Shown: one piece after another, positions 1-64,000 of the stretch
How the letters are laid out: each line of letters starts with the position of its first letter
Numbering within the stretch: position 1 is the first letter of the stretch
Assembly: GCA_021831595.1 (NCBI GenBank)
Contig: JAKBMK010000020.1
Span: 2,801 to 66,800 of the forward strand
Reading direction: 5' to 3'
Source: a bacterium
GTDB taxonomy: Bacteria > Patescibacteriota > Minisyncoccia > Phycocordibacterales > UBA9973
Length of the DNA: 64,000 nucleotides
Notes under the pieces: model-generated
Databases searched by the model: none
Told to the model about the DNA's origin: nothing
Seen by the model: the letters and a program-made list of their open reading frames with translations, nothing else
Position numbers and translations under genes: made by a program

Positions 1-52
1 TTAACTTCAATTACTGTTATCATATGGGGCTTATAGTAACATATCTTATAAT

Positions 53-2011
53 TTATAGCAAATCTTCTGGATCAACATTTATTGAGAAAGAAGGGGAAAG
101 TCTGTATAGGTTTTCTTTTAGATGTTCGCTTATTATTTTCTTGTCATCAGTTAGAAGGGGCCAGAGATTTGGATCTATTTTAATAACAGTATTGGTGACG
201 TATTGGCCTTTAACTTTTCCAATGAAAGCACTGAAAACCTGTGGTTCATAACCTCCTAGGAATTTGTCGATGAAAGTTCGAGCCTTCTCTGTCTCGGCAC
301 CACTTCCTGCGAAAGTTATTTTGATTAATCTCTTGAATGGAGGGTAGCCGTATTGCTTTCTCTCTTTCAAATCTTCGCGATAAAGGGGTAGGACATTTCC
401 ACTCATGATATGCTCGAGAATTGTATTATCTGGACTTCTTGTTTGTATTATTAAATTTCTTTTTGTTATATCATGAAGCTTCTCCATGATGTGGAGAATT
501 TTTTGAGTTATGTTGAAACTAGGAATAGATAGGAGTCCATCGAGAGATATGATAGCACTATGTGTCACCTCTGTATTTATGTATGAGAACATCATTTCTG
601 TTCCGATTAGGATACTGCCTGGATTTTTGTAGAATGAAGTTATTGCCTCATGAGCTTCTTTGTCTGTCGTTATAACTTCCTTATCCATTTGTATAATTTT
701 GGCTTCTGGATATGTTTTTTTGACTTCGTCATAGACTCTATCTGTCCCAATACCGAGAGGAGTAAGATTCCAGCTTTGGCATTCTGCACATCTGACCTCT
801 GTTGTTTCTTTGTGTCCACATTTATTGCACATAAAAATACGTGAATTTACTATTTTTGTAGCATTGCGTTGCTTCGAACCATAGAGAACTACTGGAGTGG
901 AACAATTCGGGCATAGAAGAGTGTAGCCGCAATCATTACACACAGTGACTCCAGCTAAACCTTTTCTAATAGTAAATAGCAAAACAGATTCATTGTGTTC
1001 TAATGCGTATGAAATCATTTTCTTGGTTGTGTTAGATAAAATTGCGAAAGTTTTGGCTCCTTTTTCATCTACTTCATCTTTCATATCTATTACTATCTGT
1101 CTCTCTGCTTGAGGTAAACGAAAGAGTGGTGAAGCAACTTCTCCAAGTTCTCCTTGATCATGTCTGTATAGTGTATCGGGACGTAGAAGTGTATCTCCAA
1201 ATATTAATTTAGTTTTATTAATAGAAGAAAGTATTTCAGCGAAGCTCCGTATATCTACGAAAGGGCGACCAAACTGCTTGTAAGCATCCGAGCTTTCATG
1301 CTCTATTATGATAGTTTTGATATCGTGTCTTGGAATAGAGAGGAACATACCAGTTCCTATTATTAATATAGGATGTGTTTCTTCTATACAAGAATTATAT
1401 GTATTTATAAGGGTTTTCTTGCTTAGATCGCTATGGAAAGAGAAGACGTACTGGCTTATTCCTTTTGTTAATTCACTATTTAGTTGCTCTATATCAAAGC
1501 GGGTAGGAACACAAATGAAAACAGACTCTTTTTTGGCGAAAGCTTCTCTGATTAGAGTTCGGTACCAGCTCAGTCTATCAGGAGTGAGAGCTTGGAAAAT
1601 TAATTTTTCTTGTTTTAAGTTTAAAATTTCTTCACCAGCGATATCATCGTTTGCTCTTGATGTTTTCAAATTTTTTAAATTATCTAGGAAGATTGCAGGA
1701 AGCAAAGATTTTATGATAGTTCCAGTATTGCTGACAGTATAATCTCGCATTTTCTCGCAAGCTTTAAAAAATGCAGGAGAAAAAGGGGAATGTCCTTTCA
1801 CTCCGACAACTTTTTTTAATTGAAAATCTGCATTCTTTAAATCAAATTTCTGATCTCGAGCGTTTTCTACATTAATAACAATGCCATCGATATTTTTAGA
1901 TCGCAATGGGACAGAAATTATACTTCCAAGAGGAATATCATTGGGGGAGAAGTATGAAAGGTTTTCCTTCTGGAACCCCTTTTGTATAGGAATGACCGTT
2001 ACGATATACAT
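53..2011 (-). CDS. priA: primosomal protein N' (replication restart helicase PriA)
   Basis: 652 aa; DEAD/DEAH helicase layout with Cys4 zinc-binding insert (CNDCGYTLLCPNCS...CNKCGH) typical of PriA. Confidence 0.85.
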   Translation of the reverse strand: MYIVTVIPIQKGFQKENLSYFSPNDIPLGSIISVPLRSKNIDGIVINVENARDQKFDLKNADFQLKKVVGVKGHSPFSPAFFKACEKMRDYTVSNTGTIIKSLLPAIFLDNLKNLKTSRANDDIAGEEILNLKQEKLIFQALTPDRLSWYRTLIREAFAKKESVFICVPTRFDIEQLNSELTKGISQYVFSFHSDLSKKTLINTYNSCIEETHPILIIGTGMFLSIPRHDIKTIIIEHESSDAYKQFGRPFVDIRSFAEILSSINKTKLIFGDTLLRPDTLYRHDQGELGEVASPLFRLPQAERQIVIDMKDEVDEKGAKTFAILSNTTKKMISYALEHNESVLLFTIRKGLAGVTVCNDCGYTLLCPNCSTPVVLYGSKQRNATKIVNSRIFMCNKCGHKETTEVRCAECQSWNLTPLGIGTDRVYDEVKKTYPEAKIIQMDKEVITTDKEAHEAITSFYKNPGSILIGTEMMFSYINTEVTHSAIISLDGLLSIPSFNITQKILHIMEKLHDITKRNLIIQTRSPDNTILEHIMSGNVLPLYREDLKERKQYGYPPFKRLIKITFAGSGAETEKARTFIDKFLGGYEPQVFSAFIGKVKGQYVTNTVIKIDPNLWPLLTDDKKIISEHLKENLYRLSPSFSINVDPEDLL

Positions 2012-2126
2012 CCCGTACGAAGCAGGTCGCGGTCATCATTTTATAAATAAACCGAATCTGCTGTAATTAATTTACTAATATACTTTAAATTATGTTATAT
2101 CCCGTGACCGCGGTTTCGTACGGGAT
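2010..2126. repeat. 117-bp element bounded by 14-bp inverted repeat ATCCCGTACGAAGC / (G)TTTCGTACGGGAT, copy A
   Basis: 5' arm 2010-2023 overlaps the priA start codon (2009-2011 on the minus strand); 3' arm 2114-2126; the interior is AT-rich and unrelated to copy B. Confidence 0.7.
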
Positions 2127-2206
2127 ACATACTTATATGTTAGCACAAAATAGTATATTTTAAACATTTAATTTTTTATGATATAGTTCTATTATCAAAC
2201 AATCAT

Positions 2207-3220
2207 ATGGCTTTATTTTCTAAAAAATTAGGGATTGATTTGGGGACAGCAAATACCCTTGTATATCTACCTGGTAAGGGGGTAGTTTTGAATGAGCCGT
2301 CAGTCGTAGCTGTGTCTGAACAAGACAACACCATTTTGGCTATTGGACTTGAAGCCAAAGAGATGATTGGTAAAACCCCAGAGAGTATCATCGTATATCG
2401 TCCAATGAAAGACGGTGTGATTGCTGATTATAGAGTGACAGAAGCAATGCTTCGTTATTTCATAACTAAAACTTTGGGAAAATATAATTTATTCAAACCA
2501 GATGTCATGGTCTCAGTCCCAGCTGGAATAACTTCTACTGAGCGTCGTGCTGTGGTAGAGGCAGCAGTGAAAGCTGGAGCTGCCAATGCTTATGTCGTGA
2601 AGGAGCCAATATTGGCGGCGATAGGAGCAGGTATACCAATTCATGAATCAAAAGGGCACATGATTATGGATATAGGTGGGGGAACAACTGACGTGGCAGT
2701 TATTGCTCTTGGAGGCATTGTGGCTTCTACTTCTGTAAAATGTGCTGGAGATAAAATAGATCAAGCAATTGCCGACTATATAAAGAAGACTTTTAATCTC
2801 GCTATTGGTGACAGAACAGCTGAAGCAATAAAGATAAAAATAGGAGCTGCTATTCCACTAGAAGAAGAACTTACAATTACTATAAAAGGCCGCGATTTCA
2901 TACAAGGTTTACCTAGAACAGCTCAGATTTCTACAAATGAAATAGTGAGAGCTATAGATAGAGAGTTACGCACAATGATAAGTGCCATAAAGGACGTTTT
3001 GTCGCAAACTCCACCCGAATTATCTTCCGATATTATTGATGACGGTATAATAATGACAGGAGGATCATCGCTTCTCAGAAATTTATCAGAACTCATATAT
3101 AGGCGAACAGGCGTAAAGGCTCGAGTAGCAGATGAAGCGATACTCTGCGTTGCGAAAGGTACAGGGGAAGCACTAAACCATTTAGACACATACAAAAAGA
3201 CAATAATAAGTAAAAGATGA
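2207..3220 (+). CDS. mreB: rod shape-determining protein MreB
   Basis: 337 aa; GIDLGTANTLVY, DIGGGTTD actin-fold motifs; TGA stop overlaps the next ATG. Confidence 0.93.
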   Translation: MALFSKKLGIDLGTANTLVYLPGKGVVLNEPSVVAVSEQDNTILAIGLEAKEMIGKTPESIIVYRPMKDGVIADYRVTEAMLRYFITKTLGKYNLFKPDVMVSVPAGITSTERRAVVEAAVKAGAANAYVVKEPILAAIGAGIPIHESKGHMIMDIGGGTTDVAVIALGGIVASTSVKCAGDKIDQAIADYIKKTFNLAIGDRTAEAIKIKIGAAIPLEEELTITIKGRDFIQGLPRTAQISTNEIVRAIDRELRTMISAIKDVLSQTPPELSSDIIDDGIIMTGGSSLLRNLSELIYRRTGVKARVADEAILCVAKGTGEALNHLDTYKKTIISKR

Positions 3221-4335
3221 AAATTTTAAAAAATAAAAGTATATTTGAAATTATCTTAATAATAACATTTTTTGGATTAGCCATAGTTGGGCTAGTATTT
3301 TCTGTGGTCTTTGTGGCGATGAGATTACATTTAACGGATGTTAAAGGAAGTATTGATGCTAGGAATGAATATTTTAAAGAGATACAAGATACAACAGCCA
3401 AGATTTCTACTATAGACAAAACGGAGAACGAACTAAATATAAGAAGGGTTAATGCGGAAGTTGAGTGCAAAATTATTACCGTTTTGTCTGATTTCCCTAT
3501 AAATGGACAAAAAATCCTCGATACTTATATTAAGACCAAAGATCAGACTCTCGTTCTCAAAATGGTTGATGCTTTGGTGTCAGTCACGGCTTATGATAAT
3601 TCCTTGAAGGACAAAATAGATCGATGTACCTTTATGGCGAAGAATAATTTGTCTAAAAATGATAGTTTGAGCAATCAAGATATATTCAACTGGATATCAT
3701 CTTCTGAATGGATAACCCTAAGAGATGCATTAATAAAAGATAAAGACAATATTTTGGAAGCTAGTCGTGTGTCTGGGGTGCCAGCTAGAACGATAGTCGC
3801 AACCGTTATCTCAGAACAGTTTAGATTCTTTACTGCAAACAGAGAATCATATAAAAAGTTTTTTGAACCTTTGAAAATTTTGGGCAATGGGACAAAATTC
3901 TCTTATGGAGTAGCTGGAGTAAAATTTGAAACTGCTAGAATGATTGAAAACAATTTAAAAGATAAAAATAGTCCATATTATCTCGGTTATGCCTATGAAA
4001 ATGTTTTGGATTATACAGACCAGAATACAGATGCAGTGCTGATGGATAGACTTACCAACAAGGATAATCATTATTACTCATATCTCTATACAGGTCTCTT
4101 TTTGAAGCAAATAATGAATCAATGGAAGAATGCTAGCTATCCTATCGGTGATCGTCCAGAAGTGCTATCTACCTTATTTAATCTAGGTTTTAATAAGTCT
4201 ACGCCAAAAGAAAATCCAGATATTGGAGGGTCTACTATTACTATAAATGGCCGTGATTATACCTTTGGCGGACTTTCTTATGAGTTCTACTATTCTGGAG
4301 AACTTTCCGAAATTTTCCCTTTCGCGGTACAATAG
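3217..4335 (+). CDS. hypothetical membrane-anchored protein (positionally MreC-like, unverified)
   Basis: 372 aa; N-terminal TM helix, coiled-coil segment; ATGA overlap with mreB implies translational coupling. Confidence 0.5.
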   Translation: MKILKNKSIFEIILIITFFGLAIVGLVFSVVFVAMRLHLTDVKGSIDARNEYFKEIQDTTAKISTIDKTENELNIRRVNAEVECKIITVLSDFPINGQKILDTYIKTKDQTLVLKMVDALVSVTAYDNSLKDKIDRCTFMAKNNLSKNDSLSNQDIFNWISSSEWITLRDALIKDKDNILEASRVSGVPARTIVATVISEQFRFFTANRESYKKFFEPLKILGNGTKFSYGVAGVKFETARMIENNLKDKNSPYYLGYAYENVLDYTDQNTDAVLMDRLTNKDNHYYSYLYTGLFLKQIMNQWKNASYPIGDRPEVLSTLFNLGFNKSTPKENPDIGGSTITINGRDYTFGGLSYEFYYSGELSEIFPFAVQ

Positions 4336-4339
4336 TCTT

Positions 4340-5038
4340 ATGAATAATTTCAGTCAATTATTCCCAGAGAATTTGTATCATAGTTATGTGATAGAAGGCG
4401 ATCCTCTCGAGATTGTTTATCTTCTTCGTATATATTTAGAAGAGAGAGGTGATGTGAATAAATATAGTCCTGATGTCATGCTAAACCTCTATGATGCTTT
4501 TAATATTGAAGATGGTCATAAATTGAAAGAATGGTACAAGAATAAACCCGTCGATGGAAAGAAAAAGATATGTATCCTCGGTGCCAAGTTTATCAATCGT
4601 GAAGCAGAGCAAGCCTTACTTAAAATTATAGAAGAGCCGACAGCTGAAACACACTTCTTCATCGTTGTACCTGATTCATCGCTTCTTCTTGGTACAATAC
4701 TTTCTCGTGTTCATTTGATAAAGAATTTGAAAAGCGATAACAAATTCGAAGACAAAATAGCCGGAGAGTTTATTAAAGCTAGTCCAAAAGAAAGAATTGA
4801 AAAAGTGGCCGAGATAATAAAAGAATTTAAAGATAATGAGAACAGTGGGGGACTCCGATATTATTCAATATCTTTAATAAACGGGATAGAGAGGATTGTT
4901 TATGAGAAATGGAAGAAAGATTTGAATAGTGGAGAATTAAAGTTTATTTTGGGTGAATTAAAAAATTGTAGGGGTTATCTCTCTACTCCTGGTGCTGCTG
5001 TCAAAATGATTTTGGAGCACGTCGCTCTTGTGGTATAA
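4340..5038 (+). CDS. holB: DNA polymerase III delta-prime subunit-like clamp-loader protein
   Basis: AAA+ clamp-loader-like; LGTILSRV (SRC-type motif) and EEPTAETHFFIV box; start moved to ATG 4340 just after the upstream stop. Confidence 0.6.
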   Translation: MNNFSQLFPENLYHSYVIEGDPLEIVYLLRIYLEERGDVNKYSPDVMLNLYDAFNIEDGHKLKEWYKNKPVDGKKKICILGAKFINREAEQALLKIIEEPTAETHFFIVVPDSSLLLGTILSRVHLIKNLKSDNKFEDKIAGEFIKASPKERIEKVAEIIKEFKDNENSGGLRYYSISLINGIERIVYEKWKKDLNSGELKFILGELKNCRGYLSTPGAAVKMILEHVALVV

Positions 5039-5047
5039 TATAAGCAT

Positions 5048-5584
5048 ATGGCATACAATACAACAAATTTTAAGACAAAATTAAAAGGGGCAGAAGAATG
5101 GCTTTCAAAGGAGTATGGTTCTGTACATACAGGCAGAGCAACTCCACTTATTCTTGACTCTGTTATGGTAGAAAGTTATGGAACATACATGCCCATCAAG
5201 AATGTGGCTAGTGTGTCTATCGAAGATCCAAAGACGCTTCGAATCGCTCCATGGGATAAGAGTCAGATCAAAGCGCTTGAAAGTGCTATCTCTGCAGCTA
5301 ATCTAGGACTTTCGGTGGTATCAGATAGTGACGGAGTTCGTGCTATCTTTCCAATGCTTACTACAGAGAACCGCAGCAAGCTTGTAAAAATATTGAAAGA
5401 AAAGCTAGAAGATGCTCGCATCAGTGTTCGCAAAGAAAGACAAGCCGAGATAGACTCGACTTCAGGATTACCAGAAGATGAAGCCAAAAGAGCAAAGGAT
5501 GATATCCAGAAATGTGTAGATGAAGCCAACAACAACCTTGAAGCAATCTTTTCTAAAAAAGAAACAGATCTAATGAATAATTAA
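5048..5584 (+). CDS. frr: ribosome recycling factor
   Basis: 178 aa; full-length match to RRF (NVASVSIEDPKTLRIAPWD...). Confidence 0.92.
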   Translation: MAYNTTNFKTKLKGAEEWLSKEYGSVHTGRATPLILDSVMVESYGTYMPIKNVASVSIEDPKTLRIAPWDKSQIKALESAISAANLGLSVVSDSDGVRAIFPMLTTENRSKLVKILKEKLEDARISVRKERQAEIDSTSGLPEDEAKRAKDDIQKCVDEANNNLEAIFSKKETDLMNN

Positions 5585-5587
5585 ATT

Positions 5588-5626
5588 AAAACCTCTAGAT
5601 TATAATCTAGAGGTTTTAATTTAATC
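5588..5626. terminator. intrinsic terminator inside a 44-bp perfect palindrome (5581-5624)
   Basis: aaaacctctagat-tata-atctagaggtttt followed by a T-rich tail immediately after the frr stop. Confidence 0.6.
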
Positions 5627-5637
5627 TAAATATCAAT

Positions 5638-6747
5638 TTGTGGTATGATGGCTTCATGTCAATCATAATTTTTATTGTTATTTTATTAGTATTAGTTGTT
5701 TCCCATGAATTTGGACACTTTATAGTGGCGAAAAAGTCTGGAATCAGGGTAGACGAATTTTCCTTTGGCTTTCCTCCTAAAATTTATGGAAAGAAAGTAG
5801 GAGAAACGACCTATAATCTCAACGCTCTTCCTTTTGGTGGATATGTGAAAATTTTCGGAGAAAATGGTGATGATCCAGATGTAAGCGAAGAAGATAAAAA
5901 AAGAAGTTTTGTAAATAAACCAAGATATATTCAGGCCGCAGTCTTGGTCGCTGGTGTTGTGATGAATTTCCTAGTAGCCTGGCTTTTGCTCTCTGTTGGT
6001 TTTATGTCGGGGCTTCCTTCTTCTGTTAGTATGGCTCCTAGTGGATCAAATATAGACAATAGGTATATAACAGTTACGAATGTGGTGAAGAGTAGTCCTG
6101 CAGAGATAGGAGGACTAAAGACAGGTGATAAATTATTGAAACTAGTAACCCCTAAAGATTATACAGAAGTTTCTTCAGCAGAAAGTGTTCAGTACTTTGT
6201 CAAAAAGCATGCTGGTGAGTCTATTAAAATAGAGTATTTAAGAGGCAAGGAAAACAAAGAAACAGAAGTTACTCCGATAAACAACAAGGAAGGTGTCCCA
6301 GCGATAGGTATTGCGATGGATACAATAGGTACTCTCAAATTGCCAATCCATAAAGCTGTTTGGGAAGGATTGAAGCTTACAACAGATATTACGATAAGTA
6401 CGGCTGTGGGATTCTATAACTTGATAAGTCAGGCAGTTGTAGGTAAGGCAGATATGTCGTCTGTCACAGGACCTGTCGGAATCGTCGGAGTTGTCGGAGA
6501 TGCAGCTTCGTTTGGATTCATATATTTGCTTTCTTTCACTGCTCTCATATCTATAAACTTGGCAGTTATAAACTTGCTCCCATTTCCAGCTCTTGATGGA
6601 GGTAGACTTCTCTTCCTTTTGATAGAGAAAATAAAGGGTTCACGTATTAAACCTGAAATTGGGAATTTGATAAATATGATAGGTTTTGGGTTACTTATGG
6701 TATTGATGGTTTTCATCACTTATCACGATATTGTTAAGTTGTTTTAA
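5638..6747 (+). CDS. rseP: RIP zinc metalloprotease RseP (site-2 protease)
   Basis: HEFGHF zinc motif in TM1, central PDZ domain, C-terminal LDGG motif. Confidence 0.9.
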   Translation: MWYDGFMSIIIFIVILLVLVVSHEFGHFIVAKKSGIRVDEFSFGFPPKIYGKKVGETTYNLNALPFGGYVKIFGENGDDPDVSEEDKKRSFVNKPRYIQAAVLVAGVVMNFLVAWLLLSVGFMSGLPSSVSMAPSGSNIDNRYITVTNVVKSSPAEIGGLKTGDKLLKLVTPKDYTEVSSAESVQYFVKKHAGESIKIEYLRGKENKETEVTPINNKEGVPAIGIAMDTIGTLKLPIHKAVWEGLKLTTDITISTAVGFYNLISQAVVGKADMSSVTGPVGIVGVVGDAASFGFIYLLSFTALISINLAVINLLPFPALDGGRLLFLLIEKIKGSRIKPEIGNLINMIGFGLLMVLMVFITYHDIVKLF

Positions 6748-6756
6748 ATGTCACAG

Positions 6757-6795
6757 AAAACCCCGCTCTGATAAATGTCGGAGCGGGGTTTTTAT
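6757..6795 (+). terminator. rho-independent terminator
   Basis: ccccgctc-N12-gagcgggg stem followed by tttttatt. Confidence 0.8.
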
Positions 6796-6878
6796 TTACA
6801 AAATCAGAAAAGTATGATAAAGTATACGTAGCTCGCCACAAGGCGATTTTATTTTTAAACTAAAAAGAATTTACAATA

Positions 6879-8699
6879 ATGAAACCAAACGAAATCCGAA
6901 ATATAGCTATAATCGCCCACGTTGACCATGGGAAAACAACTCTGACTGACCAACTCATGAAGCAATGCGGAATGGTGGAGGAAGGGGTTTCTATGGATTC
7001 CAATGCTCTAGAACTTGAACGTGGTATAACTATTTATTCAAAAAATACATCTGTTAACTATAAAGGAACAAAAATAAACATTGTGGACACACCAGGCCAC
7101 GCGGATTTCGGATCTGAAGTTGAACGTGTTCTCCGTGCCATTGATTCTGTTTTGTTACTTGTAGATGCTCAAGAAGGGCCAATGCCTCAGACGAGATTTG
7201 TTCTCAAGAAATCTCTTGAATTAGGTCTAAAACCTATAGTTGTTATAAACAAAATAGACAAGCCGGCCGCAAATCCTGATCGTGTTCACGAAGAAGTCCT
7301 TGAATTATTCATGGAGCTTGGTGCAACCGACGAGCAAATCGATTTCAAAACTATATATGCGATAGGTCGCGAAGGCAAGGCCTTCGCAAAACTAGGTGAT
7401 GAGTCTAAAGATCTTACTCCGCTTCTTGATCTAATTCTTTCTGACGTCAAAGAAGCTTCGAGTGTAGAAGATCGTCCTTTCCAAGCCCAAGTGTTCAACC
7501 TAGGCTATGATAACTTCATGGGGCGTTTAGCTATTGTTCGTGTTTATACAGGTATGGTTAAAACTGGATCAACTATCATAGTGAAGAATGTAGATGGTAC
7601 ATCAAGAAATGCTCGTATTTCCAAAATGTTTACATTTGAAGGTATTAATAGAAAAGAAGTTGATGTTATAACTTCTGGAGATATCGCTCTCATTGCTGGA
7701 ATTCCTGATGTGTATATCGGCGAGACTATTTGCGATAATATAGACACTGAAACTCTACCTTCTATCGCTATTGATGAACCAACCATCTCTCTAAATTTCT
7801 TGGTGAATGATTCACCTTTCTGTGGACGCGAAGGTAAATATGTTACAAGTCGCCAAATCAGAGAGCGGTTAGAGAAAGAGCTTGAAATAAATGTGGGTTT
7901 AAAAATTAATTTTGATGGTACTGATCAAGAAGAACAGCAAGAAGGATATTTAGTATACGGAAGAGGGGAACTCCATATTGCAATCTTGCTTGAGAATATG
8001 CGTCGCGAAGGATATGAACTTCAAGTCTCTCAACCTCACGTAATTATCAAAGAGGAAAATGGCAAACAATTAGAACCTTACGAAGAAGTGACTATAGATG
8101 TTCGAAGTGATGTTTCTGGAGCAGTAATAGAGAAACTCACAGCTCGTCGTGGACTTATCACAAGTATGCATGAAAAGGATGGAATAGTCCGAATGCTCAT
8201 GGAGATTCCTACGAGAGGTTTACTTGGATACAGAGGACAATTCGTCGTCGATACTAGAGGAGAAGGATTAATCGCTTCTCGTTTTATTGGATTTAAAGAT
8301 TATGCTGGAGAAATAAAGAAGAGGGATGTGGGTTCGATGACTTCTATGATTACTGGTAAGGTCGCTGCTTTTTCACTTTGGACTTTGCAAGAAAGAGGAA
8401 TACTATACGTTGAACATGGAGATGAAGTTTACGAAGGTATGGTTATTGGTAATGTTACGAAAGGAGACGAGATGGTTGTAAACCCAACAAAGGGGAAACA
8501 ACTTTCCAATATGCGTGCTTCTGGTTCTGATGAAGCAATAAACGTAAAACCACCATACAAACTCTCTATCGAGCGAGGACTTGAGATAATGGCAGATGAT
8601 GAATTCCTTGAAATTACACCAAAGAATACTCGTTTGCGCAAGAAATTACTAACAGAGCAAGACAGAGCAAAAGCTAAAACAGCAGCTAGTAAGAAGTAA
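6879..8699 (+). CDS. typA: translational GTPase TypA/BipA
   Basis: 606 aa; AHVDHGKTT G1, DTPGHADF G3, NKIDK G4; EF-G-like domains. Confidence 0.92.
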   Translation: MKPNEIRNIAIIAHVDHGKTTLTDQLMKQCGMVEEGVSMDSNALELERGITIYSKNTSVNYKGTKINIVDTPGHADFGSEVERVLRAIDSVLLLVDAQEGPMPQTRFVLKKSLELGLKPIVVINKIDKPAANPDRVHEEVLELFMELGATDEQIDFKTIYAIGREGKAFAKLGDESKDLTPLLDLILSDVKEASSVEDRPFQAQVFNLGYDNFMGRLAIVRVYTGMVKTGSTIIVKNVDGTSRNARISKMFTFEGINRKEVDVITSGDIALIAGIPDVYIGETICDNIDTETLPSIAIDEPTISLNFLVNDSPFCGREGKYVTSRQIRERLEKELEINVGLKINFDGTDQEEQQEGYLVYGRGELHIAILLENMRREGYELQVSQPHVIIKEENGKQLEPYEEVTIDVRSDVSGAVIEKLTARRGLITSMHEKDGIVRMLMEIPTRGLLGYRGQFVVDTRGEGLIASRFIGFKDYAGEIKKRDVGSMTSMITGKVAAFSLWTLQERGILYVEHGDEVYEGMVIGNVTKGDEMVVNPTKGKQLSNMRASGSDEAINVKPPYKLSIERGLEIMADDEFLEITPKNTRLRKKLLTEQDRAKAKTAASKK

Positions 8700-8732
8700 A
8701 AAAGCTTTATTTTAAAGGATTTGTAGAAAAAT

Positions 8733-8761
8733 TTGACTTTATTTGATAGTAATGATATTAT
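8733..8761 (+). promoter_or_regulatory. sigma70-type promoter (TTGACT-17-TATTAT)
   Basis: -35 at 8733-8738, 17-nt spacer, -10 at 8756-8761; 42 nt upstream of the ATG at 8804. Confidence 0.5.
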
Positions 8762-8803
8762 CAAAAAACAGAATAATAAATTATTAATTTAATTGAAAAG
8801 ACA

Positions 8804-9835
8804 ATGGCAAATACTATAACATTCAAACCTAAACAAGTTACCAAGAAAATACTTTCAAATTTACCCACACGCGCTTACGACGTAGTCGTGAATCGTTTTG
8901 GAATTACCACAGATGGAGAAAGAAAGACATTAGAAGCTATCGGTAAAAAGTATGGTATCACTCGTGAACGTGTACGTCAGATAGAAAATTCTGCCTTGTC
9001 TCTAATTCGCAAAAGTGACGCATTCAAAAGTGAAAAAGCTGTTTTCGAAGAGTTAAAGAGTCTCATGCATACTATGGGAGCTATTGTCTCAGAACATGAT
9101 TTCCTTAATCATCTCTCGAAAGATAAAATAACTCAGAACAATATTCATCTCTTCATGACTCTTAGTGATGAATTCACAAAACACAAAGAAGATGCACATT
9201 TCAAAACTCGTTGGAGTGTAGACGCAGAAGTTTCTGACAAGATTCACAAATCTCTTAAAAATCTATTTGAAAATCTCTCTGATAATGAATTAATCTCTGA
9301 AGGAGAATTAGTTGCAAAGTTCTTAGAAGAAGTCAAAGACTTGGCTGATAAATACAAGAATGAAGAGATAGCAAAGAGATGGCTCTCAATATCCAAGACC
9401 TTGAACAAGAATCCTCTTGGTGAATGGGGTAAATCTACTTCATCTTCTATTAAGGCTCGTGGAGTTAAAGATTATGCATTCCTAATGATGAGAAAGCATG
9501 GATCTCCTATGCACTTTAGAGAAGTTGCAAAGGCTGTCGCCAATACTTTTGATAAGAAGTGCCACACAGCAACTTGCCACAACGAACTTATAAAAGATCC
9601 TCGCTTTGTTTTGGTTGGACGCGGAATCTATGCTTTATCTGAATGGGGTTATAAGTCTGGAGTTGTACGTGATGTCATCAATGAACTTCTAAAGAAGAAT
9701 GGTCCAATGAGTAAAGATGATATTGTGGATCAAGTAATGAAGGAGAGATACTTGAAGAAGAATACAATCCTAGTCAATTTACAAAACGCAAAATATTTTA
9801 AGAAGAATAAATCAGGACTTTATACAGCAGTTTAA
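8804..9835 (+). CDS. DNA-binding protein with sigma-70 region-4-like HTH
   Basis: 343 aa; LEAIGKKYGITRERVRQIENSALSLIRK resembles sigma70 region 4.2; the rest is uncharacterised. Confidence 0.55.
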   Translation: MANTITFKPKQVTKKILSNLPTRAYDVVVNRFGITTDGERKTLEAIGKKYGITRERVRQIENSALSLIRKSDAFKSEKAVFEELKSLMHTMGAIVSEHDFLNHLSKDKITQNNIHLFMTLSDEFTKHKEDAHFKTRWSVDAEVSDKIHKSLKNLFENLSDNELISEGELVAKFLEEVKDLADKYKNEEIAKRWLSISKTLNKNPLGEWGKSTSSSIKARGVKDYAFLMMRKHGSPMHFREVAKAVANTFDKKCHTATCHNELIKDPRFVLVGRGIYALSEWGYKSGVVRDVINELLKKNGPMSKDDIVDQVMKERYLKKNTILVNLQNAKYFKKNKSGLYTAV

Positions 9836-9840
9836 AAAAA

Positions 9841-9873
9841 TCCCGCGAATCGCAAGATCCGCGGGATTTTTGT
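9841..9873 (+). terminator. rho-independent terminator
   Basis: tcccgcg-N12-cgcggga followed by ttttt. Confidence 0.8.
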
Positions 9874-9984
9874 TTGTAAAATTTCCTAAATTAACTTCGA
9901 GGTGTTATATGGAATACCATATAGCAACAGCATTCGGACATTACACAAATGAATAATCGTTCATTTGCGTATGTTCCTCATTTG

Positions 9985-9993
9985 TTGCTATAA
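9985..9993 (+). promoter_or_regulatory. extended -10 element TGCTATAAT
   Basis: TGnTATAAT lies 7 nt upstream of ATG 10001, which would give a leaderless transcript. Confidence 0.35.
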
Positions 9994-10000
9994 TAGAGGC

Positions 10001-10105
10001 ATGAACAATCGAGGTTTTGCAAATATTCTTTTAATTCTTTTAGGCATAATAATGATTGCGATAATTTTAGGATTTTTCACTTCATCTAATTTAAGAGTTT
10101 GGTAA
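10001..10105 (+). CDS. 34-aa hydrophobic small membrane peptide (candidate)
   Basis: MNNRGFANILLILLGIIMIAIILGFFTSSNLRVW; single TM; below the ORF-track size cutoff. Confidence 0.3.
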   Translation: MNNRGFANILLILLGIIMIAIILGFFTSSNLRVW

Positions 10106-10125
10106 ATAACATAGACTAAATAAAC

Positions 10126-20394: not shown

Positions 20395-20487
20395 CGAAAA
20401 AATTAAAACCAAAAAATGGTTTGGGGCGTCACAATAGTGGCGCTCTTTTTTGTTTTTATTTGCTTATAGACATTATTTATTGGTATA

Positions 20488-21684
20488 ATGAATACACATA
20501 TGGGATTATTTTCATCTAAAAAAGAAAAAATTGTAGCCATTTTTGATATTGGATCAGGAAGTGTTGGGGGTGCATTAGTGAGTGTCCCTTTTGATGATAA
20601 AAATTTACCAACAATCATAAAATCAACCCGTACAGATATAGTCACAAGGAAAGAAGTAGACTTTGAGTTATTCTTAAAAGATATGATTTTGGCTTTAGGT
20701 TTCGCTTCCAAAGCTTTATATCATAGCAAGCTAGGAGCACCAGATGAAATAATTTGTGTATTAGCTTCTCCTTGGTATGTCAGTGAGACCAGAATGATAA
20801 AAATGACGAAAGAGCACTCATTTACTTTCACGAAGAGTATAGTAAATGAATTATTAGAAAAAGAAGTGTCAGCTTTAGATGCTTTGTATAAAAATAAATA
20901 CGAAAACGTAGAAGGAACTTCTGAGATTATAGAGCATCCAATTCTTGGTATTTCACTCAATGGATATCAGGTAGATGACCCATTGGGCAAGAGGACTCGT
21001 TCTGTCGAGATGAATATGGTTATATCTCTTTCCCCAAAAATATGTTTGGATAAAATAAAAGAAACCATAGAGAAGACATTTCATCATAATGATAATATTA
21101 CCTTTTCTTCTTTTATGATGGATTCTTATATTGCTGTTAGAGATAGATATATGAGTCATGAATCTTATCTATTACTAGATATAGGGGGTGAAATCACTGA
21201 TATAGCTGTTGTTTCCAAGGGTATATTGAAAGATTCTCTGTCATTCCCTTATGGCAAGAAGAGTCTACTTCGAGATATAAGTAATAAATTAAAAATAGAA
21301 TTACGCGATGCCAAAGAAATTTTCAGTCTATATAATGGTGGTGTAATTTCAGAAAAAGAAAGTGCAAGACTTGAGCCTGTTTTGAATTCAATAAAAGAAT
21401 CCTGGATGGCTTCTTTCAGAGAATGTATAAGCGCTCTTCCGAAAACTTTATCTCTACCGAACGCAATGTTTATTACTATAGATGGAGACATAAAAGATTG
21501 GTTTATAAAAATTATAAAAGATGAAGAATTTGTACAATCTACTCTTCTAAATAAGAAGTTTGCGATAATACCACTCGATGGCCCGGTATTTTTAAACATG
21601 TGTGATGTCAGGAATAGTGGATGTGATTCATTCTTAATGATTGAAGCTATAAGTGCTAGGAGAAAAATGAATTTGTATGACTAA
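20488..21684 (+). CDS. actin-fold ATPase, PilM/FtsA-like
   Basis: IVAIFDIGSGSVGGALV and LLLDIGGEITDIAVV phosphate-binding motifs of the PilM/FtsA family. Confidence 0.55.
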   Translation: MNTHMGLFSSKKEKIVAIFDIGSGSVGGALVSVPFDDKNLPTIIKSTRTDIVTRKEVDFELFLKDMILALGFASKALYHSKLGAPDEIICVLASPWYVSETRMIKMTKEHSFTFTKSIVNELLEKEVSALDALYKNKYENVEGTSEIIEHPILGISLNGYQVDDPLGKRTRSVEMNMVISLSPKICLDKIKETIEKTFHHNDNITFSSFMMDSYIAVRDRYMSHESYLLLDIGGEITDIAVVSKGILKDSLSFPYGKKSLLRDISNKLKIELRDAKEIFSLYNGGVISEKESARLEPVLNSIKESWMASFRECISALPKTLSLPNAMFITIDGDIKDWFIKIIKDEEFVQSTLLNKKFAIIPLDGPVFLNMCDVRNSGCDSFLMIEAISARRKMNLYD

Positions 21685-23119
21685 AAGAGTTTTAGAAGAT
21701 ATCAAACTAAATAAAAACAATGCTTCAAATACTGCTAAAACAGTAAATATTCCTGTTGTTAATACTTTTAAACCAGAAGTTAAGATTGAGCCAAAACCAG
21801 AATCAAAACCTACTATAACCCCAATAGTAGAAACAAAAACAAAAGAAGAAGTAAAAACCGAAATTAATTCGGAAAAGAAATCTGAAAGTATAACAGGAAA
21901 TAAATATGAATTTTTGAAAAAACATTCCAGTTTTAATAATAGCAACAAGAGGATTTCATATACACCCCAAATGCCCTCGAAAAGGCGTTTCAATAAAATT
22001 ATTCTTTATGCTTTCATAATCTCCATCATTTTGGGTGTTTTCTACCTTTTCTCTACTACTTTCTTTATCGCGAAAGTAACTGTAGTTCCCAAGAGTAAAA
22101 TTTTTAATCTCGATGGTCAAGAATTTCTAGCTTCAAAGAAAAATGGTGTGCCTTTTGAGGTTATGATTGTTGATGATACAGAGAGTAAGAGTGTAGTTCT
22201 GACATCATCAAGAGAGGCTTCCGATAAGGCGAAAGGACAGATAACCCTATACAATAGTTATAGTAATAAACCTATTAAATTCACGGCAGGAACTTTTATT
22301 TCTGATGAAAAAGGTAAATCATACAAGATAGATACTGCTGTGTCTGTGCCTGGCTATACCACAAAAGACTCAAAGATTATTCCAGGTGAAGCAGTTGTTA
22401 GTATCACATCTTTCTTGCCAGGAGAAGCATATAATGGATCTCCAGAAATGTTTTATATAAATTCCTTCAAGAATACCGATAAATATAAAAAGATTTATGG
22501 CAAAGTAAAAAGTCCTTTGGTGGGTGGAGCTTTAGGGTCAGTATATTTTGTGGACGATGGAGAAAAAGAAAAAATTCTTTCGAATGTTACTACATCTAGA
22601 GATAAACTTTTGAAGAAAATGAATGCTTTGGTTCCAGAAGGTTATATATTGTATAAAGATGCAGTAAATTATTCTTATAATATTGATCCAAACTTTTTAT
22701 CAAAGACACCAAACACAAAGATAGATATACATGGAAATTTGTCCGCAATATTATTAAAAAGAGAGGAACTCGCATCTCTTGTTATAGACAAGCAGCTTCC
22801 TGATATAAACAGAGCGGAGAAAAAAGAAATTTTAGAGCCAGATTTATCTTCCTTATCATTTAATTTTACTGACAAGAACTTTATTATAAATAAAGAAGTT
22901 GAAAGTTTTGAATTTGAGCTAAAAGGGAATTTGACTCTCAATTGGAATCCTGATGTTAATAAATTGCAGACTTCTTTGGTGGGGAAAAATAAGGCCGACA
23001 TACCGAATATTTTCAAGCAAGACCCAGGAATAACTAGCGCCAGTGTGAAAATAATCCCATTTTGGGCCAAGAAGGTACCACTAAAGACAGAAAAGATAAA
23101 TATTATAATGAAAAAGTAG
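21677..23119 (+). CDS. hypothetical bitopic membrane protein
   Basis: 480 aa; Lys/Pro/Glu-rich cytoplasmic N-terminus, one TM near residue 115, large extracytoplasmic domain; 8-nt overlap with the upstream gene. Confidence 0.5.
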   Translation: MTKRVLEDIKLNKNNASNTAKTVNIPVVNTFKPEVKIEPKPESKPTITPIVETKTKEEVKTEINSEKKSESITGNKYEFLKKHSSFNNSNKRISYTPQMPSKRRFNKIILYAFIISIILGVFYLFSTTFFIAKVTVVPKSKIFNLDGQEFLASKKNGVPFEVMIVDDTESKSVVLTSSREASDKAKGQITLYNSYSNKPIKFTAGTFISDEKGKSYKIDTAVSVPGYTTKDSKIIPGEAVVSITSFLPGEAYNGSPEMFYINSFKNTDKYKKIYGKVKSPLVGGALGSVYFVDDGEKEKILSNVTTSRDKLLKKMNALVPEGYILYKDAVNYSYNIDPNFLSKTPNTKIDIHGNLSAILLKREELASLVIDKQLPDINRAEKKEILEPDLSSLSFNFTDKNFIINKEVESFEFELKGNLTLNWNPDVNKLQTSLVGKNKADIPNIFKQDPGITSASVKIIPFWAKKVPLKTEKINIIMKK

Positions 23120-23170
23120 TCATAAATGTTGACTAAAAATTATATATTTGTTATGATGATAGTACATTAA

Positions 23171-23386
23171 ATGAATCAAAGAGACGACAACAATACAGTA
23201 ATTGGCACAGTGACAGAGGCCCTTCCTAATACTCTATTTAGGGTAGATATAGGAGATGGTAAAGTGATTCTAAGCTACTTGTCTGGAAAGATGAGAATGC
23301 ATAGAATTAAGGTACTTTTAGGGGATAGAGTTGAAGTCCTTCTTGATCCATATGGTGGAAAAGGCAGGATTATTAAGAGAGGTTAA
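23171..23386 (+). CDS. infA: translation initiation factor IF-1
   Basis: S1-like fold; GKMRMHRIKVLLGDRVEVLLDPY. Confidence 0.92.
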   Translation: MNQRDDNNTVIGTVTEALPNTLFRVDIGDGKVILSYLSGKMRMHRIKVLLGDRVEVLLDPYGGKGRIIKRG

Positions 23387-23491
23387 GAGCCCCTCTTGCA
23401 TTTTTATTTAAATAGTGTAGTATATTTCAATGCTTGAGTTTTATATAGGGCATAAGACCCTCTATTTTTCTTTTGTGTAGAAGATAATATT

Positions 23492-23602
23492 ATGAAAATC
23501 AAATCATCAATTAAGAAAATCTGTGCGAAATGTAAAATGGTAAAACGGGAAGGTCATCTCCGTATTATTTGTTCTAATCCTAAACATAAACAAAAACAAT
23601 AA
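23492..23602 (+). CDS. rpmJ: 50S ribosomal protein L36
   Basis: [36 protein letters not shown]; zinc-ribbon CxxC...C..H; found by eye, below the ORF-track cutoff. Confidence 0.9.
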
Positions 23603-23607
23603 TTTAT

Positions 23608-23988
23608 ATGAGAATTCTAGGTATAACAATTCCAAACAATAAACATTTAGATGTTGCCCTTACTGCTTTATACGGTATCGGTATCTCTCGTGCTCGTACT
23701 ATTTTGAAAGAAGCAGGTATCGATCCTTCTGTCAAAGCTGACACCTTAACCGTAGATGAAGAAAATGCCATCCGTAAGATTATAGAAACTATGCAGATTG
23801 AAGGAGTTCTAAAGCGTGAAATCGCCTCCAACATCAAGAGACTTAAAGACATCAAATCATACAGAGGAATTAGACATATGAGAAGATTGCCAGTGAATGG
23901 TCAGCGAACAAAGACTAATTCTAGAACAATAAGAGGTAATGTTAGAAAGACAATGGCATCTGGTCGCCGCAAGGAATCAAAGACATAA
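23608..23988 (+). CDS. rpsM: 30S ribosomal protein S13
   Basis: MRILGITIPNNKHLDVALTALYGIG. Confidence 0.95.
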   Translation: MRILGITIPNNKHLDVALTALYGIGISRARTILKEAGIDPSVKADTLTVDEENAIRKIIETMQIEGVLKREIASNIKRLKDIKSYRGIRHMRRLPVNGQRTKTNSRTIRGNVRKTMASGRRKESKT

Positions 23989-24019
23989 TCACTAGCTACT
24001 AGAAATTAATTCATATCAT

Positions 24020-24472
24020 ATGGGAAAGATTAAAATAATAAACAAAAAAGAAGACGAGAAGAAGGTAGATGAAGAAGCAGTTGTTGAGACTGCTCCCAAG
24101 GCATCTCTCAAAGTACCAAAAGCTAAAATTGTTGCTGGAACTTTGCACGTAGAAGCCACTTTCAATAATACAAAAGTAATTCTCTCAGACAAGAATGGTA
24201 ATACTTTGTTCTGGACTTCTGCAGGATCACTAGGTTTTAAAGGTGCAAAGAAGGGTACTCCTTTTGCTGCATCAAAAGCTGGTTCTGTAATTGGCGAGAA
24301 AGCTAAAGCTCTTGGAATCAAAGAAGTTGATGTAAAAGTTAAAGGAGTAGGATCGGGGCGAGAACCTACGATTAGAGCTTTCATGGCTTATGATATAGAT
24401 ATATCAGGAGTCAAAGATTTAACACCAGTTCCACACAATGGTCCTAAACCAAAGAAACCTCGTAGAGTATAA
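24020..24472 (+). CDS. rpsK: 30S ribosomal protein S11
   Basis: HVEATFNNTKVILSDKNGN...TPFAAS; Lys/Glu-rich N-terminal extension. Confidence 0.93.
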   Translation: MGKIKIINKKEDEKKVDEEAVVETAPKASLKVPKAKIVAGTLHVEATFNNTKVILSDKNGNTLFWTSAGSLGFKGAKKGTPFAASKAGSVIGEKAKALGIKEVDVKVKGVGSGREPTIRAFMAYDIDISGVKDLTPVPHNGPKPKKPRRV

Positions 24473-24481
24473 TAATCAATT

Positions 24482-25096
24482 ATGAAAACAGTAAAAAAAT
24501 ATAAAATAGGAAGAAGATTGGGCGCAGGAGTGTTTGAGAAATGTCAAACAGCTAAGTTCGTCGCATCTGAAGCTCGTCATTTAAAAAACTCCAAGAATAA
24601 AAAGCCTAAAGTACTTTCAGGCTATGCTCTTCAATTCGTAGAAAAGCAAAAAGTTCGCTTTATGTACAACATAAGTGAAAAGCAATTTTCAAATTATATT
24701 AAAGAAGCTGTTTCTACCAAAGCCAAGGGTGCTGTTGCTACAGAAGTTTTATATGAATTACTTGAAAATAGACTTGATAATGTGACTTACAGACTAGGAC
24801 TTGCTCACACTCGTCGTCTCTCTCGCCAAATGGTTTCTCACGGACATATAACAGTTAATGGAATTAAAACAACAGTTCCATCTCTACGTGTTAAAGTTGG
24901 AGATATCATTGCTGTTCGCGCAGGAAGCCAAAAGAGTCCAATGTTTGCGGAGATGGTTAAAAAGTCAAAAGAATATACAGCTCCAAATTGGCTCACTTTT
25001 AATGCGGAAACTCTAACAGGTAAAGTTGTAGGTAAACCAAAGAATGTAGATGGTTTCCTTGATCTAAACACTGTGCTTGAATTTTATAGTCGTTAG
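24482..25096 (+). CDS. rpsD: 30S ribosomal protein S4
   Basis: S4 domain LDNVTYRLGLAHTRRLSRQMVSHGHITVNG. Confidence 0.93.
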   Translation: MKTVKKYKIGRRLGAGVFEKCQTAKFVASEARHLKNSKNKKPKVLSGYALQFVEKQKVRFMYNISEKQFSNYIKEAVSTKAKGAVATEVLYELLENRLDNVTYRLGLAHTRRLSRQMVSHGHITVNGIKTTVPSLRVKVGDIIAVRAGSQKSPMFAEMVKKSKEYTAPNWLTFNAETLTGKVVGKPKNVDGFLDLNTVLEFYSR

Positions 25097-25160
25097 TATA
25101 TTAGTAACGTATGGTTAATTTTAATAAATAATTTATTGCGGGGTAACTCGCCAATATCAT

Positions 25161-26135
25161 ATGTCTCATTTAAATATCATTTTACCATCCAAGTTATCTA
25201 TAGTTTCTGAAGCAGATACAAAGGGTGTATATGAAATAGAAGGACTTTATCCTGGGTATGGACACACTCTAGGTAATTCTCTTCGTCGTATAATACTCTC
25301 ATCTCTTTCTGGAGCAGCTATTACTACCGTAAAAATTGAAGGAGTTGATCATGAATTTTCAGTTATGGATGGTGTAAAAGAAGATGTTATAACAATCTTA
25401 CTTCACTTAAAGCAAGTTCGTTTTCGTCTACTTACAGATGAACCACAAACAGTCAAACTTTCAGTAAAGGGACCAAAGCTAGTTACTGCTGCTGATATTA
25501 CAGCGGGTGGTCAAGTTGAAGTTTTGAATAAAGATTTATATATTGCAGAGATAACATCCAAGGCTAATTTTTCGATAGAAATGACAGTAGAAAAAGGATT
25601 AGGATTTGTTCCTAAAGATGTTCATCAAAAGAGTAAGAATGAAGTTGGCACTATTTCTTTAGATGCTATATTTACTCCTATTCGTCGCGTTTCTTATGAA
25701 GTTGAAAATATGCGTGTCGGCGACAAGACAAACCACAATCGTCTACGTATGACTATCGAGACAGATGGAACTCTCACTCCTCGTGAAGCCCTAGAACAAG
25801 CTATTACAACAATGGTAGAACAACTTCAAGCTATTGTTGGATTTACAGTTGCAAATCGTTCAGCTATTGAAAACAAAGCAGAAGAAACAGAAAAAGGAGA
25901 AGCACCTGAAGAGAAAGAGGAAGGAAGTGAATTTACTGATATTTTAAAGACCCGTATTGATACTCTTAAGCTTTCAACTCGTACACTTAATGCACTTACA
26001 GATGCGAATATTCGTACTATAGGTGGTATAGCGAGAAAGAAGAAAGAAGATCTACTTGAGATCGATGGTATCGGAGACAAAGGTATCCAAGAGATCAAGA
26101 AAGTTCTTGGTGAGTATAATATAACACTTAAATAA
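25161..26135 (+). CDS. rpoA: DNA-directed RNA polymerase subunit alpha
   Basis: GHTLGNSLRRIILSS N-terminal domain; C-terminal domain with helix-hairpin-helix (LSTRTLNAL). Confidence 0.95.
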   Translation: MSHLNIILPSKLSIVSEADTKGVYEIEGLYPGYGHTLGNSLRRIILSSLSGAAITTVKIEGVDHEFSVMDGVKEDVITILLHLKQVRFRLLTDEPQTVKLSVKGPKLVTAADITAGGQVEVLNKDLYIAEITSKANFSIEMTVEKGLGFVPKDVHQKSKNEVGTISLDAIFTPIRRVSYEVENMRVGDKTNHNRLRMTIETDGTLTPREALEQAITTMVEQLQAIVGFTVANRSAIENKAEETEKGEAPEEKEEGSEFTDILKTRIDTLKLSTRTLNALTDANIRTIGGIARKKKEDLLEIDGIGDKGIQEIKKVLGEYNITLK

Positions 26136-26158
26136 TTAGTAATTAATCAGTAACATAT

Positions 26159-26512
26159 ATGAGACACGGAAATAATGTAAGAAAATTTGGAAGAACTAAG
26201 AATCAACGTCATGCTTTGATGAAAGGTTTGATGCTTGCTCTTATTGCTCACGGCAAGATCGAAACGACAGAAGCAAAGGCAAAAGAACTTCGCCCAGCTA
26301 TTGAGAAAATGATAACAAAAGCAAACGAAGGTACACTTGCTTCACGTAGACTTGTAATTTCACGTTTGTATGGATTAACAAGTGAAGCTTCAAAGTTGAT
26401 TGATACCATAGCTCCTAAGTATAAAGGTCAGAAGGGAGGCTATACACGTATTACAAAGATGCCACGTCGCCTTGGGGACGCTAGTAAAATGGCAATAATC
26501 GAATTTATATAA
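26159..26512 (+). CDS. rplQ: 50S ribosomal protein L17
   Basis: MRHGNNVRKFGRTKNQRHALMKGL. Confidence 0.93.
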   Translation: MRHGNNVRKFGRTKNQRHALMKGLMLALIAHGKIETTEAKAKELRPAIEKMITKANEGTLASRRLVISRLYGLTSEASKLIDTIAPKYKGQKGGYTRITKMPRRLGDASKMAIIEFI

Positions 26513-26513
26513 T

Positions 26514-26864
26514 ATGACAAAAGTACACACAATTGATGCCACAGATAAGGTTCTAGGTCGCGTTGCAAGCGCTGCCGCCAAGGCTCTCATGGGTAAAACA
26601 TCTGCTGATTACAAAGCTAATCAAGTAGCTGATGTCCGTGTTTATATCAAGAATGCTTCAAAAACAAAAATGTCTGAAAGAAGAATGAGAGAAACTCTAC
26701 ACGAGACTTACTCAGGACAGCCAGGAGGATTCAAAGTAAAAACAAATGAAAAGATAATAGAGAAGAAAGGATGGAAAGGACTTTATGAACTTGCTGTTTT
26801 CGGAATGCTTCCCTCAAATAAACTAAGACCATTAATGATGAAACGTTTAACAATAACAGATTAA
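26514..26864 (+). CDS. rplM: 50S ribosomal protein L13
   Basis: HTIDATDKVLGRVASAAAKALMGK. Confidence 0.9.
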   Translation: MTKVHTIDATDKVLGRVASAAAKALMGKTSADYKANQVADVRVYIKNASKTKMSERRMRETLHETYSGQPGGFKVKTNEKIIEKKGWKGLYELAVFGMLPSNKLRPLMMKRLTITD

Positions 26865-26872
26865 TAATTTTT

Positions 26873-27286
26873 ATGGCAGAAAAGAAAACAACAACAAAAG
26901 AATATTTTAGAGCTATTGGCCGTCGTAAGACTGCTGTGGCTGTAGTACGTTTGTACAAGGCAGCAAAAAATTCATACAAAGTAAATGGTAAAGATTTTAC
27001 AGAATATTTTCCAACACCAGAGCTAAAGAAGATAGTTACAGGAGCATTTGAGACAGCTACACCAGCTGAGAAGTTTGAAGTAGTAGCTACCACCAAGGGT
27101 GGAGGCTCACATGCTCAAGCCGAAGCTGTCCGTCACGGTATATCACGCGCATTAGTTCTCTTTGATACTGAACTTCGTTCACCACTCAAGAAGGCTAAAA
27201 TGCTTAAACGCGATCCTCGTGTCGTTGAAAGAAAGAAATTCGGACTCAAGAAAGCAAGAAAATCACCACAATGGTCAAAAAGATAA
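26873..27286 (+). CDS. rpsI: 30S ribosomal protein S9
   Basis: C-terminal KFGLKKARKSPQWSKR. Confidence 0.93.
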   Translation: MAEKKTTTKEYFRAIGRRKTAVAVVRLYKAAKNSYKVNGKDFTEYFPTPELKKIVTGAFETATPAEKFEVVATTKGGGSHAQAEAVRHGISRALVLFDTELRSPLKKAKMLKRDPRVVERKKFGLKKARKSPQWSKR

Positions 27287-27294
27287 TAAAAATA

Positions 27295-27324
27295 AAAACT
27301 CCCATATGGGAGTTTTTATTTTTC
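27295..27324 (+). terminator. rho-independent terminator after rpsI
   Basis: aaaactccca-ta-tgggagtttt followed by atttttc. Confidence 0.85.
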
Positions 27325-27348
27325 TGCAATAGATTGTATAATAAAATA

Positions 27349-27711
27349 ATGAAATTTAATTCAAAAATTTGGAGTAATTTATTTTTTCTTGCACCTCTAA
27401 TAATATCCTTATATTATAGCCTGTTTTTGTATTCTATATTAGTATTTTTGTTGTTTATTTTTTCATTTCTGTATCATATTTCAGGAGAAAAAAAGTTTTT
27501 AATGGCAGATAAAATATTTGCTTATTTATTGATAGGGAGTAATCTTTTTCTTTCCTATTTATCAAATTTTAAAGAACCATATTTTTTATTAGCAATAGTT
27601 TCTGTAATTTTTGGTTTCTATTTCTTTTATATTAAAAAGAGGGATGATTATGAGTGGCATTTTTTCTGTTCAATGATAAGTTTATTTTGTTTATTATCAT
27701 ATATTTTATAA
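27349..27711 (+). CDS. hypothetical small polytopic membrane protein
   Basis: 121 aa, very hydrophobic and AT-rich; start moved downstream of the rpsI terminator. Confidence 0.35.
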   Translation: MKFNSKIWSNLFFLAPLIISLYYSLFLYSILVFLLFIFSFLYHISGEKKFLMADKIFAYLLIGSNLFLSYLSNFKEPYFLLAIVSVIFGFYFFYIKKRDDYEWHFFCSMISLFCLLSYIL

Positions 27712-27714
27712 ATT

Positions 27715-27749
27715 TTAGACCTTGAAAAAGTCTAATTTTTTGTTACAAT
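27715..27749 (+). promoter_or_regulatory. grpE promoter (TTGAAA-16-TACAAT) overlapped by inverted repeat TTAGAC-N9-GTCTAA
   Basis: IR 27715-27735 overlaps the -35; the -10 ends 6 nt before ATG 27756. Confidence 0.4.
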
Positions 27750-27755
27750 GTAAAG

Positions 27756-28355
27756 ATGAATGATGAAAATATACAACAAGAAAATACAGAATTAGATGAA
27801 TCAAAATCAGAGGAATTTCAAGACTTAGAATTCGTAGAATCTACAGAAGATGGGGAAATCTTGCCTACGAAAGATGTCGCGAAGAAGCTTCGTGAAGAGA
27901 TAAAAACTTTAAGAAAAGACAAAGAAGAATATCTAACTGGCTGGCAGAGAGCAAAAGCTGATTATGTAAATTTGCAAAAAGAGCTTGATTTAGCTCGTAT
28001 AAATATCGCTATTCTTACAAAAGAGAAAATGGTAGAGAAATTACTCCCTGCTCTTGATAGTTTTGATATGGCATTTTCCAATAAGGAACATTGGGAAAAG
28101 ATTGACAAGGATTGGCAGGATGGTATCACTTCTATTTATCAGCAAATTCTATCTGGTTTAGAGAAATCAGGCATAGAAAAAATAGATGAGAATGGAGTTC
28201 CTTTTGATCCCAGTATTCACCAATCGATCAGCATAATAGAAACAGATGAAGAGAAAAAAGATCACACAGTAGCGAATGTTTTGCAAGTTGGGTACAAGAT
28301 AGGAGAGAGAGTAATCCGCCCTGCAAAAGTCACAATTTTTGAGCACAAAAAATAA
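27756..28355 (+). CDS. grpE: nucleotide exchange factor GrpE
   Basis: Acidic N-terminus, long coiled coil, GrpE core (LPALDSFDMAF ... GVPFDPSIHQ). Confidence 0.88.
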   Translation: MNDENIQQENTELDESKSEEFQDLEFVESTEDGEILPTKDVAKKLREEIKTLRKDKEEYLTGWQRAKADYVNLQKELDLARINIAILTKEKMVEKLLPALDSFDMAFSNKEHWEKIDKDWQDGITSIYQQILSGLEKSGIEKIDENGVPFDPSIHQSISIIETDEEKKDHTVANVLQVGYKIGERVIRPAKVTIFEHKK

Positions 28356-28418
28356 TTCAATTTTATAAAAAGTTATCCACAGAAAATGCCTTAAATTTCT
28401 AGGTTTAAGGTTTTTTCT

Positions 28419-31301
28419 ATGATAAAATATATTAGTATTTTGTATCAAAAAATGAAATCAAAAATACTACAATTTATCAAATTGCATTGGCCTAAAATTA
28501 CATCGATATTTTTATTTATTTTGCTGTCTTTAGCATACGCAAATATTTTTGCTGTCTTTACTCCAGGCGAGACTCTTGATCCAAATTGTGCTCCTGGGAC
28601 AGTTGGTTGTACTGTGAATGTCTCTAGTACAGAGACGGACCCTGTTTGGTCTGTCGACAAACCTAGTTATTCTACAAAAGCAGTTGCTGATACTTTGTAT
28701 AAACTGGCCGGATACACTCCTGACTTATCTGCCTATTCTACCAAGTCTGTGGCCGATACTTTGTATCTCGGTATTAATTCTGTTGCTACAAATTCTTCTA
28801 GCTTAGAAGGTCACAGTGCAAGTTATTTTCAAACTGCTCTAGGCTACACACCATACAACGCAACTAATCCAAATGGTTACATCACAGGTATCACATCTCT
28901 AAATGTTACAACTGCTCTTGGTTTTACTCCTTACAATTCTACAAATCCAAATGGCTATATCTCTTCCTATACAGAAACCGATCCAACTATTTCCGCTTGG
29001 GCAAAAGCAGGAGTCAAACCTTCATATTCTTATTCTGAAATATCATCTACCCCAACTCTACTTTCTCAATTTACAAATGATCTAGGTAACTATGGCGGAT
29101 TCGTCACGGGTACACCATGGACTTCTATGGGTTACTTAACATCCTATACAGAAACAGATCCAACTATTTCCGCTTGGGCGAAGGCTGCTACGAAGCCGAC
29201 GTATACTGCTGCAGAAGTAGGTGCTCCATCTGGTTCTGGAAATTCTACAGGAACAAATACTGGCGACAACGCCGTAAACTCTTTGTATTCAGGTCTAACA
29301 GCGTCTAAACAAGATACATTAAACGGTACAGGATTTGTGAAGTCTACTGCAGGAACTATTTCATACGATACGAATACATACCTCACGAGTATTAATTCTG
29401 GGAATGTTACTACTGCCCTTGGTTATACCCCTTACAATGCCACCAATCCAGCTGGATATATTTCTTCTTATACAGAAACCGATCCTACTATTTCCGCTTG
29501 GGCGAAAGCTGTAACTAAGCCTACTTATACAGCAAGTGAAGTAGGACTTGGTAATGTTCCAAATCTTTCTTTCTCAGGAAGTAACACTGGTGACGAAACG
29601 ACTTCATCTATCAAAACAAAACTCGGACAAGCCAATACCACAACTGATGGATATATATCTTCTGTTGACTGGAATACTTTCAACAACAAGCAACCAGCAG
29701 GAAGTTATCTTACTTCCTACACCGAAACCGATCCTACTGTTTCCGCTTGGGCAAAAGCAGGAGTCAAACCTTCATATTCTTATTCTGAAATATCATCTAC
29801 CCCAACTCTACTTTCTCAATTCACAAATGATCTAGGTAATTACGGAGGATTTGTCACTGGAACTCCATGGACAAGTATGGGTTATGTTACAGGTACTCCA
29901 TGGACTTCTATGGGTTACTTAACATCCTATACAGAAACAGATCCAACTATTTCCGCTTGGGCAAAGGCTCTCGTAAAACCTACATACACAGCAAGCGAAG
30001 TAGGACTTGGTAATGTTACGAATGAGAGTAAGGCTACAATGTTTACAAATCCTACTCTTACAGGTACAACAAATATTGCTAATGTGAGTATTACCGGAAG
30101 TATTATTCCTACGGTAGACAATTTTTATTATCTTGGTTCTCCAGCTTTCAGATGGCATTCTCTTTACGTCGGACCGGGTTCTATCTATGTTAACGGACAG
30201 AAAGTTCTTCAGACAGATATGTCGAACAGTGTCGTTATGTCTGCTGATGATGCTCAAAATGTTATTGTTAAAACTACAGGTGGAGGAAATATCGAGCTCA
30301 ATCCTGCTTCAGGTGGTGGAGGAATATTACTCAAGAGTAATGTCACTTTGACTGCAGGCAAATCATTTAGAACTTCTGACTTAACTCCTGTTGTATTTTC
30401 AGATGGCACAAAATCGGGGAATATAAATATCATAGGGAATACGATTTCATCAGGAAACACAAATGGAGATATTGAATTTGCTCCGAATGGAGCCGGGAGA
30501 ACATATGTATCTTCTGGTAATTTTGGAATTGGTAATACTGCTCCAGGGGAAAAGTTAAGTGTCACTGGCAACATTCTCGCCACTGGTACCATCTTGGGTT
30601 CAAATATTTCAGGGAACACAAGTGGCACCAACACTGGTGACAATGCAGTGAACTCTCTATACAGTGGACTTGCATCTTCAAAACAAGATGTACTAAGTGG
30701 TACAGGATTTGTGAAGTCTACTGCAGGAACTATTTCATATGACACGAATACATACCTCACAACGGCATCAGCAGGTTCAACTTACATTCCTTATACAGGC
30801 GGTACTTCAAACGTTGATCTTGGAGCTCATAATCTTACAGTTGATACAAATACACTTTTTGTTGACGCCACAAACCATAAAGTAGGTATTGGGATGACAA
30901 ATCCGAATTATGTTTTGGATATTGCTGGTAATGGAATTCAAGTAACAAGAAGTGGTTCAAACCCATCTGTTATTTTGAGCTCTACTGGTTATACAGGAAG
31001 TGCTGGAGACACAGTTGGCTCATTAGCATTTCGTGGAAATGATAATAGTGCCTCAAATGTTTTGTTTGGTTCTATAAATGGATTCGATGTCGTTCCTACT
31101 GCTGGAGCTGTAACTGGTGGAATTAATTTTAAAGTTCCAGTAGCTGGTACTCTTACTGAAATTATGAGAATAAATGGGAATAATGTCGGAATTGGAATTA
31201 CAAACCCATTTTCTCCATTGAGTGTTGTTAGTGGAGAACAAGAAACTGCAACTGCATTTTTCCATCAAAACGCTCCAACTAATAAACCAACATACACATA
31301 A
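28419..31301 (+). CDS. giant fibre-like surface protein, N-terminal segment (probably the same gene as 31424-39049)
   Basis: 960 aa; N-terminal signal anchor; at least 6 copies of YTETDPT[IV]SAWAKA modules; the C-terminus already begins GNNVGIGITNP-type repeats. Confidence 0.75.
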   Translation: MIKYISILYQKMKSKILQFIKLHWPKITSIFLFILLSLAYANIFAVFTPGETLDPNCAPGTVGCTVNVSSTETDPVWSVDKPSYSTKAVADTLYKLAGYTPDLSAYSTKSVADTLYLGINSVATNSSSLEGHSASYFQTALGYTPYNATNPNGYITGITSLNVTTALGFTPYNSTNPNGYISSYTETDPTISAWAKAGVKPSYSYSEISSTPTLLSQFTNDLGNYGGFVTGTPWTSMGYLTSYTETDPTISAWAKAATKPTYTAAEVGAPSGSGNSTGTNTGDNAVNSLYSGLTASKQDTLNGTGFVKSTAGTISYDTNTYLTSINSGNVTTALGYTPYNATNPAGYISSYTETDPTISAWAKAVTKPTYTASEVGLGNVPNLSFSGSNTGDETTSSIKTKLGQANTTTDGYISSVDWNTFNNKQPAGSYLTSYTETDPTVSAWAKAGVKPSYSYSEISSTPTLLSQFTNDLGNYGGFVTGTPWTSMGYVTGTPWTSMGYLTSYTETDPTISAWAKALVKPTYTASEVGLGNVTNESKATMFTNPTLTGTTNIANVSITGSIIPTVDNFYYLGSPAFRWHSLYVGPGSIYVNGQKVLQTDMSNSVVMSADDAQNVIVKTTGGGNIELNPASGGGGILLKSNVTLTAGKSFRTSDLTPVVFSDGTKSGNINIIGNTISSGNTNGDIEFAPNGAGRTYVSSGNFGIGNTAPGEKLSVTGNILATGTILGSNISGNTSGTNTGDNAVNSLYSGLASSKQDVLSGTGFVKSTAGTISYDTNTYLTTASAGSTYIPYTGGTSNVDLGAHNLTVDTNTLFVDATNHKVGIGMTNPNYVLDIAGNGIQVTRSGSNPSVILSSTGYTGSAGDTVGSLAFRGNDNSASNVLFGSINGFDVVPTAGAVTGGINFKVPVAGTLTEIMRINGNNVGIGITNPFSPLSVVSGEQETATAFFHQNAPTNKPTYT

Positions 31302-31423
31302 GACAAACAGGGGCAGGAGGTAATGCAAACGTTAACCAAGGATTATTAGTACAAGTTCAAGGAAATGTAAGTAGTAATATAGCAGATTTTGCTTACTGGG
31401 ATGGAGCAACTTCAACAAGCAGA

Positions 31424-34400
31424 ATGATAATTAGACAAAATGGTAATGTTGGAATCGGGATTTCTGCTCCGGCAAATACGTTGCAGGTAGGAGGACTTGT
31501 TAGTTGGGGTAGTGCATCCTCTCGCTATGGAATTTTGGATTACGCAACAGGGAAGGCAATGCTCTATGGCACATCTGGCAATGCTTTAAGTCTTGGTGCA
31601 AATGGGACAGGAGATTATTTGTATATAACAACCGCAGGACTGGTCGGTATAGGCACTGTCAGTCCAACACAAATAATGCATATATACGGCACTTCTATTC
31701 GTCCACAAATTGAAAGTACCGCTAATGGCGGTTATAGTTCGTTGCGGTTTGTGGGGAAAAATAGTGCAGGGACAGCAAGGGTATTTGAAGTTGGGTTAAA
31801 CATAACAGCAGATGATGTTTGGCAAATAACAGATGGTAGTAGTACTTTTGTAAATGTGAACACCTCTGGCAATGTTGGAATTGGAACTGCGGCACCTTCT
31901 ACAAAATTGGAGGTTGTTGGAACAGCACTTATAGGTAACTTAGCCAATACTATTTCAACCCCAAGTGTTAGATTTTCTGGAGTTGGTATTTATCATCCAG
32001 ATACAAATTACTATGGTGATTATGCTGGATTATTATTGAATGCATCTAGTGCTTGGACAGGTTCTGCAAAAAGATTCCTTATTACAAATGCATTAAATGC
32101 AAACAAATTTGCAATTATAAGAAGTGTAGATTCATCAACTGATCCAGCACTTGGAACTGCTGGTGCTGTTTCTTCTGGTACTGCAGATTTTGTTATTGAT
32201 GCATCTGGTAACATCGGAATCGGGACAACAAGTCCATCACATAAACTTACAGTTACCGGTGGTAACTTAGCAGTAGAAAATGGAAATATGTATTTAGCTT
32301 CAGGTTACCCACTTTATTTTGATTATGGAATTACAAATGATTATTCTATTGCAAAAAGTGGTACAGTTTTGCAATTAAACACAGCTGGCTCGTTTGCAAT
32401 GATGGGTGGTAACGTCGGAATCGGGACGACGAGTCCATCAACAAACTTAGAGATATATGGCTCTAGTCCTATATTAAAAGTAACTCAAAATCCAGGCGTT
32501 GCTGGTGGGGGAACTATTGCTTTGACCGCAGCTGGAGTTGGTTCAGATACAAATGCTGCTACTTTAAATTTATATAATGGTTCTCTTTGGAGTAGAACTG
32601 ATGGATCAGGCATAAGATTTGGTAGTGCAGATAAAACTTCAACATGGGGGATTCTTGGGAGTAATGTTGGTGTCGGAACAACGAATCCTACAGAAAGATT
32701 AGATGTTGTTGGTAATGCGAAAATTTCATCGACGTTACTTCTTGAAGGGCAATATGTTGATTTTTATAATACAAACCCAACATTTAGAGTTGTTACTGGT
32801 CCTGGTACATTCTTAATTGGTGATGATGACAATGTCTCTTTATCTTCCGGTAGATTTTTTGTGAAAAATAACGGCAATATCGGTATCGGCACTACGAGTC
32901 CACAAAATAAATTACAGATTGCAAATGGTGGAATATATTTAACATCGGATAATTTTGATACAGATGGAATTCATCAGCCACTTGCATGGAATCCTAGCTC
33001 CAGTAATTTACAACAATCAATTATTGGTAGTGTAAATTCTGATTATGCAGATACAAGTAGTACAGGAGGAACTCTCGGTATTCGTATAGGTGCAAATGGT
33101 GGATTGTATGAAGGAGTCCCAGGATATATGAATGCAGGTATGCAAGCATTGATTTATGGAAATGGAGGAGATGGGGCTAAGGGTGGAGGATATCTTCAAT
33201 TTTTGACAAAAGATAATACTACTTCATATTCTGCAAATGGAGATGTGCGGATGACCATAAACCCAATTGGTAATGTCGGTATCGGGACGACAACACCGGT
33301 ATCTTTGCTTGGATTAACACACGGTAAGATTACCGTTGGACAGGGGGCTAATGATAAAGCAGAACTACAAGGTGGAACAGGATTTGGTGCTTTGTTGAGA
33401 TTATATGAAGGATCAGGAGGAACAGAAACTGTCAGATTAGATGCCGGTGGTGGTGGAGGAACAAGCTGGATAACAAGTGGTAACGTTGGTATTGGAACGA
33501 CGAGTCCAGATAATAAACTTTCTGTAGTAGCAGGTGGAGCGGCTGGTGGTTTTAGTCAAGGGTTAAGTATCATAACAGGGAATAATTCTTATACAACAGG
33601 ACATGGTGGAATGCTCCAATTTCAAAATGAAGATGTTGTAACTGCTGGGATTAGAGGGGTAAGAGAAGATAGTTGGAAATCGGGATTAAGTTTCTATACT
33701 CACAGTTCAGGTGTTGGTAATACTTTTGATTCAACTTTCTTAGAAAGAATGAGAATAGATGGTAATGGTAATGTTGGAATAGGGACGACGGGGGCACTGA
33801 CTAAGCTGGATGTAAATGGAGTTATTGGTAAAAGACATACAGTTGCTGGTACAGTTGCATCTCCATCCGTTGAAGGCGCTTTACAATTCGTCACTGGTGA
33901 TACTTCAACATTACTTGATGTAGGAATGTTTTTTGTAAATGAATTTTTTAATAATAATGCTGCTTATATGGCATTCAAAACTAGAGATGCGGATACTACA
34001 ATCAGGACAGCAATGACAATATATAAAAATGGTAATGTTGGAATCGGGACAACGAGTCCAAGTCAAAAATTACAAGTTGCTGGGAATATTGCTCTTGATG
34101 CAGAACTAACAGAAAGATTTATACGCATAGCAGGGTCTTATGGTGGAGCTATAAGATTCAGAGGTAATGCTAGTGCTGTTGACGATAGATCACTTCAATT
34201 TGGAACGATGGATGGGAATAATTTGTTTACCCCAAGAATGATCGTAGACACAAACAGTGGTAACGTTGGTATTGGAACAGTAACTCCTGCAAAAACACTT
34301 GAAGTTAATGGTGATATTATGGCTAGTAGTAGTGGTAAGATAGGATTTAGATATTCAGGTGCAGATAATAATTTTTATAGTTATATAGAAGGATATCCAG

Positions 34401-37400
34401 CTGGTGGTGCTCTTACTCTTGCGGGAGGATTGTGGACAAGTTCTGCTACACAAAAAGCTATTACTTTCAAGACTCAAGGAGTAGCAGACGCAATGTCTAT
34501 TTTGAATAATGGAAATGTCGGTATCGGTACGACGAGTCCACAAACGAAACTTTCTGTTTCTAATGGAGGGAGTCAAAATATTGAGATTGATCCAGGTTTT
34601 ATTCAAAGCTTCAATCGTACTACTCCAGGTTATGCTGCTTTACCATTTTATGGAAGTAATTTTAGTTTTAATGTTGGTAATGTCGGAATCGGAACAACGA
34701 ATCCTACATATCCATTAGAAATTAAATCAGCAGTAGGTGCTGGAGCTTTAGCTTTAGTAGGGAGAGATGCTGATAATGTCTCATCTTTTGAATTTTTAAA
34801 TAGTGGAAAAACTTCTAGCGCTTATATCCAAGGTAATGGTTCATGGATAAGATCCAGAGCAGATGGAGGGTTTCATTTCTCAAAAGGATCTACTCCTATA
34901 GTTACAGGAACTGATTTTACAATAGAAGGTTTGAATGTCGGTATTGGAACAACTTCTCCAAATGCAAAACTTGATGTGGCTGGAATCATCAGATCAAATG
35001 CTTCGAATGTAGGTACTTTAAATCTTGGTTCAGATTCATTCAGTAGTACATACACAACTGCTCAAATAATAGGGTCAACCTCTCCTTCATATACAAGTAC
35101 TGGTAAATTATCTTTTAAAGTTTTAACTTGGGGTGTTAATACTGATTATGGTTTAACAGAACAGATGTATATTGATGTTCCTGGTGCTGATTCAAAAGCT
35201 GCAACTATAGTGATGGCACCATATGGTGGCAATGTGGGAATTGGCACGACAAGTCCTCAGTATTCTTTGCATTCTCCGGGGAGTGCATCATTTGGTTTAG
35301 GATCAGAACTACTTTTGAATAATAGTAGTTTTGAATCGGATACTTCTTCTCCTCCAAGTAGTTGGTCCAATCTGGGGAATACCACAGGTACAGCTGTCGT
35401 AGACGGATCTGCTCCTTCGGGGAATAATGTTGCGGAAGTAGTTGCGACTGGTAGTGGAACTATTGGGTATAATGCTTTTAAAACAGCCTCACCATTAGTA
35501 TTAGGCAAGACTTACAAGATTACTTATTATGCTAAAAGTATTAGTGGTGGAACAACGATAAGTCTAGGTATCCAAGCAACAGTTGATTATCAGTATAACC
35601 AAGCCATTTCTACTTCATGGTCTCAGTATTCAGTAACACACACAGGAACAATTAATCCGATGACTATTGGTTTTTCTTCTGCTAGTGGGGCAGCAACTTT
35701 TAGGGTTGATAATATTTCGGTAAAAGAAGTAAATAATCTTTATGTTGGAACAAATGGAAGTGTAGGTATTGGATCTACATCACCAATAAGTGTTCTTGAA
35801 GTTAAAAGTGCTGCTCCAATTTTGACAATTAATGGAACTGACAACTCACAATTCAAAGGAATTAATTTTGCAACGCTTGGAAGCGTGCAAGCTAGTTTGT
35901 TGTCGAATATTGCAACAGGAGAACTGAAACTTCAATCAGGTACTTCTGGTTTCGGTGGATTTATGACATTTAATTTAGATGGTAGTGAGAGAATGAGAAT
36001 TCAAGCAACAACAGGTAATGTAGGTATTGGAACAACGGCACCAGGAGCGAAGTTTGAAACATCTAGTGTTTCAAGTGGTTTAGTTTGGAATGGAATTTTA
36101 AGAAATGACTATAATGCCAATGCAACAAATTATGGAGTCGGATTGAAATTAAAAGTTAGTAGCGATGGAGTGCCAAATGAAATTAATAAATGGGTAGGTC
36201 TTGCTGCTGTAGCTGGCAGTACATATTCTAATAGGACAGATTTGGCCTTGTATACATCTGCATCATCAGCAACAGACCCAACTGAGAAAATGCGAATTGA
36301 TGGAAACGGTAATGTTGGAATTGGAACACAAACTCCTGGAGCAAAATTAGATGTAATTGGAAATATTTATCTAAGTTCAGCTAATCCTTATGGTGGTTCG
36401 AGTGTTTATAATGTCCAAAAAGAGCAAAATGTTAGCAGCGCAAGTGTGGCTGGAGCGGGATGGTATCGTGTTGCTCAGCTTGGGGATGTACGTGGACAAA
36501 ACACAGTTACTATTTACACCACAGGAGGAAGTTATGCCCCACAAAGTACAACGATAAGATGGTGGCATGATTGGTCAGCTCAAGGTGGATTAAATGTCAT
36601 TTCAGAATTTGGTTCTAGCTTTTGGAGTCAAGCACGAGTGACAAGTGATGGCATAACTAATTCATATTTGGAAGTTTACTTTAATCAAGCTATGGCAGGT
36701 GGTGTCTATCTTTCAATGCAATATGATGGAGGTTTTGCAAAAGGATCACTTTATAGTGGGTCTTTGCCTGTTGGTGGTGATACAGTAAGAATGACTACAA
36801 CAACTGGATTACTGTCTGTTGGGGACAAATTGACTATAAATAATTCTGGCAACGTTGGAATTGGAATAACAAGCCCAAGCCAAAAATTAGATGTAAACGG
36901 TATTCTTAAAATAGAAGGACAGGCTAGTTCGACCTTTAATTCAACCTCGCAAGGAATTTCTTTCTTTGCTGGTAATGATAACTATAAGATTGGTTTTGAT
37001 AGTCAAGCTGGATCAAGGGGTTATATTCGTTACAACGTAGATACGAATGATAGTGTTCACGGACATATTTTTTCAGCTGGTGCATCAGGAAGTCAAACAG
37101 ACTTAATGACAATTCTAGGTAACGGCAACGTCGGGATTGGTACGGCGAATCCAGGGACAAAACTTGATATCCAAGGAGCGATAAATACTTCCCCTGTATC
37201 AATAGCACAATCTGGCGCAGCAAACAATACATTCGGTGATTATATAGGTCTTGATTTCAAGATGTCAAACGAGATGTCGCAGTATACGGGCAATCCTGCA
37301 GCGAGAATCTCAGCGTATCTGGAAGGAGGAAGCAATGGTTACGGATTGGATTTTTGGACGAAGCTCGATGCAGCAAACTTTAGCAAGGCAATGAGGATAA

Positions 37401-39049
37401 ACAGGTATGGCAACGTAGGTATTGGGACAACAAGCCCGGGAGAAAAGTTGCATATATATCAAGCTTCAGGAGAGCCTCATTTAGCATTAGAATCTGGCGA
37501 TTCAAACGCAGGAATATATATTAAAGCAGCAGCTGCAGCGTTTCCTTATATTAGATTTTATCAGGGTGGAGTAGGAAAATTTGAAATGGGAAAAGTTGCT
37601 TCGAATGGAAATTTTTACTTCAACAATACAACAGCATCTGGAGAAACAAATGCAACGATGGTAATTTCATCTGGTGGCAACGTCGGAATTGGAACAACGA
37701 GTCCGGATTATAAACTAACCGTAAATAGTTCAGGGAATACAAGTTCAGCTGCAAGTGCGTTGCATGGTCAATATTATGGACCGATGATTTCTACTGGACA
37801 AACAAGTTCGAGTTATTATGCTTTGAATATTACCAATAATGCATCAAGTCCAGGAACAGGAAATTCAATTTTTTATGTAAGAGCTGATGGTAATATTGGT
37901 ATCGGAACGACAAATCCTAGAGCAAGTTTAGAAATTGCTGGTGGTATTAGGGTGGCTGATGGTGTATACGGCGTTTCAAATAGTGCTGGTAATCAAATAT
38001 TAGCATCGTCGAGTGGCAGTAATTATCTATATAGCAGAACTTCTGGCAACCTTATAATCAGAAATGGTGCGGATTCAGCTGAGTTGTTAAGAATTACAGA
38101 TTCCGGTAACGTTGGGATTGGTACAACCAGCCCAAATCAGAAATTGGAAGTCAGTGGCACGATTAGACAAAGTGGTTGTACTACAGCGGGAACGATATCG
38201 GTCAATGCATCAGGAGATATTATATGTACTCCTTCATCAATCAGTTTCAAGAATACTAGAGAAGATTTAGAAGTAGGCTTGCAGACTTTGATACAACTAA
38301 AGCCAGTATCGTACAAATTCAATGACAATATGGATATGGGCGAGAAGACTCACTTCGGATTCATTTCAGAAGAAGTCGACTATGTTCTCCCTGAGCTTGC
38401 AACTCATGATAAAGACGGCAAGCCTTATGGCCTTGATACCAATGCGATTCTTGCGGTGACAGTAAACGCTGTGAAGGAGCTCAATACCAAAGTCGAAGAA
38501 ATGAATTTGAAGATTTCTGACTTGTCATCACTCGACACTACGAAGGCCACTTCACTCGGAAGTTTGATAAAGACTTTCCTAGCAGATGAATACAACAGAG
38601 TCGAAAAGATATTTGCCAAGACTGTCGTCACCGAAGGCCTCGAGATGAAAGATAGCGCAACAGGCGAGACATATTGCGTAATGGTCACAAATGGGGAAAT
38701 AAACAAAGTGAAAGGGAAGTGTGGCGAGCCTATTGTCGCTCCAGCTTCACAAGCAGCTTCGCCTGTAGTTTCTACTCTTCCTACTCCTAGTTGTACTGAC
38801 GGCATAATGAATCAAGACGAGACGGGGATAGATACGGGTGGTATATGCGATGTCCCAGTACTTGCGGATATGACTGCATACGATAATGCTCTTGCTGCAA
38901 AAGTTGAAGCGGACTATACGACAGATAGTTGGGCTCTCTACAAAGCAGTTCTCGATGCCAACATCGTCACAAATACTAATACTCAAGTCGAAGTCGACAC
39001 CGCCGTTGCCAACATCACCTCCGCCCAGGGAAGTCTAATTCCAAATTAA
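31424..39049 (+). CDS. giant fibre-like surface protein: about 25 GNVGIGTTSP repeats, CBM4_9-like insert, Peptidase_S74-like intramolecular chaperone domain, FIVAR-like C-terminus
   Basis: 2541 aa; this frame is open from 31286, overlapping the upstream ORF by 15 nt. Repeat starts G-N-V-G-I-G-T-T-S-P-x-x-K-L-[DE]-V. CBM at roughly nt 35300-35730 (NSSFE...GKTYKITYYAKS...FRVDNISV). S74-like at roughly 38230-38530 (LQTLIQLKPVSYKFND...FGFISEEVDYVLPELA...GLDTNAILAVTVNAVKELN). FIVAR-like at roughly 38870-39040. Confidence 0.8.
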   Translation: MIIRQNGNVGIGISAPANTLQVGGLVSWGSASSRYGILDYATGKAMLYGTSGNALSLGANGTGDYLYITTAGLVGIGTVSPTQIMHIYGTSIRPQIESTANGGYSSLRFVGKNSAGTARVFEVGLNITADDVWQITDGSSTFVNVNTSGNVGIGTAAPSTKLEVVGTALIGNLANTISTPSVRFSGVGIYHPDTNYYGDYAGLLLNASSAWTGSAKRFLITNALNANKFAIIRSVDSSTDPALGTAGAVSSGTADFVIDASGNIGIGTTSPSHKLTVTGGNLAVENGNMYLASGYPLYFDYGITNDYSIAKSGTVLQLNTAGSFAMMGGNVGIGTTSPSTNLEIYGSSPILKVTQNPGVAGGGTIALTAAGVGSDTNAATLNLYNGSLWSRTDGSGIRFGSADKTSTWGILGSNVGVGTTNPTERLDVVGNAKISSTLLLEGQYVDFYNTNPTFRVVTGPGTFLIGDDDNVSLSSGRFFVKNNGNIGIGTTSPQNKLQIANGGIYLTSDNFDTDGIHQPLAWNPSSSNLQQSIIGSVNSDYADTSSTGGTLGIRIGANGGLYEGVPGYMNAGMQALIYGNGGDGAKGGGYLQFLTKDNTTSYSANGDVRMTINPIGNVGIGTTTPVSLLGLTHGKITVGQGANDKAELQGGTGFGALLRLYEGSGGTETVRLDAGGGGGTSWITSGNVGIGTTSPDNKLSVVAGGAAGGFSQGLSIITGNNSYTTGHGGMLQFQNEDVVTAGIRGVREDSWKSGLSFYTHSSGVGNTFDSTFLERMRIDGNGNVGIGTTGALTKLDVNGVIGKRHTVAGTVASPSVEGALQFVTGDTSTLLDVGMFFVNEFFNNNAAYMAFKTRDADTTIRTAMTIYKNGNVGIGTTSPSQKLQVAGNIALDAELTERFIRIAGSYGGAIRFRGNASAVDDRSLQFGTMDGNNLFTPRMIVDTNSGNVGIGTVTPAKTLEVNGDIMASSSGKIGFRYSGADNNFYSYIEGYPAGGALTLAGGLWTSSATQKAITFKTQGVADAMSILNNGNVGIGTTSPQTKLSVSNGGSQNIEIDPGFIQSFNRTTPGYAALPFYGSNFSFNVGNVGIGTTNPTYPLEIKSAVGAGALALVGRDADNVSSFEFLNSGKTSSAYIQGNGSWIRSRADGGFHFSKGSTPIVTGTDFTIEGLNVGIGTTSPNAKLDVAGIIRSNASNVGTLNLGSDSFSSTYTTAQIIGSTSPSYTSTGKLSFKVLTWGVNTDYGLTEQMYIDVPGADSKAATIVMAPYGGNVGIGTTSPQYSLHSPGSASFGLGSELLLNNSSFESDTSSPPSSWSNLGNTTGTAVVDGSAPSGNNVAEVVATGSGTIGYNAFKTASPLVLGKTYKITYYAKSISGGTTISLGIQATVDYQYNQAISTSWSQYSVTHTGTINPMTIGFSSASGAATFRVDNISVKEVNNLYVGTNGSVGIGSTSPISVLEVKSAAPILTINGTDNSQFKGINFATLGSVQASLLSNIATGELKLQSGTSGFGGFMTFNLDGSERMRIQATTGNVGIGTTAPGAKFETSSVSSGLVWNGILRNDYNANATNYGVGLKLKVSSDGVPNEINKWVGLAAVAGSTYSNRTDLALYTSASSATDPTEKMRIDGNGNVGIGTQTPGAKLDVIGNIYLSSANPYGGSSVYNVQKEQNVSSASVAGAGWYRVAQLGDVRGQNTVTIYTTGGSYAPQSTTIRWWHDWSAQGGLNVISEFGSSFWSQARVTSDGITNSYLEVYFNQAMAGGVYLSMQYDGGFAKGSLYSGSLPVGGDTVRMTTTTGLLSVGDKLTINNSGNVGIGITSPSQKLDVNGILKIEGQASSTFNSTSQGISFFAGNDNYKIGFDSQAGSRGYIRYNVDTNDSVHGHIFSAGASGSQTDLMTILGNGNVGIGTANPGTKLDIQGAINTSPVSIAQSGAANNTFGDYIGLDFKMSNEMSQYTGNPAARISAYLEGGSNGYGLDFWTKLDAANFSKAMRINRYGNVGIGTTSPGEKLHIYQASGEPHLALESGDSNAGIYIKAAAAAFPYIRFYQGGVGKFEMGKVASNGNFYFNNTTASGETNATMVISSGGNVGIGTTSPDYKLTVNSSGNTSSAASALHGQYYGPMISTGQTSSSYYALNITNNASSPGTGNSIFYVRADGNIGIGTTNPRASLEIAGGIRVADGVYGVSNSAGNQILASSSGSNYLYSRTSGNLIIRNGADSAELLRITDSGNVGIGTTSPNQKLEVSGTIRQSGCTTAGTISVNASGDIICTPSSISFKNTREDLEVGLQTLIQLKPVSYKFNDNMDMGEKTHFGFISEEVDYVLPELATHDKDGKPYGLDTNAILAVTVNAVKELNTKVEEMNLKISDLSSLDTTKATSLGSLIKTFLADEYNRVEKIFAKTVVTEGLEMKDSATGETYCVMVTNGEINKVKGKCGEPIVAPASQAASPVVSTLPTPSCTDGIMNQDETGIDTGGICDVPVLADMTAYDNALAAKVEADYTTDSWALYKAVLDANIVTNTNTQVEVDTAVANITSAQGSLIPN

Positions 39050-39068
39050 ATTAATTAAAAATTAAGTC

Positions 39069-39100
39069 AGGACAAACTCTGCACCTGCAGAGTTTGTCCT
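39069..39100. repeat. palindromic hairpin AGGACAAACTCTGCA-cc-TGCAGAGTTTGTCCT, copy 1
   Basis: perfect 15-bp arms; 33 of 34 nt identical to copy 2; lies between the giant gene stop and the PaaX-like gene. Confidence 0.8.
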
Positions 39101-39128
39101 AGATAAAATTTGGGTATATAATATTTGT

Positions 39129-39608
39129 ATGTCTATTGTAAGAGAAATATTAGATGAACTTTGGAATACAGAATACAATTACAAGGGAGTAAGGGTAAAT
39201 ATTTTTGGTATTCCGCGATTTAAAAAATATTCTGATAGTAGTTTACAACGAACGATAAATCGTTTAAAAGAGAAAGGAATAATAGAAAAAGAATTATCTG
39301 GAATTGTGCTTTCTAAATATGGTAAAAAATATTATCAGAAAAAGTTTGATTCTCTAAAACAATTTGAAAGACCCAAGAATCAACCCAAAGAGCGGAAACT
39401 CTTGGTAATGTTTGATGTTCCAACAGAAAAGAAGGGCGAGAGGGAATGGCTCCGCTGGCATTTAAAGAAATTCGATTATATTATGATTCAGCAAAGTGTC
39501 TGGGTTGGCCCATCACCACTACCTAAGGAATTTACTGAGTATTTAAAGAGTATAAAGCTGGATAGATGTATTAAGACTTTCAAACTAGAAAAACCATATT
39601 TTATTTAA
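39129..39608 (+). CDS. PaaX-like transcriptional regulator (wHTH plus PaaX_C-like domain)
   Basis: 159 aa; C-terminal KLLVMFDVPTEKKGEREWLRWHLKKFDYIMIQQSVWVGP matches the PaaX_C pattern (W..D.PE...R..LR..L...GF..L..SVW..P). Confidence 0.55.
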   Translation: MSIVREILDELWNTEYNYKGVRVNIFGIPRFKKYSDSSLQRTINRLKEKGIIEKELSGIVLSKYGKKYYQKKFDSLKQFERPKNQPKERKLLVMFDVPTEKKGEREWLRWHLKKFDYIMIQQSVWVGPSPLPKEFTEYLKSIKLDRCIKTFKLEKPYFI

Positions 39609-39630
39609 TATATTGTATTATATATAAAAT

Positions 39631-39664
39631 CAGGACAAATTCTGCACCTGCAGAGTTTGTCCTG
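39631..39664. repeat. palindromic hairpin CAGGACAAATTCTGCA-cc-TGCAGAGTTTGTCCTG, copy 2
   Basis: 16-bp arms with one T:G wobble; lies between the convergent PaaX-like genes. Confidence 0.8.
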
Positions 39665-39685
39665 ATTAATATTTATATATTAATG

Positions 39686-40207
39686 TTATTTGCACAGTTC
39701 GAAAAATTCTTTTTCGGTGGATTCGTCGATTTTATCAGTGACGATGATGATGAGTTCGGTAGAAAGATTTAAATCTTTTTTGATATTTGTAAAGAGATGC
39801 TCAAAAGGATATACAGATATCCAAACAGAATTTTTGAGGCAAGTGAATCCTGCTTTTTTGAGTAAGTAGCGAAGAGCTTCACGCTCACTCTTTCTTTCTT
39901 CTGGCATATCGAGAAGTATTATTCTCCAAAATCCATCCCAAGTATTACTTACTATGGCATTATCGCACTCAAGCTTGAGACTGTTGGCCTTCTTCTTGCC
40001 TTCTTTTGTAAGTTTGGCGTATTTATTCTGGCCAGAGTCCACACTTTCTATGAGTCCTGCGTCTTTTAGACCCTTTATAGAGCGATTTAGAGCATACTGG
40101 CTATCCTTATCTAGGGCAATCTTGTCTTCTAGTTCAGAGACGGAAACAGCCGGTCTTTCGGACAGGATTTTGATAATTTTCTTTGAAAAATCACGCTTTT
40201 TTAACAT
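39686..40207 (-). CDS. PaaX-like transcriptional regulator (paralog), divergent from dnaK
   Basis: 173 aa; N-terminal wHTH; C-terminal WDGFWRIILLDMPEERKSEREALRYLLKKAGFTCLKNSVWISVYP. Confidence 0.6.
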   Translation of the reverse strand: MLKKRDFSKKIIKILSERPAVSVSELEDKIALDKDSQYALNRSIKGLKDAGLIESVDSGQNKYAKLTKEGKKKANSLKLECDNAIVSNTWDGFWRIILLDMPEERKSEREALRYLLKKAGFTCLKNSVWISVYPFEHLFTNIKKDLNLSTELIIIVTDKIDESTEKEFFELCK

Positions 40208-40208
40208 G

Positions 40209-40308
40209 TTGACATTATATCATAGGTGATTATAATATTCAACAAGTATTTTGCGGTCGCTAAATACTTGTCAAAAAATAAGTGTGAGTGTATACTGGGA
40301 GTGTGAGT
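40209..40308 (+). promoter_or_regulatory. dnaK control region: two tandem sigma70-like promoters plus inverted and direct repeats
   Basis: P1 is TTGACA(40209-14)-16-TATAAT(40231-36). P2 is TTGTCA(40268-73)-17-TATACT(40291-96). IR ACAAGTATTT-N10-AAATACTTGT (40242-40271) overlaps the P2 -35. Direct repeats AGTGTGAGT at 40281-89 and 40300-08 flank the P2 -10. Confidence 0.45.
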
Positions 40309-40352
40309 AAATTTTATTATCAAAAATTATTAGTTAATTATTTAAAATAAAT

Positions 40353-42248
40353 ATGAGTAAAATAATAGGTATAGATTTGGGTACAACAAACAGTGCAGTT
40401 GCCATCATAGAAGGTGGACAACCAAAAATTATTGAGAATATCGAAGGAGCACGTACAACTCCATCAGTAGTTGCCATCACAAAGAATGGTGATAGAATGG
40501 TGGGTCTTCTTGCCAAGCGTCAGGCAGTGACAAATCCGGAGAATACCGTATATGGTATCAAGAGATTCATTGGCCACATGTATGATGATCCTGAAATACA
40601 AAAAGACGAGAAAACAATTCCTTACAAAATTCAAAAAGGAAGTACAGGAGGAGTAGAAACTAAAATCGGAGATGGTTGGCTTCGTCCAGAAGAAATTTCT
40701 GCGATGATATTAAGTAAAATTAAAGCTGATGTCGAAGCAAAACTCGGTGAGAAAATTACTGAAGCGGTTATTACTGTGCCAGCTTACTTCAACGATGCAC
40801 AAAGAAAAGCTACGAAAGATGCTGGAATTATCGCTGGACTTGATGTGAAGAGAATTATCAATGAGCCTACAGCCGCAGCTCTCGCTTATGGATTTAATAC
40901 AAAGAAGAATGAGAAAATAGTTGTTTATGACTTTGGGGGTGGAACGTTTGATGTTTCAGTTCTTGAGGTTGGAGATGATGTTATCGAAGTAAAGTCTACA
41001 GACGGAGACTCACACATGGGAGGTGAAGATATAGATCAAAAGATTGTGAAGTGGATTGCTGATGAATACAAGAAAGAGTCTGGTATTGATGTCACGAAAG
41101 ATATGCTTGCACTACAACGCTTAAAAGAAGCTGCTGAGAAGACAAAGCACGAACTTTCAACTACTACTGATTCAGAAATAAATATTCCATTCATCACTTC
41201 TGATGCTTCAGGGCCAAAGCACTTACTCCTAAAGATGTCTCGTGCTGTTCTCGAATCTCTAGCTGAAGAATATGTTACTCGTTCTATAGAGATCACAAAG
41301 CGTGCTATTGAAGCTTCACCATTTAAGATGGGAGAAATAAATGAAATAATTCTCGTTGGTGGACAGACAAGAATGCCAATGATTGTAGAAGCAGTAAAGA
41401 AATTATTTGGCAAGGAACCAAATCGTTCTATCAATCCAGATGAAGTTGTCGCTCTCGGTGCTGCTGTTCAGGCTGGAGTATTGCAAGGAGATGTACGTGA
41501 TGTTCTTCTTCTAGACGTTATTCCTCTATCTCTTGGTATTGAAACATTGGGAGGAGTTTCTACAAAACTTATAGATAGAAATACAACAATTCCTTCTTCA
41601 AAGTCCCAAATATTCTCAACTGCTGCAGATAATCAGACAAGTGTAGAAATCCACATAACTCAAGGTGAACGTCCAATGGCAAGTGACAACAAGAGTTTGG
41701 GCCGATTTATTCTAGATGGTATTCCACCTGCACCAAGAGGTATTCCTCAAGTAGAAGTTACTTTTGATGTGGATGCAAACGGAATTCTAAATGTGAAGGC
41801 TATGGATAAGGCTTCAGGTAAGGTTCAATCTATACGTATTGAAGCTTCATCAGGCCTCACAGATGCTGAAATAAAGAGAATGCAAGATGATGCAGCAGCT
41901 CATGCCGCTGAAGATGCCAAGAAAAAGGAACTTGCAGATGTGAAGAATACTGCCGAAATGATGATCTTCACAGCAGAGAAATCTGTGAAAGATTATGGAG
42001 ATAAAGTAGACGCTGCTATTAAGACAGAGGTAGAAGCCAAAATAGCCCTACTTCGAACAGCAAAAGATGGATCTGGTATGGAGGCTATTAAAAAAGCGAC
42101 AGAAGATCTTTCAGCTGAAATGTCTAAAATAGGTGAAGCTATGAGTAAAGCAGGTACAGGACCAACCGAAGGTACCAATCCTACACCTGAGGCTCAAGAA
42201 CCAGAAATAAAAGACGCAGAAGTAAATGAGAACCCAGAAACTAAGTAA
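40353..42248 (+). CDS. dnaK: molecular chaperone DnaK (Hsp70)
   Basis: [18 protein letters not shown], full-length Hsp70. Confidence 0.97.
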
Positions 42249-42261
42249 AGTTTAAAGCTAC

Positions 42262-42367
42262 AACGGCGCAATATATTAAAATTTTACTCGCTTATCCCTC
42301 TCCGCAAGTATTAACTTGCTCCGGCGCGCCCACACCTACTCGTAAAATTTTAATATATTGCGCCGTT
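42262..42367. repeat. perfect 26-bp inverted repeat with 54-bp GC-rich spacer between dnaK and dnaJ
   Basis: AACGGCGCAATATATTAAAATTTTAC (42262-87) and its exact reverse complement (42342-67); the spacer holds nested palindromes GCAAGTattaACTTGC and GGCGCGCC. Confidence 0.8.
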
Positions 42368-42385
42368 TATGCTACTATAAAAATT

Positions 42386-43471
42386 ATGCCCAAAGATTAT
42401 TACAAAATATTAGGAGTAGACAAGAAAGCTTCAAAGGAAGAAATAAAAAAAGCTTTTCATAAACTAGCTCATGCTCATCATCCAGACAAGAATAATGGTG
42501 ATGACAAAAAGTTTAAAGAAGTGAATGAAGCTTATCAAGTTCTTTCTGATGACAAGAAGAGGGCTTCTTATGATCAATTCGGTAGTGCTGACGGGCCACA
42601 AGGCTTTGGTGGTGGAGGATTCGGAGGCCAGGGAGGATTTGGCGGATTTGATTTCAGAAATGGACAGGGAGGAATGGAATTCGATATGGGCGACCTAGGA
42701 GAAATCTTTGGTGACTTTTTTGGAGGTGGAAGAACTAAAAGTAAATCTAGAAAAGGTAGAGATGTACATACAGAAATTTATTTATCTTTTGAAGAAGCTG
42801 TTTTTGGAGTTGAGAAAAAGATAAATTTAAATAAACAATCTATTTGTAGTGTGTGTGGTGGAACAGGTGCCAAGGTTGGTACAAAAATGGATAATTGTAA
42901 GACTTGTAATGGCCAAGGTCAAATAAGAGAAATTCGTCGTTCAATACTAGGCAATTTTGAATCTGTAAAGACTTGTGAGACTTGTTTTGGAAGTGGTAAA
43001 GTTCCAACGCAGAAATGTAGTGAGTGTCGCGGCGCTGGGGTTGTAAAAAAGAATGAAGAAATAACCATAAAAATACCATCAGGTATAAATAATGGAGAAA
43101 CTTTACGTGTGCGTGACCAAGGAGAAGCTATTCAAGGAGCTTCTGCTGGGGATCTGTACATAAAGATGAATGTCAAAAACCATACGGTCTTTACTCGTGA
43201 AGATGCAAATTTATTGATGGATTTGAAGATAAAACTCACAGACTCACTCTTAGGGTTTAATTATAATTTGAAAACCTTGGATGGACATAACATAGAAGTG
43301 AAGATTCCAGAAGGAATAAATAACGGCGAAATGCTTCGTGTTCGAGGTAAAGGTGTGCCCGTCGGCGGAGGAAGAGGAGATATAATCATCAAGATTCATG
43401 TAGATATACCTAAGAAACTTTCTCGCAAAACAAAAGAAATAATAGAAGAGCTCAAGAAAGAAGGGTTGTAA
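42386..43471 (+). CDS. dnaJ: molecular chaperone DnaJ
   Basis: J-domain with HPD, G/F-rich region, four CxxCxGxG zinc-finger repeats. Confidence 0.95.
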
Positions 43472-43584
43472 AATCTTTACAAATCCCACAGATTTGCTAT
43501 TATTGTCAATATTATTATTTATTTATCAAGAGCCGAAGGTACTGAGAGATTTCTCGAAGTACAGATAATGCTTGATGTAAAGAA

Positions 43585-44961
43585 ATGACAAAACGTTCAA
43601 TCGCTTCTCGAAAACTTTGGAAGCTTGGTGTAAATGATTTTAATACTCAATATTTTGATTTCAACAAAGACGGTGATTTAATCGCCAAAGAAGGAAACAA
43701 TGTTTACAATATTCGCTATCTAGCTGAGAAGTTCGGAACTTCCCTTGAGATCCTTTTCCCATTCATTATCGAGGAACGAGTAGAAGACCTTCTTGACCTT
43801 TCGGCCTCTCTTATAAAAAAGCATAAATATCAGGGTAAATTCTATTATCACTATCCTATGAAGAGTAATCAGACCAAAGAGGTTGTTCAAGCTGTGGTAG
43901 GAGAAGGTGCAAATATTGAAACTGCTTCGTATAATGAATTGTACATAGTGAAGAAAATGCTCGAGCAAGAATCATTCAATGAGAAAATGAGAATTCTTTG
44001 TAATGGACCAAAGACGGATAAATATATAAATCTAATAGACGAACTTCAACATAGAGGTCTCAAAGTCATTCCTATCATAGAAGGACCTTCAGAACTTAGT
44101 ACATTCCAAAATTCCAAGTACGATGTTGGTATCAGACTCGATATCCCAGTAAAATCCAAAACTAATTGGAACAAGCAAATAGATAGATTTGGTTTCAGTA
44201 GAAATGAAATTTTGAAAATGTCATCATTTAAAAATTTGAAAGTTCTACATTACCGAATAGGTAAAATAGAAAAGCTCTCTGATTTGGTAGAAACTACAAA
44301 ATATGCTTTGAATGTTTATTTTAAATTAAAAGAGAAGAATCCATCTCTCGATACTCTCGATATTGGAGGAGGCATGCCTATTCCATTTGAAAGAAATAAA
44401 AAATATCCTGCTGATAAAATTCTCGAAAAGCTATTTGAATTATTGAAAAAGGAAGCTGAAAAGAGGGAAATGCCGCATCCAAATTTGATTTGTGAATGGG
44501 GAAGATACATGGTTGCCCCTGCGCAAATTACTATTTTTAAAGTTATAGATACCAAGAAAATATCTCACAAAGGAGTTGATGCAAAGAAATGGTATGTTAT
44601 TGATGGAAGTTTAATGAACGATCTCATTGATACTTGGGCTATAAATCAAAAATGGTTTGTTGCTCCTATAAACAATAAGTTAGACGGGGAATTGAATGAT
44701 GTTTGGATTTCTGGTTCTAGTTGTGATTCTGATGATATCTATACAGGTATAGGAGACTCTGTGACTCTACCAGACTATGATTATAGTCCAAATGAGCCTT
44801 TCTATGTAGTATTCTTTGATACTGGTGCATATCAAGACGCCTTGGCTTCACATCACTGCATGCTTTCTTCTCCTATTAAAATAATTGCAGAAAACGGACA
44901 TATAGTTGTTGCTAGAAAAAGAGAGACTCCAGAAGATGTTGGTAAAGAATTTGGTTGGTAA
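43585..44961 (+). CDS. PLP-dependent decarboxylase, biosynthetic arginine decarboxylase (SpeA)-like, compact
   Basis: YPMKSNQ PLP-lysine motif (compare SpeA FPIKVNQ), LDIGGG, CEWGR, GSSCDSDD (CDSxD). Confidence 0.55.
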   Translation: MTKRSIASRKLWKLGVNDFNTQYFDFNKDGDLIAKEGNNVYNIRYLAEKFGTSLEILFPFIIEERVEDLLDLSASLIKKHKYQGKFYYHYPMKSNQTKEVVQAVVGEGANIETASYNELYIVKKMLEQESFNEKMRILCNGPKTDKYINLIDELQHRGLKVIPIIEGPSELSTFQNSKYDVGIRLDIPVKSKTNWNKQIDRFGFSRNEILKMSSFKNLKVLHYRIGKIEKLSDLVETTKYALNVYFKLKEKNPSLDTLDIGGGMPIPFERNKKYPADKILEKLFELLKKEAEKREMPHPNLICEWGRYMVAPAQITIFKVIDTKKISHKGVDAKKWYVIDGSLMNDLIDTWAINQKWFVAPINNKLDGELNDVWISGSSCDSDDIYTGIGDSVTLPDYDYSPNEPFYVVFFDTGAYQDALASHHCMLSSPIKIIAENGHIVVARKRETPEDVGKEFGW

Positions 44962-45269
44962 ATATTATGATTTGGCTTTTATTGGGCGGATTTATATTAA
45001 CTATAGGAGATATTTTCTTTAAATTCTGGACTAAACACCCACATAATTGGATGTATCTTGTTGGTATCAGTATTTACATTATAGGATTAATGTTTTTAAT
45101 ACAGAGTTTTAAAAATACAAACATTGCGGTGGCTTCTGCTATCTTTGTGATTGCAAATATTGTTACTCTTGCTGTCGTTAGTTGGCTGTTTTTTCATGAA
45201 CCACTTTCATATCTGCAAATATTTGGAATCGTTTTGGCGATAATAGCTATCTTTATATTAGAAATATAA
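44955..45269 (+). CDS. small multidrug-resistance/EamA-like 4-TM transporter
   Basis: 104 aa, four TM helices, SMR-like size and topology. Confidence 0.5.
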   Translation: MVNIMIWLLLGGFILTIGDIFFKFWTKHPHNWMYLVGISIYIIGLMFLIQSFKNTNIAVASAIFVIANIVTLAVVSWLFFHEPLSYLQIFGIVLAIIAIFILEI

Positions 45270-45338
45270 TAAAAGGCTCGACTTGTTAATTTATATTATT
45301 TAAATTATAATACAAACATGTTAAAGAAGGGTAGTTAT

Positions 45339-45377
45339 ATGAATATAGCATGGTGGACAGCTCACATTTGTGGGTAG
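45339..45377 (+). CDS. candidate trp leader peptide MNIAWWTAHICG
   Basis: 12 codons with tandem TGG TGG at 45351-45356; 42 nt upstream of a terminator; precedes trpB. Confidence 0.45.
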   Translation: MNIAWWTAHICG

Positions 45378-45419
45378 TCTTCATTGTATTTATAATTATC
45401 TCTGAGTAATAAAAGACAA

Positions 45420-45440
45420 CCCACATTTGTGGGCTTTTTT
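45420..45440 (+). terminator. attenuator terminator hairpin upstream of trpB
   Basis: cccac-attt-gtggg followed by cttttttatt; the 12-mer cacatttgtggg also occurs at 45363-45374 inside the leader ORF. Confidence 0.5.
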
Positions 45441-45554
45441 ATTGTCAAATTTAAAATCATATGGATAAATTTATTTTTAAACAACATTGTACTGAGTTCT
45501 GGCGCTAGTAAAAACGCTTAGTTTTTACATTACTATTTTAAAAATAAAAATTAT

Positions 45555-46760
45555 ATGAAAACAAAAATTAAATCATTAAAAAATTTACCAGACAAAGATG
45601 GGTATTATGGAAAATTTGGAGGGAGTTTTGTCCCTGATCAACTAATAAAACCATTAAAAGAAATTGAACAAGAATATTTAAAAGCGAAAGATAATGTAGA
45701 ATTCCAGAAAGAATACTTAAATCTCTTGAAAGACTATGTCGGGCGTCCATCTCCACTTTATTTTGCTAAAAATTTAACAGAAAAATTAGGAGGAGCAAAG
45801 ATTTATCTTAAACGAGAAGACTTGAATCATACAGGGGCTCATAAGATAAATCATTGCATTGGTGAAGCTTTACTTGCAAAAAGAATGGGTAAGAAGAAAG
45901 TCTTAGCCGAGACTGGTGCAGGCCAGCATGGTGTTGCACTGGCTACAGCCGCTGCTCTCCTTGGTCTTGAGTGCGAAATACATATGGGTTCAATAGATAT
46001 TGAAAAAGAACGTCCAAATGTAATACGCATGAAATTATTAGGAGCCAAAGTGGTAGAAGTTAATACGGGAGGTAAATGTTTAAAAGACGCTGTTGATAGT
46101 GCCTTTGGAGTATTTATGAAAGAATACAAGACTACTTTCTTTGCAATAGGTTCTGTTGTAGGCCCTCATCCTTATCCAATGATAGTAAGAGATTTTCAAT
46201 CTATCGTTGGTCGAGAAGCAAAAGAACAGATATTAAAAAAAGAAAGAAAACTTCCTGATTATGTAATTGGCTGTGTTGGAGGAGGTTCAAATGCTATGGG
46301 ATTATTCCATGAATTTTTAGATGACAAAGTAAAACTCATTGGAGTTGAACCATCTGGTATAGGATCTAAGATTGGCGAACATGCTGCAACTATTAGTTAT
46401 GGAACAAATGGGGTGATACATGGGATGAAAACTCTAGTATTGCAGAACAATAAGGGCGAACCAAATAGTGTTCACTCTGTTGCCTCTGGGTTAGATTATC
46501 CTGGGGTTGGGCCTATCCATGCCTATGTGAAAGATATTGGCAGAGCAGAATACGTAACTGCTTCTGATGATGAAGCGATAAAAGCTTTCTTGGAATTATC
46601 TAGAGTTGAAGGTATAATTCCAGCACTTGAGAGTGCTCATGCTATGGCTTATGTCATGAAGCTAGCCACGACATTAGATAAAAATAAAATCATAATTGTG
46701 AATCTCTCAGGAAGAGGAGACAAAGATATAGAATATGTATCTAAATTATTAAAAATATAA
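45555..46760 (+). CDS. trpB: tryptophan synthase beta chain (stand-alone)
   Basis: [37 protein letters not shown] (PLP-lysine), [10 protein letters not shown]; no trpA or other trp genes nearby. Confidence 0.88.
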
Positions 46761-46765
46761 ATATA

Positions 46766-46796
46766 AAATGCACTAGGTAAGGCCTAGTGCATTTTA
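46766..46796. terminator. bidirectional terminator between convergent trpB and asd
   Basis: aaatgcactagg-taagg-cctagtgcattt followed by a T-run. Confidence 0.8.
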
Positions 46797-46808
46797 TATA
46801 GTGATTAT

Positions 46809-47897
46809 CTATTTAATGAACCCTTTTTTTACTAGAAGTTCAGCGTTGAGTATTCCTCCACCGGCTGCTCCACGAACTGTGTTATGTGAGAGAGCAACAA
46901 ATTTATAATCAAAAATCTTACAATCACGTAGGCGTCCGATAGTGACGGCCATACCTTTGTCGTTATCACGATCTTTTCTTGGCTGAGGACGATTTTCTTC
47001 TTCTTTGTAGATTATTGGATTAATGGGTGCAAAAGGAAGCTTCAAATCTTGAGGAATAGATTTGAATTCATTCCAAATTTTAATTATTTGTTCTTTAGTA
47101 GGCTTTTTATCTTTGAACAAAATATTTACAGTTGCAAGATGTCCATCGATGACTGGTACTCTAGTACAAGTAGCAGATATACTTATATCTTTACTCTTTA
47201 CAAATTTACCATTCTTTATTTCCCCAAGAATTTTGAGTGGTTCTTCTTCTGTTTTCTCTTCTTCACCACCGATAAATGGTACGACATTGTCTATCATGTC
47301 GAGACTTGGTACTCCTGGATATCCAGCACCTGAAACAGCCTGTAGGGTAGTAATCATTACCTTTTTTACAGGAAAACCCGCCTTATTTAGGGCATATATA
47401 GGGGTTAGATAGCTCTGTAGAGAGCAGTTTGGCTTCACAGCGATAAATCCTTTATTCCATCCATGATTTTTCTTTTGAGAAGCAATAATATCTAAATGGT
47501 TAGCATTTATTTCAGGTATAAGCATTGGAACGTCTTCACTCCATCTATTAGCAGAAGCGTTTGAAACTACAGGAATTCCCATTGCCGCATATTTTTCCTC
47601 AATTTCTCTTACAAGATTTTTATCACCTATTTCGAATGCAGAAAAAACAAAGTCACATTTTTTTGATGCTTTTTCTATATCATCAACATTTTCTACTTTT
47701 ATATTACTTACCTTAGCTGGTATTGGAGTAGGCATCTGCCATCTTCCTTTTACAGCTTCTCCATAAGACACTCCTGCTGAGTTAGCTGAGGCTGCTAAGT
47801 AAACAACATCAAACCAAGGATGCTTTTCAAGAAGTTTTATATAATTTTGACCTACCATACCTGTCGCTCCCAATATTCCTACTTTTAGTTTTTTCAT
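46809..47897 (-). CDS. asd: aspartate-semialdehyde dehydrogenase
   Basis: GILGATGMVGQ Rossmann fold; catalytic Cys in NCSLQ context; archaeal-type Asd length. Confidence 0.85.
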   Translation of the reverse strand: MKKLKVGILGATGMVGQNYIKLLEKHPWFDVVYLAASANSAGVSYGEAVKGRWQMPTPIPAKVSNIKVENVDDIEKASKKCDFVFSAFEIGDKNLVREIEEKYAAMGIPVVSNASANRWSEDVPMLIPEINANHLDIIASQKKNHGWNKGFIAVKPNCSLQSYLTPIYALNKAGFPVKKVMITTLQAVSGAGYPGVPSLDMIDNVVPFIGGEEEKTEEEPLKILGEIKNGKFVKSKDISISATCTRVPVIDGHLATVNILFKDKKPTKEQIIKIWNEFKSIPQDLKLPFAPINPIIYKEEENRPQPRKDRDNDKGMAVTIGRLRDCKIFDYKFVALSHNTVRGAAGGGILNAELLVKKGFIK

Positions 47898-47898
47898 A

Positions 47899-49293
47899 TT
47901 ATTTTTTAATAAATTTTTTATATAAATTGTTTACGACTTTTTCAATATTATCTGTTCTTATGACCGCCTCTATTCTTTTACAGTTTTCAAAATAGAAAGC
48001 ACTTATTTGTAAATCTGTACCAAGTTTTACAAGCAAGCTGTTGAAATCATTTACATCCTTGGCCTCAAAGTTTCCGACAAGGAAAACCATACTAGCTTTT
48101 ATTAATTCAATTTTTTCTACTTTACTTTTTATCTCGTTATAGACTTTTTCTATTTCATCATTTTTTTCTGCAACTATTTGCAGACTGTATCTTGTATTGC
48201 TTACAAGAATCATTTCCACTTTATGTTTTTTGAATATATCGCAAACCAAGAGTAGTAAGTCATTAACTTTTATAACCTCATCTGTGATTAATAATAAGTT
48301 CAAATCTTTCTTTATGCTAACTATTTTTGCACCCTTCTCTTTCTTTTTAATTTCTCCGATTTTTGTAGTGAGCTTAGGATTAGCGATGGAAGCAATCTCT
48401 ATTTCTGTTTTGTGCATTTTCACATACTGTATTGCCTTGTCATGGATAATTTTTCCTGCTTCTTCAGCTTCCAAATATGAGATGAAGGGGATAGTCTTGG
48501 CTGTTTTTACTATCTTAGGATCAGCAGAGAGAACCCCTCCGACATCTTTCCATAAAATAACTCTTTTAGCTTCTAGCGCTGCTCCTACAAAGCAGGCTGT
48601 TGTATCAGTTCCTCCTCGTCCGAGAGTTGTTACTTCACCATCGTTAGTTATTCCTGTGAATCCAGGGATAACAACAACTTCTTCTTTTTCTTTTATTTTG
48701 TTTTTTACATTTCTTGAAGAAACCAAGTAATCGATATTTGCATTTTTGAAATGATCATCGGTTATTATTGGTATTTCTTCGGCAATAAACTCTTTAGCGT
48801 TAAGGTTGTTGGATTTAAAATAATAGGTCATTATTATGGCTGAAAGTTTTTCTCCACAAGAAACAACCTTATCTTCTAGGGCGTTAGTTACAGCACCAAC
48901 CTTTCCTTCTGTCTTTTTATGGTCTATTTTGAGATCATCCTCTAGTTTAGTCATGACATTCTCTAATTGTGTAAAGACTTCATCTTCATACTCTTTAGAA
49001 ATTTGTATATCTTTCACTATTTGTTTGTGTCGATTGAGTAAATTTTGAGCAAATGACTCAATTAATTTTCTATCATAATTCTCCTTAAGACTACTTAAGA
49101 AATTAAGTATCTCATCTGTGACCTTTGGCATAGCAGAAACGACAGCAATACTTTGATTGCCTTTTTTTACCTGTTCCTCGATTCTTTTCTTCATCAATGG
49201 GATAAATTCCTTTGTCAGAATTCCGCCCCCAAACTTGTTCACAATGATTGGTTTAGACATTTCTTTTGGTAAATATAATTTATTAATAAACAA
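47899..49293 (-). CDS. aspartate kinase
   Basis: IVNKFGGGIL amino-acid-kinase N-terminus, GRGGTDTTA, C-terminal ACT-like region. Confidence 0.8.
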   Translation of the reverse strand: MFINKLYLPKEMSKPIIVNKFGGGILTKEFIPLMKKRIEEQVKKGNQSIAVVSAMPKVTDEILNFLSSLKENYDRKLIESFAQNLLNRHKQIVKDIQISKEYEDEVFTQLENVMTKLEDDLKIDHKKTEGKVGAVTNALEDKVVSCGEKLSAIIMTYYFKSNNLNAKEFIAEEIPIITDDHFKNANIDYLVSSRNVKNKIKEKEEVVVIPGFTGITNDGEVTTLGRGGTDTTACFVGAALEAKRVILWKDVGGVLSADPKIVKTAKTIPFISYLEAEEAGKIIHDKAIQYVKMHKTEIEIASIANPKLTTKIGEIKKKEKGAKIVSIKKDLNLLLITDEVIKVNDLLLLVCDIFKKHKVEMILVSNTRYSLQIVAEKNDEIEKVYNEIKSKVEKIELIKASMVFLVGNFEAKDVNDFNSLLVKLGTDLQISAFYFENCKRIEAVIRTDNIEKVVNNLYKKFIKK

Positions 49294-49520
49294 GTTGATT
49301 ATAGTATATATAGTAGATAAATCAAGGACATTTTCATTGACTTATGGGGGTAGCAATAGTAAACTAATATTGTTATTAAAATTGTAATTGCGCTTCGTCA
49401 AAATAGCTTTCTTCAAAATGCACACAATAATTTTCTGCTGAAAATTTTGCTCGTACTCGGGCCGTCGCCCTCCGTAAGTCATTTTTCAGAAACTATTTTA
49501 ACTACGCTATAAATCATATT

Positions 49521-50771
49521 ATGAACAAAATTTTAGTTATTGGTTGCGGAAATGTAGGAAGTGTCGGTTTGCATAAAATGGCACAATTTAAAGATACTTT
49601 TTCAGAGATACACGTAGTAGGTAGAACTCTTTCTAAGTGCGAAGCTGTCCGTCAGTCTGTTTTAAAAAAGACGAAAGGGAAAGTTGATTTAAATATTCAC
49701 ATAGCTGACGTTGGTAATGGAGATACATTCTTAAGACTCCTCAAAGAAATTAAACCTACTTTAGTTGTAAACTGGGGAAGTCCTTACGATAATTTGGTTG
49801 TAATGGATGCATGTCTCGAATATGGAGTCAACTACATTGATACTGCTTGTTATGAGAATCCAGAGAAGTATGGCTTCTCTTATAAACTTCAGCTTGCTAA
49901 AAATGAAGCTTTCAAGAAGAAAGGGTTACTTGCTATTCTTGGTTCAGGCTTTGATCCAGGAGTTTCAAACATTTATTCAGCTTACGCTCGCGATTATATG
50001 TTCGACAAGATAGATACTATCGATATCTTGGATTGTAATGGAGGTTCAAAAGATGCCAAGATTAAATTTGCCCCAAACTTTGACCCAGAGATAAATCTCC
50101 GTGAACTTATACTTCCTATTAAATTCTGGGAGAAGGGTAAATGGCAAGAGAGAATGAAACTCATCGATGAAGATGCACCATTCTTTGAATTTAATTTCCC
50201 TGAGGCTGGTAAATTCACTCCTTATCTTATGTACCACGAAGAACTAGAAACTATCCCTACACACATACCAGGACTCAAGCGTATTCGTTTCTGGATGACA
50301 TTCTCAACTACATACCTCACATACCTCCGCGTACTTTACAATGTCGGACTTACACGTATCGATACGGTGGATTATGATGGCAAGAAGGTTGTACCAGTCA
50401 AATTCTTGAAGGCAATTCTTCCTAAGGGTGAGGACTTCAATAGTGGATACGTTGGCAAGACGAATATTGGAAACATTATCACAGGAACAAAGAGTGGTAA
50501 GAAGAAAGCTGTATATATCTACAACGTTTGCGACCATAAGGCTGCCTTTAAAGAGACAGGAGGCAATGCTATAGGCTACACGACAGCTATTCCAACCGTT
50601 ACTTGTGCCAAACTCGTCCTAGAGGGCAAATGGGGAGGAGTAGGAACGAAAAATACCGAAGACAAGAGTCTTGATTCAAAGATCTTTATCGACGAAATGG
50701 CAAAAGTAGGTCTTACAACAAACATAAAAACTCTCAAAGACATACCTGCTGCACTTAAAAAAAGCTATTAA
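49521..50771 (+). CDS. carboxynorspermidine/carboxyspermidine dehydrogenase (saccharopine dehydrogenase family)
   Basis: ILVIGCGNVG Rossmann fold; CASDH-like length; followed by the CANSDC gene. Confidence 0.7.
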   Translation: MNKILVIGCGNVGSVGLHKMAQFKDTFSEIHVVGRTLSKCEAVRQSVLKKTKGKVDLNIHIADVGNGDTFLRLLKEIKPTLVVNWGSPYDNLVVMDACLEYGVNYIDTACYENPEKYGFSYKLQLAKNEAFKKKGLLAILGSGFDPGVSNIYSAYARDYMFDKIDTIDILDCNGGSKDAKIKFAPNFDPEINLRELILPIKFWEKGKWQERMKLIDEDAPFFEFNFPEAGKFTPYLMYHEELETIPTHIPGLKRIRFWMTFSTTYLTYLRVLYNVGLTRIDTVDYDGKKVVPVKFLKAILPKGEDFNSGYVGKTNIGNIITGTKSGKKKAVYIYNVCDHKAAFKETGGNAIGYTTAIPTVTCAKLVLEGKWGGVGTKNTEDKSLDSKIFIDEMAKVGLTTNIKTLKDIPAALKKSY

Positions 50772-50784
50772 TTAAACATTTCCA

Positions 50785-50808
50785 AACAGTGGCAAAACCA
50801 CTGTTTGG
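50785..50808 (+). promoter_or_regulatory. strong hairpin immediately upstream of the CANSDC ribosome-binding site
   Basis: ccaaacagtgg-caaaa-ccactgtttgg, then GGAGGA and ATG 50817; no T-tract. Confidence 0.4.
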
Positions 50809-50816
50809 AGGATTAT

Positions 50817-52034
50817 ATGTCAAAAAATAATGAAAACATTTTTATAGAACCTTGGATTGATACGGAAGGATGGGATAAACTGGACTTTTCGAAAGTAGAG
50901 ACTCCATCGTATGTAGTCTCCTTAGAGAAGCTCGAGAATAATCTAAAAATTTTGAAAGAGGTAGAAGACAAGACTGGCGCTCATATACTTATGGCTCTCA
51001 AAGGATTTTCGATGTTTTCGACGTTTTCTTTAATCAAAAAATATCTTTCAGGATCTGAAGCAAGCTCTGTAAATGAAGCTCGTCTTGGATATAAAGAATT
51101 CGGAAAAGAAACTCATGTCTTCTCGCCATCATATACAGAAGAAAATCTTAGGGAATATATAAAGTATGCTGATCATTTAGTTTTTAACTCTTTCTCTCAA
51201 TGGAATAAATTTGCCGCCTTCGTTAAAACTACGGCAGGCCGAAGAAAAATATCGTGTGGAATTAGAGTTAACTTAGAACATAGCGAAGTAGAAACTTCTA
51301 TGTACGATCCCAGTAGTGAGAATTCTCACTTTGGGGTGACAATAAAAAACTTTGAAAGAGAAAATATAAAAGGGTTAGAAGGTTTACATTTTCATAATCT
51401 TTGTGAACTTGATGCTGATGCACTAGAAAGAAGTCTCAAAGTTTTTGAAGAGAAATTTGGTGAATTTTTAGGGGGGATGAAATGGGTAAATTTTGGCGGA
51501 GGACATCATATAACCAGGAAAGATTACAATGTGTCTTTGCTTTGCAAAATATTAAATGATTTTAAATCACGATATCCTCATCTCGAAATTTATTTAGAGC
51601 CAGGAGAAGCGATAGCTCTCAATGCTGGTGTTTTAGTTGCAAGCGTAATAGATATATTCAAGAATAATAAAAATATTGCTGTGCTTGATGTGTCTGCCAC
51701 CACTCACATGCCAGATGTTCTAGAAATGCCTTATTTACCAACGATTTTAGGTGCAGAGCCTTCGCACAAAGCTACAGTCGGCGAAGAAAGCCATATATAT
51801 AGATTAGTGGGGCCAAGTTGTCTTACAGGAGATGTGATAGGAGAGTATTCATTCACCAAACCGCTTGAAATAGATCAAAAACTTGTATTTATGAATATGG
51901 CTATATATACGATGGTGAAGAACAATACTTTCAATGGAGTAAATTTGCCAAATATCACAACAGTAGATAAAACTGGGAAAATAAAAATTATTAAAAAGTT
52001 TGGATATAAAGATTTTAAAAATCGATTATCATAA
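50817..52034 (+). CDS. nspC: carboxynorspermidine/carboxyspermidine decarboxylase
   Basis: alanine-racemase-fold decarboxylase; VNFGGGHH, EPGEAIA, GPSCLTGD; one of the few clear GGAGGA Shine-Dalgarno sites in the window. Confidence 0.7.
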   Translation: MSKNNENIFIEPWIDTEGWDKLDFSKVETPSYVVSLEKLENNLKILKEVEDKTGAHILMALKGFSMFSTFSLIKKYLSGSEASSVNEARLGYKEFGKETHVFSPSYTEENLREYIKYADHLVFNSFSQWNKFAAFVKTTAGRRKISCGIRVNLEHSEVETSMYDPSSENSHFGVTIKNFERENIKGLEGLHFHNLCELDADALERSLKVFEEKFGEFLGGMKWVNFGGGHHITRKDYNVSLLCKILNDFKSRYPHLEIYLEPGEAIALNAGVLVASVIDIFKNNKNIAVLDVSATTHMPDVLEMPYLPTILGAEPSHKATVGEESHIYRLVGPSCLTGDVIGEYSFTKPLEIDQKLVFMNMAIYTMVKNNTFNGVNLPNITTVDKTGKIKIIKKFGYKDFKNRLS

Positions 52035-52038
52035 TATT

Positions 52039-53097
52039 ATGAGTAAAGAAGAAAATTTAAAAAAGAGGGAGGAAGTACTAAAAGATTTTGATTCTAATGA
52101 AAATGGATTAACACACCATGGAATATTTGGTTTGCCGTTCAGCACAGAGGAATCGAGTCTTGTTCTTGTCCCTGTACCATGGGAAGCAACTGTAAGCTAT
52201 AAAGGAGGAACAGCGGAAGGCCCAAAGTCTATACTGGATGCATCACAGCAAATTGATCTCTATAATTTTCTATATCCAAACGGATGGAAAGAGGGTATAG
52301 CTATGCAAGATATACCAACGAGTATTTTGTATAACAATAAATACACTAAAGAGAAAGTCTCAAAATATTTAGATAAATATGTAGAAGGAGAAATTGATAA
52401 AAATTTACAAAACGAAATTAATAATGATTGTTTAGAATTAAATAAATATGTAAGAGAAACAACCAGTGAATTTTTGAAAGAAGGTAAAATTGTTGGTATT
52501 GTAGGGGGTGACCATAGTACACCTCTTGGTTATCTGGAAGCTTTAGCTGAAAAATACGACGATTTTGGGGTTCTACATATAGATGCTCATGCTGACTTGA
52601 GGAATGCATATGAAGGAATGACTTACTCTCATGCTTCTATATTTTATAATGCATTAGGAATAAAAAATATTTCAAAACTTGTCCAAGTTGGTATTAGAGA
52701 TTTCTGCGAGCAGGAATATGAATTAGTAAAAAAGGAGAAAAAGAGAATTTCTTTCTTTACAGACTACGAAATAAAAAAATTTATTTTTGAAGGAGGAACA
52801 TTAAAAAAGAAATTTCATGAGATTATAAAATGCTTGCCTAAGAATGTATATATTTCATTTGATATAGACGGCCTGACGCCATCCCTAAGTCCTAACACAG
52901 GTACACCCGTAGCTGGAGGATTTTCTATGGAAGAAATGGTTTTTCTTTTTGAAGAATTATTAGACTCTGGTAAAAAAATTATAGGATTTGATTTGTGTGA
53001 AGTAGCTCCTGGAAAAGAAGAAGAATGGGATGGGAATGTTGGTTCTCGTATGCTCTATAACCTCTCTCTAACTGCTCTAAAAAGTCAAAAAGAGTAA
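52039..53097 (+). CDS. speB: agmatinase (ureohydrolase family)
   Basis: GGDHS, LHIDAHADL, SFDIDGL manganese-binding motifs. Confidence 0.8.
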   Translation: MSKEENLKKREEVLKDFDSNENGLTHHGIFGLPFSTEESSLVLVPVPWEATVSYKGGTAEGPKSILDASQQIDLYNFLYPNGWKEGIAMQDIPTSILYNNKYTKEKVSKYLDKYVEGEIDKNLQNEINNDCLELNKYVRETTSEFLKEGKIVGIVGGDHSTPLGYLEALAEKYDDFGVLHIDAHADLRNAYEGMTYSHASIFYNALGIKNISKLVQVGIRDFCEQEYELVKKEKKRISFFTDYEIKKFIFEGGTLKKKFHEIIKCLPKNVYISFDIDGLTPSLSPNTGTPVAGGFSMEEMVFLFEELLDSGKKIIGFDLCEVAPGKEEEWDGNVGSRMLYNLSLTALKSQKE

Positions 53098-53150
53098 ATT
53101 GCAATTTATTTATAGTAGGTTGGTAGCATATGGCTTGGATATGAAAATAT

Positions 53151-53678
53151 TCAAGCCTTTTTTGTTTTATAATATTTATATCCTTCTAGAATAATATCTT
53201 TAACTTTTGATTCTAGTACTTCACTATCAGAAGAACCAAAGAATCCTATTTGTGAACAAGACCCGTCTTGACATCCAGTAGGTTTACTTTTTGCAATTAC
53301 AATATAGTGCGGGTTATAAGCATATTTAGGGTATGGTTTTCCGTTTACTTTATTTATCTTTTCTGTATCAGGATTGATAATTTCATTGTAACCGAACATC
53401 TCTAAAGAGATTATATCTTCCAGACCAGCTTCTTCTTGGAGCTCTCTCATCAAAGCTTCTTCGATTGATTCACCTTCTTCAATATGACCTCCTGGTAATT
53501 CCCATCCTCTTTTAATGTTTTCCACCAGAACAATTTTACCATCCCAGATAATTAAACCAGTAGCTGTTGTGGCAATAGCTTGTTCAGGTAAATTCGGCGA
53601 TATGTAAAAATTCCAAAAAGTAGTGTTTTTCCAATTTCCAGATAATACCAGATTTCCTTTTTTGTTATCATTACTCAT
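53151..53678 (-). CDS. NUDIX hydrolase
   Basis: Nudix box GGHIEEGESIEEALMRELQEEAGL. Confidence 0.85.
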   Translation of the reverse strand: MSNDNKKGNLVLSGNWKNTTFWNFYISPNLPEQAIATTATGLIIWDGKIVLVENIKRGWELPGGHIEEGESIEEALMRELQEEAGLEDIISLEMFGYNEIINPDTEKINKVNGKPYPKYAYNPHYIVIAKSKPTGCQDGSCSQIGFFGSSDSEVLESKVKDIILEGYKYYKTKKA

Positions 53679-53720
53679 ATTTATATTATATAAGTTTCCT
53701 TAAAAATAACAAATTGTGGT

Positions 53721-54653
53721 ATGATAAGCAGTATGAATTGGTTTTTAATTGCACTTGGAGCCCCGTTCTTGTGGGCGATAGTAAATATTGCAGACGATTA
53801 TCTTGTCACAAAATTTTCCAATAAAGAAACAGAGAGAGGATCGGGAGGACTTGTATTGTTCTCTAGTCTTATTGGTCTTTTTATTGCCTTTTTTATTTGG
53901 TTTTTTGTCGGAGGAGTTTTAGATGTCTCATCGATGGATAAAATTCTCCTTCTGGTAACTGGCGGTTTAACAATTGTTTGGATTATTTTTTATCTATATG
54001 CTCTTGAAATAGAAGAGATTTCTTCTGTTGTTCCATGGTTCCTTGTTTCTCCAATCTTTGGATATTTTTTTGGCTATATATTTTTAGGAGAAACTCTTAC
54101 AAAATTCCAAATCATAGGCACCCTTATAATATTATTTGGTGCATTTTTGATATCAATAGATTTCAATGAAAAAGTAAAGAAGATAAAGAGAAAGCCTGCC
54201 TTCTATATGATATGTGCTTGTGTCGCTATTGCCATATCTGGTGTAATTTTCAAATCGGTGACAATAGAAGGGAACTTTTGGATTTCATCATTCTGGGAAT
54301 ATTTAGGACTAGGTATGTTTGGAATAATAATTTATATATTTATACCTAAATATCGTCGGGAGTTTCATTTTATGAATAAAACTGGTGGAAGAAAGATATT
54401 TTTGATAAATACAGTTAGTGAACTTATGAGCGTGGCAGGGAACCTACTAACCAACTTTGCCTTATTGTTAGCTCCAGTCACAATGGTCTATCTAGTTAGT
54501 ACATTTCAACCAGCTATAGTTTTAGTTCTCACAATACTAGGAACAAAGTTTATGCCTCATATTATTAAAGAAAATATTTCAAGAAAAGCACTAATTCCAA
54601 AAATGATAGCAATTATAATTATGATTTTAGGCAGTGTATTTCTATTCGTTTAA
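53721..54653 (+). CDS. EamA/DMT family transporter
   Basis: 310 aa, 10 TM helices, duplicated EamA-like halves. Confidence 0.7.
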   Translation: MISSMNWFLIALGAPFLWAIVNIADDYLVTKFSNKETERGSGGLVLFSSLIGLFIAFFIWFFVGGVLDVSSMDKILLLVTGGLTIVWIIFYLYALEIEEISSVVPWFLVSPIFGYFFGYIFLGETLTKFQIIGTLIILFGAFLISIDFNEKVKKIKRKPAFYMICACVAIAISGVIFKSVTIEGNFWISSFWEYLGLGMFGIIIYIFIPKYRREFHFMNKTGGRKIFLINTVSELMSVAGNLLTNFALLLAPVTMVYLVSTFQPAIVLVLTILGTKFMPHIIKENISRKALIPKMIAIIIMILGSVFLFV

Positions 54654-54681
54654 AAATAAGGTATAATATACAAGCTTTAAT

Positions 54682-55065
54682 ATGGAAGACAAACCCAAAA
54701 AATTATTGACCCCGTTTACTATATTAAATATAGTGTTGTTTTTGTCTGTCATGGTTAGCAGTTTTTACTTCTTTTATATCAAAAAGAATTTCAAATTCAT
54801 TGTAGAAACTACTTGTGATCCAAGTATAGAGCAATGTTTTTTAAGAGATTGTACTAATGCAGACGATTGCCCTCCAAATGGTTTTTCTCAATTCAAGCGA
54901 TATGAGTTAAATACTAATGATTTTAAGTATTGCACAAACGAAGACTGCAAAATAGCTTGTGAAAGCAAACAAATAAAATGCGAACCTATTGCATGTTCAG
55001 AAGATGTAGAATCAGGAGAAAGCTGTTCCAGTTTAATACAAGAACAACAAATTCAAACCCAATAA
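54682..55065 (+). CDS. membrane-anchored cysteine-rich small protein
   Basis: 127 aa; one N-terminal TM helix followed by 12 Cys in the C-terminal 85 residues. Confidence 0.5.
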   Translation: MEDKPKKLLTPFTILNIVLFLSVMVSSFYFFYIKKNFKFIVETTCDPSIEQCFLRDCTNADDCPPNGFSQFKRYELNTNDFKYCTNEDCKIACESKQIKCEPIACSEDVESGESCSSLIQEQQIQTQ

Positions 55066-55066
55066 T

Positions 55067-55885
55067 ATGAACAATACTTGCAATTCTAGTGAAATAAATG
55101 AAGAGAAGAAAGCATTTTATGAATTGGTATATACCTCTCTTTCAGAGGCTATCAAGATCTTAGAAGAGAGACAAAAAGATAAAGATCTCATAGAAAAAAT
55201 AGATAAAATCTTGAATAATAACATACCTGAACCTCTCAAAAAAATTGATAAAAATGGAGTTTTGTTCAGACAGGTTGCTACACCAAACTTTGAGGCTAGA
55301 TGGTTTATTGAGCTTACAAGAGATCATGGCCTTAAAACTAACTTTTTTGAATATCATTCAGATAAATTTACATCAAATAACTACTACAAACATTCTTTGG
55401 GTCAGTTAAGAGTACATAAAGATAAACATAACAAAAACGGAGATAATATAGAAGAAAAAATAACAATTGTTGATTTTGCTAAATATGATGGCAAAAAATT
55501 AAAAGAAGTTTACACCACATGGAATGAACCACTAATTTCATTTCATAAAAAAATATTTGATGTTTACAAATACAACCCTAAACAATTATTTTTTTATGAT
55601 ATAACAGACTGGCTAAAAATTAGCGGGGAAAAAGCAGTAGATTATTATACAAATTTTATATTATTATTTATTTGCAGAGGTATCTTATTTGAAAATTTTT
55701 TGTTTGCTGATAGTGAGGGTGATTTTACAAAAAAAATACTTCTTCCTGCTTTTAAAAGAGCCCAGGAAATATCCGGAATTAAACCATTAGTAGTTCCAAT
55801 TCCTCCAATGGATCCAGATATTGAAGAAGATATGCACTGGCATTCTTATCATCCAATTATAAAGTCATTAATAAAAAATATATGA
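55067..55885 (+). CDS. hypothetical soluble protein
   Basis: 272 aa; no motif recognised; starts 1 nt after the upstream stop and its stop overlaps the histidine kinase ATG (ATGA). Confidence 0.5.
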   Translation: MNNTCNSSEINEEKKAFYELVYTSLSEAIKILEERQKDKDLIEKIDKILNNNIPEPLKKIDKNGVLFRQVATPNFEARWFIELTRDHGLKTNFFEYHSDKFTSNNYYKHSLGQLRVHKDKHNKNGDNIEEKITIVDFAKYDGKKLKEVYTTWNEPLISFHKKIFDVYKYNPKQLFFYDITDWLKISGEKAVDYYTNFILLFICRGILFENFLFADSEGDFTKKILLPAFKRAQEISGIKPLVVPIPPMDPDIEEDMHWHSYHPIIKSLIKNI

Positions 55886-57585
55886 TTGAATTTGATCCAC
55901 TTTTAAATACCTGTTACATTCTTACAAATGGTAGTATACGCACATTAGCTTATTATTCTCACTTAATTCCAATTTTTTTCTCACTAAGTTTGGCCTTGTT
56001 GGTTTTTATTAAAGCCCCTAAAAACATTCTCTCAAAAGTCTTTTTAGCTTTTTCAATTGTATTTTCTTTTTGGCTAGTAGCAGATCTTATAACATGGGTT
56101 TCAAATAATTATTCTTTAGTTTATGCATTTTGGGCACCAGTGGACTACATAGAAACGATTATGTATATTCTTGGCTTATATTTTGCGATGGTCTTTGTCA
56201 ATGGATCTGATATTTCATGGTTTAAAAAAATATTATTATTTCTAATAACAATTCCTCCATTTTTTATCACTATAACTCAAAAATCTGTGTTAGGTTTTAC
56301 CCATCCTGTGTGTGAAGCTGTTAACAATGGCTTTTTATTAAATTATAGATTTGCAATTGAAATATTATCTATAATAATTATTTTAATTTATGCAATAAAT
56401 CCATTCTTCATAAAAAAGTTAAAGGAGTTTAGAAAATCTAGATTTATAGTATTGGGATCCATGTTTTTGTTTTTAACAGTTTTTGGGGCAACGTCTTACC
56501 TTTCAGCTTCAACAGGGTATTATGAACTTAATCTATATGCACTTTTCGTAATTCCTTTATTCTTAATAGCAATAATACATAGTATTTTTAGTTTGGATAT
56601 TTTTAAGGTCAAAATAGTTGGTACTTATTTTATCGTTATAGGCTTTATTATTTTAATGGGTACCCAGTTACTATTTATTACAAGTGCTACAAACAAATTA
56701 TTGACTATATTAACCTTATTGTTGTCTATGATTTTAAGTTTCATCCTTTTTAAAAACCTCAAAAAGGAAACGGATCAAAGAATATATATTGAAAAACTTT
56801 CTGAAGTTATAAAACAATCAAAAAAACAAGTAGAAGAAACCAATGACAAGCTTGAAAAAGCTAATGAAAAACTTAAAGGATTGGATAAGCTAAAGACGGA
56901 ATTCGTTTCGCTCGCTTCCCATCAACTTCGTAGTCCTTTAACAGCTATTAAGGGCTATGCTTCTATGCTTATGGAAGGAGATTATGGAGATATAAGTAAA
57001 GAAGCCAAAGAGGCCATCGATCGTATGTATGAATCGAGTAAAAATCTGACTATTGTTGTAGAAGACCTTCTAAATGTTACAAAAATTGAATCAGGTGGAA
57101 TGAAATATGAAATGGTGATATTTGACTTGTCTCAAGTTGCAGAAGATGAAGCCAAAGATTTCACTATGGCAGCAGAAAAGAAAGGATTGAAATTAAACTT
57201 TGAAAAAGATGAAAGTACTTACTGTACTGTAAATGGAGATAAAGAAAAGATCCGACAAATTATAATTAACTTTATAGATAATTCCATCAAATATACTAAA
57301 GAAGGAAAAGTAAATATTTCCGTAAGAAATAAAGGGGACAAAGTACTGTTTTGTGTAAAAGATACAGGCGTAGGTATGTCTGAAGAGATAAAAGAAAGCC
57401 TATTTCATAAGTTTGCTCGTGGAGATGGTTCAAGGATGAACACTACTGGCTCTGGACTCGGACTATATCTAGCTAAACAAATAGTAGAGGCTCATCATGG
57501 CCGTGTCTGGGTAGAATCCGATGGTCCAGGCAAGGGTTCAGCCTTCTACATGGAGCTCAAAGCCGAATGCTGTAAAGCAGAATAA
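55882..57585 (+). CDS. sensor histidine kinase with polytopic (about 7 TM) sensor domain
   Basis: H-box HQLRSPLTAIKGYASML, N/G1/G2 boxes (DTGVGM, GSGLGL); no response regulator adjacent. Confidence 0.88.
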   Translation: MIEFDPLLNTCYILTNGSIRTLAYYSHLIPIFFSLSLALLVFIKAPKNILSKVFLAFSIVFSFWLVADLITWVSNNYSLVYAFWAPVDYIETIMYILGLYFAMVFVNGSDISWFKKILLFLITIPPFFITITQKSVLGFTHPVCEAVNNGFLLNYRFAIEILSIIIILIYAINPFFIKKLKEFRKSRFIVLGSMFLFLTVFGATSYLSASTGYYELNLYALFVIPLFLIAIIHSIFSLDIFKVKIVGTYFIVIGFIILMGTQLLFITSATNKLLTILTLLLSMILSFILFKNLKKETDQRIYIEKLSEVIKQSKKQVEETNDKLEKANEKLKGLDKLKTEFVSLASHQLRSPLTAIKGYASMLMEGDYGDISKEAKEAIDRMYESSKNLTIVVEDLLNVTKIESGGMKYEMVIFDLSQVAEDEAKDFTMAAEKKGLKLNFEKDESTYCTVNGDKEKIRQIIINFIDNSIKYTKEGKVNISVRNKGDKVLFCVKDTGVGMSEEIKESLFHKFARGDGSRMNTTGSGLGLYLAKQIVEAHHGRVWVESDGPGKGSAFYMELKAECCKAE

Positions 57586-57588
57586 TTA

Positions 57589-57620
57589 AAATGCGTTAGG
57601 CTAGCCCTAACGCATTTTAA
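57589..57620. terminator. bidirectional terminator between the histidine kinase and cysS
   Basis: aaatgcgttagg-ctagc-cctaacgcattt. Confidence 0.8.
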
Positions 57621-57622
57621 GA

Positions 57623-58816
57623 TTAAATTTTATCTAATCCAAAACCAAAAACTTTATCAAAATCAAGTAATGTAGCTTTCTTATCGGTAGGAGAGAGTTC
57701 TTTATTTTTTAGAATCTCCCAAACCAGAGATAAAGCTCGAGCTGTATTTAAATTGTCATCCATATATTCGACAAAACGAGTCTTATAGTTCACATCAACA
57801 ATTCCGATACCATCTCCGAGGGCTATATAGCCTTTTTTAAGACGCTCCAAAGCTACTTGTGCGCCTTTTATGGTCTCAAGTGTAAAGTTTACTTTGGTTG
57901 AGTAGTTGGAAGTATATAGCCAAAGTCTGAACGCAAGAGGATCAATTCCTTTTTCTATCAAATCTTTCAGTGTATAAAAGTTGCCAAGAGACTTAGACAT
58001 CTTTTTACCGTCTACCAAGAGATGCTCATTGTGCATCCAATATTTTACAAATTCTTTACCTGTTACGCATTCTGATTGCGCTATTTCATTTTCATGGTGG
58101 GGGAATATATTGTCTACACCACCAGTATGGATATCAAAACTCTCGCCGAGTTCTTTCATACTCATAGCAGAACATTCTATGTGCCACCCAGGGCGTCCTT
58201 TACCTAAGCTTGTCTCCCAAAAAACATCTCCATCTTTCTCATCCCAAGCTTTCCACAAGGCAAAATCTTGAGCGTTTTCCTTATCATATTCATCATTTTT
58301 TAATCGTCCCAAAGCATTTTCTTTCAAATCTTTTAAATCAAAACCGGACAATTTGCCATATTCTTTGTCTTTATGAATATCAAAATAGACAGACCCGTCA
58401 GTAGTTTTGTAAGCAAAACCTTTCTCTATTAAAATCTCTATTAGCTTTACCATTTCATTTATGAACGAAGTTGCCTTAGTGTAAATATCAGCCTTCACTA
58501 TGTTAAGTAAATCAAGATCTTTAAAGAAAGCTTCTATATAAAACGAAGTGAAATCAACCAAACTCTTATTTTCATTCTGTGATTCACGGATAGTTTTATC
58601 ATCCACATCTGTAATATTCATGACATGCTTCACGTTATATCCACTATATTTAAGATAACGTTTTAGCATATCGCCAAATATATAAGCTCTAAGGTTTCCA
58701 ATATGAGCATATGAATAAACTGTTGGCCCACATGTATACAGACCAACTTCTCTATCTTTAATTGATTTGAATTCTTCTTTTTCTCTTGATAATGTATTAA
58801 ATAATTTTAAAGCCAT
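57623..58816 (-). CDS. cysS: cysteine--tRNA ligase (compact)
   Basis: HIGN (HIGH) motif, KMSKS, zinc-binding Cys residues; 397 aa. Confidence 0.9.
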   Translation of the reverse strand: MALKLFNTLSREKEEFKSIKDREVGLYTCGPTVYSYAHIGNLRAYIFGDMLKRYLKYSGYNVKHVMNITDVDDKTIRESQNENKSLVDFTSFYIEAFFKDLDLLNIVKADIYTKATSFINEMVKLIEILIEKGFAYKTTDGSVYFDIHKDKEYGKLSGFDLKDLKENALGRLKNDEYDKENAQDFALWKAWDEKDGDVFWETSLGKGRPGWHIECSAMSMKELGESFDIHTGGVDNIFPHHENEIAQSECVTGKEFVKYWMHNEHLLVDGKKMSKSLGNFYTLKDLIEKGIDPLAFRLWLYTSNYSTKVNFTLETIKGAQVALERLKKGYIALGDGIGIVDVNYKTRFVEYMDDNLNTARALSLVWEILKNKELSPTDKKATLLDFDKVFGFGLDKI

Positions 58817-59301
58817 ATAAAAATGATAGAAATGATGATTAATATAATAATGTATATATTTCGATTTTTGATTTTTTTATTTCTGTCTATAATCTGATGC
58901 TTAAGTTTTTCTATTTGTTTGTGACTGTGTGATAGTTCAATTTCTCTATTTTTAAATAAATTTTTAAGTAAATGAGCAAAGAGTACCTTGTTGCTATTTA
59001 TCTTTTCTATCGAAACCATGTCTATTTCTAGCTCTTTGGATGCTGTCGTAAAGGCTGGCATCGGACACTCGTGTATACTTAGGATAAACTTGTCACAAAC
59101 AACAAAAGTTATTTTATTATCTATGGAAGTATAGATAAAGTCATAAATCACCTCGAATTTATCGGCCTTGTTCTTACTATAAAGTAAATCTTTTATATTT
59201 GGAGGTACTGAATACTCATCTATGATATGCTCTATTTCTCCATCGGTAGGAGACTCTATATCTACCCAATTCAAATCCTTATGATTATACTTTGATATCA
59301 T
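58807..59301 (-). CDS. hypothetical protein resembling the N-terminal domain of CorA, with a C-terminal TM anchor
   Basis: NWVDIESPTDGEIEHIIDEYSVPPN resembles the CorA cytoplasmic domain; no GMN motif; a single TM helix. Confidence 0.35.
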   Translation of the reverse strand: MISKYNHKDLNWVDIESPTDGEIEHIIDEYSVPPNIKDLLYSKNKADKFEVIYDFIYTSIDNKITFVVCDKFILSIHECPMPAFTTASKELEIDMVSIEKINSNKVLFAHLLKNLFKNREIELSHSHKQIEKLKHQIIDRNKKIKNRNIYIIILIIISIIFIWL

Positions 59302-59364
59302 ATATTACATAGTATACAGTGCCACTTGCATTTTTGCCAACTTTTGTGTATTATATGGTCTGTT

Positions 59365-59727
59365 ATGGCAACAAAGACAAAAGCAACAAAAAAGGAAGTT
59401 AAAGACAGCAAAGAATTTGCAGTTATTTTTACAGGGGGAAAGCAATACAAAGTTGCTGTTGGGGACGTCCTTAAAATCGAGAAATTGGAAGGGGATTTTC
59501 AAGCAGGAGACAAGATAACCTTTGACAAGGTCTTACTCGTGGACAACGGAGTAGATACAACCATTGGTAATCCTTATATCACAGGAGCAAAAGTAGAATC
59601 ACTCTTTCAGAAAGCAGGTAAGCGTCCTACCGTTACAGTTGTTAAATACAAACAAAAGAGTAGATACCTGAAGAAGAACGGCCATCGCCAACCATTCATA
59701 GAAGTTAAAATATCAGCAATCAAATAG
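59365..59727 (+). CDS. rplU: 50S ribosomal protein L21
   Basis: FTGGKQYKVAVGDVLKIEKL...KQKSRYLKKNGHRQPF; the ORF track started this at a TTG; ATG 59365 chosen. Confidence 0.88.
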   Translation: MATKTKATKKEVKDSKEFAVIFTGGKQYKVAVGDVLKIEKLEGDFQAGDKITFDKVLLVDNGVDTTIGNPYITGAKVESLFQKAGKRPTVTVVKYKQKSRYLKKNGHRQPFIEVKISAIK

Positions 59728-59736
59728 ACATTTAAA

Positions 59737-59765
59737 ATAAGCCCTACAAGAGGGCTTATTTTTTA
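59737..59765 (+). terminator. rho-independent terminator
   Basis: ataagccct-acaag-agggcttat followed by tttttt. Confidence 0.8.
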
Positions 59766-59851
59766 TTAAAAAGATGTTGTTTTTTTTAATTTGATGTTAT
59801 AATACATATAGTCGTTATAAACAATAAGTTTTTTAATCTATCATCATAACT

Positions 59852-62071
59852 ATGAAAAATCTAGCAAAGTTATCGTTTGTCGGTATTATTTTTATTTTTT
59901 CTTTACTTTTATCTAGTAATGTATCTGCCACTACTGTAAAAGCAACTGCTATAAAAGCTAAACCAGCAGAAGCTATAATCCTAGCTGAAGTTAATATTCA
60001 AAATGCCAAAATTGATAAACAGGACAACAATAATTTTGATATATCTTTTTCGCTTTCAAATGGTAAGGGTCTTCAGACGGGAGTAAAATATGGAGTAGAG
60101 CTAATTTCTAAGTCAAAAAAGATTCAAACTGTCGTTGATGAAAAGATATATGATGAATCTCTAACCTTGCACGAGAACTCATCTGTAGAGAAAACCATCA
60201 AATATACAGCTCCAAATATGCTAGATGGGGTGTACTCTTTGTTCTTAACCAGCAAAAACGAAGCAAATTTCCCCTTCAGTACAGCTTATTTGGGTGAAGT
60301 TAGAATTAAACCAGTAATGAGAGGCCTTGCTATCGACCCTCTCTCTTGTGTCTATTATGTAAATAATTCAAAAGATAAGTCCCTTTATTTAATAAATCAA
60401 GTTGTAGACATAGACACAACTGAATCTCTTGGGATCAAATGCGTAACTTTTAATAGTGGAAGCAAAGAAGTGCAAGTAACCCCTTCTTTTGTTACGAATG
60501 AAAAAAGTGTTTATGGAAAAATTGTTAAAACTGATACAGGAGATACAAAGACAGAAACATTCAAAGCCCTCGAGAAGAAAGTTATCTCCTTTACTTTGCC
60601 AAAAGCTTCACTCCCAGGTTTATATTTCTTGACAATGGGGTTAAAGCAAGACAAAGAAGAGGTCTCTAACACCATAAGCTTAACTTATTTAATTAGGGGT
60701 AATATTGCAAGTATCAATAATCTATTCCTAGACAAAGATTACTATCGCGAGGGCGATGTCGCCAATACATCATTCATGTGGAGCAAGGTGGAAGGCAAAT
60801 TACTTCGAGGAAGTTCTCCAAAGGATTCACCAATAACACTAACTGCTACTATTAAAGATTATAACAATAACAACTGTGCAAAACCTGTCACTGAAAATCT
60901 TGTTCGTGATTTATCAAAACCTAAAACAGAATTATTGATAAATATTACAAAGAATTGCTTTAACCCAACCATTACTCTCACCCTAAGGGATAGCTCTAAT
61001 ACTGTTCTCGATGAAAAAAGCTTTACAGTGCAAACTGTTTCAGTGAAGAAGCCAATAAATACAACGCCATTCATTATTATTGCATTATTAATATTAGCTG
61101 TAGCTATCTTTTATATGTATAAGAAGAATAAAAATACTATTAACCCTGGAACAAATAATAATATTAAAATAAATATTTTAATATTATTTGTGTTCTTGTT
61201 TGGAACGTTATTATTCACAAATAATGCTTATGCTGGTAGTTATTATGAACAGATGACTATCGGTAGTGCTTCTTGTTATATTGCATACAGTGCAAGTATA
61301 GACAAACCAACTGGTTATATAACCAATGATACACTGACAGCAAGTGCTACTATCGGCGCATGTGGCTGCAATGATGGTAGAGCTGCTTCTTGCGGAATAC
61401 AATCAACAGTGGCTCAGGGTGGAAGTTTGCTAAACCCTACATCTCCACAAACACTAAGTACTATGGAGACAGGAGGTGGATGTCCTGGCTCATATTCGTA
61501 TCAATTACCTAGCTGGGGTGGTAGTGGACAAGTCAACTTTATTTCGTCAATTAATGGTTCTTATGGAGGAACGGGCATTGCTTTTACTGTCTCAACTCCT
61601 CCCGCTGTCGGTTTGAATGTTTGGGCTGATAATAACGTTATAACTTTAGGATCACAAGCACATATTAATTGGGCTTCTACAAATGCAACATCGTGTATAT
61701 CTACCGATGGTGGCACTTATGACACACGTTTATCCGGAGATTACTACAACACGCCAACAGCCGACAAAACATACTCAGTTACTTGTTTTGGAGCAGGTGG
61801 AACTAATATTGTTAAGTCTACAACGGTTTATGTAACGACACCAACTCCAACAGTTAGGGCGTGGAAAAATAGCGCTGGATCAATTCCTTATAATACAACA
61901 GATACAATATATTGGAGTTCAACAAATGCCACAAGTTGTAGTTGTTATTACTATAATACTCAAAATTCAGGGAACTGTCCGGGTTTCCCAACACCAGGAG
62001 GAACAAGTGGTCAATTTGATACACCAAGTTTACTATCCAATACCACCTATAATTTTTCCTGCTCTAATTAA
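59852..62071 (+). CDS. surface or membrane protein with signal peptide, two central TM helices and C-terminal Cys-containing Ig-like repeats
   Basis: 739 aa; the W...I.W.STNATSC...TY..C motif occurs twice in the C-terminal 250 residues. Confidence 0.5.
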   Translation: MKNLAKLSFVGIIFIFSLLLSSNVSATTVKATAIKAKPAEAIILAEVNIQNAKIDKQDNNNFDISFSLSNGKGLQTGVKYGVELISKSKKIQTVVDEKIYDESLTLHENSSVEKTIKYTAPNMLDGVYSLFLTSKNEANFPFSTAYLGEVRIKPVMRGLAIDPLSCVYYVNNSKDKSLYLINQVVDIDTTESLGIKCVTFNSGSKEVQVTPSFVTNEKSVYGKIVKTDTGDTKTETFKALEKKVISFTLPKASLPGLYFLTMGLKQDKEEVSNTISLTYLIRGNIASINNLFLDKDYYREGDVANTSFMWSKVEGKLLRGSSPKDSPITLTATIKDYNNNNCAKPVTENLVRDLSKPKTELLINITKNCFNPTITLTLRDSSNTVLDEKSFTVQTVSVKKPINTTPFIIIALLILAVAIFYMYKKNKNTINPGTNNNIKINILILFVFLFGTLLFTNNAYAGSYYEQMTIGSASCYIAYSASIDKPTGYITNDTLTASATIGACGCNDGRAASCGIQSTVAQGGSLLNPTSPQTLSTMETGGGCPGSYSYQLPSWGGSGQVNFISSINGSYGGTGIAFTVSTPPAVGLNVWADNNVITLGSQAHINWASTNATSCISTDGGTYDTRLSGDYYNTPTADKTYSVTCFGAGGTNIVKSTTVYVTTPTPTVRAWKNSAGSIPYNTTDTIYWSSTNATSCSCYYYNTQNSGNCPGFPTPGGTSGQFDTPSLLSNTTYNFSCSN

Positions 62072-62202
62072 ATTTCATATCAATAAAGCACCTAGATACC
62101 TGGGTGCTTTCTTGGTATATATCCAATGTATTGACAATTAAATCTAAAAGTCATACAATACAATTGAATATGTATATTGTCAAATCTTTATAATATCAAG
62201 CC

Positions 62203-63117
62203 ATGAAAAAGATCAGATTACTTTTGATTATCTTTGCAGGCTTTTTTGTGAGCTGCAAAGGAGTGGTTGAGGATGTAGTAATTCCTCAGCCTGAAGTTCT
62301 TCTGGCTGTTGCAACCCCTGCAACAGTTAAGTACAACGGAAGCTCTACAGTAACTTGGCAATTAAAAAATGCTAAATATTGTGAAGTTTCGGTGAATGGA
62401 GTTGTTAAACCTGTAAGCGGATATTCTATCAGTCTTCAAAACCTGGTAGCTCCGACTTCTGTCGTAATCACAGCTATAGGTGACAACTTTTCATTAAGAT
62501 CCTCTACTACTGTGACCATACCAGTGGAAGCAGCTCCTACACCTTCATTAGTTATAACTGCCCCAACAGGCATTATTCCTTATGCAGGTACTGCGACATT
62601 TTCTTGGACTCTTGGTGACTTTACTACTAACGTTAGTGTCGATGGAGTAAATCAAACAGGAACATCTTTTAAAACCCCTGTTTTGTTAAACTCTAAAGAC
62701 TATAATCTGGTAGCAACCGGACCAGGAGGAAGTCAGAACTACAAAATTACCATCAGTGTTGCAAGTTGGGAAAGTTCTAAATTAGGACTTATCACTTACA
62801 AGCCGTGGTATTTGGTTAAATCTGAAAAACGTAACCTAACTCCTACTACTAGCGATTGGTATAATATGATACCTGATCCAAGTACCATTACAGATCATTT
62901 AGTCTTTAGTGTTGACTACAAGTTGCGTTATTTTGATGTAAATGAAGTTTTGTTTGGAGGGCCATACGACTGGTATTTCACAGGAAGTGGATTACAAGTT
63001 GTAAAAGGAACTCTCTACTCATCTGTGATTGTTAATAAAGATAATTTAGTACTCATTGGTACGTCACTAGGGTTTGGCACAACATCAGAAGTAAGAGACA
63101 CATATGTACACAAATAA
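62203..63117 (+). CDS. lipoprotein with tandem Ig-like beta-sandwich repeats
   Basis: lipobox FVSC; repeats VTWQLKNAKYCEVSVNGV... and ATFSWTLGDFTTNVSVDGV... Confidence 0.5.
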   Translation: MKKIRLLLIIFAGFFVSCKGVVEDVVIPQPEVLLAVATPATVKYNGSSTVTWQLKNAKYCEVSVNGVVKPVSGYSISLQNLVAPTSVVITAIGDNFSLRSSTTVTIPVEAAPTPSLVITAPTGIIPYAGTATFSWTLGDFTTNVSVDGVNQTGTSFKTPVLLNSKDYNLVATGPGGSQNYKITISVASWESSKLGLITYKPWYLVKSEKRNLTPTTSDWYNMIPDPSTITDHLVFSVDYKLRYFDVNEVLFGGPYDWYFTGSGLQVVKGTLYSSVIVNKDNLVLIGTSLGFGTTSEVRDTYVHK

Positions 63118-63252
63118 TGTGTAATGTGTCTAATTTATATAAAAGGTTATCATCGCAAGATTGATAACCTTTTTATAATTGACAAACTTGTAAATAAATT
63201 ATAATGTAAAAAAAATAAGTAATTTAAACATTAAATCTTTAAAAATAAAGTT

Positions 63253-63507
63253 ATGGCAAAAGAATTACAGAATGAGGTTGTGTTTGTGCAACTAACGAAG
63301 AGAACCATAGTTGACGAAGTACGTACAAAAACTAAATATGGATCTCCTGAATGGAAGGAAGAGGTAAAAAAACAAATTGGCAAGGCACAAGTTCTAGACT
63401 ATGCCGGAATTAAATTTGCTTTATCTTCTAATCTTGGAGTGTTCACAATTATGGTTAGTGAAAAAGATTCAAAAGAAGCTACAAGACTTTTGGAAAACAT
63501 TAAATAG
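63253..63507 (+). CDS. hypothetical small protein
   Basis: 84 aa; no motif recognised. Confidence 0.4.
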   Translation: MAKELQNEVVFVQLTKRTIVDEVRTKTKYGSPEWKEEVKKQIGKAQVLDYAGIKFALSSNLGVFTIMVSEKDSKEATRLLENIK

Positions 63508-63512
63508 ATTTA

Positions 63513-63546
63513 AAGCGTTAGCTCTGTGCTAACGCCTTATTTTTTA
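63513..63546. terminator. bidirectional terminator
   Basis: gcgttagc-tctgt-gctaacgc followed by cttatttttt. Confidence 0.7.
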
Positions 63547-64000
63547 TGCTCTATTCCTTAATGCATTCTTAATCGTTTCTGAGTCAGAGTATTCAAGTTC
63601 TGTGCCAGTGGAAAGTCCACGACCGAGAGAGACAATGTTTAGCTTAAATTTATCTTGAAGAGGAGTAAGGAGCTCTCTTAAATACATATCCGTATGTTCA
63701 CCCTGAGGATTGAGAGACAAAGCGATGATGACTTCCTTAAGACCAGACCCGCCTTGACTCGTAGGCGAGGCAGGTTCTTTTGCTTGAAGCTCAACATTTC
63801 GAAGTAATTCTTTTGTTCGAACATAATTTGGAGTATCTTTACTGACTATTGGAACCAAACCACCAAGTATAAAATACATACCACTATAATTTTTACTTCT
63901 TTTGATATTTTCATAGTCTGCATCTTTTTCAACAATCAAGAGGGAAGTCTTGTCTGTTTTTATATTACTACAAGTATCACAAAGCTGATCCTCTTTTGAT
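63544..64000 (-). CDS. recR: recombination protein RecR (N-terminus runs off the window)
   Basis: Toprim domain LLIVEKDADY...ELEYSD; zinc-finger CDTCSN continues to the window edge in frame. Confidence 0.85.
   Translation of the reverse strand, partial: SKEDQLCDTCSNIKTDKTSLLIVEKDADYENIKRSKNYSGMYFILGGLVPIVSKDTPNYVRTKELLRNVELQAKEPASPTSQGGSGLKEVIIALSLNPQGEHTDMYLRELLTPLQDKFKLNIVSLGRGLSTGTELEYSDSETIKNALRNRA

Follow-up and report, generated by a model that had tools for sequence, protein, structure and literature searches.

The closest described systems are the S74 mosaic adhesive trimer (MAT) fibres of Bdellovibrio bacteriovorus, for example Bd3182, which are trimeric, located on the cell surface, bind prey and cleave themselves (Caulton et al. 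2024, PMC10769870). With these experimentally characterised proteins, cellular fibres of exactly such a type are already known (PMC10769870), and kindred fibres have already been widely annotated in Patescibacteria as “tail fiber domain-containing protein” or “Phage tail fiber-like protein”; our search of the literature found no paper that characterises these Patescibacteria proteins. A further counterpart is MyRF, a eukaryotic ER-membrane transcription factor with an internal S74/ICA domain, which is cleaved at P586|S587 with the dyad S587/K592 (PMC8326128), and whose N-terminal part is thereby detached from a membrane anchor at the C-terminus.

Here we describe a locus of Candidatus Nomurabacteria (Patescibacteria/CPR), a host with a tiny genome, found in a stretch of 64,000 nucleotides (the window). 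In our judgement it is likely a chromosomal Nomurabacteria gene, ancestrally of about 3,541 codons, for a giant secreted surface fibre that resembles phage tail fibres and is of the S74-type MAT kind.

Reading frames, genomic setting and relatives

The original prediction gave two consecutive ORFs, whose coordinates, lengths and strand turned out to be exact:

28419..31301, + strand: ORF1, 960 aa, N-terminal third of the ancestral fibre gene, with a TAA end made by the frameshift
31283..31301, + strand: frameshift window
31286..31423, + strand: 46 further open codons upstream of ORF2 in its frame, which complete the junction module
31424..39049, + strand: ORF2, 2541 aa, C-terminal two thirds of the fibre
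39068..39101, strand not given: terminator-like hairpin with a 15-bp stem, directly past the ORF2 stop

The start of ORF1 is placed at 28419 or 28452 by gene callers. A near-identical copy of the hairpin is located at 39628-39667. The two ORFs had been taken for one protein of roughly 3,500 aa, which does not hold for the window as it stands: there is no single ORF of such size, and ORF1 is read in frame 0 while ORF2 is read in frame 2. Frame 2 opens at 31286 after TAA TAA and frame 0 ends with the stop at 31299-31301, so the one-base frame change must fall in 31283-31301. The frameshift is real, its sequence being identical in all five assemblies (ENA, NCBI, Logan).

Judged from the sequence, ORF1 and ORF2 are one ancestral gene split by this frameshift, because the break interrupts a module that becomes whole again once the frames are joined (the end of ORF1 plus the 46-codon extension gives a normal module of 86 aa), because the ATG of ORF2 is a conserved Met inside the repeat motif (E)RMRI (repeat family D4 covers 31418-31461), and because relatives carry both halves in one ORF. 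For instance, an ORF1-like N-terminus and an S74 domain share a single ORF in L012 (2005 aa), L015 (1683 aa) and L059 (987 aa), and in an allele of the same locus (P0244/L085) the ORF1-like and ORF2-like parts are joined in one ORF of 2601 aa. Neither a Shine-Dalgarno sequence upstream of ORF2 nor a signal peptide at its N-terminus was found. ORF1 has the signal peptide and no chaperone, ORF2 has the chaperone and no export signal, and therefore the fibre as encoded in the strain of the window is probably not made or non-functional.

The gene is flanked by rpsM-rpsK-rpsD-rpoA-rplQ-rplM-rpsI, grpE, dnaK and dnaJ, and the remaining genes examined in the window are all housekeeping genes, which agrees with the earlier statement that no phage genes lie nearby: none was found across the 64 kb. 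In a second Nomurabacteria genome the fibre gene is situated upstream of dnaK in a syntenic position. The closest relatives are cellular Patescibacteria proteins, and the named relatives come from Paceibacterota, Nomurabacteria, Gracilibacteria, Kaiserbacteria, Campbellbacteria and Moraniibacteriota. In total, there are 13,244 related clusters (50% identity) at E<=1e-10, with a longest member of 7,920 aa.

Modules of the encoded fibre

From the N-terminus to the C-terminus, the two ORFs encode the following parts:

28419..28559, + strand: Lys-rich n-region and hydrophobic segment (aa 27-47), Sec signal peptide or signal anchor
28519-28532 and 28547-28560 (region 28519..28560), + strand: 14-bp direct repeat TTTTGCTGTCTTTA, present twice
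28563..28610, + strand: conserved motif PGETLDPNCAPGTVGC with a Cys pair, type A N-terminus of Patescibacteria fibres
28626..29978, + strand: TETDP stalk region, five exact modules and one divergent module, with GYTPYNxTNPxGY repeats
29643-29693, + strand: DGYISSVDWNTFNNKQ module, common to Bdellovibrio, Bacteroidota and Patescibacteria fibres
30516..38164, + strand: array of 28 modules, each headed by the “capping loop” motif (G)N(V)GIGT(T)SPxxKLxV
35312..35722, + strand: CBM_4_9 (Pfam PF02018; ORF2 aa ~1297-1433) within one stalk module
36374..36823, + strand: conserved all-beta domain of ~150 aa (ORF2 aa 1651-1800) inserted in a stalk module
38231..38236, + strand: predicted autoproteolysis site Pro2270|Ser2271 (ORF2 numbering), TP|SSISFK
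38234..38554, + strand: S74 intramolecular chaperone / auto-processing domain (Pfam PF13884; ORF2 aa 2271-2377)
38615..38728, + strand: post-chaperone module 1, beta-hairpin/sheet with two Cys (EMKDSATGETYCVMVTNGEINKVKGKC), AF2 strands 186-210, confident
38792..38848, + strand: post-chaperone module 2, Cys motif CTDGIMNQDETGIDTGGIC after a Pro/Ser-rich linker, predicted disordered (AF2)
38870..39031, + strand: post-chaperone module 3, predicted three-helix bundle (AF2 helices 263-277, 280-292 and 301-316), FIVAR-like but sub-threshold

The N-terminus of ORF1 had been read as a signal anchor. The hydrophobic segment is there (residues 27-47, Kyte-Doolittle means up to 2.27, preceded by a Lys-rich stretch), but the anchor role is doubtful: relatives have signal-peptidase-like sites (VFA|V, AQA|V) directly before the conserved PGxTLxPxC motif, and a cleavable signal peptide is therefore more likely. 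The predicted signal-peptidase site in ORF1 would be IFA|VF, and the motif takes the form PGETLDPNC...C. Other giant relatives possess an xNYQGKL-type N-terminus.

Exact TETDP copies are located at ORF1 aa 185, 244, 352, 435 and 505, so that five of the at least six YTETDPT[IV]SAWAKA modules first described are present as such, while the sixth exists only in a degenerate form (STETDPVWSVDKP, aa 71). This region gives weak PHROG tail-fibre matches and contains partial DNA duplications with 78-89% identity. The larger GNVGIGT array had been put at about 25 modules of 80-100 aa. The modules are real, and the count is 28 (a relaxed pattern finds 27, and NHKVGIG at ORF1 aa 821 adds one; 3 in ORF1 and 25 in ORF2), with a spacing of 55-132 aa and three long exceptions of 176, 180 and 221 aa. 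The DNA copies of the modules are only 60-75% identical, indicating old repeats maintained at the protein level. The array matches the PHROG tail-fibre families 9942 and 18345, and PHROG tail-fibre matches reach 6e-83 and 5e-78, which, together with the housekeeping context, bears out the view of a cellular gene composed of modules also present in phage tail fibres. Besides, the repeat motif can be aligned with the crystallised Bdellovibrio fibres Bd2133, Bd1334, Bd2439 and Bd3182 (8OND, 8OML, 8OL4/8ONF, 8OJN; phmmer/hmmsearch; profile 3e-26), and the array presumably forms a trimeric beta-helical stalk.

Of the two domains inserted in the stalk, the carbohydrate-binding module was correctly recognised in the original prediction: scanned by itself, the segment ORF2 aa 1281-1450 scores 31.9 bits for CBM_4_9 (E 2e-7, cut-off 25.9) and covers positions 3-117 of the 136 in the profile, the whole-protein scan having missed it. 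In the PDB it matches the xylanase CBM4 3JXS (1.3e-4) and 4BJ0 (3e-3). Among the 361 retrieved relatives, none carries this insertion.

The S74 domain was also confirmed. The Pfam match at ORF2 aa 2273-2325 reaches 33 bits in the isolated segment and 29.7 bits in the whole ORF2 (cut-off 22), profile searches of the region match MyRF 7DC3 (2.4e-17), 6F45, 8JOV and 3GUD, and PHROG profiles are matched up to their C-terminal ends, which fall at about ORF2 aa 2377. For the last 321 aa the AF2 model, a monomer of a presumed trimer like all our models, has a pLDDT of 79.5, with values above 90 over residues 50-140 and a helix at 119-149. Foldseek matches it to the MyRF ICA domain 7DC3 with prob 1.0 and TM 0.60-0.65, and to 3GW6, the endosialidase chaperone, with prob 0.94. 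The chaperone topology, a beta “donut” round the cleavage strand followed by a long C-terminal helix that serves the trimeric coiled coil, thus appears in the predicted structure.

The Ser-x4-Lys dyad (Ser2271 and Lys2276) is intact. In an alignment of 70 relatives, its two columns (S51 and K56) show a conservation of at least 90%, and a self-made cut at Pro2270|Ser2271 is predicted. A point against cleavage is the residue at +1, which is Ser where the canonical motif has Asp (SSISFK vs SDxRLK), although this Ser variant recurs in relatives. From Ser2271 to the C-terminus there are 271 residues, versus a median of 124 among relatives. The domain is indeed internal, as first noted, whereas phage fibres end with it, but this is less odd than it seemed: MyRF is built likewise, and 34 of the 154 retrieved relatives have at least 150 residues past the chaperone domain, including 12 of the 13 that reach 3,000 aa or more.

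In the extension of ~165 residues past the S74 domain, a Cys hairpin is followed by a Cys motif and then by a predicted three-helix bundle, and six Cys are found at ORF2 aa 2252-2475. Module 1 is conserved in P0006, P0007, P0018, P0032 and 19 others; module 2 forms a 25-aa tandem repeat in P0279, and its short Cys motif is the sole match in a scan of IMG/VR. The tail had been described as Cys-containing and ending in a FIVAR-like helix pair. Tail and Cys stand, whereas AF2 predicts three helices and not a pair (pLDDT about 72), and FIVAR (PF07554) stays below the cut-off: it gave no match in the 186-aa tail, and the last 67 aa alone reached E 0.79 and 10.8 bits (cut-off 29.2), in register with profile positions 21-68 of 71. 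At E<=1, 20 of 37 homologous modules hit FIVAR (best 1.3e-3), and the next family was hit by 4. Foldseek relates module 3 weakly (E ~1) to helical bundles of StrH and EndoE, and a profile match was found to R. bromii Amy4 (1.4e-3). Homologues of module 3 occur in 10-20 tandem copies in proteins bearing SLH or ChW.

Proposed function and alternative readings

When intact, the chain would be exported by Sec via its N-terminal signal sequence, and three chains would be aligned with one another by the S74 intramolecular chaperone domain near the C-terminus, which would nucleate the folding of a trimeric beta-helical stalk with 28 capping-loop modules. Extrapolated from Bd3182 (922 aa, about 55 nm), such a stalk might be ~0.2 micrometres long and display the CBM4_9 glycan-binding module and the second beta domain laterally. 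Ser2271/Lys2276 would then cut at Pro2270|Ser2271 and free a fragment of 271 residues, composed of the chaperone domain and the 165-residue extension. The target of the mature fibre may be a surface that bears glycans, with a host or partner cell as the most plausible candidate, and by analogy a role in host attachment is suggested. Since the gene is frameshifted, this mechanism may not operate in the present strain.

The allele L085 bears on the state of the gene. It is devoid of the 28 bp between the two TTTTGCTGTCTTTA repeats, which are found nowhere else in the window, and its signal peptide is consequently out of frame with the fibre; this deletion is seen in one assembly, ~100 nt from the contig end. 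The two alleles of the locus carry independent frameshifts. The dN/dS between them is 0.06-0.12 (0.11 in the post-chaperone tail); the fibre gene is under purifying selection, and the locus is mosaic.

We lean slightly towards regarding the locus in this strain as a recently inactivated pseudogene, the fibre being dispensable or counter-selected in its habitat. This overlaps with the explanation given above, as it concerns the present state and not the identity of the locus. It is favoured by the overlap of the two frames, which spans only 13 nt and has no slippery site at the frame change, by the lack of both a signal peptide and a Shine-Dalgarno sequence at ORF2, by the independently broken sister allele and by the fixation of the frameshift in five assemblies. 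Against it, no stop has yet accumulated in the 2,541 codons of ORF2 and the dN/dS is about 0.1, so any inactivation must be very recent, and the L085 deletion comes from that one assembly, near a contig end. Two independent frame-breaking indels in two alleles of the same fibre gene, one of them between 14-bp direct repeats unique in the window, could also be read, at a locus that is mosaic as contingency loci often are, as a phase-variation switch, or the junction could be decoded by programmed ribosomal frameshifting, the full-length fibre then being conditional. We hold this to be quite improbable: the interval 31283-31301 contains neither a homopolymer nor a short tandem repeat, the 13-nt overlap offers no X XXY YYZ heptamer, all five assemblies are in one state, and a 28-bp deletion is not readily reversible.

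Strong PHROG tail-fibre matches, the S74 domain and distant tblastn matches to phage tail fibres (Thermus, Synechococcus and Pelagibacter phages) would fit the tail fibre of a phage or tailocin in a prophage remnant rather than a cellular surface protein. Such an origin is very hard to reconcile with 64 kb containing 0 phage genes, with ribosomal-protein genes, grpE, dnaK and dnaJ around the fibre gene, with its syntenic position in another Nomurabacteria genome and with its N-terminal Sec signal; moreover, the phage relatives are 25-31% identical and none spans the post-chaperone tail (tblastn), the IMG/VR match is limited to the short Cys motif, and the closest relatives are cellular. It is also unlikely that the protein is primarily an enzyme, a cell-displayed tailspike-like polysaccharide depolymerase and not an adhesin, for Pfam, NCBIfam and PHROGs give no catalytic family and the insert is far below the size of a depolymerase beta-helix.

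Returning to the surface fibre, a wider idea may be put forward, which we ourselves consider rather doubtful. The grpE-dnaK-linked fibre might be a variable partner-recognition determinant of Nomurabacteria-type CPR, similar to a phage RBP and of cell length, with stalk and tip cassettes shuffled between co-occurring strains and silenced by frame-breaking indels under conflict with hosts or phages, whose conserved post-chaperone extension tethers the three C-termini at the wall during assembly until the S74 cut frees the finished tip. If so, the S74 step would be a MyRF-like “cut to release” in reverse topology, and the Cys hairpin and FIVAR-like bundle would serve as a wall tether, the bundle being a module whose other occurrences are tandem arrays in wall-anchored SLH/ChW proteins.

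Comparison with known systems

The protein belongs to the same family as the Patescibacteria “tail fiber domain-containing proteins” and differs from those retrieved by its CBM4_9 insertion. With phage fibres (endoNF/K1F 3GW6, T5 pb1 4UW8, GA-1 neck appendage 3GUD) it shares the S74 domain by Pfam, profile and predicted fold, and GNVGIGT-type modules that fall in PHROG tail-fibre families; the endoNF dyad S911/K916 has its Lys five residues past the Ser, the same spacing as Ser2271/Lys2276. Unlike them, it is cellular, has an N-terminal Sec signal and continues past ORF2 aa ~2377, and the identity is only 25-31%. MyRF (7DC3; PMC8326128, PMC3742443) is the best structural match and likewise has further domains after an internal S74/ICA domain, and the predicted cut at a Pro|Ser bond with a Lys five residues downstream would be the same. 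In contrast to MyRF, the export signal here is at the N-terminus, and no membrane segment is predicted in the fragment on the C-terminal side.

Compared with the MAT fibres, the protein is ~3.5x longer (3,541 vs about 1,000 aa) and has the PGxTLxPxC...C motif in place of the conserved beta-rich MAT N-terminal domain of ~130 aa; BLASTP of ORF1 against the Bd16 S74 fibre of Bdellovibrio bacteriovorus (L047:8831-13096) gave no alignment in the N-terminal 200 aa. It continues for ~165 residues past S74, whereas the 13 S74 MATs are described as ending in S74; it has SS and not SD at the cleavage motif, a CBM4_9 in mid-stalk and a frameshift in this strain, and its host, unlike Bdellovibrio, belongs to the CPR and has neither an outer membrane nor a known predatory cycle. 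The capping loop has one residue more between VG and P than the published MAT consensus (V-G-G/N-pi-x-x-P-x-x-x-L). Like the MATs, it is a cellular, chromosomal, signal-peptide-bearing protein that resembles a phage tail fibre, with the MRIxxxGNVGIGTTxPxxKLxV capping-loop motif and direct matches to MAT crystal structures, an SxGYLSSxDWNTFNNKQ stalk module (45% identity over 60 aa), an S74 chaperone/protease with Ser-x4-Lys, and mosaic evolution by swaps of tips and modules.

The fibre gene and its frameshift

The feature is a cellular, phage-tail-fibre-like giant fibre gene of a CPR bacterium, whose product is predicted to be matured by its Peptidase_S74 (S74) domain. The elements of the locus are listed here by position in the window.

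28419-31301, + strand: ORF1, 960 aa, frame 0
28519-28532 and 28547-28560: two 14-bp direct repeats TTTTGCTGTCTTTA, unique in the window
31424-39049, + strand: ORF2, 2541 aa, frame 2
35264-35773: segment scanned alone for CBM_4_9
39068-39101 (directly after the fibre stop) and 39628-39667: long GC-rich hairpins, near-identical, CAGGACAAA(C/T)TCTGCACCTGCAGAGTTTGTCCT
39129-39608, + strand, and 39686-40207, - strand: paralogous small PaaX_M-domain proteins, between the fibre gene and dnaK

The two consecutive ORFs lie exactly where the original prediction had placed them, but the single protein of about 3,500 aa that it described is not encoded as such in the window, being split by a frameshift at 31283-31301. 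The frame of ORF2 is open upstream to 31286, just past a TAA TAA, and the stop codon of ORF1 is at 31299-31301; because the frames overlap there, a single frame change in 31283-31301 joins them into 3,541 codons. Across the junction, the joined frames give a normal 86-aa module which aligns with 19 other modules. The ATG of ORF2 turned out to lie inside a repeat, as the conserved Met codon of (E)RMRI..GNVGIG (31418-31461 belongs to repeat family D4), with no Shine-Dalgarno sequence upstream and no signal peptide downstream. Several relatives carry both halves in one ORF. For example, the Paceibacterota locus L012:9992-16009 (2005 aa) has homologues of the signal sequence and of the Cys motif, and the same ORF includes the DWNTFNNKQ module, the YIPYTGGTSNVDLG...VGIGT segment, the S74 domain and, before it, GNVGIGT repeats; the one-ORF relatives L015 (1683 aa) and L059 (987 aa) resemble it. 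P0244 (2601 aa), the protein of the sister allele L085 at the same locus, with the same two PaaX_M genes downstream, also runs as one ORF, from ORF1-like modules through a differing middle region to a C-terminus that resembles ORF2 (66% identity over the last 321 aa).

We considered whether the split could come from the assembly or from recoding. An assembly error was rejected, since the frameshifted gene is 100% identical over its whole length in five independent assemblies (ENA ERZ27237183 and ERZ27236928, NCBI GCA_021786835.1, Logan SRR22746137 and SRR22746138). No in-frame variant of this allele was found in the 90%-identity clusters. Programmed frameshifting is unlikely, because the 13-nt overlap (31286-31298) contains neither a slippery heptamer nor a homopolymer. 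In this strain a frameshift divides what is one gene into ORF1 and ORF2. A practical warning for such giants is that their real architecture is concealed when the ORFs are split.

Stalk, chaperone domain and C-terminal tail

ORF1 begins with a stretch rich in Lys, then a hydrophobic segment of 21 residues whose Kyte-Doolittle means reach 2.27, followed by the Cys-pair motif PGETLDPNCAPGTVGC. At least six YTETDPT[IV]SAWAKA modules had been predicted; five copies are exact and the sixth is divergent, and a DGYISSVDWNTFNNKQ module comes after them. GN(V/F)GIG-type motifs, put at about 25 originally, number 3 close to the end of ORF1 and 25 in ORF2, so that the joined protein has 28 (27 with a relaxed pattern, plus NHKVGIG at ORF1 aa 821), typically spaced by 55-132 aa. 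At the DNA level the repeat copies share only 60-75% identity, which argues for old repeats preserved as protein sequence and against recent duplication or an artefact of assembly.

Two long modules of the stalk hold insertions. One, of 176 aa, is occupied by the CBM4_9-like module that had been proposed: it scores 31.9 bits against CBM_4_9 (Pfam cut-off 25.9) only when ORF2 aa 1281-1450 are scanned alone, and the xylanase CBM4 structure 3JXS matches the segment at 1.3e-4. Neither the whole-protein Pfam scan nor the precomputed Pfam annotations of the fibre protein detected it, a gap that may be systematic for such domains in long, repeat-rich proteins. This module is absent from all 361 retrieved relatives. 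The other long module (180 aa) contains a conserved domain, about 150 aa long, of which 7 relatives have one or two copies; this domain has no Pfam match and in the fold search gave only moderate, high-rmsd matches to tailspike-like proteins. Matches to phage tail-fibre profiles in PHROGs are very strong (phrog_9942 at 6e-83 over 14 stretches; phrog_18345 at 5e-78). NCBIfam gave nothing useful for ORF1 or ORF2, and a sub-threshold match to EutS is spurious.

The predicted Peptidase_S74 domain was recovered at ORF2 aa 2273-2325, scoring 29.7 bits when all of ORF2 is scanned and 33 bits for the C-terminal segment alone, against a cut-off of 22 bits. Many PHROGs tail-fibre profiles align their extreme C-terminal end to this region and end near ORF2 aa 2377. 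The AF2 model of the last 321 aa of ORF2 (mean pLDDT 79.5, above 90 across the chaperone core) has the expected chaperone topology, and its best structural matches are the ICA domain of MyRF, the myelin regulatory factor (prob 1.0, TM 0.60-0.65), and the endosialidase chaperone 3GW6 (prob 0.94). A profile built from 70 C-terminal relatives matches the Bdellovibrio fibre Bd2133 at 3e-26 and the MyRF ICA domain 7DC3 at 2.4e-17, as well as 6F45, 8JOV and the GA-1 neck appendage 3GUD. The catalytic positions are retained (columns S51 and K56, at least 90% conserved in the 70 relatives), and the predicted site TP|SSISFK parallels P586|S587...K592 of MyRF. At the +1 position the fibre has Ser in place of the canonical Asp, a variant which recurs in relatives.

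The segment that runs from Ser2271 to the C-terminus is 271 residues long, against a median of 124 in relatives. The S74 domain is internal, as the original prediction said, but this is not singular: at least 150 aa follow the chaperone in 34 of 154 retrieved relatives, including 12 of the 13 with 3,000 aa or more, in a sample biased toward tail-bearing proteins by a query that included the tail. In this clade, then, an internal position of S74 is a recurring architecture.

The tail after the chaperone, about 165 residues long, has three parts: a Cys-containing beta-hairpin/sheet, confidently predicted by AF2 and conserved across 23 retrieved proteins (in some, the chain stops directly after it); a Pro/Ser-rich linker with the CTDGIMNQDETGIDTGGIC motif, the sole part of the fibre with IMG/VR matches; and a predicted (AF2) three-helix bundle. 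It is under purifying selection (dN/dS 0.11 between the two alleles); no phage match, PHROG profiles included, reaches into it, and phmmer against PDB sequences gave no match. In P0279 (1814 aa), another protein, the 19-aa Cys motif CxDGxxNQDETGxDxGGxC recurs in tandem, as a 25-aa unit, at least 15 times.

The C-terminus had been read as a FIVAR-like helix pair. Pfam FIVAR has no match in the 186-aa tail and reaches only 10.8 bits (E 0.79; cut-off 29.2 bits) on the last 67 aa, and three helices are predicted instead of two. Of 37 homologous modules, 20 match FIVAR at E<=1 (best 1.3e-3), far more than for any other family, so that "FIVAR-like" is a fair description, membership being at most putative and supported only indirectly, through the homologous modules. 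Homologues of the bundle occur as 10-20 tandem copies in proteins with SLH or ChW cell-wall-binding domains. Such SLH/ChW proteins of 1,100-1,800 aa (P0246-P0254 and P0259-P0269) carry a tandem helical module of about 62 aa, homologous to the last 60 aa of the fibre, with the consensus DLxxYxxxLAAVxExDYTxxSWxxYQxVVxANxVTxxxxQxEIxxATxxIxxAQxxL. The module may merit its own family model, as Pfam FIVAR detects it only weakly.

Genomic context and the sister allele

The fibre gene lies downstream of rpsM-rpsK-rpsD-rpoA-rplQ-rplM-rpsI, with grpE upstream, and is followed by the two small PaaX_M-type genes, dnaK and dnaJ. The remainder of the window encodes PriA, MreB, an M50 protease, BipA, sigma-70, MnmA, AlaRS, a P-type ATPase, FtsA, polyamine enzymes, CysRS and a histidine kinase. 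A prophage or tailocin was rejected: the 64-kb window contains no phage genes, in agreement with the original prediction, and the IMG/VR scan gave three matches only, all confined to the 19-aa Cys motif (viral contigs L086-L088, close matches). DnaK shares a 90%-identity cluster with Candidatus Nomurabacteria, and in Nomurabacteria fen_1328 (L009; DnaK 86% identical) a fibre gene with the canonical SDQRLK site takes the equivalent position, preceding a PaaX-like gene (L009:4419-4967) and dnaK.

The fibre gene interrupts a grpE - dnaK - dnaJ chaperone cluster (27756-43471), all these genes being on the + strand, and a fibre is upstream of dnaK also in L009:1-7218. Co-transcription of the fibre with heat-shock genes is conceivable. 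The PaaX_M proteins have weak Cas2-like similarity (TIGR01573 for the first, 26.1 bits, cut-off 24.5) and might regulate either the dnaK operon or the fibre. The two hairpins flank the 159-aa PaaX_M-like gene; they may be either terminators or copies of a small palindromic element. Elsewhere, a polyamine-type cluster (43585-53097) holds Orn/Arg decarboxylase, saccharopine-dehydrogenase-like, Orn_DAP_Arg_deC family and arginase/agmatinase family genes, with aspartate kinase and aspartate-semialdehyde dehydrogenase inside it, and the ORFs at 59852-62071, 10126-11421 and 3217-4335 (739, 431 and 372 aa) have no Pfam match at E<=1e-5.

Compared with L085, the DNA identity is 90.6% in the 5' block (28547-28960), undetectable in the middle of the gene, 99.0% at 36296-37439 and 89.7% from 37675 onward (37675-40300); the chaperone block shares only 72% identity (44% at third codon positions). 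Between blocks dS varies from 0.03 to 0.46 while dN/dS stays at 0.06-0.12, pointing to a recombining, cassette-shuffled yet functional gene. It is a recombination mosaic. In L085 (ENA ERZ27237050 k141_10312; L085:1-215), 28 bp are deleted between the two 14-bp direct repeats, which frameshifts the signal peptide off an otherwise intact 2601-aa fibre ORF, independently of the window's frameshift; only a single assembly shows this deletion, and there it lies about 100 nt from the contig end. Each of the two alleles observed here thus carries a break, at a site of its own. With its mosaic alleles and two independent frameshifts, this syntenic locus offers a natural experiment.

Significance and comparison with known fibres

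In general, the original prediction described a real feature correctly, while the frameshift and the sub-threshold FIVAR match amend it, and the architecture has parallels and precedents in the mosaic adhesive trimer (MAT) fibres of Bdellovibrio, MyRF and thousands of annotated relatives. What varies here is the alternative N-terminal module, the conserved post-chaperone tail, the mid-stalk CBM4_9, the size, and the mosaic, repeatedly frameshifted syntenic locus. To our knowledge, how ultra-small CPR/Patescibacteria recognise and hold partner cells is known mainly from a few Saccharibacteria models. Nomurabacteria-type genomes, though very small, devote more than 10 kb to one fibre, which is homologous to Bdellovibrio prey-recognition fibres and phage receptor-binding proteins and is a candidate partner-recognition determinant; its CBM4_9 domain, 150-aa beta insert and post-chaperone tail are testable candidates.

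The family is very large in CPR/Patescibacteria. The C-terminal query matched 68,649 50%-identity clusters at E<=1e-3 (13,244 at E<=1e-10), with members up to 7,920 aa. Named matches, from many Patescibacteria lineages, are "tail fiber domain-containing protein" or "Phage tail fiber-like protein"; this named set is apparently limited to about 0.65-1.75 times the query length, and the giant relatives came from the cluster-representative search. Our literature search found no dedicated paper on S74 fibres in CPR/Patescibacteria.

MAT fibres are surface-located trimers with a signal peptide and are relatives of phage tail fibres; in 13 of 21 the chain terminates in S74, which has an SDxxxK motif, Bd3182 cleaves itself at S782, a capping-loop motif V-G-G/N-pi-x-x-P-x-x-x-L recurs, and the tips have been swapped in evolution (Caulton et al. 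2024, PMC10769870). The repeat motif of our fibre aligns directly (phmmer) to the solved MAT structures 8OND (Bd2133), 8OML (Bd1334), 8OL4/8ONF (Bd2439) and 8OJN (Bd3182). The MAT N-terminal domain was not found in ORF1, which has no similarity to the N-terminus of one Bdellovibrio fibre; among relatives there are two N-terminal types, PGxTLxPxC..C, as in the window's gene, and xNYQGKL, which resembles the MAT N-terminus. For the internal S74 domain the characterised precedent is MyRF, with a matching Pro|Ser...Lys layout of the cleavage site.

Follow-up and report, generated by a model that had tools for sequence, protein, structure and literature searches.

A giant S74-type fibre gene split by a single frame change in a Nomurabacteria-like population

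Organization of the split fibre gene

The window, a stretch of 64,000 nt from contig JAKBMK010000020.1, shows a giant fibre gene of an uncultured Nomurabacteria-like (CPR) bacterium, divided into two ORFs by a frame change and spanning 10.6 kb in total. ORF1 (28419-31301) has 960 codons and a TAA at 31299-31301, with the C-terminus NAPTNKPTYT, and an alternative start at 28452 gives a product of 949 aa. In the -1 frame, a TAA at 31283-31285 is followed by an open frame of 2587 codons (31286-39049), of which ORF2 as called takes 2541 codons (31424-39049). No ATG, GTG or TTG is found in this frame between 31286 and 31423, the earliest being the ATG at 31424. Fused, the two parts give 3,543 codons. 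The gene is flanked by grpE and dnaK and does not belong to a prophage, and the locus is variable and cassette-like. The features are the following, all on the + strand:

28419-31301 (+): ORF1, coding for the N-terminal part of the fibre, from the translation
28452-28541 (+): predicted Sec signal peptide or N-terminal anchor (MKSKILQFIKLHWPKITSIFLFILLSLAYA/N), from the translation, with a putative cleavage site
28956-29141 and 29706-29891 (+): pair of direct repeats of 186 nt each, 89% identical and 750 nt apart
31179-31441 (+): repeat unit straddling the frame change, 88 residues when fused, from the table of units
31283-31285 (+): TAA that bounds the ORF2 (-1) frame on its upstream side
31284-31298 (+): interval holding the frame change (AAA CCA ACA TAC ACA), which follows from the stops of both frames
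31286-31423 (+): ORF2 frame upstream of the ATG, open and coding-like by codon usage
31299-31301 (+): TAA stop of ORF1, product of the frame change
31424-39049 (+): ORF2, with about 24 more GNVGIGTTSP-initiated units, CBM_4_9, S74 and a C-terminal tail
35312-35644 (+): CBM_4_9 carbohydrate-binding module inside the fibre (E = 2.2e-7, 31.7 bits, curated cut-off 25.9)
38234-38398 (+): Peptidase_S74 intramolecular-chaperone domain (E = 8.4e-7, 29.6 bits, Pfam PF13884 cut-off 22)

The ORF1 stop and the second frame open from 31286 lie where the original prediction had placed them, and the translations that it quoted are exact: GNNVGIGITNP at the end of ORF1 and GNANVNQGLLVQVQGNVSSNIADFAYWDGATS upstream of the ATG at 31424. 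The overlap, given there as 15 nt, is 13 nt before the stop codon and 16 nt with it.

The N-terminus of ORF1 carries the sole predicted export signal of the whole gene, and this region is kept in the positional homologue of the related genome L012 (59.6% identity over aa 21-70). ORF1 also contains short repeats of the TETDPT(I/V)SAWAKA type, a conserved 'SIIP..YxLGSP..W..LYVG..IYVNGQ' domain and the first GN(V/F)GIG units. This domain recurs, at 60-63% identity, near the N-termini of P0123, P0124 and P0128, which are single-chain proteins of 1.9-2.5k aa. In the frame open from 31286, the PF13884 match covers residues 2319-2371 (38240-38398) and a tail of roughly 215 residues follows the S74 domain. 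S74 chaperones act in cis before being cleaved off. The S-x4-K dyad (Ser at 38234-38236, Lys at 38249-38251), which lies here in the motif SSISFK, is invariant when aligned with the SDxRLK homologues (the L012 ORF, P0003 and P0005), so that the dyad of the putative autocleavage site is retained. NCBIfam profiles gave only a sub-threshold EutS match to ORF1 and ORF2, taken as chance, and a PDB sequence search with the C-terminus gave only weak matches (E >= 0.024). With regard to the trimeric fibre fold of S74 proteins, fused residues 861-1160 were modelled with AlphaFold2 from the single sequence, at a mean pLDDT of 39.3, too low for use.

Continuity of the gene across the frame change

The repeat unit, the codon usage and the homologues show that ORF1 and ORF2 derive from a single ancestral gene. 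This bears out the earlier proposal of one gene with one frame change, whose parts a -1 shift or an indel of one base would join. The straddling unit starts with NNVGIGITNPFSPLSVV in the ORF1 frame and ends with TSTSRMIIRQN, ahead of GNVGIGISAP, in the ORF2 frame. Its 88 residues are within the range of the other GNVGIG units (55-221 aa). An HMM of the units, built without the straddling one, scores the fused unit at 42.8 bits, the ORF1 tail alone at 19.5 and the ORF2 head alone at 25.9, and pairwise alignments to P0003, P0004 and P0005 continue through it. The score of the same HMM for the 45 pre-ATG residues alone was not above the best shuffles listed, the middle of the unit being too divergent, and therefore the coding status of these residues rests on codon usage and on the P0004 alignment. 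In the 122-nt gap between the ORF1 stop and the ATG (31302-31423), the codon-usage log-odds are +24.9 in the ORF2 frame and -30.9 and -57.5 in the other frames, while in-frame 120-nt windows of ORF2 show 19.1 +/- 8.1. The chance of an open stretch of 46 codons upstream of the ATG is estimated at roughly 0.04 at the local base composition.

The related genome L012 shows, at the same grpE-dnaK site, one ORF of 1445 aa whose N-terminus resembles ORF1 (59.6%) and whose C-terminus resembles ORF2 (38.6% over 207 aa). P0005, P0123 and P0131 have the ORF1-type domain and S74 on one chain, and P0133 gives one HSP spanning fused residues 555-1511. A first homologue search returned only proteins of up to 1,391 aa and missed ORF2, so a search of representatives was used for giant proteins; among its best 148 non-self representatives, the best aligned stretch crosses the junction in about 19-21. 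All the informative homologues, the L012 locus included, are single chains. The two separate genes with their own starts that the original prediction had allowed for in related genomes were not found, and the single-gene reading therefore stands. The homologue, metagenome and protein-representative searches yielded no close orthologue in which the junction is intact, and no fused product is among the representatives of a 1.84-billion-protein library. A scan of JGI metagenomes with the junction peptide gave 65 pattern matches and no relatives, the organism being absent from that collection.

The closest known relatives in kind are the cellular 'tail fiber domain-containing proteins' of Patescibacteria and other bacteria, as P0067 and P0119 are annotated. 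These have in common with the present gene the GNVGIGTTSP-type array, the Ser/Lys dyad and a C-terminal S74 domain (endosialidase-type intramolecular chaperone) that exceeds the Pfam cut-off. The present gene differs from them in being split by a frameshift, in its 3,543 fused codons, in the embedded CBM_4_9, in the long tail after S74 and in its non-prophage site between grpE and dnaK. Since the homologues keep fibre and chaperone on one polypeptide, which the frame change separates in the present allele, the ancestral gene was a member of the S74 fibres and the present allele is a disrupted member. A literature search on giant fibres of CPR bacteria found nothing specific.

Origin of the frame change

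The identical 251-nt junction is found on nine contig extracts (L001, L002 and L022-L028) from seven samples and three haplotypes; the contigs may share read sets in part, so the seven samples are not seven fully independent observations. The sources are ENA ERZ27236928 and ERZ27237183, NCBI GCA_021786835.1 and GCA_027351505.1, and Logan SRR22746137, SRR22746138 and SRR13178629. L001 differs by four SNPs, and L002 by SNPs and a 750-nt in-frame contraction between the 186-nt repeats. All the copies with the junction are near-identical (at least 99.9%) and belong to one clonal lineage, with a haplotype diversity of 0.02-0.1%. The original prediction had asked for high-quality reads across the site; at the level of assembled contigs, the junction recurs. 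A sequencing or assembly indel in a genome that truly has the gene intact could be suspected in a long, repeat-rich gene from metagenome assemblies, some of whose contigs possibly come from shared read sets. It is nevertheless very unlikely: the junction is the same in MEGAHIT (k141), Logan and two NCBI MAG assemblies, at least three runs, two accession series and three haplotypes agree, and the site has no long homopolymer and is outside the high-identity DNA repeats (28867-30760).

ORF2 could be translated separately from the ATG at 31424 as the partner of ORF1 in a genuine two-part protein, as the two ORFs given by gene callers and the ATG start of the second would suggest. The ATG looks like an internal Met codon, to judge by its surroundings: it lies 46 codons into the open, coding-like frame, it encodes the Met that is conserved in the repeat motif '(E)RMRI..GNVGIG', and the 25 nt 5' of it show a GC of 0.48, compared with 0.21 +/- 0.10 at 36 other gene starts and 0.40 +/- 0.09 at 40 internal ATGs. 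No signal peptide is visible in the ORF2 translation, ORF1 is without the S74 chaperone, and no promoter or terminator excess is found at the junction. Set beside the single-chain homologues, this leaves two cooperating products improbable. A reversible indel that toggles the fibre ON and OFF, with the sampled populations OFF, is hardly more probable. It would suit a large, adhesin-like surface gene at a variable, cassette-like locus, with a lesion probably in short mononucleotide runs and an intact downstream ORF, and the phase-variable surface genes of Neisseria, Haemophilus and Mycoplasma are likewise turned off by a one-base indel. Those contingency loci switch at long homopolymers or at tracts of short tandem repeats, whereas the runs here are of 2-3 nt (the longest in 31284-31298 being AAA), far short of such tracts; moreover, the nine contig extracts and three haplotypes are all OFF, without an ON allele, and the protein-library representatives include no fused product.

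Recoding, programmed or compensatory, is somewhat less improbable than these, although still unlikely. Some ribosomes would shift -1 in 31284-31298, or hop from the take-off codon ACA (31296-31298) over the TAA to the landing codon ACA (31307-31309), and produce the full-length fibre from a functional 'pseudo-pseudogene'. The downstream frame, with its conserved S74 dyad and CBM, is intact, the take-off ACA adjoins the stop, and the landing ACA of the ORF2 frame is 8 nt further on. Overlapping 0/-1 ORFs whose fusion is a sensible protein are likewise found in programmed -1 frameshifting (dnaX, IS elements, phage tail assembly chaperones), and a take-off codon next to the stop in the translational bypassing of T4 gene 60. 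Unlike in those systems, no slippery heptamer, stimulatory structure or upstream SD-like element is present. The absence of X_XXY_YYZ from the overlap, reported earlier, holds on direct reading, which shows no run beyond AAA, and the overlap (AAA CCA ACA TAC ACA TAA) offers no P-site codon able to re-pair in -1. The downstream RNA has an MFE of -15.8 kcal/mol, compared with -15.97 +/- 2.64 for shuffles (z = 0.06), and SD is not used by the genes of this genome. A pair of matching ACA codons is nothing unusual where A and C are so frequent, and the hop would remove the conserved IHIRQT strand. Tracts of 6-9 or more identical A or T, of the kind that transcriptional slippage uses, are absent within 100 nt of the junction, and a +1 (prfB-like) shift at the stop was rejected because it leads into the wrong frame. 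The junction peptides predicted are KPTYTGAGGN or NKPTYTGAGGNANVNQ for the hop and FFHQNAPTNK[T/P]NIHIR for the -1 shift. Interrupted pilus and adhesin genes, including a reported hop in a Prevotella adhesin gene, have been discussed as possible cases of recoding (Atkins et al., 2016; PMC5009743). The long pilus genes among them likewise show one frame change, an intact downstream part and no canonical recoding signal, while the present gene is an S74-type fibre on a CPR (Nomurabacteria-like) chromosome. That a CPR bacterium makes a 3,543-residue fibre in this way, by signal-less -1 slippage or by an ACA-TAA...ACA hop, is doubtful, its expression being hypothetical. If the split were functional, the cell would keep a costly adhesin scarce or under regulation, with a 'pseudo-pseudogene' of the sort suggested for interrupted pilus genes. 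If recoding did occur, the gene would be among the rare examples of frameshifting used without signals in CPR bacteria.

A probable recent inactivating deletion and its meaning

The reading preferred here, with a probability of about 0.7, is that of one fibre gene split by a real and recent deletion of 1 nt, which would be fixed in a near-clonal population and leave a null or truncated allele. Among the three options originally put forward, inactivation by a recent mutation fits best; the assembly indel is very unlikely and the two-part protein disfavoured. The ancestral gene, of about 3,543 codons, would have encoded a secreted giant fibre or adhesin with, in order, a signal peptide, a short-repeat stalk, about 26 GNVGIG-initiated beta-rich units, CBM_4_9, a C-terminal Peptidase_S74 and the tail. 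A single base would then have been deleted within 31284-31298 in a near-clonal Nomurabacteria/Paceibacterota-like population, and the 32 possible single-base insertions that restore the frame are all in this interval. In the ORF2 frame, 31292-31312 encodes the strand IHIRQTG. It follows the same 'h-x-h-x-x-G' pattern as LRFVGKN, ISFFAGN and LKFAGQS in other units, which suggests that the lesion is upstream of about 31292. The deletion would thus be likeliest at 31284-31291, by loss of one base from the short AAA, CC or AA runs, and would fall in a loop of the unit at fused residues 921-1008, which is the second GNVGIG unit in the final array. Ribosomes would stop at 31299-31301 and give an exported stub of 960 aa, without the CBM and the folding/trimerisation chaperone, while the 2,587 downstream codons would be untranslated, or translated only in traces via spontaneous slippage.

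The analysis shows that the DNA sequence recurs across samples, that the two ORFs were one gene and that known recoding signals and an independent start are lacking. That function was lost, that the mutation was a deletion and that it is recent, we infer. The downstream 7.7-kb frame is fully intact and conserves the Ser/Lys dyad of S74, and the lack of a second lesion there points to a recent event. An intact downstream frame fits a sequence that is still used, and fits just as well a lesion whose age does not exceed that of the 0.02-0.1% diversity among the haplotypes. The case looks like an ordinary recent knock-out mutation and not like a decoding trick or an assembly error. The 'hypothetical proteins' deposited (949/960/699 aa and 2541 aa) would be the parts of one disrupted giant S74-type fibre gene, and the 2541-aa product should not be taken as a native protein with a real N-terminus. 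A near-clonal Nomurabacteria population, present in several samples, would have lost or nearly lost its largest surface fibre, a CBM-bearing one, and, speculatively, this loss could affect host attachment or phage evasion in an episymbiont.

The junction and the two reading frames

ORF1 (28419-31301, 960 aa) shows the C-terminus ...EIMRINGNNVGIGITNPFSPLSVVSGEQETATAFFHQNAPTNKPTYT, followed by a TAA stop codon at 31299-31301. The -1 frame contains a TAA at 31283-31285 and 2,587 open codons beyond it, up to 39049, and its earliest ATG, GTG or TTG is the ATG at 31424, with the residues TNIHIRQTGAGGNANVNQGLLVQVQGNVSSNIADFAYWDGATSTSR ahead of it in the ORF2 frame. The original prediction described the ORF1 stop, the open -1 frame and the ATG within 31281-31426 in the same way; the frame overlap that it placed here also exists, but it measures 13 nt up to the stop codon and 16 nt with the stop codon counted, not 15 nt. 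This overlap (AAA CCA ACA TAC ACA TAA), read directly, contains no X_XXY_YYZ heptamer, in agreement with the prediction, and its longest run is three bases. The frame change is confined to 31284-31298, and 32 of the 32 distinct proteins obtained by one-base insertion in this segment are stop-free. A -1 shift or a one-base indel would fuse the ORFs, as had been proposed.

Evidence for one ancestral gene

ORF1 and ORF2 were once a single gene split by one frame change, as originally read, because a repeat unit spans the junction, the gap is coding-like, the ATG is unconvincing, each ORF holds only some of the functional parts and homologues are single chains. Units of 55-221 residues, all of which open with the motif GN(V/I)GIG(T)T(S)P, make up the final third of ORF1 and almost the whole of ORF2. 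The ORF1 unit opening with NNVGIGITNP has no end in ORF1 and is completed in the ORF2 frame by ...SRMIIRQN, followed by GNVGIGISAP; the unit spanning the shift has 88 residues when fused, and the repeat style of the ORF1 end continues upstream of the ATG, as predicted. With an HMM built from 18 other repeat units, the fused unit scores 42.8 bits, close to what the ORF1 tail (19.5) and the ORF2 head (25.9) give together. The 122-nt gap (31302-31423) shows a codon-usage log-odds of +24.9 in the ORF2 frame versus -30.9 and -57.5 in the others, and in-frame 120-nt windows within ORF2 show 19.1 +/- 8.1. The sequence context of the ATG at 31424 is unlike that of a start codon: GC in the upstream 25 nt is 0.48, compared with 0.21 +/- 0.10 at 36 gene starts and 0.40 +/- 0.09 at 40 internal ATGs of ORF2, and the residue that it encodes is the Met conserved in the "(E)RMRI..GNVGIG" repeat motif. 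Promoter-like or terminator-like sites are not enriched.

The sole signal peptide or anchor of both ORFs is predicted in ORF1 (KSK...ITSIFLFILLSLAYA|N). ORF2 contains a CBM_4_9 carbohydrate-binding module (35312-35644; E = 2.2e-7, 31.7 bits versus a curated cut-off of 25.9) and, at its C-terminus, a Peptidase_S74 intramolecular chaperone (29.6 bits versus a cut-off of 22) with an intact Ser-x4-Lys dyad in sequence. The CBM_4_9 is embedded among fibre repeats and was missed by a whole-protein Pfam scan at E <= 0.01.

The orthologous-locus comparison that had been suggested was carried out. The related genome L012 (CAZLXA010000002.1) shows a single 1445-aa ORF in the grpE/PaaX/dnaK slot, whose N-terminus is 59.6% identical to ORF1 over residues 21-70, whose S74 domain and tail are 38.6% identical to the ORF2 end over 207 residues, and whose central repeats are of another type. 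The protein P0005, the nearest multi-domain homologue, combines TETDPT(I/V)SAWAK repeats and GNVGIG units with S74 and the ORF1-type "SIIP..LGSP..LYVG..IYVNGQ" domain in one chain; a single HSP (E = 1e-96) covers fused residues 346-1432. Its gene (ENA ERZ1426827, 474-4493 of 9302) opens with the internal-looking repeat MGYVTGTPWTLMGYLTSFTETDPT..., 473 nt into the contig, and P0005 may itself be N-terminally truncated or split. In a 1.84-billion-protein representative library, the nearest proteins to the ORF1-type domain (P0123, P0124, P0128 and P0131; 49-63% identity) have 1,856-2,504 aa and a similar signal peptide, with S74 near the C-termini of P0123 and P0131. P0133 (3,776 aa) matches fused residues 555-1511 in one HSP, and, when the 148 best representatives of that library other than self matches are considered, the best matched stretch crosses the junction in about 19-21. 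Among the homologues compared, no relative was found to carry two distinct genes at the boundary. One homologue search, in which no protein exceeded 1,391 aa, failed to recover ORF2 itself (2541 aa), although the collection contains it and half of the query is 100% identical to it; such a search therefore yields false negatives for relatives of giant proteins.

The ~215-residue tail past S74 (38399-39046) is well conserved with the L012 fibre, with the common pattern SSLDTT.ATSLGS.IK.F...EKIFAKT.VTEG..MKD..TGE.YCV...NGE..K.KGKCGE; a weak resemblance to structures of type IV pilins (1qve, E = 0.024) is probably due to chance.

Recurrence and origin of the frame change

Eight contigs, which come from seven samples (ENA ERZ27236928 and ERZ27237183; NCBI GCA_021786835.1 and GCA_027351505.1; Logan SRR22746137, SRR22746138 and SRR13178629), encode an identical ORF2 product, and the 251 nt spanning the junction are identical in 9/9 contig extracts fetched, recurrence being judged from assembled contigs, some of which may share read sets. 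Relative to the window, the copy L001 shows four SNPs in 20.6 kb; L002, besides a few SNPs, is contracted in frame by 750 nt between two direct repeats of ORF1, each 186 nt long. Since this identical junction recurs across samples and several haplotypes, contains no long homopolymer and lies outside high-identity DNA repeats, the sequencing or assembly indel that the prediction had allowed for is very unlikely. The direct repeats (28956-29141 and 29706-29891) are 89% identical and 750 nt apart, and the GCA_027351505.1 haplotype has exactly that 750-nt (250-aa) contraction, giving a 699-aa ORF1; it is either real repeat recombination or assembly collapse.

On the simplest reading, with a probability of about 0.7, one base was truly deleted and the change became fixed in a near-clonal population. 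Of the three options first considered, a recent pseudogenising mutation has the strongest support. IHIRQTG (ORF2 frame, 31292-31312) matches the strand pattern at the equivalent place of other units (LRFVGKN, ISFFAGN, INFATLG; LKFAGQS in the homologue P0004), so the ORF2 frame is probably ancestral from about 31292 onward, which would point to the loss of one base from AAA, CC or AA at 31284-31291. After such a deletion had arisen and become fixed, translation would end after residue 960, leaving an exported stub without the CBM and the cis-acting S74 chaperone, and the gene downstream of the ORF1 stop would be silent. S74 chaperones act in cis, and such fibres need S74 for folding and trimerisation. 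That the 7.7 kb of frame downstream are intact fits a lesion whose age does not exceed the 0.02-0.1% divergence among the haplotypes sampled; roughly estimated, neutral divergence must reach ~0.3% before a first secondary stop is expected.

Recoding at the junction, which would yield the full-length fibre, is unlikely. A stop-hop is formally possible, from ACA 31296-31298 beside the TAA to ACA 31307-31309, resuming the ORF2 frame, and possible "pseudo-pseudogenes" noted in the literature include pilus genes that are interrupted and an adhesin gene of Prevotella with an unconfirmed hop (Atkins et al., 2016; PMC5009743); however, the ACA match is unremarkable in an A/C-rich stretch and the conserved IHIRQT strand would be lost. 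There is no slippery site or transcriptional-slippage tract at the junction, no P-site codon in the overlap can re-pair in -1, and the predicted fold of the 123 nt that start at the junction is no more stable than that of shuffled sequences (z = 0.06). Phase variation of the fibre gene is less likely still, with runs of just 2-3 nt and all copies seen OFF. The coding-like gap, the ATG context, the divided parts and the single-chain homologues make a genuine two-part protein, the remaining option of the prediction, less probable again. The event does not fit what defines programmed frameshift sites, transcriptional-slippage sites or contingency loci, and is an ordinary interrupted coding sequence.

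Genomic setting and family of the fibre

The locus is bacterial chromosome, not phage, with the gene order S13-S11-S4-rpoA-L17-L13-S9, a 146-aa ORF, grpE, ORF1, ORF2, two PaaX_M/Cas2-like genes, dnaK and dnaJ. GrpE relatives at 52-83% identity belong to MAGs labelled Candidatus Nomurabacteria, Paceibacterota or Patescibacteria. The two PaaX_M/Cas2-like genes are divergent, tail to tail, and adjoin the fibre gene:

39129-39608, plus strand: PaaX_M/Cas2-like gene, 33-38% identical to the minus-strand genes of relatives, found only alongside the giant gene
39686-40207, minus strand: PaaX_M/Cas2-like gene, conserved in relatives (55-88% identity)

Because grpE directly adjoins a minus-strand PaaX_M-like gene in the 15 relatives whose locus extends past grpE, with dnaK next in 14 of them (the L005 locus ends earlier), the gene order identifies the fibre gene and the extra plus-strand gene (28419-39608) as a lineage-specific insertion. 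The L012 fibre, encoded at 10663-15000 of L012 at the same site, shares with the window fibre only the signal-peptide N-terminus and S74 plus tail, which suggests that the site between grpE and the PaaX_M-like gene is a cassette-like variable locus with conserved ends.

Gene starts of the window show AT-rich upstream regions and no Shine-Dalgarno motifs, and at several (e.g. 5048, 15510, 24482, 39129 and 54682) a TATAAT-like box precedes the ATG by only ~6-10 nt, a hint that mRNAs of this organism are leaderless or have very short leaders.

The ancestral gene falls among the cellular "tail fiber domain-containing" S74 proteins common in Patescibacteria (the homologues P0067 and P0119 are so named). 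The split gene has the domain and dyad of this family, whereas the present allele does not encode one polypeptide and is a disrupted member of it. The finding corrects the annotation and points to the grpE-dnaK interval as a variable site for fibre genes.

Follow-up and report, generated by a model that had tools for sequence, protein, structure and literature searches.

Two palindromes of ~40 bp that bracket a small PaaX-like gene, ORF1, are probably the DNA sites recognized by the product of that gene. This reading draws on comparisons of sequence and predicted structure in the window (the whole stretch of 64,000 nucleotides analyzed here; Table 1) and in relatives, where we observed the fold and domain content of the protein, the presence of the element on both sides of its gene, a fixed spacing to the start codon, the co-variation of protein and element, and the gene order. 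The neighboring gene, ORF2, encodes a paralog that appears to have a palindrome of its own in the promoter region of dnaK. The pairing of ORF1 with its palindrome is widespread in ultra-small (CPR) bacteria, and we found no published description of it in the literature on PaaX proteins with a Cas2-like domain, on palindromes of Patescibacteria or Parcubacteria, or on HrcA in CPR bacteria. To our knowledge, almost nothing is known about regulation in these bacteria, because they are largely uncultured. The window thus offers two candidate protein-site pairs that are widely found among them: a putative dnaK regulator in an HrcA-like position, and a second pair most often tied to thymidylate kinase and other nucleotide-salvage genes.

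Table 1. Positions of the genes, palindromes and predicted promoters discussed in the text
Feature	Position	Strand	Description
grpE	27756-28355	+	PF01025, E = 6e-37
ORF1-type palindrome, upstream copy	39068-39101		CAGGACAAACTCTGCA-CC-TGCAGAGTTTGTCCTA; perfect stem 39069-39100 (15+2+15); family core ACAnnnTCTGCnnnnGCAGAnnnTGT at 39072-39097; proposed ORF1 operator
Predicted ORF1 promoter	39094-39122	+	TTGTCC-17-TATAAT; 10/12 in consensus scan
ORF1	39129-39608	+	159 aa, mini-PaaX; winged helix (recognition helix ~residues 36-48) and Cas2-like ferredoxin-fold domain (91-152); proposed binder of the flanking palindromes
ORF1-type palindrome, downstream copy	39628-39667		34-nt core 39631-39664; proposed second operator and hairpin terminator between convergent ORF1 and ORF2
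ORF2	39686-40207	-	173 aa, mini-PaaX paralogous to ORF1
dnaK-facing promoter 1	40209-40236	+	TTGACA-16-TATAAT; sigma-70-type, 12/12; immediately upstream of the ORF2-type palindrome
Predicted ORF2 promoter	40214-40242	-	TTGAAT-17-TATAAT with TG extension; 10/12 scan match; putative function
ORF2-type palindrome	40243-40270		CAAGTATTTTGCG-GT-CGCTAAATACTTG; proposed operator common to ORF2 and dnaK
dnaK promoter 2	40268-40296	+	TTGTCA-17-TATACT; 10/12 scan match
dnaK	40353-42248	+	HSP70 Pfam domain in syntenic loci; proposed ORF2 target
dnaJ	42386-43471	+	DnaJ Pfam domain in syntenic loci; proposed ORF2 target

Domains and fold of the ORF1 and ORF2 proteins

The original prediction described two convergent regulators, each with an N-terminal winged helix and a C-terminal PaaX_C segment. 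Its gene coordinates were exact, and both proteins do carry a winged helix and match a PaaX-family profile, but their C-terminal half corresponds to PaaX_M (PF20803), the Cas2-like middle domain of PaaX (ORF1, E = 2.9e-12 and 47 bits; ORF2, E = 2.3e-19 and 69.7 bits; cut-off 24). The two families that it had proposed to search, PF07848 and PF08223, gave no match at E <= 1 to either protein in the Pfam profile search. In both, the chain ends directly after PaaX_M, and PaaX_C is lacking. The N-terminal half has weak Pfam matches to MarR, ArsR and HTH_20, and the AlphaFold2 model of ORF1 (pLDDT 84.6) shows a winged helix-turn-helix followed by a beta-alpha-beta-beta-alpha-beta domain. ORF1 and ORF2 are 35% identical across 119 aa.

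A fold search with ORF1 returned the PaaX-like protein Rv0674 (3kfw) and E. coli PaaX (8a39) as top PDB matches, followed by winged-helix repressors, and the whole chain matched the PaaX-like structures, in which a winged helix likewise precedes PaaX_M. The sequence search of the PDB yielded nothing significant for ORF1, so that there the link to PaaX comes from the fold search only. PaaX, known from E. coli and Pseudomonas, is the repressor of the phenylacetate catabolon and binds a palindromic operator. ORF1 and ORF2 differ from it in being about half its size (159 and 173 versus ~300 aa) and in scoring far below the cut-off of the PaaX equivalog TIGR02277 (16.4 and 39.6 bits versus 264.55). 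No paa genes lie around them, the neighbors being fibre genes, grpE and dnaK (tmk and a NUDIX gene in relatives), and phenylacetyl-CoA is an unlikely ligand. The sites described below also set these proteins apart, as they are much longer (26-42 bp) than the PaaX operator and bracket the gene, with a hypervariable specificity in the case of ORF1.

The C-terminal domain of ORF1 is homologous to Cas2, with the aspartate of strand beta1 (D96) and the QxSVW strand kept, and narrowly passes the cut-offs of two Cas2 models (26.1 versus 24.5 bits for TIGR01573, 24.3 versus 23.8 bits for PF09827). Unlike Cas2 proteins, it matches only the N-terminal half of these models (positions 3-40 or 3-51) and is fused to a winged helix. 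PADLOC returned many Cas2 matches, all weak and partial, and the window contains neither cas1 nor a CRISPR array, its sole regular repeats being the coding repeats of the fibre genes; we therefore rejected a CRISPR or other defense system. A phage element was rejected as well, as IMG/VR viral contigs had no match and PHROGs gave only weak helix-turn-helix matches. Many members of the family are labeled "CRISPR-associated endonuclease Cas2" by NCBI and "PaaX" by JGI. Both names are misleading for this mini-PaaX family, which matters for the annotation of CPR genomes.

The palindrome pair and its co-variation with ORF1

When the window was searched for the ORF1-type palindrome with up to 3 mismatches, only two sites were found, both flanking ORF1, where shuffled sequences led us to expect none; a looser family motif without mismatches retrieved the same two. 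This bears out the claim that the pair brackets the first regulator gene. The copies had been described as one perfect palindrome with 33 of 34 nucleotides identical; they are in fact identical at 32 of 34, with differences at position 10 (C/T) and position 34 (A/G), and only the upstream copy is a perfect 15+2+15 palindrome. The downstream copy has one T.G position, although its stem extends further, to 39628-39667. Both fold into very stable RNA hairpins (-26 to -32 kcal/mol, z = -6.7 to -8.2), with values of -28.2 (+) and -25.9 (-) kcal/mol upstream and -32.4 (+) and -28.0 (-) kcal/mol downstream. A terminator scan scored the downstream copy as terminator-like on the + strand; for the upstream copy the call was on the - strand only, and on the + strand this copy has no T-run and therefore makes no canonical terminator for the fibre gene.

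The association extends far beyond the window. Among ORF1 loci with 56-91% protein identity, the element stood on both sides of the gene in 13 of 13 genome loci. Both copies were likewise found in 58 of the 70 evaluable metagenome loci, the remainder having only the upstream (2), only the downstream (7) or neither copy (3), which makes 65 of 70 with the downstream one; the 410 kb of flanking DNA of the metagenome loci held only 9 further sites. Flanking copies occur in direct or inverted orientation, and in one locus (L011) each is the exact reverse complement of the other, down to the imperfections. AAA...TTT flanks characterize the family consensus, and an asymmetric variant, ACACTT...GTTTGT, recurs.

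The spacing to the gene is fixed too. In most loci the center of the upstream palindrome lies 42-49 nt before the ATG (45 nt in the window), and a recurrent layout consists of the palindrome, ~18 nt, TATAAT, 6-7 nt and the ATG. In the window, the right arm of the palindrome contains the -35 of the predicted ORF1 promoter, whose -10 ends 6 nt before the ATG, and the mRNA would therefore be leaderless. Gene context varies more, as the ORF1 cassette occurs in several surroundings. In most genomes the gene is divergent from that for thymidylate kinase (tmk), its usual neighbor, with one intergenic palindrome common to both in 39 loci (duplicates included). The grpE gene directly adjoins ORF2 or ORF1 in relatives; in the window, two fibre genes (28419-39049) intervene. 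It had been suggested that the regulators control the fibre gene. We found no support for this: no site lies at the 5' end of that gene in the window, and just 6 of 91 loci have a fibre gene upstream of ORF1.

If ORF1 binds the palindrome, residues that set its specificity should change with the bases they read. The five alignment columns with the highest mutual information with the outer box of the palindrome (41, 37, 40, 36 and 44) all fall in the predicted recognition helix, and columns of equal variability elsewhere had lower values. The window protein pairs helix QRTINRL with outer box CAGGACA. Other pairings were RTTIDRL with TGA[C/T]ACA, R[A/G]TIDRL with TGCTACA, RNTIDRL with TGGTACA, QVTINRL with GGAAACA, QITINRL with GGCAACA and YNTISRL with CTATACA. 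A second association links residue 122, in the Cas2-like domain, to the center of the site: lysine goes with TCTGC[C/G/T] and glutamine or histidine with TCTGCA in 50 of 50 loci (mutual information 0.97 bit). Part of the co-variation, with the outer box as with the center, may reflect shared ancestry, since the sequences are related. Lineages with H122 are scattered among those with K122 in a neighbor-joining tree (157 aa, weakly resolved), and at least 9 helix classes contain both K and Q/H at this residue, each with the matching center. The two associations assort independently, and the ORF1 family offers a natural recognition code: residue 41 and its neighbors correspond to the outer box, residue 122 to the center. 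The latter suggests that a Cas2-fold domain is able to make base-specific DNA contacts. Such a code could guide the engineering of specificity.

The sites themselves carry the same signal. The outer triplet is the same in both copies of 54 out of 67 loci, against 8.5 expected; the copies of one genome match and those of different genomes differ because protein and sites change together. Hypervariable specificity marks the ORF1 family, of which a single genome encodes at least 3 paralogs. The two bases flanking the dyad are complementary to each other at 90% of 189 sites (43% in shuffles), a two-fold symmetry that a hairpin loop would not require. The non-conserved outer arms are also complementary (70-94% versus 25-60% in shuffles) and use all four pair types. 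A plain operator would not need this, which indicates an additional hairpin or cruciform requirement, or a copying mechanism.

Altogether, the original prediction that the hairpin is conserved for its own sake, possibly as a protein-binding site, fits these data well: the element flanks ORF1 in nearly all relatives examined and co-varies with the recognition helix and with residue 122. As expected of a transcription factor, the site overlaps the predicted promoter of the protein's own gene at a fixed distance, and the specificity residues co-vary with the bases of the site. We infer that ORF1 would bind the ~40-bp palindrome as a dimer on duplex DNA; duplex DNA is also where Cas2 dimers sit within the Cas1-Cas2 complex. 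Its two recognition helices would read the outer boxes (here cAGG-ACA / TGT-CCTg), and the beta-hairpin of the Cas2-like domain, which carries residue 122, would read the bases beside the dyad. The upstream copy overlaps the -35 of the putative leaderless ORF1 promoter, and ORF1 would therefore repress its own gene; in most genomes, the same site would also face the divergent thymidylate kinase promoter. The downstream copy could be a second operator, possibly acting through looping, and may end the convergent ORF1 and ORF2 transcripts, because its hairpin reaches about -30 kcal/mol. GalR/LacI-type looping and BglG offer a parallel, as two copies of one cis element flank the regulated or the regulator gene. 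The ORF1 sites differ in that they enclose the whole regulator gene, ~560 bp apart, and in that each is also a strong hairpin.

Dispersed copies of the palindrome and alternative readings

The palindrome also occurs away from ORF1. A scan of a genome collection for one center type (TGCA-NN-TGCA), in which the species of the window was not among the matches, put the number of copies in a genome at 4 to at least 12. The idea of a genome-wide repeated palindrome family thus stands as far as repetition goes, yet the family is small, and with 2 copies in 64 kb and these counts we rejected a high-copy repeat. Extra copies lie beside unrelated genes, among them those for YgjP, a zinc finger protein, Lcl_C, an aldo-keto reductase, RNase Y, GatB, TatD, TrmB, SmpB, RplE and ExoIII. 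We rejected a coherent regulon because these neighbors are heterogeneous; several are nucleases, so there may be a nucleotide-salvage theme. Of 18 solo copies, only 9 agree in outer-box type with the ORF1 gene of their genome bin; in several genomes, solo copies follow the resident specificity.

Some copies lie in frame inside genes, namely miaA, tatD-like and reverse-transcriptase-like genes, mostly without a T-run. Together with the mixed neighbors, these leave a simple regulon no explanation for the dispersed sites. In MiaA, the encoded peptide (TNSA[MPGR]AEFV or TFSA[GPM]AENV) is present in 51-55 of the 120 closest homologs (~45%) and missing from a homolog 84% identical to the insert-bearing query. 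The in-frame copies in miaA and the other genes would represent either a regulatory site that coding sequence tolerates or a small mobile repeat of a new kind, and either would be unusual.

These observations would be compatible with the palindrome being a small self-copying element, of the REP, MITE or Rickettsia palindromic type, with ORF1 as its mobilizing or maintenance protein and the solo copies as non-autonomous offspring. In this reading, which we consider unlikely, ORF1 would bind the palindrome in order to propagate it and not to regulate genes. Several features do fit: two copies bracket ORF1 in either orientation, in one case as exact reverse complements; solo copies that track the resident specificity, including the miaA copy in CAILJY, arise more easily by copying than by many parallel mutations; specificity is hypervariable, with paralogs coexisting; the cassette is found in several gene contexts; and the downstream copy has been replaced between the window and a related locus (L006). 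Other features argue against it. Searches of the protein with Pfam, NCBIfam, PADLOC and PHROGs found no transposase, HUH/Y1_Tnp, tyrosine or serine recombinase or DDE signature; viral contigs have no matches; and copy numbers are tens of times below those of REPs. At miaA, where the linker has diverged too far for a clear comparison, we found neither a target-site duplication nor a clean pair of empty and filled sites, and the element occupies the same position in deeply diverged lineages, a pattern suggestive of inheritance and not of repeated insertion. A regulator would typically show such fixed promoter geometry and a conserved divergent partner such as tmk.

The closest mobile analogies show the same mixture. 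RAYT genes, like ORF1, are single genes between two palindromes of ~35-40 nt that are also dispersed in the genome (REPs, as in REPINs), with protein variants that each have their own repeat variant and several pairs that may coexist in one genome. ORF1 differs in not being a Y1/HUH transposase and in having tens of copies at most instead of hundreds and no REP doublets, and the constant layout of its promoter suggests regulation. Rickettsia palindromic elements are likewise found in frame in conserved genes, encode a short surface-loop peptide and vary in presence among homologs. They are longer (~100-150 bp versus ~40 bp), whereas the ORF1-type element has a dedicated cognate protein gene, is mostly intergenic and occupies the same miaA position across many lineages. 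With little confidence, we can entertain a self-propagating protein-repeat system of CPR bacteria, in which a DNA-binder with a Cas2-like domain would maintain or spread a ~40-bp palindrome, even in frame into essential genes such as miaA, with rapid diversification of specificity and several orthogonal pairs per genome. If true, this would amount to a counterpart of the REP/RAYT system with another protein fold at its core, and would give a Cas2-fold domain a base-specific DNA-reading role.

It is less probable still that the element acts as RNA, the hairpins serving as terminators or processing sites and ORF1 binding the stem-loop to tune termination or mRNA stability, in the manner of BglG/LicT, whose gene sits between two terminators. 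The hairpins are very stable, their non-conserved stem positions co-vary to ~20 bp between A-rich left and T-rich right flanks, many copies lie at 3' ends or between convergent genes, and the single mismatch of the downstream copy reads as G.U in RNA of the ORF1 sense strand. The Cas2 fold is moreover related to RNA-binding ferredoxin folds, and Cas2 and VapD proteins have been reported as RNases. However, the ORF1 promoter lies downstream of the upstream copy, which is therefore absent from the ORF1 transcript; the dyad-flanking bases are complementary though unable to pair in a 2-nt loop; and the inner boxes are strictly conserved in sequence, not merely in pairing. Mismatches, by inspection (T.G, T.T, A.G, C.T and C.C; not tabulated), have no obvious G.U bias. 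Copies also occur in divergent promoter regions (tmk/ORF1; L009 at 5959, L023, L044 and L046), those inside genes would truncate essential transcripts, and Rfam 15 gave chance-level matches only (21-25 bits versus cut-offs of 59-100).

We give very little credence to ORF1 as a site-specific chromosome protein in the manner of Tus/RTP-Ter, ParB-parS or MatP-matS, which would mark or organize the chromosome through a handful of sites and autoregulate its gene via the adjacent one. The few dispersed sites, tolerant of coding regions and adjacent to functionally unrelated genes, would suit this, as would the site overlapping the promoter of the gene that it adjoins; tus/TerB and rtp/TerI have this arrangement. 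Yet the ORF1 sites are symmetric, in contrast to the polar Ter sites, no gene beside ORF1 encodes a partner of ParA or SMC type, and several paralogs of different specificity in one genome misfit a single chromosome-wide system.

That the copies are ordinary bidirectional terminators, duplicated here by chance and unrelated to either protein, is hardly credible: other genes of the window do end in long perfect palindromes with A/T flanks (5580-5625, 15447-15477 and 27288-27323), and the terminator scan called each copy on one strand, but those palindromes share no sequence with the element, and the flanking rule, the fixed distance to the start codon in most loci and the co-variation with the protein contradict a generic terminator. 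The original prediction had itself set the element apart from a mere terminator, naming as signs to the contrary a missing PaaX-family match and a palindrome at many unrelated 3' ends; a PaaX-family match was found, and the element is not scattered in the window.

The ORF2-type palindrome in the dnaK promoter region

Both ORF1-type copies belong to ORF1, and we found no support for joint use of the hairpin by the two regulators. ORF2 is part of a separate, highly conserved family (2094 homologs) with a near-invariant recognition helix. In seven genomes its gene keeps a constant place between grpE and dnaK, an order read in L001, L005, L013, L059, L140 and L141. Between ORF2 and dnaK lies another palindrome, unique in the window (0 expected) and unrelated in sequence to the ORF1-type element, which the seven genomes share as GTATTTaGyGGTCrCkAAATACTTGTCAAAA. 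The suggestion that these regulators control dnaK can thus be retained for ORF2, through this palindrome in the ORF2/dnaK promoter region, and not through the ORF1-type hairpin.

The palindrome is framed by predicted promoters. On the ORF2 side, the -10 ends 6 nt before the ATG, which would again make the transcript leaderless, and the -35 abuts the left arm of the palindrome. Toward dnaK, promoter 2 has its -35 in the right arm, a layout that repeats that at ORF1, and is kept as TTGTCA-17-TATAAT in L001, L005, L013, L059, L140 and L141 (TTGTAA in L140). Promoter 1 is kept as TTGACA-N17-TATAAT in L001, L005 and L141, with close variants in L013 and L140, and is not evident in L059. As its palindrome lies between its own putative leaderless promoter and the dnaK promoters, ORF2 is most likely an autoregulated repressor of dnaK-dnaJ, in the role that HrcA/CIRCE plays elsewhere. 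It would represent the older paralog, of fixed specificity, with a separate invariant site in the dnaK promoter.

HrcA itself was rejected as an explanation, as Pfam and NCBIfam found no HrcA family and CIRCE (TTAGCACTC-N9-GAGTGCTAA) had 0 matches with <=3 mismatches in the window. The ORF2 protein has no HrcA domain, its repeat is built as 13-2-13 without the 9-nt spacer, and its gene, instead of leading the operon, points away from dnaK. The resemblance is thus functional only and lies in gene order and operator position: a gene fixed in the grpE-dnaK-dnaJ cluster, an inverted repeat between promoter and dnaK, and likely autoregulation. CIRCE and the ORF2 repeat do have TTAGC...GCTAA in common.

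ORF1, ORF2 and the palindromes around ORF1

ORF1 and ORF2 are convergent, and the region reads as originally described in gene coordinates and order. The two palindrome copies that flank ORF1 are identical at 32 of 34 positions rather than the 33 first counted. Copy 1 is a perfect palindrome (15+2+15), as had been claimed for both, while copy 2 has one T.G position and a stem that reaches out to 39628-39667. These copies are the sole occurrences in the 64 kb at up to 3 mismatches, with 0 expected in shuffles. RNA folding of both hairpins gives -26 to -32 kcal/mol (z = -6.7 to -8.2), and a terminator scan finds copy 2 terminator-like on the + strand and copy 1 on the - strand. Long perfect palindromes with A/T-rich flanks also lie at other gene ends of the window (5580-5625, 15447-15477 and 27288-27323), with sequences unrelated to the ORF1-type element and to each other; this genome seems generally to use perfect palindromes as bidirectional terminators.

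Features of the ORF1-ORF2-dnaK region in the window, and cysteine-rich genes near ORF1 in related loci (L numbers)
Feature	Position	Strand or direction	Sequence	Remark
ORF1	39129-39608	+		159 aa
ORF2	39686-40207	-		173 aa
Palindrome copy 1	39068-39101		CAGGACAAACTCTGCA-CC-TGCAGAGTTTGTCCTA	34 nt
Palindrome copy 2	39631-39664		CAGGACAAATTCTGCA-CC-TGCAGAGTTTGTCCTG	34 nt
Predicted ORF1 promoter	39094-39122		TTGTCC-17-TATAAT	-35 within palindrome right arm
First dnaK promoter	40209-40236	towards dnaK	TTGACA-16-TATAAT	perfect
ORF2 promoter	40242-40214	towards ORF2	TTGAAT-17-TATAAT	adjoins palindrome left arm
ORF2-type palindrome	40243-40270		CAAGTATTTTGCG-GT-CGCTAAATACTTG	unique in window
Second dnaK promoter	40268-40296	towards dnaK	TTGTCA-17-TATACT	-35 in palindrome right arm
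Cysteine-rich family, L009	4167-5906
Cysteine-rich family, L025	3458-7025
Cysteine-rich family, L056, L066, L072, L079, L103, L124, L127

Both proteins match PF20803 ('PaaX central Cas2-like domain'; E = 2.9e-12 for ORF1 and 2.3e-19 for ORF2). The Pfam profile search proposed for PF07848 and PF08223 found neither in ORF1 or ORF2, and their N-termini gave only weak MarR/ArsR-type matches; scores against the PaaX equivalog TIGR02277 were 16 and 40 bits, respectively, versus a cut-off of 264.55. An AlphaFold2 model of ORF1 (pLDDT 84.6) comprises a winged helix (recognition helix ~36-48), a linker helix and a beta-alpha-beta-beta-alpha-beta domain at 91-152, and its closest PDB structures are the PaaX-like Rv0674 (3kfw) and E. 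coli PaaX (8a39), with winged-helix repressors next. Given the PF20803 and structural matches, the C-terminal pattern first assigned to PaaX_C (PF08223) is really PaaX_M, and ORF1 and ORF2, which lack the C-terminal domain, are half-size 'mini-PaaX' proteins. ORF1 narrowly passes Cas2 cut-offs, over the first half of the models only, and the window holds no CRISPR array. With 35% identity to each other, the two proteins belong to separate large families in Paceibacteria/Nomurabacteria (CPR), of 850 (ORF1) and 2094 (ORF2) database clusters, whose members are named 'PaaX' or 'CRISPR-associated endonuclease Cas2' by the sources.

Co-variation of ORF1 and its palindromes

In relatives, palindromes of this kind flank ORF1 whatever the location of the gene, with one copy on each side in 13/13 genome-derived loci. 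We searched 80 metagenome loci (56-88% protein identity; 70 evaluable) for the motif ACAnnnTCTGCnnnnGCAGAnnnTGT with up to 2 mismatches, and found it on both sides in 58/70, upstream only in 2/70, downstream only in 7/70 and on neither side in 3/70, the absent and missed cases being mostly degraded copies recognisable by eye. Just 9 further sites occurred in 410 kb of DNA flanking these loci. The centre of the upstream palindrome lies 42-49 nt 5' of the ORF1 ATG in most loci and is followed by ~18 nt, TATAAT, 6-7 nt and the ATG; 189 non-redundant sites give the extended consensus AAAnTGAyACAwwyTCTGCnnnnGCAGArwwTGTrTCAnTTT. No published description of the pair was found in the literature.

The co-variation of protein and site is our main result. 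The beta-hairpin of the QxSVW strand, in the Cas2-like domain, contains residue 122. K122 accompanies the core TCTGC[C/G/T], mostly with a CCATGG centre, and Q122 or H122 the core TCTGCA..TGCAGA, a rule that holds in 50/50 loci whose two copies agree (MI 0.97 bit). H122 sequences are scattered among K122 ones, and their nearest neighbours include K122. The Cas2-fold domain appears to read the site centre. For the two bases that adjoin the ACA box on its outer side, the top five alignment columns are 41, 37, 40, 36 and 44, all in the predicted recognition helix, with much lower scores for the comparably variable columns 5, 85, 136, 158 and 159. Helices pair with outer boxes as follows: RTTIDRL with TGA[C/T]ACA, QVTINRL with GGAAACA, R[A/G]TIDRL with TGCTACA, RNTIDRL with TGGTACA, YNTISRL with CTATACA, QITINRL with GGCAACA and, in the window's ORF1, QRTINRL with CAGGACA. 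Since at least nine helix classes have both K122 and Q/H122 members, with the matching centre each time, the helix and residue-122 associations assort independently, for which shared ancestry alone would be an unlikely cause.

The outer triplet is common to both copies in 54/67 loci versus 8.5 expected. The two hairpins are more alike than the two proteins because both copies must fit ORF1, and the original view of a palindrome conserved for its own sake is borne out in that the copies match each other and covary with ORF1. In a family with 78% identity per column elsewhere, positions 41 and 36 rank with the most variable; a hypervariable specificity that co-evolves with the site is an unusual property, as is the bracketing by the sites of the proposed regulator's own gene. 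The locus L006 is from a recombinant relative, with an I41 helix, a downstream copy of GGCAACA type and an upstream copy of CAGGACA type as in the window. A plain terminator fails as a full account of the element, the palindrome-ORF1 pairing being conserved in relatives and covarying with the protein. On the sequence evidence, ORF1 and its palindrome are a conserved protein-site pair, more interesting than a terminator.

Complementary bases flank the dyad in 90% of sites versus 43% in shuffles, which favours duplex DNA and a symmetric dimer, as a hairpin loop would not need them. We counted for the same reading the upstream copy, which is outside the ORF1 transcript, and the copies in divergent promoter regions. 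Complementarity extends to ~20 bp in the non-conserved outer arms (70-94% versus 25-60% in shuffles, with all four pair types) and to the variable triplets (72-74% versus 43-49%), and the left flanks are rich in A, the right ones in T. Together with the terminator-like scan, these features argue for a structural requirement or a copying mechanism in addition, and we conclude that the element probably combines an operator with a hairpin or terminator. Cruciform or hairpin binding, with one monomer per arm, is possible. Binding, repression, leaderless starts, looping and termination are all functional steps that we infer from sequence.

Gene context and copies away from ORF1

The window's gene order (grpE, palindrome, ORF1, palindrome, convergent ORF2, dnaK) occurs in 9/91 loci including the window, in the closest relatives only. 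In the commonest layout, a thymidylate kinase gene is divergent from ORF1 with an intergenic palindrome common to both (39 loci including duplicates; 29 in neighbour clustering). This kinase gene has its own conserved -10 (L060-L139; for example L077 and L082, ~110 nt upstream of ORF1). Also near ORF1, often downstream of it, are genes for NUDIX (19 + 4 loci, usually convergent downstream), nucleoside 2-deoxyribosyltransferase (6 loci), SHMT (5), DUF1599 (3) and a RecJ-like protein (3), and a pur gene cluster (L009). By association only, this suggests a role of ORF1 in (deoxy)nucleotide salvage and hints at a nucleotide-salvage regulon. At ~7 distinct loci, a cysteine-rich protein of ~580 aa, with CxxC pairs at the N- and C-terminus and no Pfam match, is encoded divergently from ORF1 where orientation is readable. 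Its gene is bracketed by ORF1-type palindromes in L009 and L066, and in L025 one such palindrome lies between two tandem paralogues.

A fibre gene lies upstream of ORF1 at 6 loci, and the 5' region of the window's fibre gene has no ORF1-type site, so the control of this gene by the regulators, proposed originally, is unsupported. The fibre locus (28419-39049) is modular: its 960-aa protein (28419-31301) aligns over 789 aa, at 55% identity, with the N-terminal part of the L006 fibre, a single 2601-aa protein (L006 116-7921), and the fibre C-termini are 71% identical next to ORF2 proteins at 99%, which suggests recombination or cassette exchange in the surface (fibre) protein. The window's 2541-aa fibre protein carries Peptidase_S74 (endosialidase chaperone) at 2273-2325 and ~22 GNVGIGT repeats. 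In L001-L004 (Nomurabacteria), a gene (7236-7886) that weakly matches Y1 transposase (PF01797) lies directly beside grpE, near the position of the window's fibre genes and ORF1 cassette.

A genome-collection scan restricted to the TGCA-NN-TGCA centre type returned 50 stretches, ~37 of them in CPR genome bins at several per genome (at least 12 in JAENWX, 5 in JAPLXT, 4 each in DATKGV and JBAYKD); the 13 non-CPR stretches, whose stems are short, resemble chance matches. Solo copies, away from an ORF1 gene, have a heterogeneous set of neighbours (YgjP, a zinc-finger protein, Lcl_C pilin-like proteins, aldo-keto reductase, RNase Y, GatB, TatD, TrmB, SmpB, RplE and an ExoIII-like nuclease). Coding regions contain four in-frame copies (two in the miaA of different genomes, one each in a tatD-like and an RT-like gene), and this tolerance of coding sequence is another unusual property. 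The encoded peptide, TNSA[MPGR]AEFV or TFSA[GPM]AENV, occupies the same loop in 51-55 of the 120 closest MiaA homologues (~45%) and is absent from one homologue 84% identical to an insert-bearing query. Other homologues have a different insert there (PRQGLAEN type), which in L142, the only such case examined, is a weaker hairpin, CTAGGCaagGCCTAG. One MiaA surface loop acts as a 'hairpin slot' for an ORF1-type palindrome, another insert or nothing (L015 3847; L018 1951; proteins P0241-P0360; L142). No target-site duplication or clean empty site was seen at miaA.

Several copies per genome, unrelated neighbours, in-frame copies and the patchy MiaA insert keep alive a REP/RAYT-like or RPE-like system, against which stand the lack of a transposase signature of ORF1 in profile searches and the low copy numbers. 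The genome-wide repeat family first envisaged likewise stands as to several copies per CPR bin, but not as to abundance. Regarding ORF1 and its palindrome as a protein-site pair, 9/18 solo copies match the outer-box type of the resident ORF1. JAENWX carries three or more ORF1 paralogues that differ in predicted specificity (L012, L054 and P0163 on the L039 contig; types N41/H122, I41/Q122 and Y40-N41/K122); its five TGACACA-type solo palindromes match none of these, so a further paralogue is predicted. Another genome (L036 4044-4069 and L072, both on the 361,958-bp contig JBBABB010000001 / Ga0265292_1000033) has a K122-type ORF1 with CCATGG-centred flanking sites and yet a solo TGCA-CC-TGCA-type palindrome, which implies a second paralogue or a relic site.

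ORF2 and the dnaK promoters

In the window, L001, L005, L013, L059, L140 and L141, ORF2 orthologues (56-99% identity) have grpE (or ORF1, if the locus has it) on one side and dnaK(-dnaJ) on the other, being convergent with grpE/ORF1 and divergent from dnaK. At 40209-40296, three consensus-like promoters are grouped around one palindrome. This ORF2-type palindrome and the downstream TTGTCA-17-TATAAT promoter are kept in 7/7 genomes (TTGTAA in L140), and the upstream TTGACA promoter in most of the seven, L059 excepted. The ORF2 recognition helix is near-invariant, in keeping with the invariant site. Neither CIRCE in the window nor an HrcA domain in the proteins was found. Conserved gene order, palindrome, promoters and invariant helix make ORF2 the best candidate for a dnaK-operon repressor in these bacteria, and it probably regulates dnaK; ORF2 would act like HrcA, although outside the HrcA family. 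The predicted control of dnaK by the regulators thus survives for ORF2 as a candidate, through its own palindrome at the dnaK promoters. Joint use of one hairpin does not, as the flanking palindromes belong to ORF1 and ORF2 has a different site.

The predicted -10 of ORF2 ends 6 nt before the ATG, as does that of ORF1, which suggests leaderless mRNAs for both. On either side of the second dnaK promoter's -10 (TATACT) stands a direct repeat, AGTGTGAGT (40281-40289 and 40300-40308), which L006 has unchanged and L059 retains in part.

Follow-up and report, generated by a model that had tools for sequence, protein, structure and literature searches.

A compact gene block in the window (the whole 64-kb stretch of DNA analysed here), which belongs to a Paceibacteria-like CPR (Patescibacteria) bacterium with a tiny genome, should on the strength of its gene content make spermidine from arginine and aspartate, with an aspartate kinase (AK) and an aspartate-semialdehyde dehydrogenase (Asd) of its own. 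An arginine decarboxylase-like (ADC-like) gene is followed by asd and the AK gene on the minus strand and, divergent from these, by genes for a dehydrogenase (DH), a decarboxylase (DC) and a ureohydrolase (UH). More than 20 independent CPR contigs share this arrangement, and because of this recurrence the juxtaposition of the genes is not due to chance. All six open reading frames listed in a preliminary description of this DNA are present, with coordinates exact or a few codons off, and match the expected families. Profile searches (Pfam, NCBIfam) back the family of each cluster enzyme, with AK, Asd and the carboxy(nor)spermidine-type decarboxylase passing curated cut-offs. The searches establish the enzymes at the level of family, and the comparison of loci establishes that the cluster is conserved and that, in the CPR clade, Asd and AK are tightly linked to the dehydrogenase and decarboxylase. 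The proposal of a polyamine cluster dependent on L-aspartate-β-semialdehyde (ASA) thus holds, as a known pathway type in variant form: an AK and Asd predicted to supply ASA are built into a CPR spermidine block.

As for the substrates and the order of the steps, all of which we infer, we lean modestly towards a self-contained module leading from arginine and aspartate to spermidine in the order agmatine, carboxyaminopropylagmatine (CAPA), aminopropylagmatine, spermidine. AK and Asd, whose translationally abutting genes point away from the polyamine operon, would convert aspartate into ASA, and the short SpeA-like enzyme would convert arginine into agmatine. The dehydrogenase would join ASA and agmatine to CAPA in a reductive condensation, the decarboxylase would turn CAPA into N1-aminopropylagmatine, and the arginase-fold enzyme would split the latter into spermidine and urea. 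Putrescine would be bypassed, and the “agmatinase” would catalyse the last step rather than the second. This route is favoured because the dehydrogenase falls on the CAPADH side of its family and the ureohydrolase carries the Arg signature of aminopropylagmatine ureohydrolase (APAUH). A credible if less probable alternative puts putrescine first: the ureohydrolase would be a true agmatinase, the dehydrogenase a carboxyspermidine dehydrogenase (CASDH) acting on putrescine and ASA, and the decarboxylase would yield spermidine, a CPR clade of CAPA-type ancestry having switched substrate.

The dehydrogenase (49521..50771, plus strand, 416 aa; Pfam Sacchrp_dh_NADP and Sacchrp_dh_C) is a member of the CAPADH/CASDH family in a CPR subclade. 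It scores 330 bits against the CANSDH model NF043000, far under the cut-off of 800, and matches PDB entries 4INA (403 bits), 4RL6 (367), 8DEB (363) and 8H4Z (353). These matches and a neighbour-joining (NJ) tree place it in the CASDH/CAPADH group, in keeping with the earlier assignment; they also rule out a homospermidine synthase or a lysine-pathway enzyme. CAPADH is defined by N104/F113/E228 and CASDH by I113/W126/D241 (Xi et al. 2023, PMC10599626). At these columns the window enzyme carries the signature of its CPR subclade, Cys110/Phe119/Glu240 (C/F/E), so that two of the three CAPADH residues, F113 and E228, are kept together with the CAPADH loop length. The equivalents of D139, D165, E106, H227 and T342/T343 and both candidate equivalents of E187 are likewise retained. 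The CASDH signature (W126, D241 and a 4-residue insertion) is wholly absent; the CASDH-type enzyme of S. meliloti shows exactly I113/W126/D241. In bootstraps the CPR clade always (100%) grouped with the CAPADH-type N/F/E enzymes and never (0%) with CASDH. It branches as the sister group of the CAPADH clade and not clearly from within it (63% support for N/F/E monophyly without CPR), a point against the CAPA route. Identity amounts to 48% (maximum 52%) with N/F/E enzymes versus 38–40% with CASDH. Within its family the window dehydrogenase thus falls with CAPADH, which uses agmatine, and not with alphaproteobacterial CASDH. The order given in the preliminary description, agmatine to putrescine and then putrescine plus ASA, is less likely in view of this grouping and of the CAPADH residues kept. 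Work from the Michael laboratory associates ADC-encoding genomes with the aminopropylagmatine route and attributes specificity to the dehydrogenase (PMC11999265).

The third signature column speaks for the putrescine-first order. N104 hydrogen-bonds the guanidinium group, and with Ala or Gln in its place (N104A, N104Q) the Km for agmatine is 7- to 150-fold higher (PMC10599626). In 132 of 133 CPR-clade dehydrogenases this position is Cys, a residue more like the Ile/Val of CASDH and CANSDH. Moreover, even the N/F/E-type enzyme of B. fragilis (8DEB) turns over putrescine in vitro (PMC10413350). In one CPR relative (L100) the dehydrogenase is of the C/F/E kind, asd has ODC-like and homospermidine-synthase-like genes as neighbours, and a ureohydrolase is missing; this is a putrescine context and counts against the CAPA route.

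The ureohydrolase (52039..53097, plus strand, 352 aa, in an ORF opening at TTG 52000; Pfam Arginase 186 bits) would be either an APAUH or an agmatinase. It contains the metal-binding motifs GGDHS, DAHAD and DIDGL, and scores 163.5 bits against the agmatinase model TIGR01230, slightly below the cut-off of 174.3; the cut-off of agmatinase model NF002564 is missed as well, and both results count against a true agmatinase. Arg188 (in DAHADLR) occupies the position of APAUH R151 and is invariant in 121/121 family members, whereas E. coli SpeB agmatinase lacks it (DAHTDTY). Of the original label “agmatinase”, the arginase fold and the proximity to TIGR01230 stand, while the APAUH Arg signature speaks against the substrate that the name implies. 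The gene order DH–DC–UH is that of CAPA clusters, as in the SpeA-x-DH-DC-UH clusters of Desulfobulbales and Planctomycetes, whose enzymes share an N-terminal P-x-E-x-[ST]-V-S-Y motif with the window ureohydrolase. In CPR relatives the slot 3′ of DH–DC holds either a ureohydrolase or AguB/AguA-like genes (L005, L097, L014), the same two alternatives that Xi et al. describe for CAPA clusters (PMC10599626); in Streptococcus, where the dehydrogenase is a verified CAPADH, the order is DH>DC>AguA>AguB. Conversely, the three CPR contexts (ureohydrolase, AguA/AguB and ODC-like) would all fit a single hypothesis as three routes to putrescine. At E60, the residue that binds the aminopropyl group of aminopropylagmatine, 121/121 CPR ureohydrolases have Asp (Asp73 in the window); the position is probable, having been mapped solely via T. 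volcanium 3PZL, and adjoins an insertion of ~26 aa in the CPR enzymes. The N104 to Cys and probable E60 to Asp exchanges, both CPR-wide and at specificity residues, keep the preference for the CAPA route over a putrescine-first order modest.

The decarboxylase (50817..52034, plus strand, 405 aa, in an ORF opening at TTG 50805) would act on carboxy(nor)spermidine or CAPA. It reaches 478 bits against the nspC model TIGR01047 (cut-off 409) and only 68 bits against the lysA model, and its best PDB matches are CANSDCs (9EAF, 437 bits; 3N29, 357 bits), with DAPDC at ≤39 bits. The enzyme is therefore of CANSDC/CASDC type, as first described, and a DAP decarboxylase is ruled out. In the gap between the dehydrogenase and decarboxylase genes a 14-bp hairpin (50779..50811, plus strand) covers part of the decarboxylase GGAGG; no conservation of this hairpin was seen in relatives.

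Asd (46809..47897, minus strand) is of the archaeal/eukaryal type (TIGR00978, 397 bits vs 301; NF006416, 479 vs 232), with M. jannaschii ASADH 1YS4 as best PDB match (296 bits), and keeps both the Cys of NCS and the His of DGH. A single nucleotide separates its gene from that of AK (47899..49293, minus strand; TIGR00657, 239 bits vs a cut-off of 209). For AK, gene callers choose a start 33 nt 3′ of the TTG, which leaves 453 aa; its best PDB match is M. jannaschii AK 3C1M, and the KFGGG motif is present. That the pair feeds the polyamine pathway, as initially suggested, has real comparative support. Asd and AK flank DH–DC in the CPR loci L004, L006, L010–L012 and L015, a Micrarchaeota locus (L017) shows the same divergent layout, and in Peribacteria (L047) Asd>DH>DC>AguB form a single operon, so that independent arrangements agree. 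In Asd-centred metagenome loci, copies at least 78% identical adjoin AK, DH and DC; among loci at ≥74% identity with sequence beyond AK, DH/DC linkage was found in 11 of 12, and dap, hom or thr genes in none. Copies 48–65% identical never occur with DH/DC, and several lie with DapA, DapB, LysA, Hom or ThrC. Because near copies accompany AK, DH and DC and distant ones never do, this clean split supports a dedicated ASA supply.

A housekeeping role for AK and Asd, in the aspartate family (lysine/DAP, threonine, methionine) or in a different pathway that consumes ASA, is unlikely; the polyamine adjacency would then be incidental or reflect one use of several. The one exception among the twelve loci (L101, Asd 74% identical) would fit such a role: its AK–Asd pair lies beside a DeoC/LacD-family aldolase, DHQ synthase II, prephenate dehydratase and prephenate dehydrogenase/chorismate mutase. 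These genes make up the archaeal-type route into aromatic amino acids that depends on ASA, and a close relative therefore has a second sink for ASA. Neither AK nor Asd lies near DH–DC in the CPR loci L013 and L014, for which 10-kb flanks were covered. The window AK retains its C-terminal region, in which Pfam found no ACT domains; still, the C-terminal regulatory region is lost in several relatives (L015, L099, L100). Tblastn with E. coli Hom, ThrB, ThrC, DapA and DapB found no homologue in the window, bearing out the earlier remark that lysine and threonine genes do not accompany the pair; nor were homologues of these proteins, the L101 aldolase or DHQS-II found in the DH–DC-bearing CPR loci, and the latter two were likewise absent from the window. 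Gene calls for the source contig within ~10 kb of either end of the window gave only housekeeping Pfam families. We infer that ASA lacks another sink in this organism, although the searches covered the window and these flanks, and other users may lie elsewhere in the genome. Amino-acid biosynthesis is mostly missing from CPR genomes. One account of the CPR describes limited metabolic capabilities (PMC11809585).

The ADC-like enzyme (43585..44961, plus strand, 458 aa; Pfam Orn_Arg_deC_N, Orn_DAP_Arg_deC) is a short PLP decarboxylase, putatively acting on arginine. The name “SpeA-like” is apt in that its best NCBIfam matches are SpeA models, but these are partial (176 and 151 bits) and under both equivalog cut-offs, and the short family is unnamed, annotated by NCBI as “hypothetical protein”. 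BLAST aligns it with E. coli SpeA in two collinear segments, one in each half, skipping SpeA 382–481 and the C-terminal ~80 aa; LysA matches at the C-terminus only (against the LysA model the match is full-length but weak, 130 bits). SpeA-type motifs (YPMKSNQ, DIGGG, EWGR, SCDSDD, GAYQD) are present, the specific YP.K.NQ, CDSD and GAYQ[DE] among them, and not the LysA CESGD or ODC CDxxD. Of the wider short family, 30 members were tested, and every one matches SpeA models best. In the window's subclade the HxHxGSQ motif (expected HYHIGSQ) reads HYRIG-K, with loss of the PLP-stacking His and of the Ser of this motif. The replacing Arg is fixed in 31/31 sequences and the remaining catalytic motifs are intact, which argues for selection rather than decay. 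In at least 12 CPR loci the gene neighbours the cluster. A guanidino-hydrolysing enzyme (ureohydrolase or AguA/B) within the cluster requires a substrate derived from arginine. The gene is missing from the corresponding position in relatives L011 and L012. Despite the low scores, the altered motif and these two relatives, it is thus quite improbable that the protein decarboxylates ornithine, lysine or DAP instead, or is an inactive paralogue, and that agmatine or putrescine comes from another source. Directly downstream, with a 7-nt overlap, lies the previously noted SMR/EamA-like 4-TM transporter gene (44955..45269, plus strand; Pfam Multi_Drug_Res 39 bits, EamA 34 bits), a 66% identical copy of which adjoins asd in L091.

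Between this gene and asd stands a full-length solo trpB (tryptophan synthase beta; 45555..46760, plus strand; TIGR00263 573 bits, cut-off 392), overlooked in the preliminary description; an amino-acid biosynthesis gene does therefore occur in the block, though one with no link to ASA. CPR relatives covering the ADC-like-to-asd stretch (e.g. L004, L006, L010, L088–L090, L092, L094–L098) have no trpB here. It is a recent, lineage-specific insertion outside the polyamine pathway. Its adjacency to asd would suit a housekeeping reading of AK and Asd; that it is a recent arrival, missing from relatives, counts against this reading. A leader upstream (45339..45433, plus strand), with the ORF MNIAWWTAHICG* containing Trp codons, alternative hairpins and a U-tract, is a putative Trp attenuator of trpB, belonging to the insertion and not to the polyamine pathway; it folds with −37 kcal/mol (z = −4.95), and its match to Rfam Trp_leader is weak (22 bits, E = 0.85). 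Between the convergent trpB and asd, a 17-bp palindromic hairpin (46761..46799) is likely a bidirectional terminator. The region between the divergent AK and dehydrogenase genes (49294..49520) presumably holds promoters in both directions; consensus matches in it did not exceed chance expectation, and no Rfam element, including a lysine riboswitch or T-box, was detected there. A terminator-like hairpin with a T-run lies 3′ of the ureohydrolase gene (53132..53157, plus strand).

ORF calling combined with Pfam and NCBIfam profile searches revealed nine ORFs within 43585–53097. The cluster opens on the plus strand with a 458-aa PLP decarboxylase of alanine-racemase fold (43585–44961, Pfam/NCBIfam; hereafter the ADC-like enzyme), whose gene overlaps by 7 nt with that of a 104-aa SMR/EamA-like membrane protein (44955–45269, +; Pfam), followed by a full trpB (45555–46760, +; TIGR00263, 573 bits, cut-off 392). 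The minus strand carries the gene for aspartate-semialdehyde dehydrogenase (Asd, 46809–47897; TIGR00978, 397 bits, cut-off 301) and, abutting it, that for aspartate kinase (AK, 47899–49293; TIGR00657, 238.7 bits, cut-off 209). Three further plus-strand genes encode a 416-aa dehydrogenase with both saccharopine-dehydrogenase domains (DH, 49521–50771; Pfam), a carboxynorspermidine-type decarboxylase (DC, 50817–52034; TIGR01047, nspC, cut-off 409 bits) and an arginase-fold hydrolase (UH, 52039–53097). These three genes are packed closely into an operon, separated by 45 nt and 4 nt. Terminator-consistent hairpins close the transcription units, one between the convergent trpB and asd (46761–46799) and one at 53132–53157. 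Every gene named in the preliminary description was recovered by the profile searches; trpB had been left out.

The divergent intergenic region between AK and DH spans 227 bp and presumably holds promoters for both directions. A promoter scan returned no more sites than shuffled sequence, with consensus-level matches only. Rfam gave nothing at the gathering threshold over the whole window, and at E ≤ 1 within 43400–53800 neither AK nor the operon had a riboswitch or T-box, the one notable hit being a weak Trp_leader match ahead of trpB. A 14-bp hairpin between DH and DC (50779–50811), which sequesters the GGAGG of DC, was considered as a conserved translational switch and rejected, because the corresponding region in relatives is only a few nt long or has unrelated palindromes. 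Among the relatives' loci, the spacers of L004, L007, L012, L013, L095, L097 and L099 comprise a few nt, or GC-rich palindromes unrelated in sequence; those of L007 and L099 share a similar element of ~60 nt (…TTTTTGAAGCTTAAAAA…GCCGTCGC…). Such spacer palindromes may be small mobile elements.

Published signatures of the dehydrogenase classes are N104/F113/E228 for CAPADH (carboxyaminopropylagmatine dehydrogenase), which acts on the route through carboxyaminopropylagmatine (CAPA), I113/W126/D241 for CASDH of A. tumefaciens and V112/E125/D240 for CANSDH of V. cholerae (Xi et al. 2023, PMC10599626). N104 of CAPADH hydrogen-bonds the guanidinium group, and in the N104A and N104Q variants the Km for agmatine is 7- to 150-fold higher (PMC10599626). 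The window DH carries the motif TACYENPEKYGF…YHEELE, i.e. Cys/Phe/Glu with CAPADH spacing. N104 is replaced by Cys110, F113 is matched by Phe119 at +9 (a 9-residue spacing) and E228 by the YHEELE motif. Motifs mapping to E106, D139, D165, H227 and T342/T343 are kept, as are both candidate positions for E187. The C/F/E triplet, with Cys at the N104 position, is shared by 13 of 13 sequences of the CPR clade (that of the window and those of 12 loci) and by 119 of 120 close homologues. Of the 68 non-CPR relatives on the CAPADH side, 67 have N/F/E and one has SYE; Micrarchaeota, Peribacteria, Streptococcus and Campylobacter are among those with N/F/E. The I/W/D signature of CASDH is absent from the window DH. 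It is present at exactly the published positions in the CASDH-type reference from S. meliloti pSymB (L084), the CASDH references having been taken from plasmid records.

A neighbour-joining tree with 200 bootstraps recovered the CPR sequences as monophyletic (100%) and joined them with the N/F/E group against CASDH (100%), while a grouping of CPR with CASDH was obtained in 0%. Monophyly of N/F/E without CPR received 63% support in the same analysis, the CPR clade being sister to N/F/E rather than clearly nested in it. The clade thus joins the biochemically verified CAPADH lineages used for this comparison (Streptococcus, Helicobacter/Campylobacter, Desulfovibrio and Bacteroides) and not CASDH. 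In line with the tree, the window DH is 48% (at most 52%) identical to the N/F/E group and 38–40% to CASDH; members of N/F/E are mutually 64% identical, and 42% identical to CASDH. The CANSDH equivalog NF043000 scored 329.8 bits, below its cut-off of 800. Based on signature residues, tree, identities and the CANSDH score, the window DH is assigned to the CAPADH side, yet as a divergent clade without the guanidinium-contacting Asn. The earlier label of carboxyspermidine dehydrogenase is accordingly less likely, given the missing I/W/D signature and the 0% bootstrap support for CPR with CASDH. A homospermidine synthase or lysine-pathway saccharopine dehydrogenase is ruled out, since the four PDB relatives of the window DH (4INA, 4RL6, 8DEB and 8H4Z; 353–403 bits) are all of the CASDH/CAPADH type; 4RL6 and the H. 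pylori enzyme are verified CAPADH (PMC10599626). The tree agrees with this, as does BLASTP, by which the homospermidine-synthase-like protein of CPR locus L100 shows no similarity to the window DH at E < 1e-3. A saccharopine-dehydrogenase-like protein from Streptomyces is only 27% identical.

The DC belongs with the CANSDC/CASDC/CAPADC enzymes. TIGR01047 scored 478 bits and the lysA model 68 bits, and among PDB entries 9EAF reached 437 bits vs at most 39 bits for diaminopimelate decarboxylases, in agreement with the preliminary view that the protein is not one of the latter. The UH shows the conserved binuclear-Mn ligand motifs of the ureohydrolase superfamily (GGDHS, DAHAD and SFDIDGL). The signature residues of APAUH (N1-aminopropylagmatine ureohydrolase) are E60, contributed by the neighbouring subunit to bind the diaminopropane moiety, and R151 (PMC10599626). 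At the R151 position, two residues past the last Asp of DAHxD, the window UH has Arg (DAHADLR), as do 121 of 121 family members; E. coli agmatinase SpeB reads DAHTDTY, with Tyr. The E60 position was mapped through T. volcanium 3PZL and cluster-linked ureohydrolases: in the alignment, Asp73 of the UH sits opposite E69 of 3PZL and opposite the Glu of the cluster-linked enzymes, so that the mapping to Sll0228 E60 is indirect. Asp occupies this probable E60 position in 121 of 121 family members, all of which also share an insertion of ~26 aa. Agmatinase models fell short, narrowly for TIGR01230 (163.5 vs 174.3 bits) and at 122.7 vs 302 bits for NF002564, and the CPR-specific insertion may contribute to the narrow miss. 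SpeA-x-DH-DC-UH clusters in Desulfobulbales and Planctomycetes share the gene order, and their ureohydrolases share the N-terminal motif. The position behind DH and DC is occupied in CPR relatives by this UH or by AguB/AguA-like genes (L005 and L097; in L014 these lie upstream of DH). The same alternatives have been described for CAPA clusters (Xi et al., PMC10599626), and AguA/AguB also occur in the Streptococcus loci L073 and L076.

The ADC-like enzyme carries SpeA-type motifs (YPMKSNQ, DIGGG, EWGR, SCDSDD and GAYQD) and matches the SpeA models partially, missing both cut-offs (NF003763, 176.2 vs 369 bits; TIGR01273, 150.6 vs 624 bits). Identity as the diaminopimelate decarboxylase LysA was rejected: the full-length match to TIGR01048 is weak (129.8 bits, cut-off 298), SCDSDD stands in place of CESGD, and BLAST against LysA aligned the C-terminus only. 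Against E. coli SpeA, BLAST returned two collinear segments (7–325 with 32–381, and 333–424 with 482–576), and the protein can thus be described as a SpeA that lacks the inserted helical domain and ~80 residues at the C-terminus. In comparison with SpeA of E. coli, V. vulnificus (3N2O) and C. jejuni (3NZP), it shares the fold, the motifs and collinear barrel and β-sandwich domains, but is ~200 aa shorter than the ~630 aa of SpeA. An exhaustive search with the ADC-like sequence returned 1460 cluster representatives at E ≤ 1e-3, and the nearest relatives outside the clade measure 440–500 aa at 30–52% identity. For 30 of 30 relatives tested the SpeA models were best, again below cut-off, which together with the length of these relatives points to a wider group of short SpeA-like enzymes that has yet to be characterised. 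The family is named "hypothetical protein" at NCBI and "arginine decarboxylase" at JGI. Homology and context lead us to infer that the enzyme is an arginine decarboxylase. At residues 222–228 (window 44248–44268) the HxHxGSQ of SpeA/LysA-type enzymes reads HYRIG-K. The form HYHIGSQ is kept in 90 of 121 close homologues; the remaining 31, the window's subclade, read HYR[IM]G[-SA]K, with the PLP-stacking His of SpeA changed to Arg in 31 of 31 and the Ser mostly lost.

Two independent scans, one centred on the DH (80 genome loci, mapped by tblastn) and one on Asd (33 metagenome loci), show that the linkage of AK and Asd to polyamine genes is meaningful. In the DH-centred scan, asd and AK read divergently from DH and DC in six CPR loci (L004, L006, L010, L011, L012 and L015), and this arrangement occurred beside DH and DC in 0 of ~65 loci from free-living bacteria. 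In the Asd-centred scan, 12 loci with an Asd at least 74% identical extend beyond AK, and 11 of them encode the DH (and the DC where sequence allows), many together with the ADC-like gene and a UH; the exception is L101 (Asd 74%). Asd sequences of 48–65% identity were never accompanied by DH or DC, and several lie near homologues of DapA, DapB, LysA, Hom or ThrC (L108, L111, L112 and L114–L119). Outside this group, a Peribacteria locus (L047, 6–4378) has Asd, DH, DC and an AguB-like gene in one co-directional operon, and a contig from the DPANN archaeon Micrarchaeota (L017, 7455–12405) has the divergent layout of the CPR bacteria. The module appears to be common to, or exchanged among, reduced-genome lineages. 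The KPNCS and VIDGH motifs of Asd, with the catalytic Cys and His, align to M. jannaschii ASADH. The TIGR00657 match spans AK over its full length, and Pfam found no ACT domain in the C-terminal region even at E ≤ 10. AKs of the CPR relatives L015, L099 and L100 (295–373 aa) are without the C-terminal regulatory region, and those of L011 and L012 (386 aa) have an internal deletion of ~60–70 residues. These shortened forms hint at loss of amino-acid feedback control.

The statement that no lysine or threonine genes accompany AK and Asd holds within the 64-kb window, where tblastn found no homologue of E. coli Hom, ThrB, ThrC, DapA or DapB. In the ~10 kb of contig flanking the window on either side, gene calls list only housekeeping families, including FtsZ/FtsA, DnaB, aminoacyl-tRNA synthetases, MraY, FtsW and MurG. 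In L101 (2629–9131), AK and Asd lie beside a DeoC/LacD-family aldolase, DHQ synthase II, prephenate dehydratase and prephenate dehydrogenase/chorismate mutase. This suggests that aspartate semialdehyde (ASA) there feeds aromatic amino-acid synthesis by an archaeal-type ASA-dependent route rather than polyamines, and calls for caution with a "polyamine only" reading of AK and Asd. Neither the window nor any CPR locus with DH and DC has homologues of these L101 genes. The host probably has no competing aspartate-family pathway, and the AK and Asd of the window may therefore be its only copies. The organism is expected not to make aspartate-family amino acids, and the two enzymes may serve a polyamine alone. 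A literature search for a link of AK/Asd to CASDH clusters, or for polyamine synthesis in CPR, returned nothing specific; the incorporation of AK and Asd into the cluster in CPR and DPANN lineages is new in that no paper found describes it. As CPR bacteria (Patescibacteria) have lost most biosynthesis, retained genes show what a host cannot supply. A conserved, self-sufficient module of two precursor enzymes, a decarboxylase and three pathway enzymes would mark spermidine as such a need, and AK and Asd would gain a function beyond amino-acid synthesis, with consequences for metabolic reconstructions in which these two genes are scored as a "partial lysine/threonine pathway".

The order of the reactions can be read in two main ways. 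Many "CASDH/CASDC/agmatinase" sets condense agmatine with ASA to CAPA, which is converted via N1-aminopropylagmatine to spermidine (PMC10599626). According to the Michael laboratory, DH rather than DC sets the specificity, and ADC-encoding genomes go with the aminopropylagmatine route (PMC11999265). In the window, AK and the translationally abutting Asd would make ASA, and the ADC-like enzyme, perhaps co-translated with the SMR transporter, would make agmatine; condensation by DH, decarboxylation by DC and urea release by UH would then yield spermidine. With the class of DH, the Arg of UH, the gene context and the literature rules weighed against the counter-evidence, we lean modestly towards this CAPA order. 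The putrescine-first order of the preliminary description, in which agmatine is converted to putrescine before condensation with ASA, is kept alive as a rather less probable reading. In its favour, the Cys at the N104 position of DH is nearer in character to the Ile or Val of the putrescine and diaminopropane enzymes, and it is substitution of N104, as in N104A and N104Q, that raises the Km for agmatine 7- to 150-fold (PMC10599626). Moreover, L100, with a C/F/E dehydrogenase, has ornithine-decarboxylase-like and homospermidine-synthase-like genes beside asd and no ureohydrolase. Directly after asd in L100 (7245–10061) lie a 488-aa homospermidine-synthase-like protein with both Sacchrp_dh domains and a 432-aa eukaryote-type ODC-like decarboxylase (motifs FAVKAN, FHVGSQ, GPTCDAFD and GAYT), predicted to form a second, putrescine-based polyamine module. 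A further, less likely reading is that the CPR enzymes represent a third specificity class of the ASA-dependent pathway, which could have gone back from agmatine to putrescine or could accept both substrates, with AK and Asd surviving solely as polyamine-precursor enzymes. This reading draws on three clade-fixed changes: N104 to Cys in DH, E60 to Asp plus the insertion in UH, and the minimal SpeA-like decarboxylase. If true, it would be the first whole aspartate branch-point kept for a polyamine and not for amino acids, in a module shared with DPANN archaea.

The preferred CAPA order is best compared with the pathway of Synechocystis sp. PCC 6803 (Slr0049, Sll0873 and Sll0228; PMC10599626), which uses the same three enzyme families. 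As in that pathway, ADC would supply agmatine and ASA would be the aminopropyl donor; in the window DH, F113 and E228 are conserved alongside the mapped catalytic residues, the UH keeps R151, and the order DH-DC-(UH or AguA/B) matches many CAPA clusters. In contrast to Synechocystis, N104 is replaced by Cys and the E60 equivalent by Asp, both fixed across the CPR clade, and the UH has its ~26-aa insertion; the ADC is a short SpeA relative, and AK and Asd are encoded inside the cluster, a feature not reported for the known pathway. The carboxyspermidine route (CASDH/CASDC of Agrobacterium, Paracoccus and Brucella; CANSDH/CANSDC of Vibrio) likewise achieves ASA-dependent aminopropylation with a saccharopine-dehydrogenase-family enzyme and an alanine-racemase-fold decarboxylase, and the window DC passes the nspC equivalog model. 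Unlike in that route, the DH has neither the I/W/D signature nor the 4-residue loop insertion and never groups with CASDH, and no ODC or DABA aminotransferase/decarboxylase is found within the window. In ectoine clusters, such as that of Pseudomonas stutzeri with Ask_Ect, a second or specialised aspartokinase dedicated to the pathway secures the supply of precursor. The window AK is similarly encoded with a pathway that draws on ASA, although here both AK and Asd are linked and the product is a polyamine. Judged by homology, the enzymes and their chemistry belong to the known ASA-dependent polyamine family. New are the fixed CPR-clade substitutions at published specificity residues in two enzymes, and an ADC candidate that is a minimal SpeA-like protein. 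Owing to the clade-wide substitutions, the two enzymes, DH and UH, are good test cases for the choice between agmatine- and putrescine-derived substrates.

TrpB is of the TrpB1 type and solo, with no other trp gene in the window, and its gene separates the ADC-like/SMR pair from asd. CPR relatives whose stretch from the ADC-like gene to asd was covered have no trpB there; an SMR gene recurs, at 66% identity, next to asd in L091. Identical TrpB sequences were found on contigs of the same species only. Such an insertion suggests that trpB was gained by horizontal transfer and serves indole salvage. Upstream of trpB (45339–45433, +) lies a 12-codon leader ORF, MNIAWWTAHICG*, which contains a pair of tandem Trp codons and is preceded by an SD-like AAGAAGGG. 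It is followed by the hairpins GCUCAC/GUGGGU and CCCAC/GUGGG plus a U-tract. Four segments in this stretch can pair as 1:2 and 3:4, with the U-tract after 3:4, or alternatively as 2:3, the antiterminator. The fold has z = −4.95, and the Rfam Trp_leader match is weak (22 bits, E = 0.85). The layout is the textbook one of a ribosome-mediated Trp attenuator, and the element is a putative attenuator in a CPR genome.

The same locus is present in the MAGs GCA_027428335.1 and GCA_021786835.1 and in ENA assemblies, and the window matches the 152-kb contig DAHWPP010000001.1 of GCA_027351505.1 exactly where compared. Close homologues are annotated as Candidatus Paceibacterota, Patescibacteria or Parcubacteria. 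The remainder of the window holds no further amino-acid biosynthesis gene and is CPR-typical, with ribosomal proteins, RpoA, DnaK/DnaJ/GrpE, short aminoacyl-tRNA synthetases and many orphan ORFs. Two ORFs are very large (31424–39049, 2541 aa; 28419–31301, 960 aa, with no Pfam match). Two small divergent proteins (39129–39608 and 39686–40207) have a PaaX central/Cas2-like domain, one with a weak match to the Cas2 model TIGR01573. CysRS (57623–58816, −) is shortened to 397 aa, where the model expects ~466, and AlaRS (15510–17255, +) is shortened to 581 aa.
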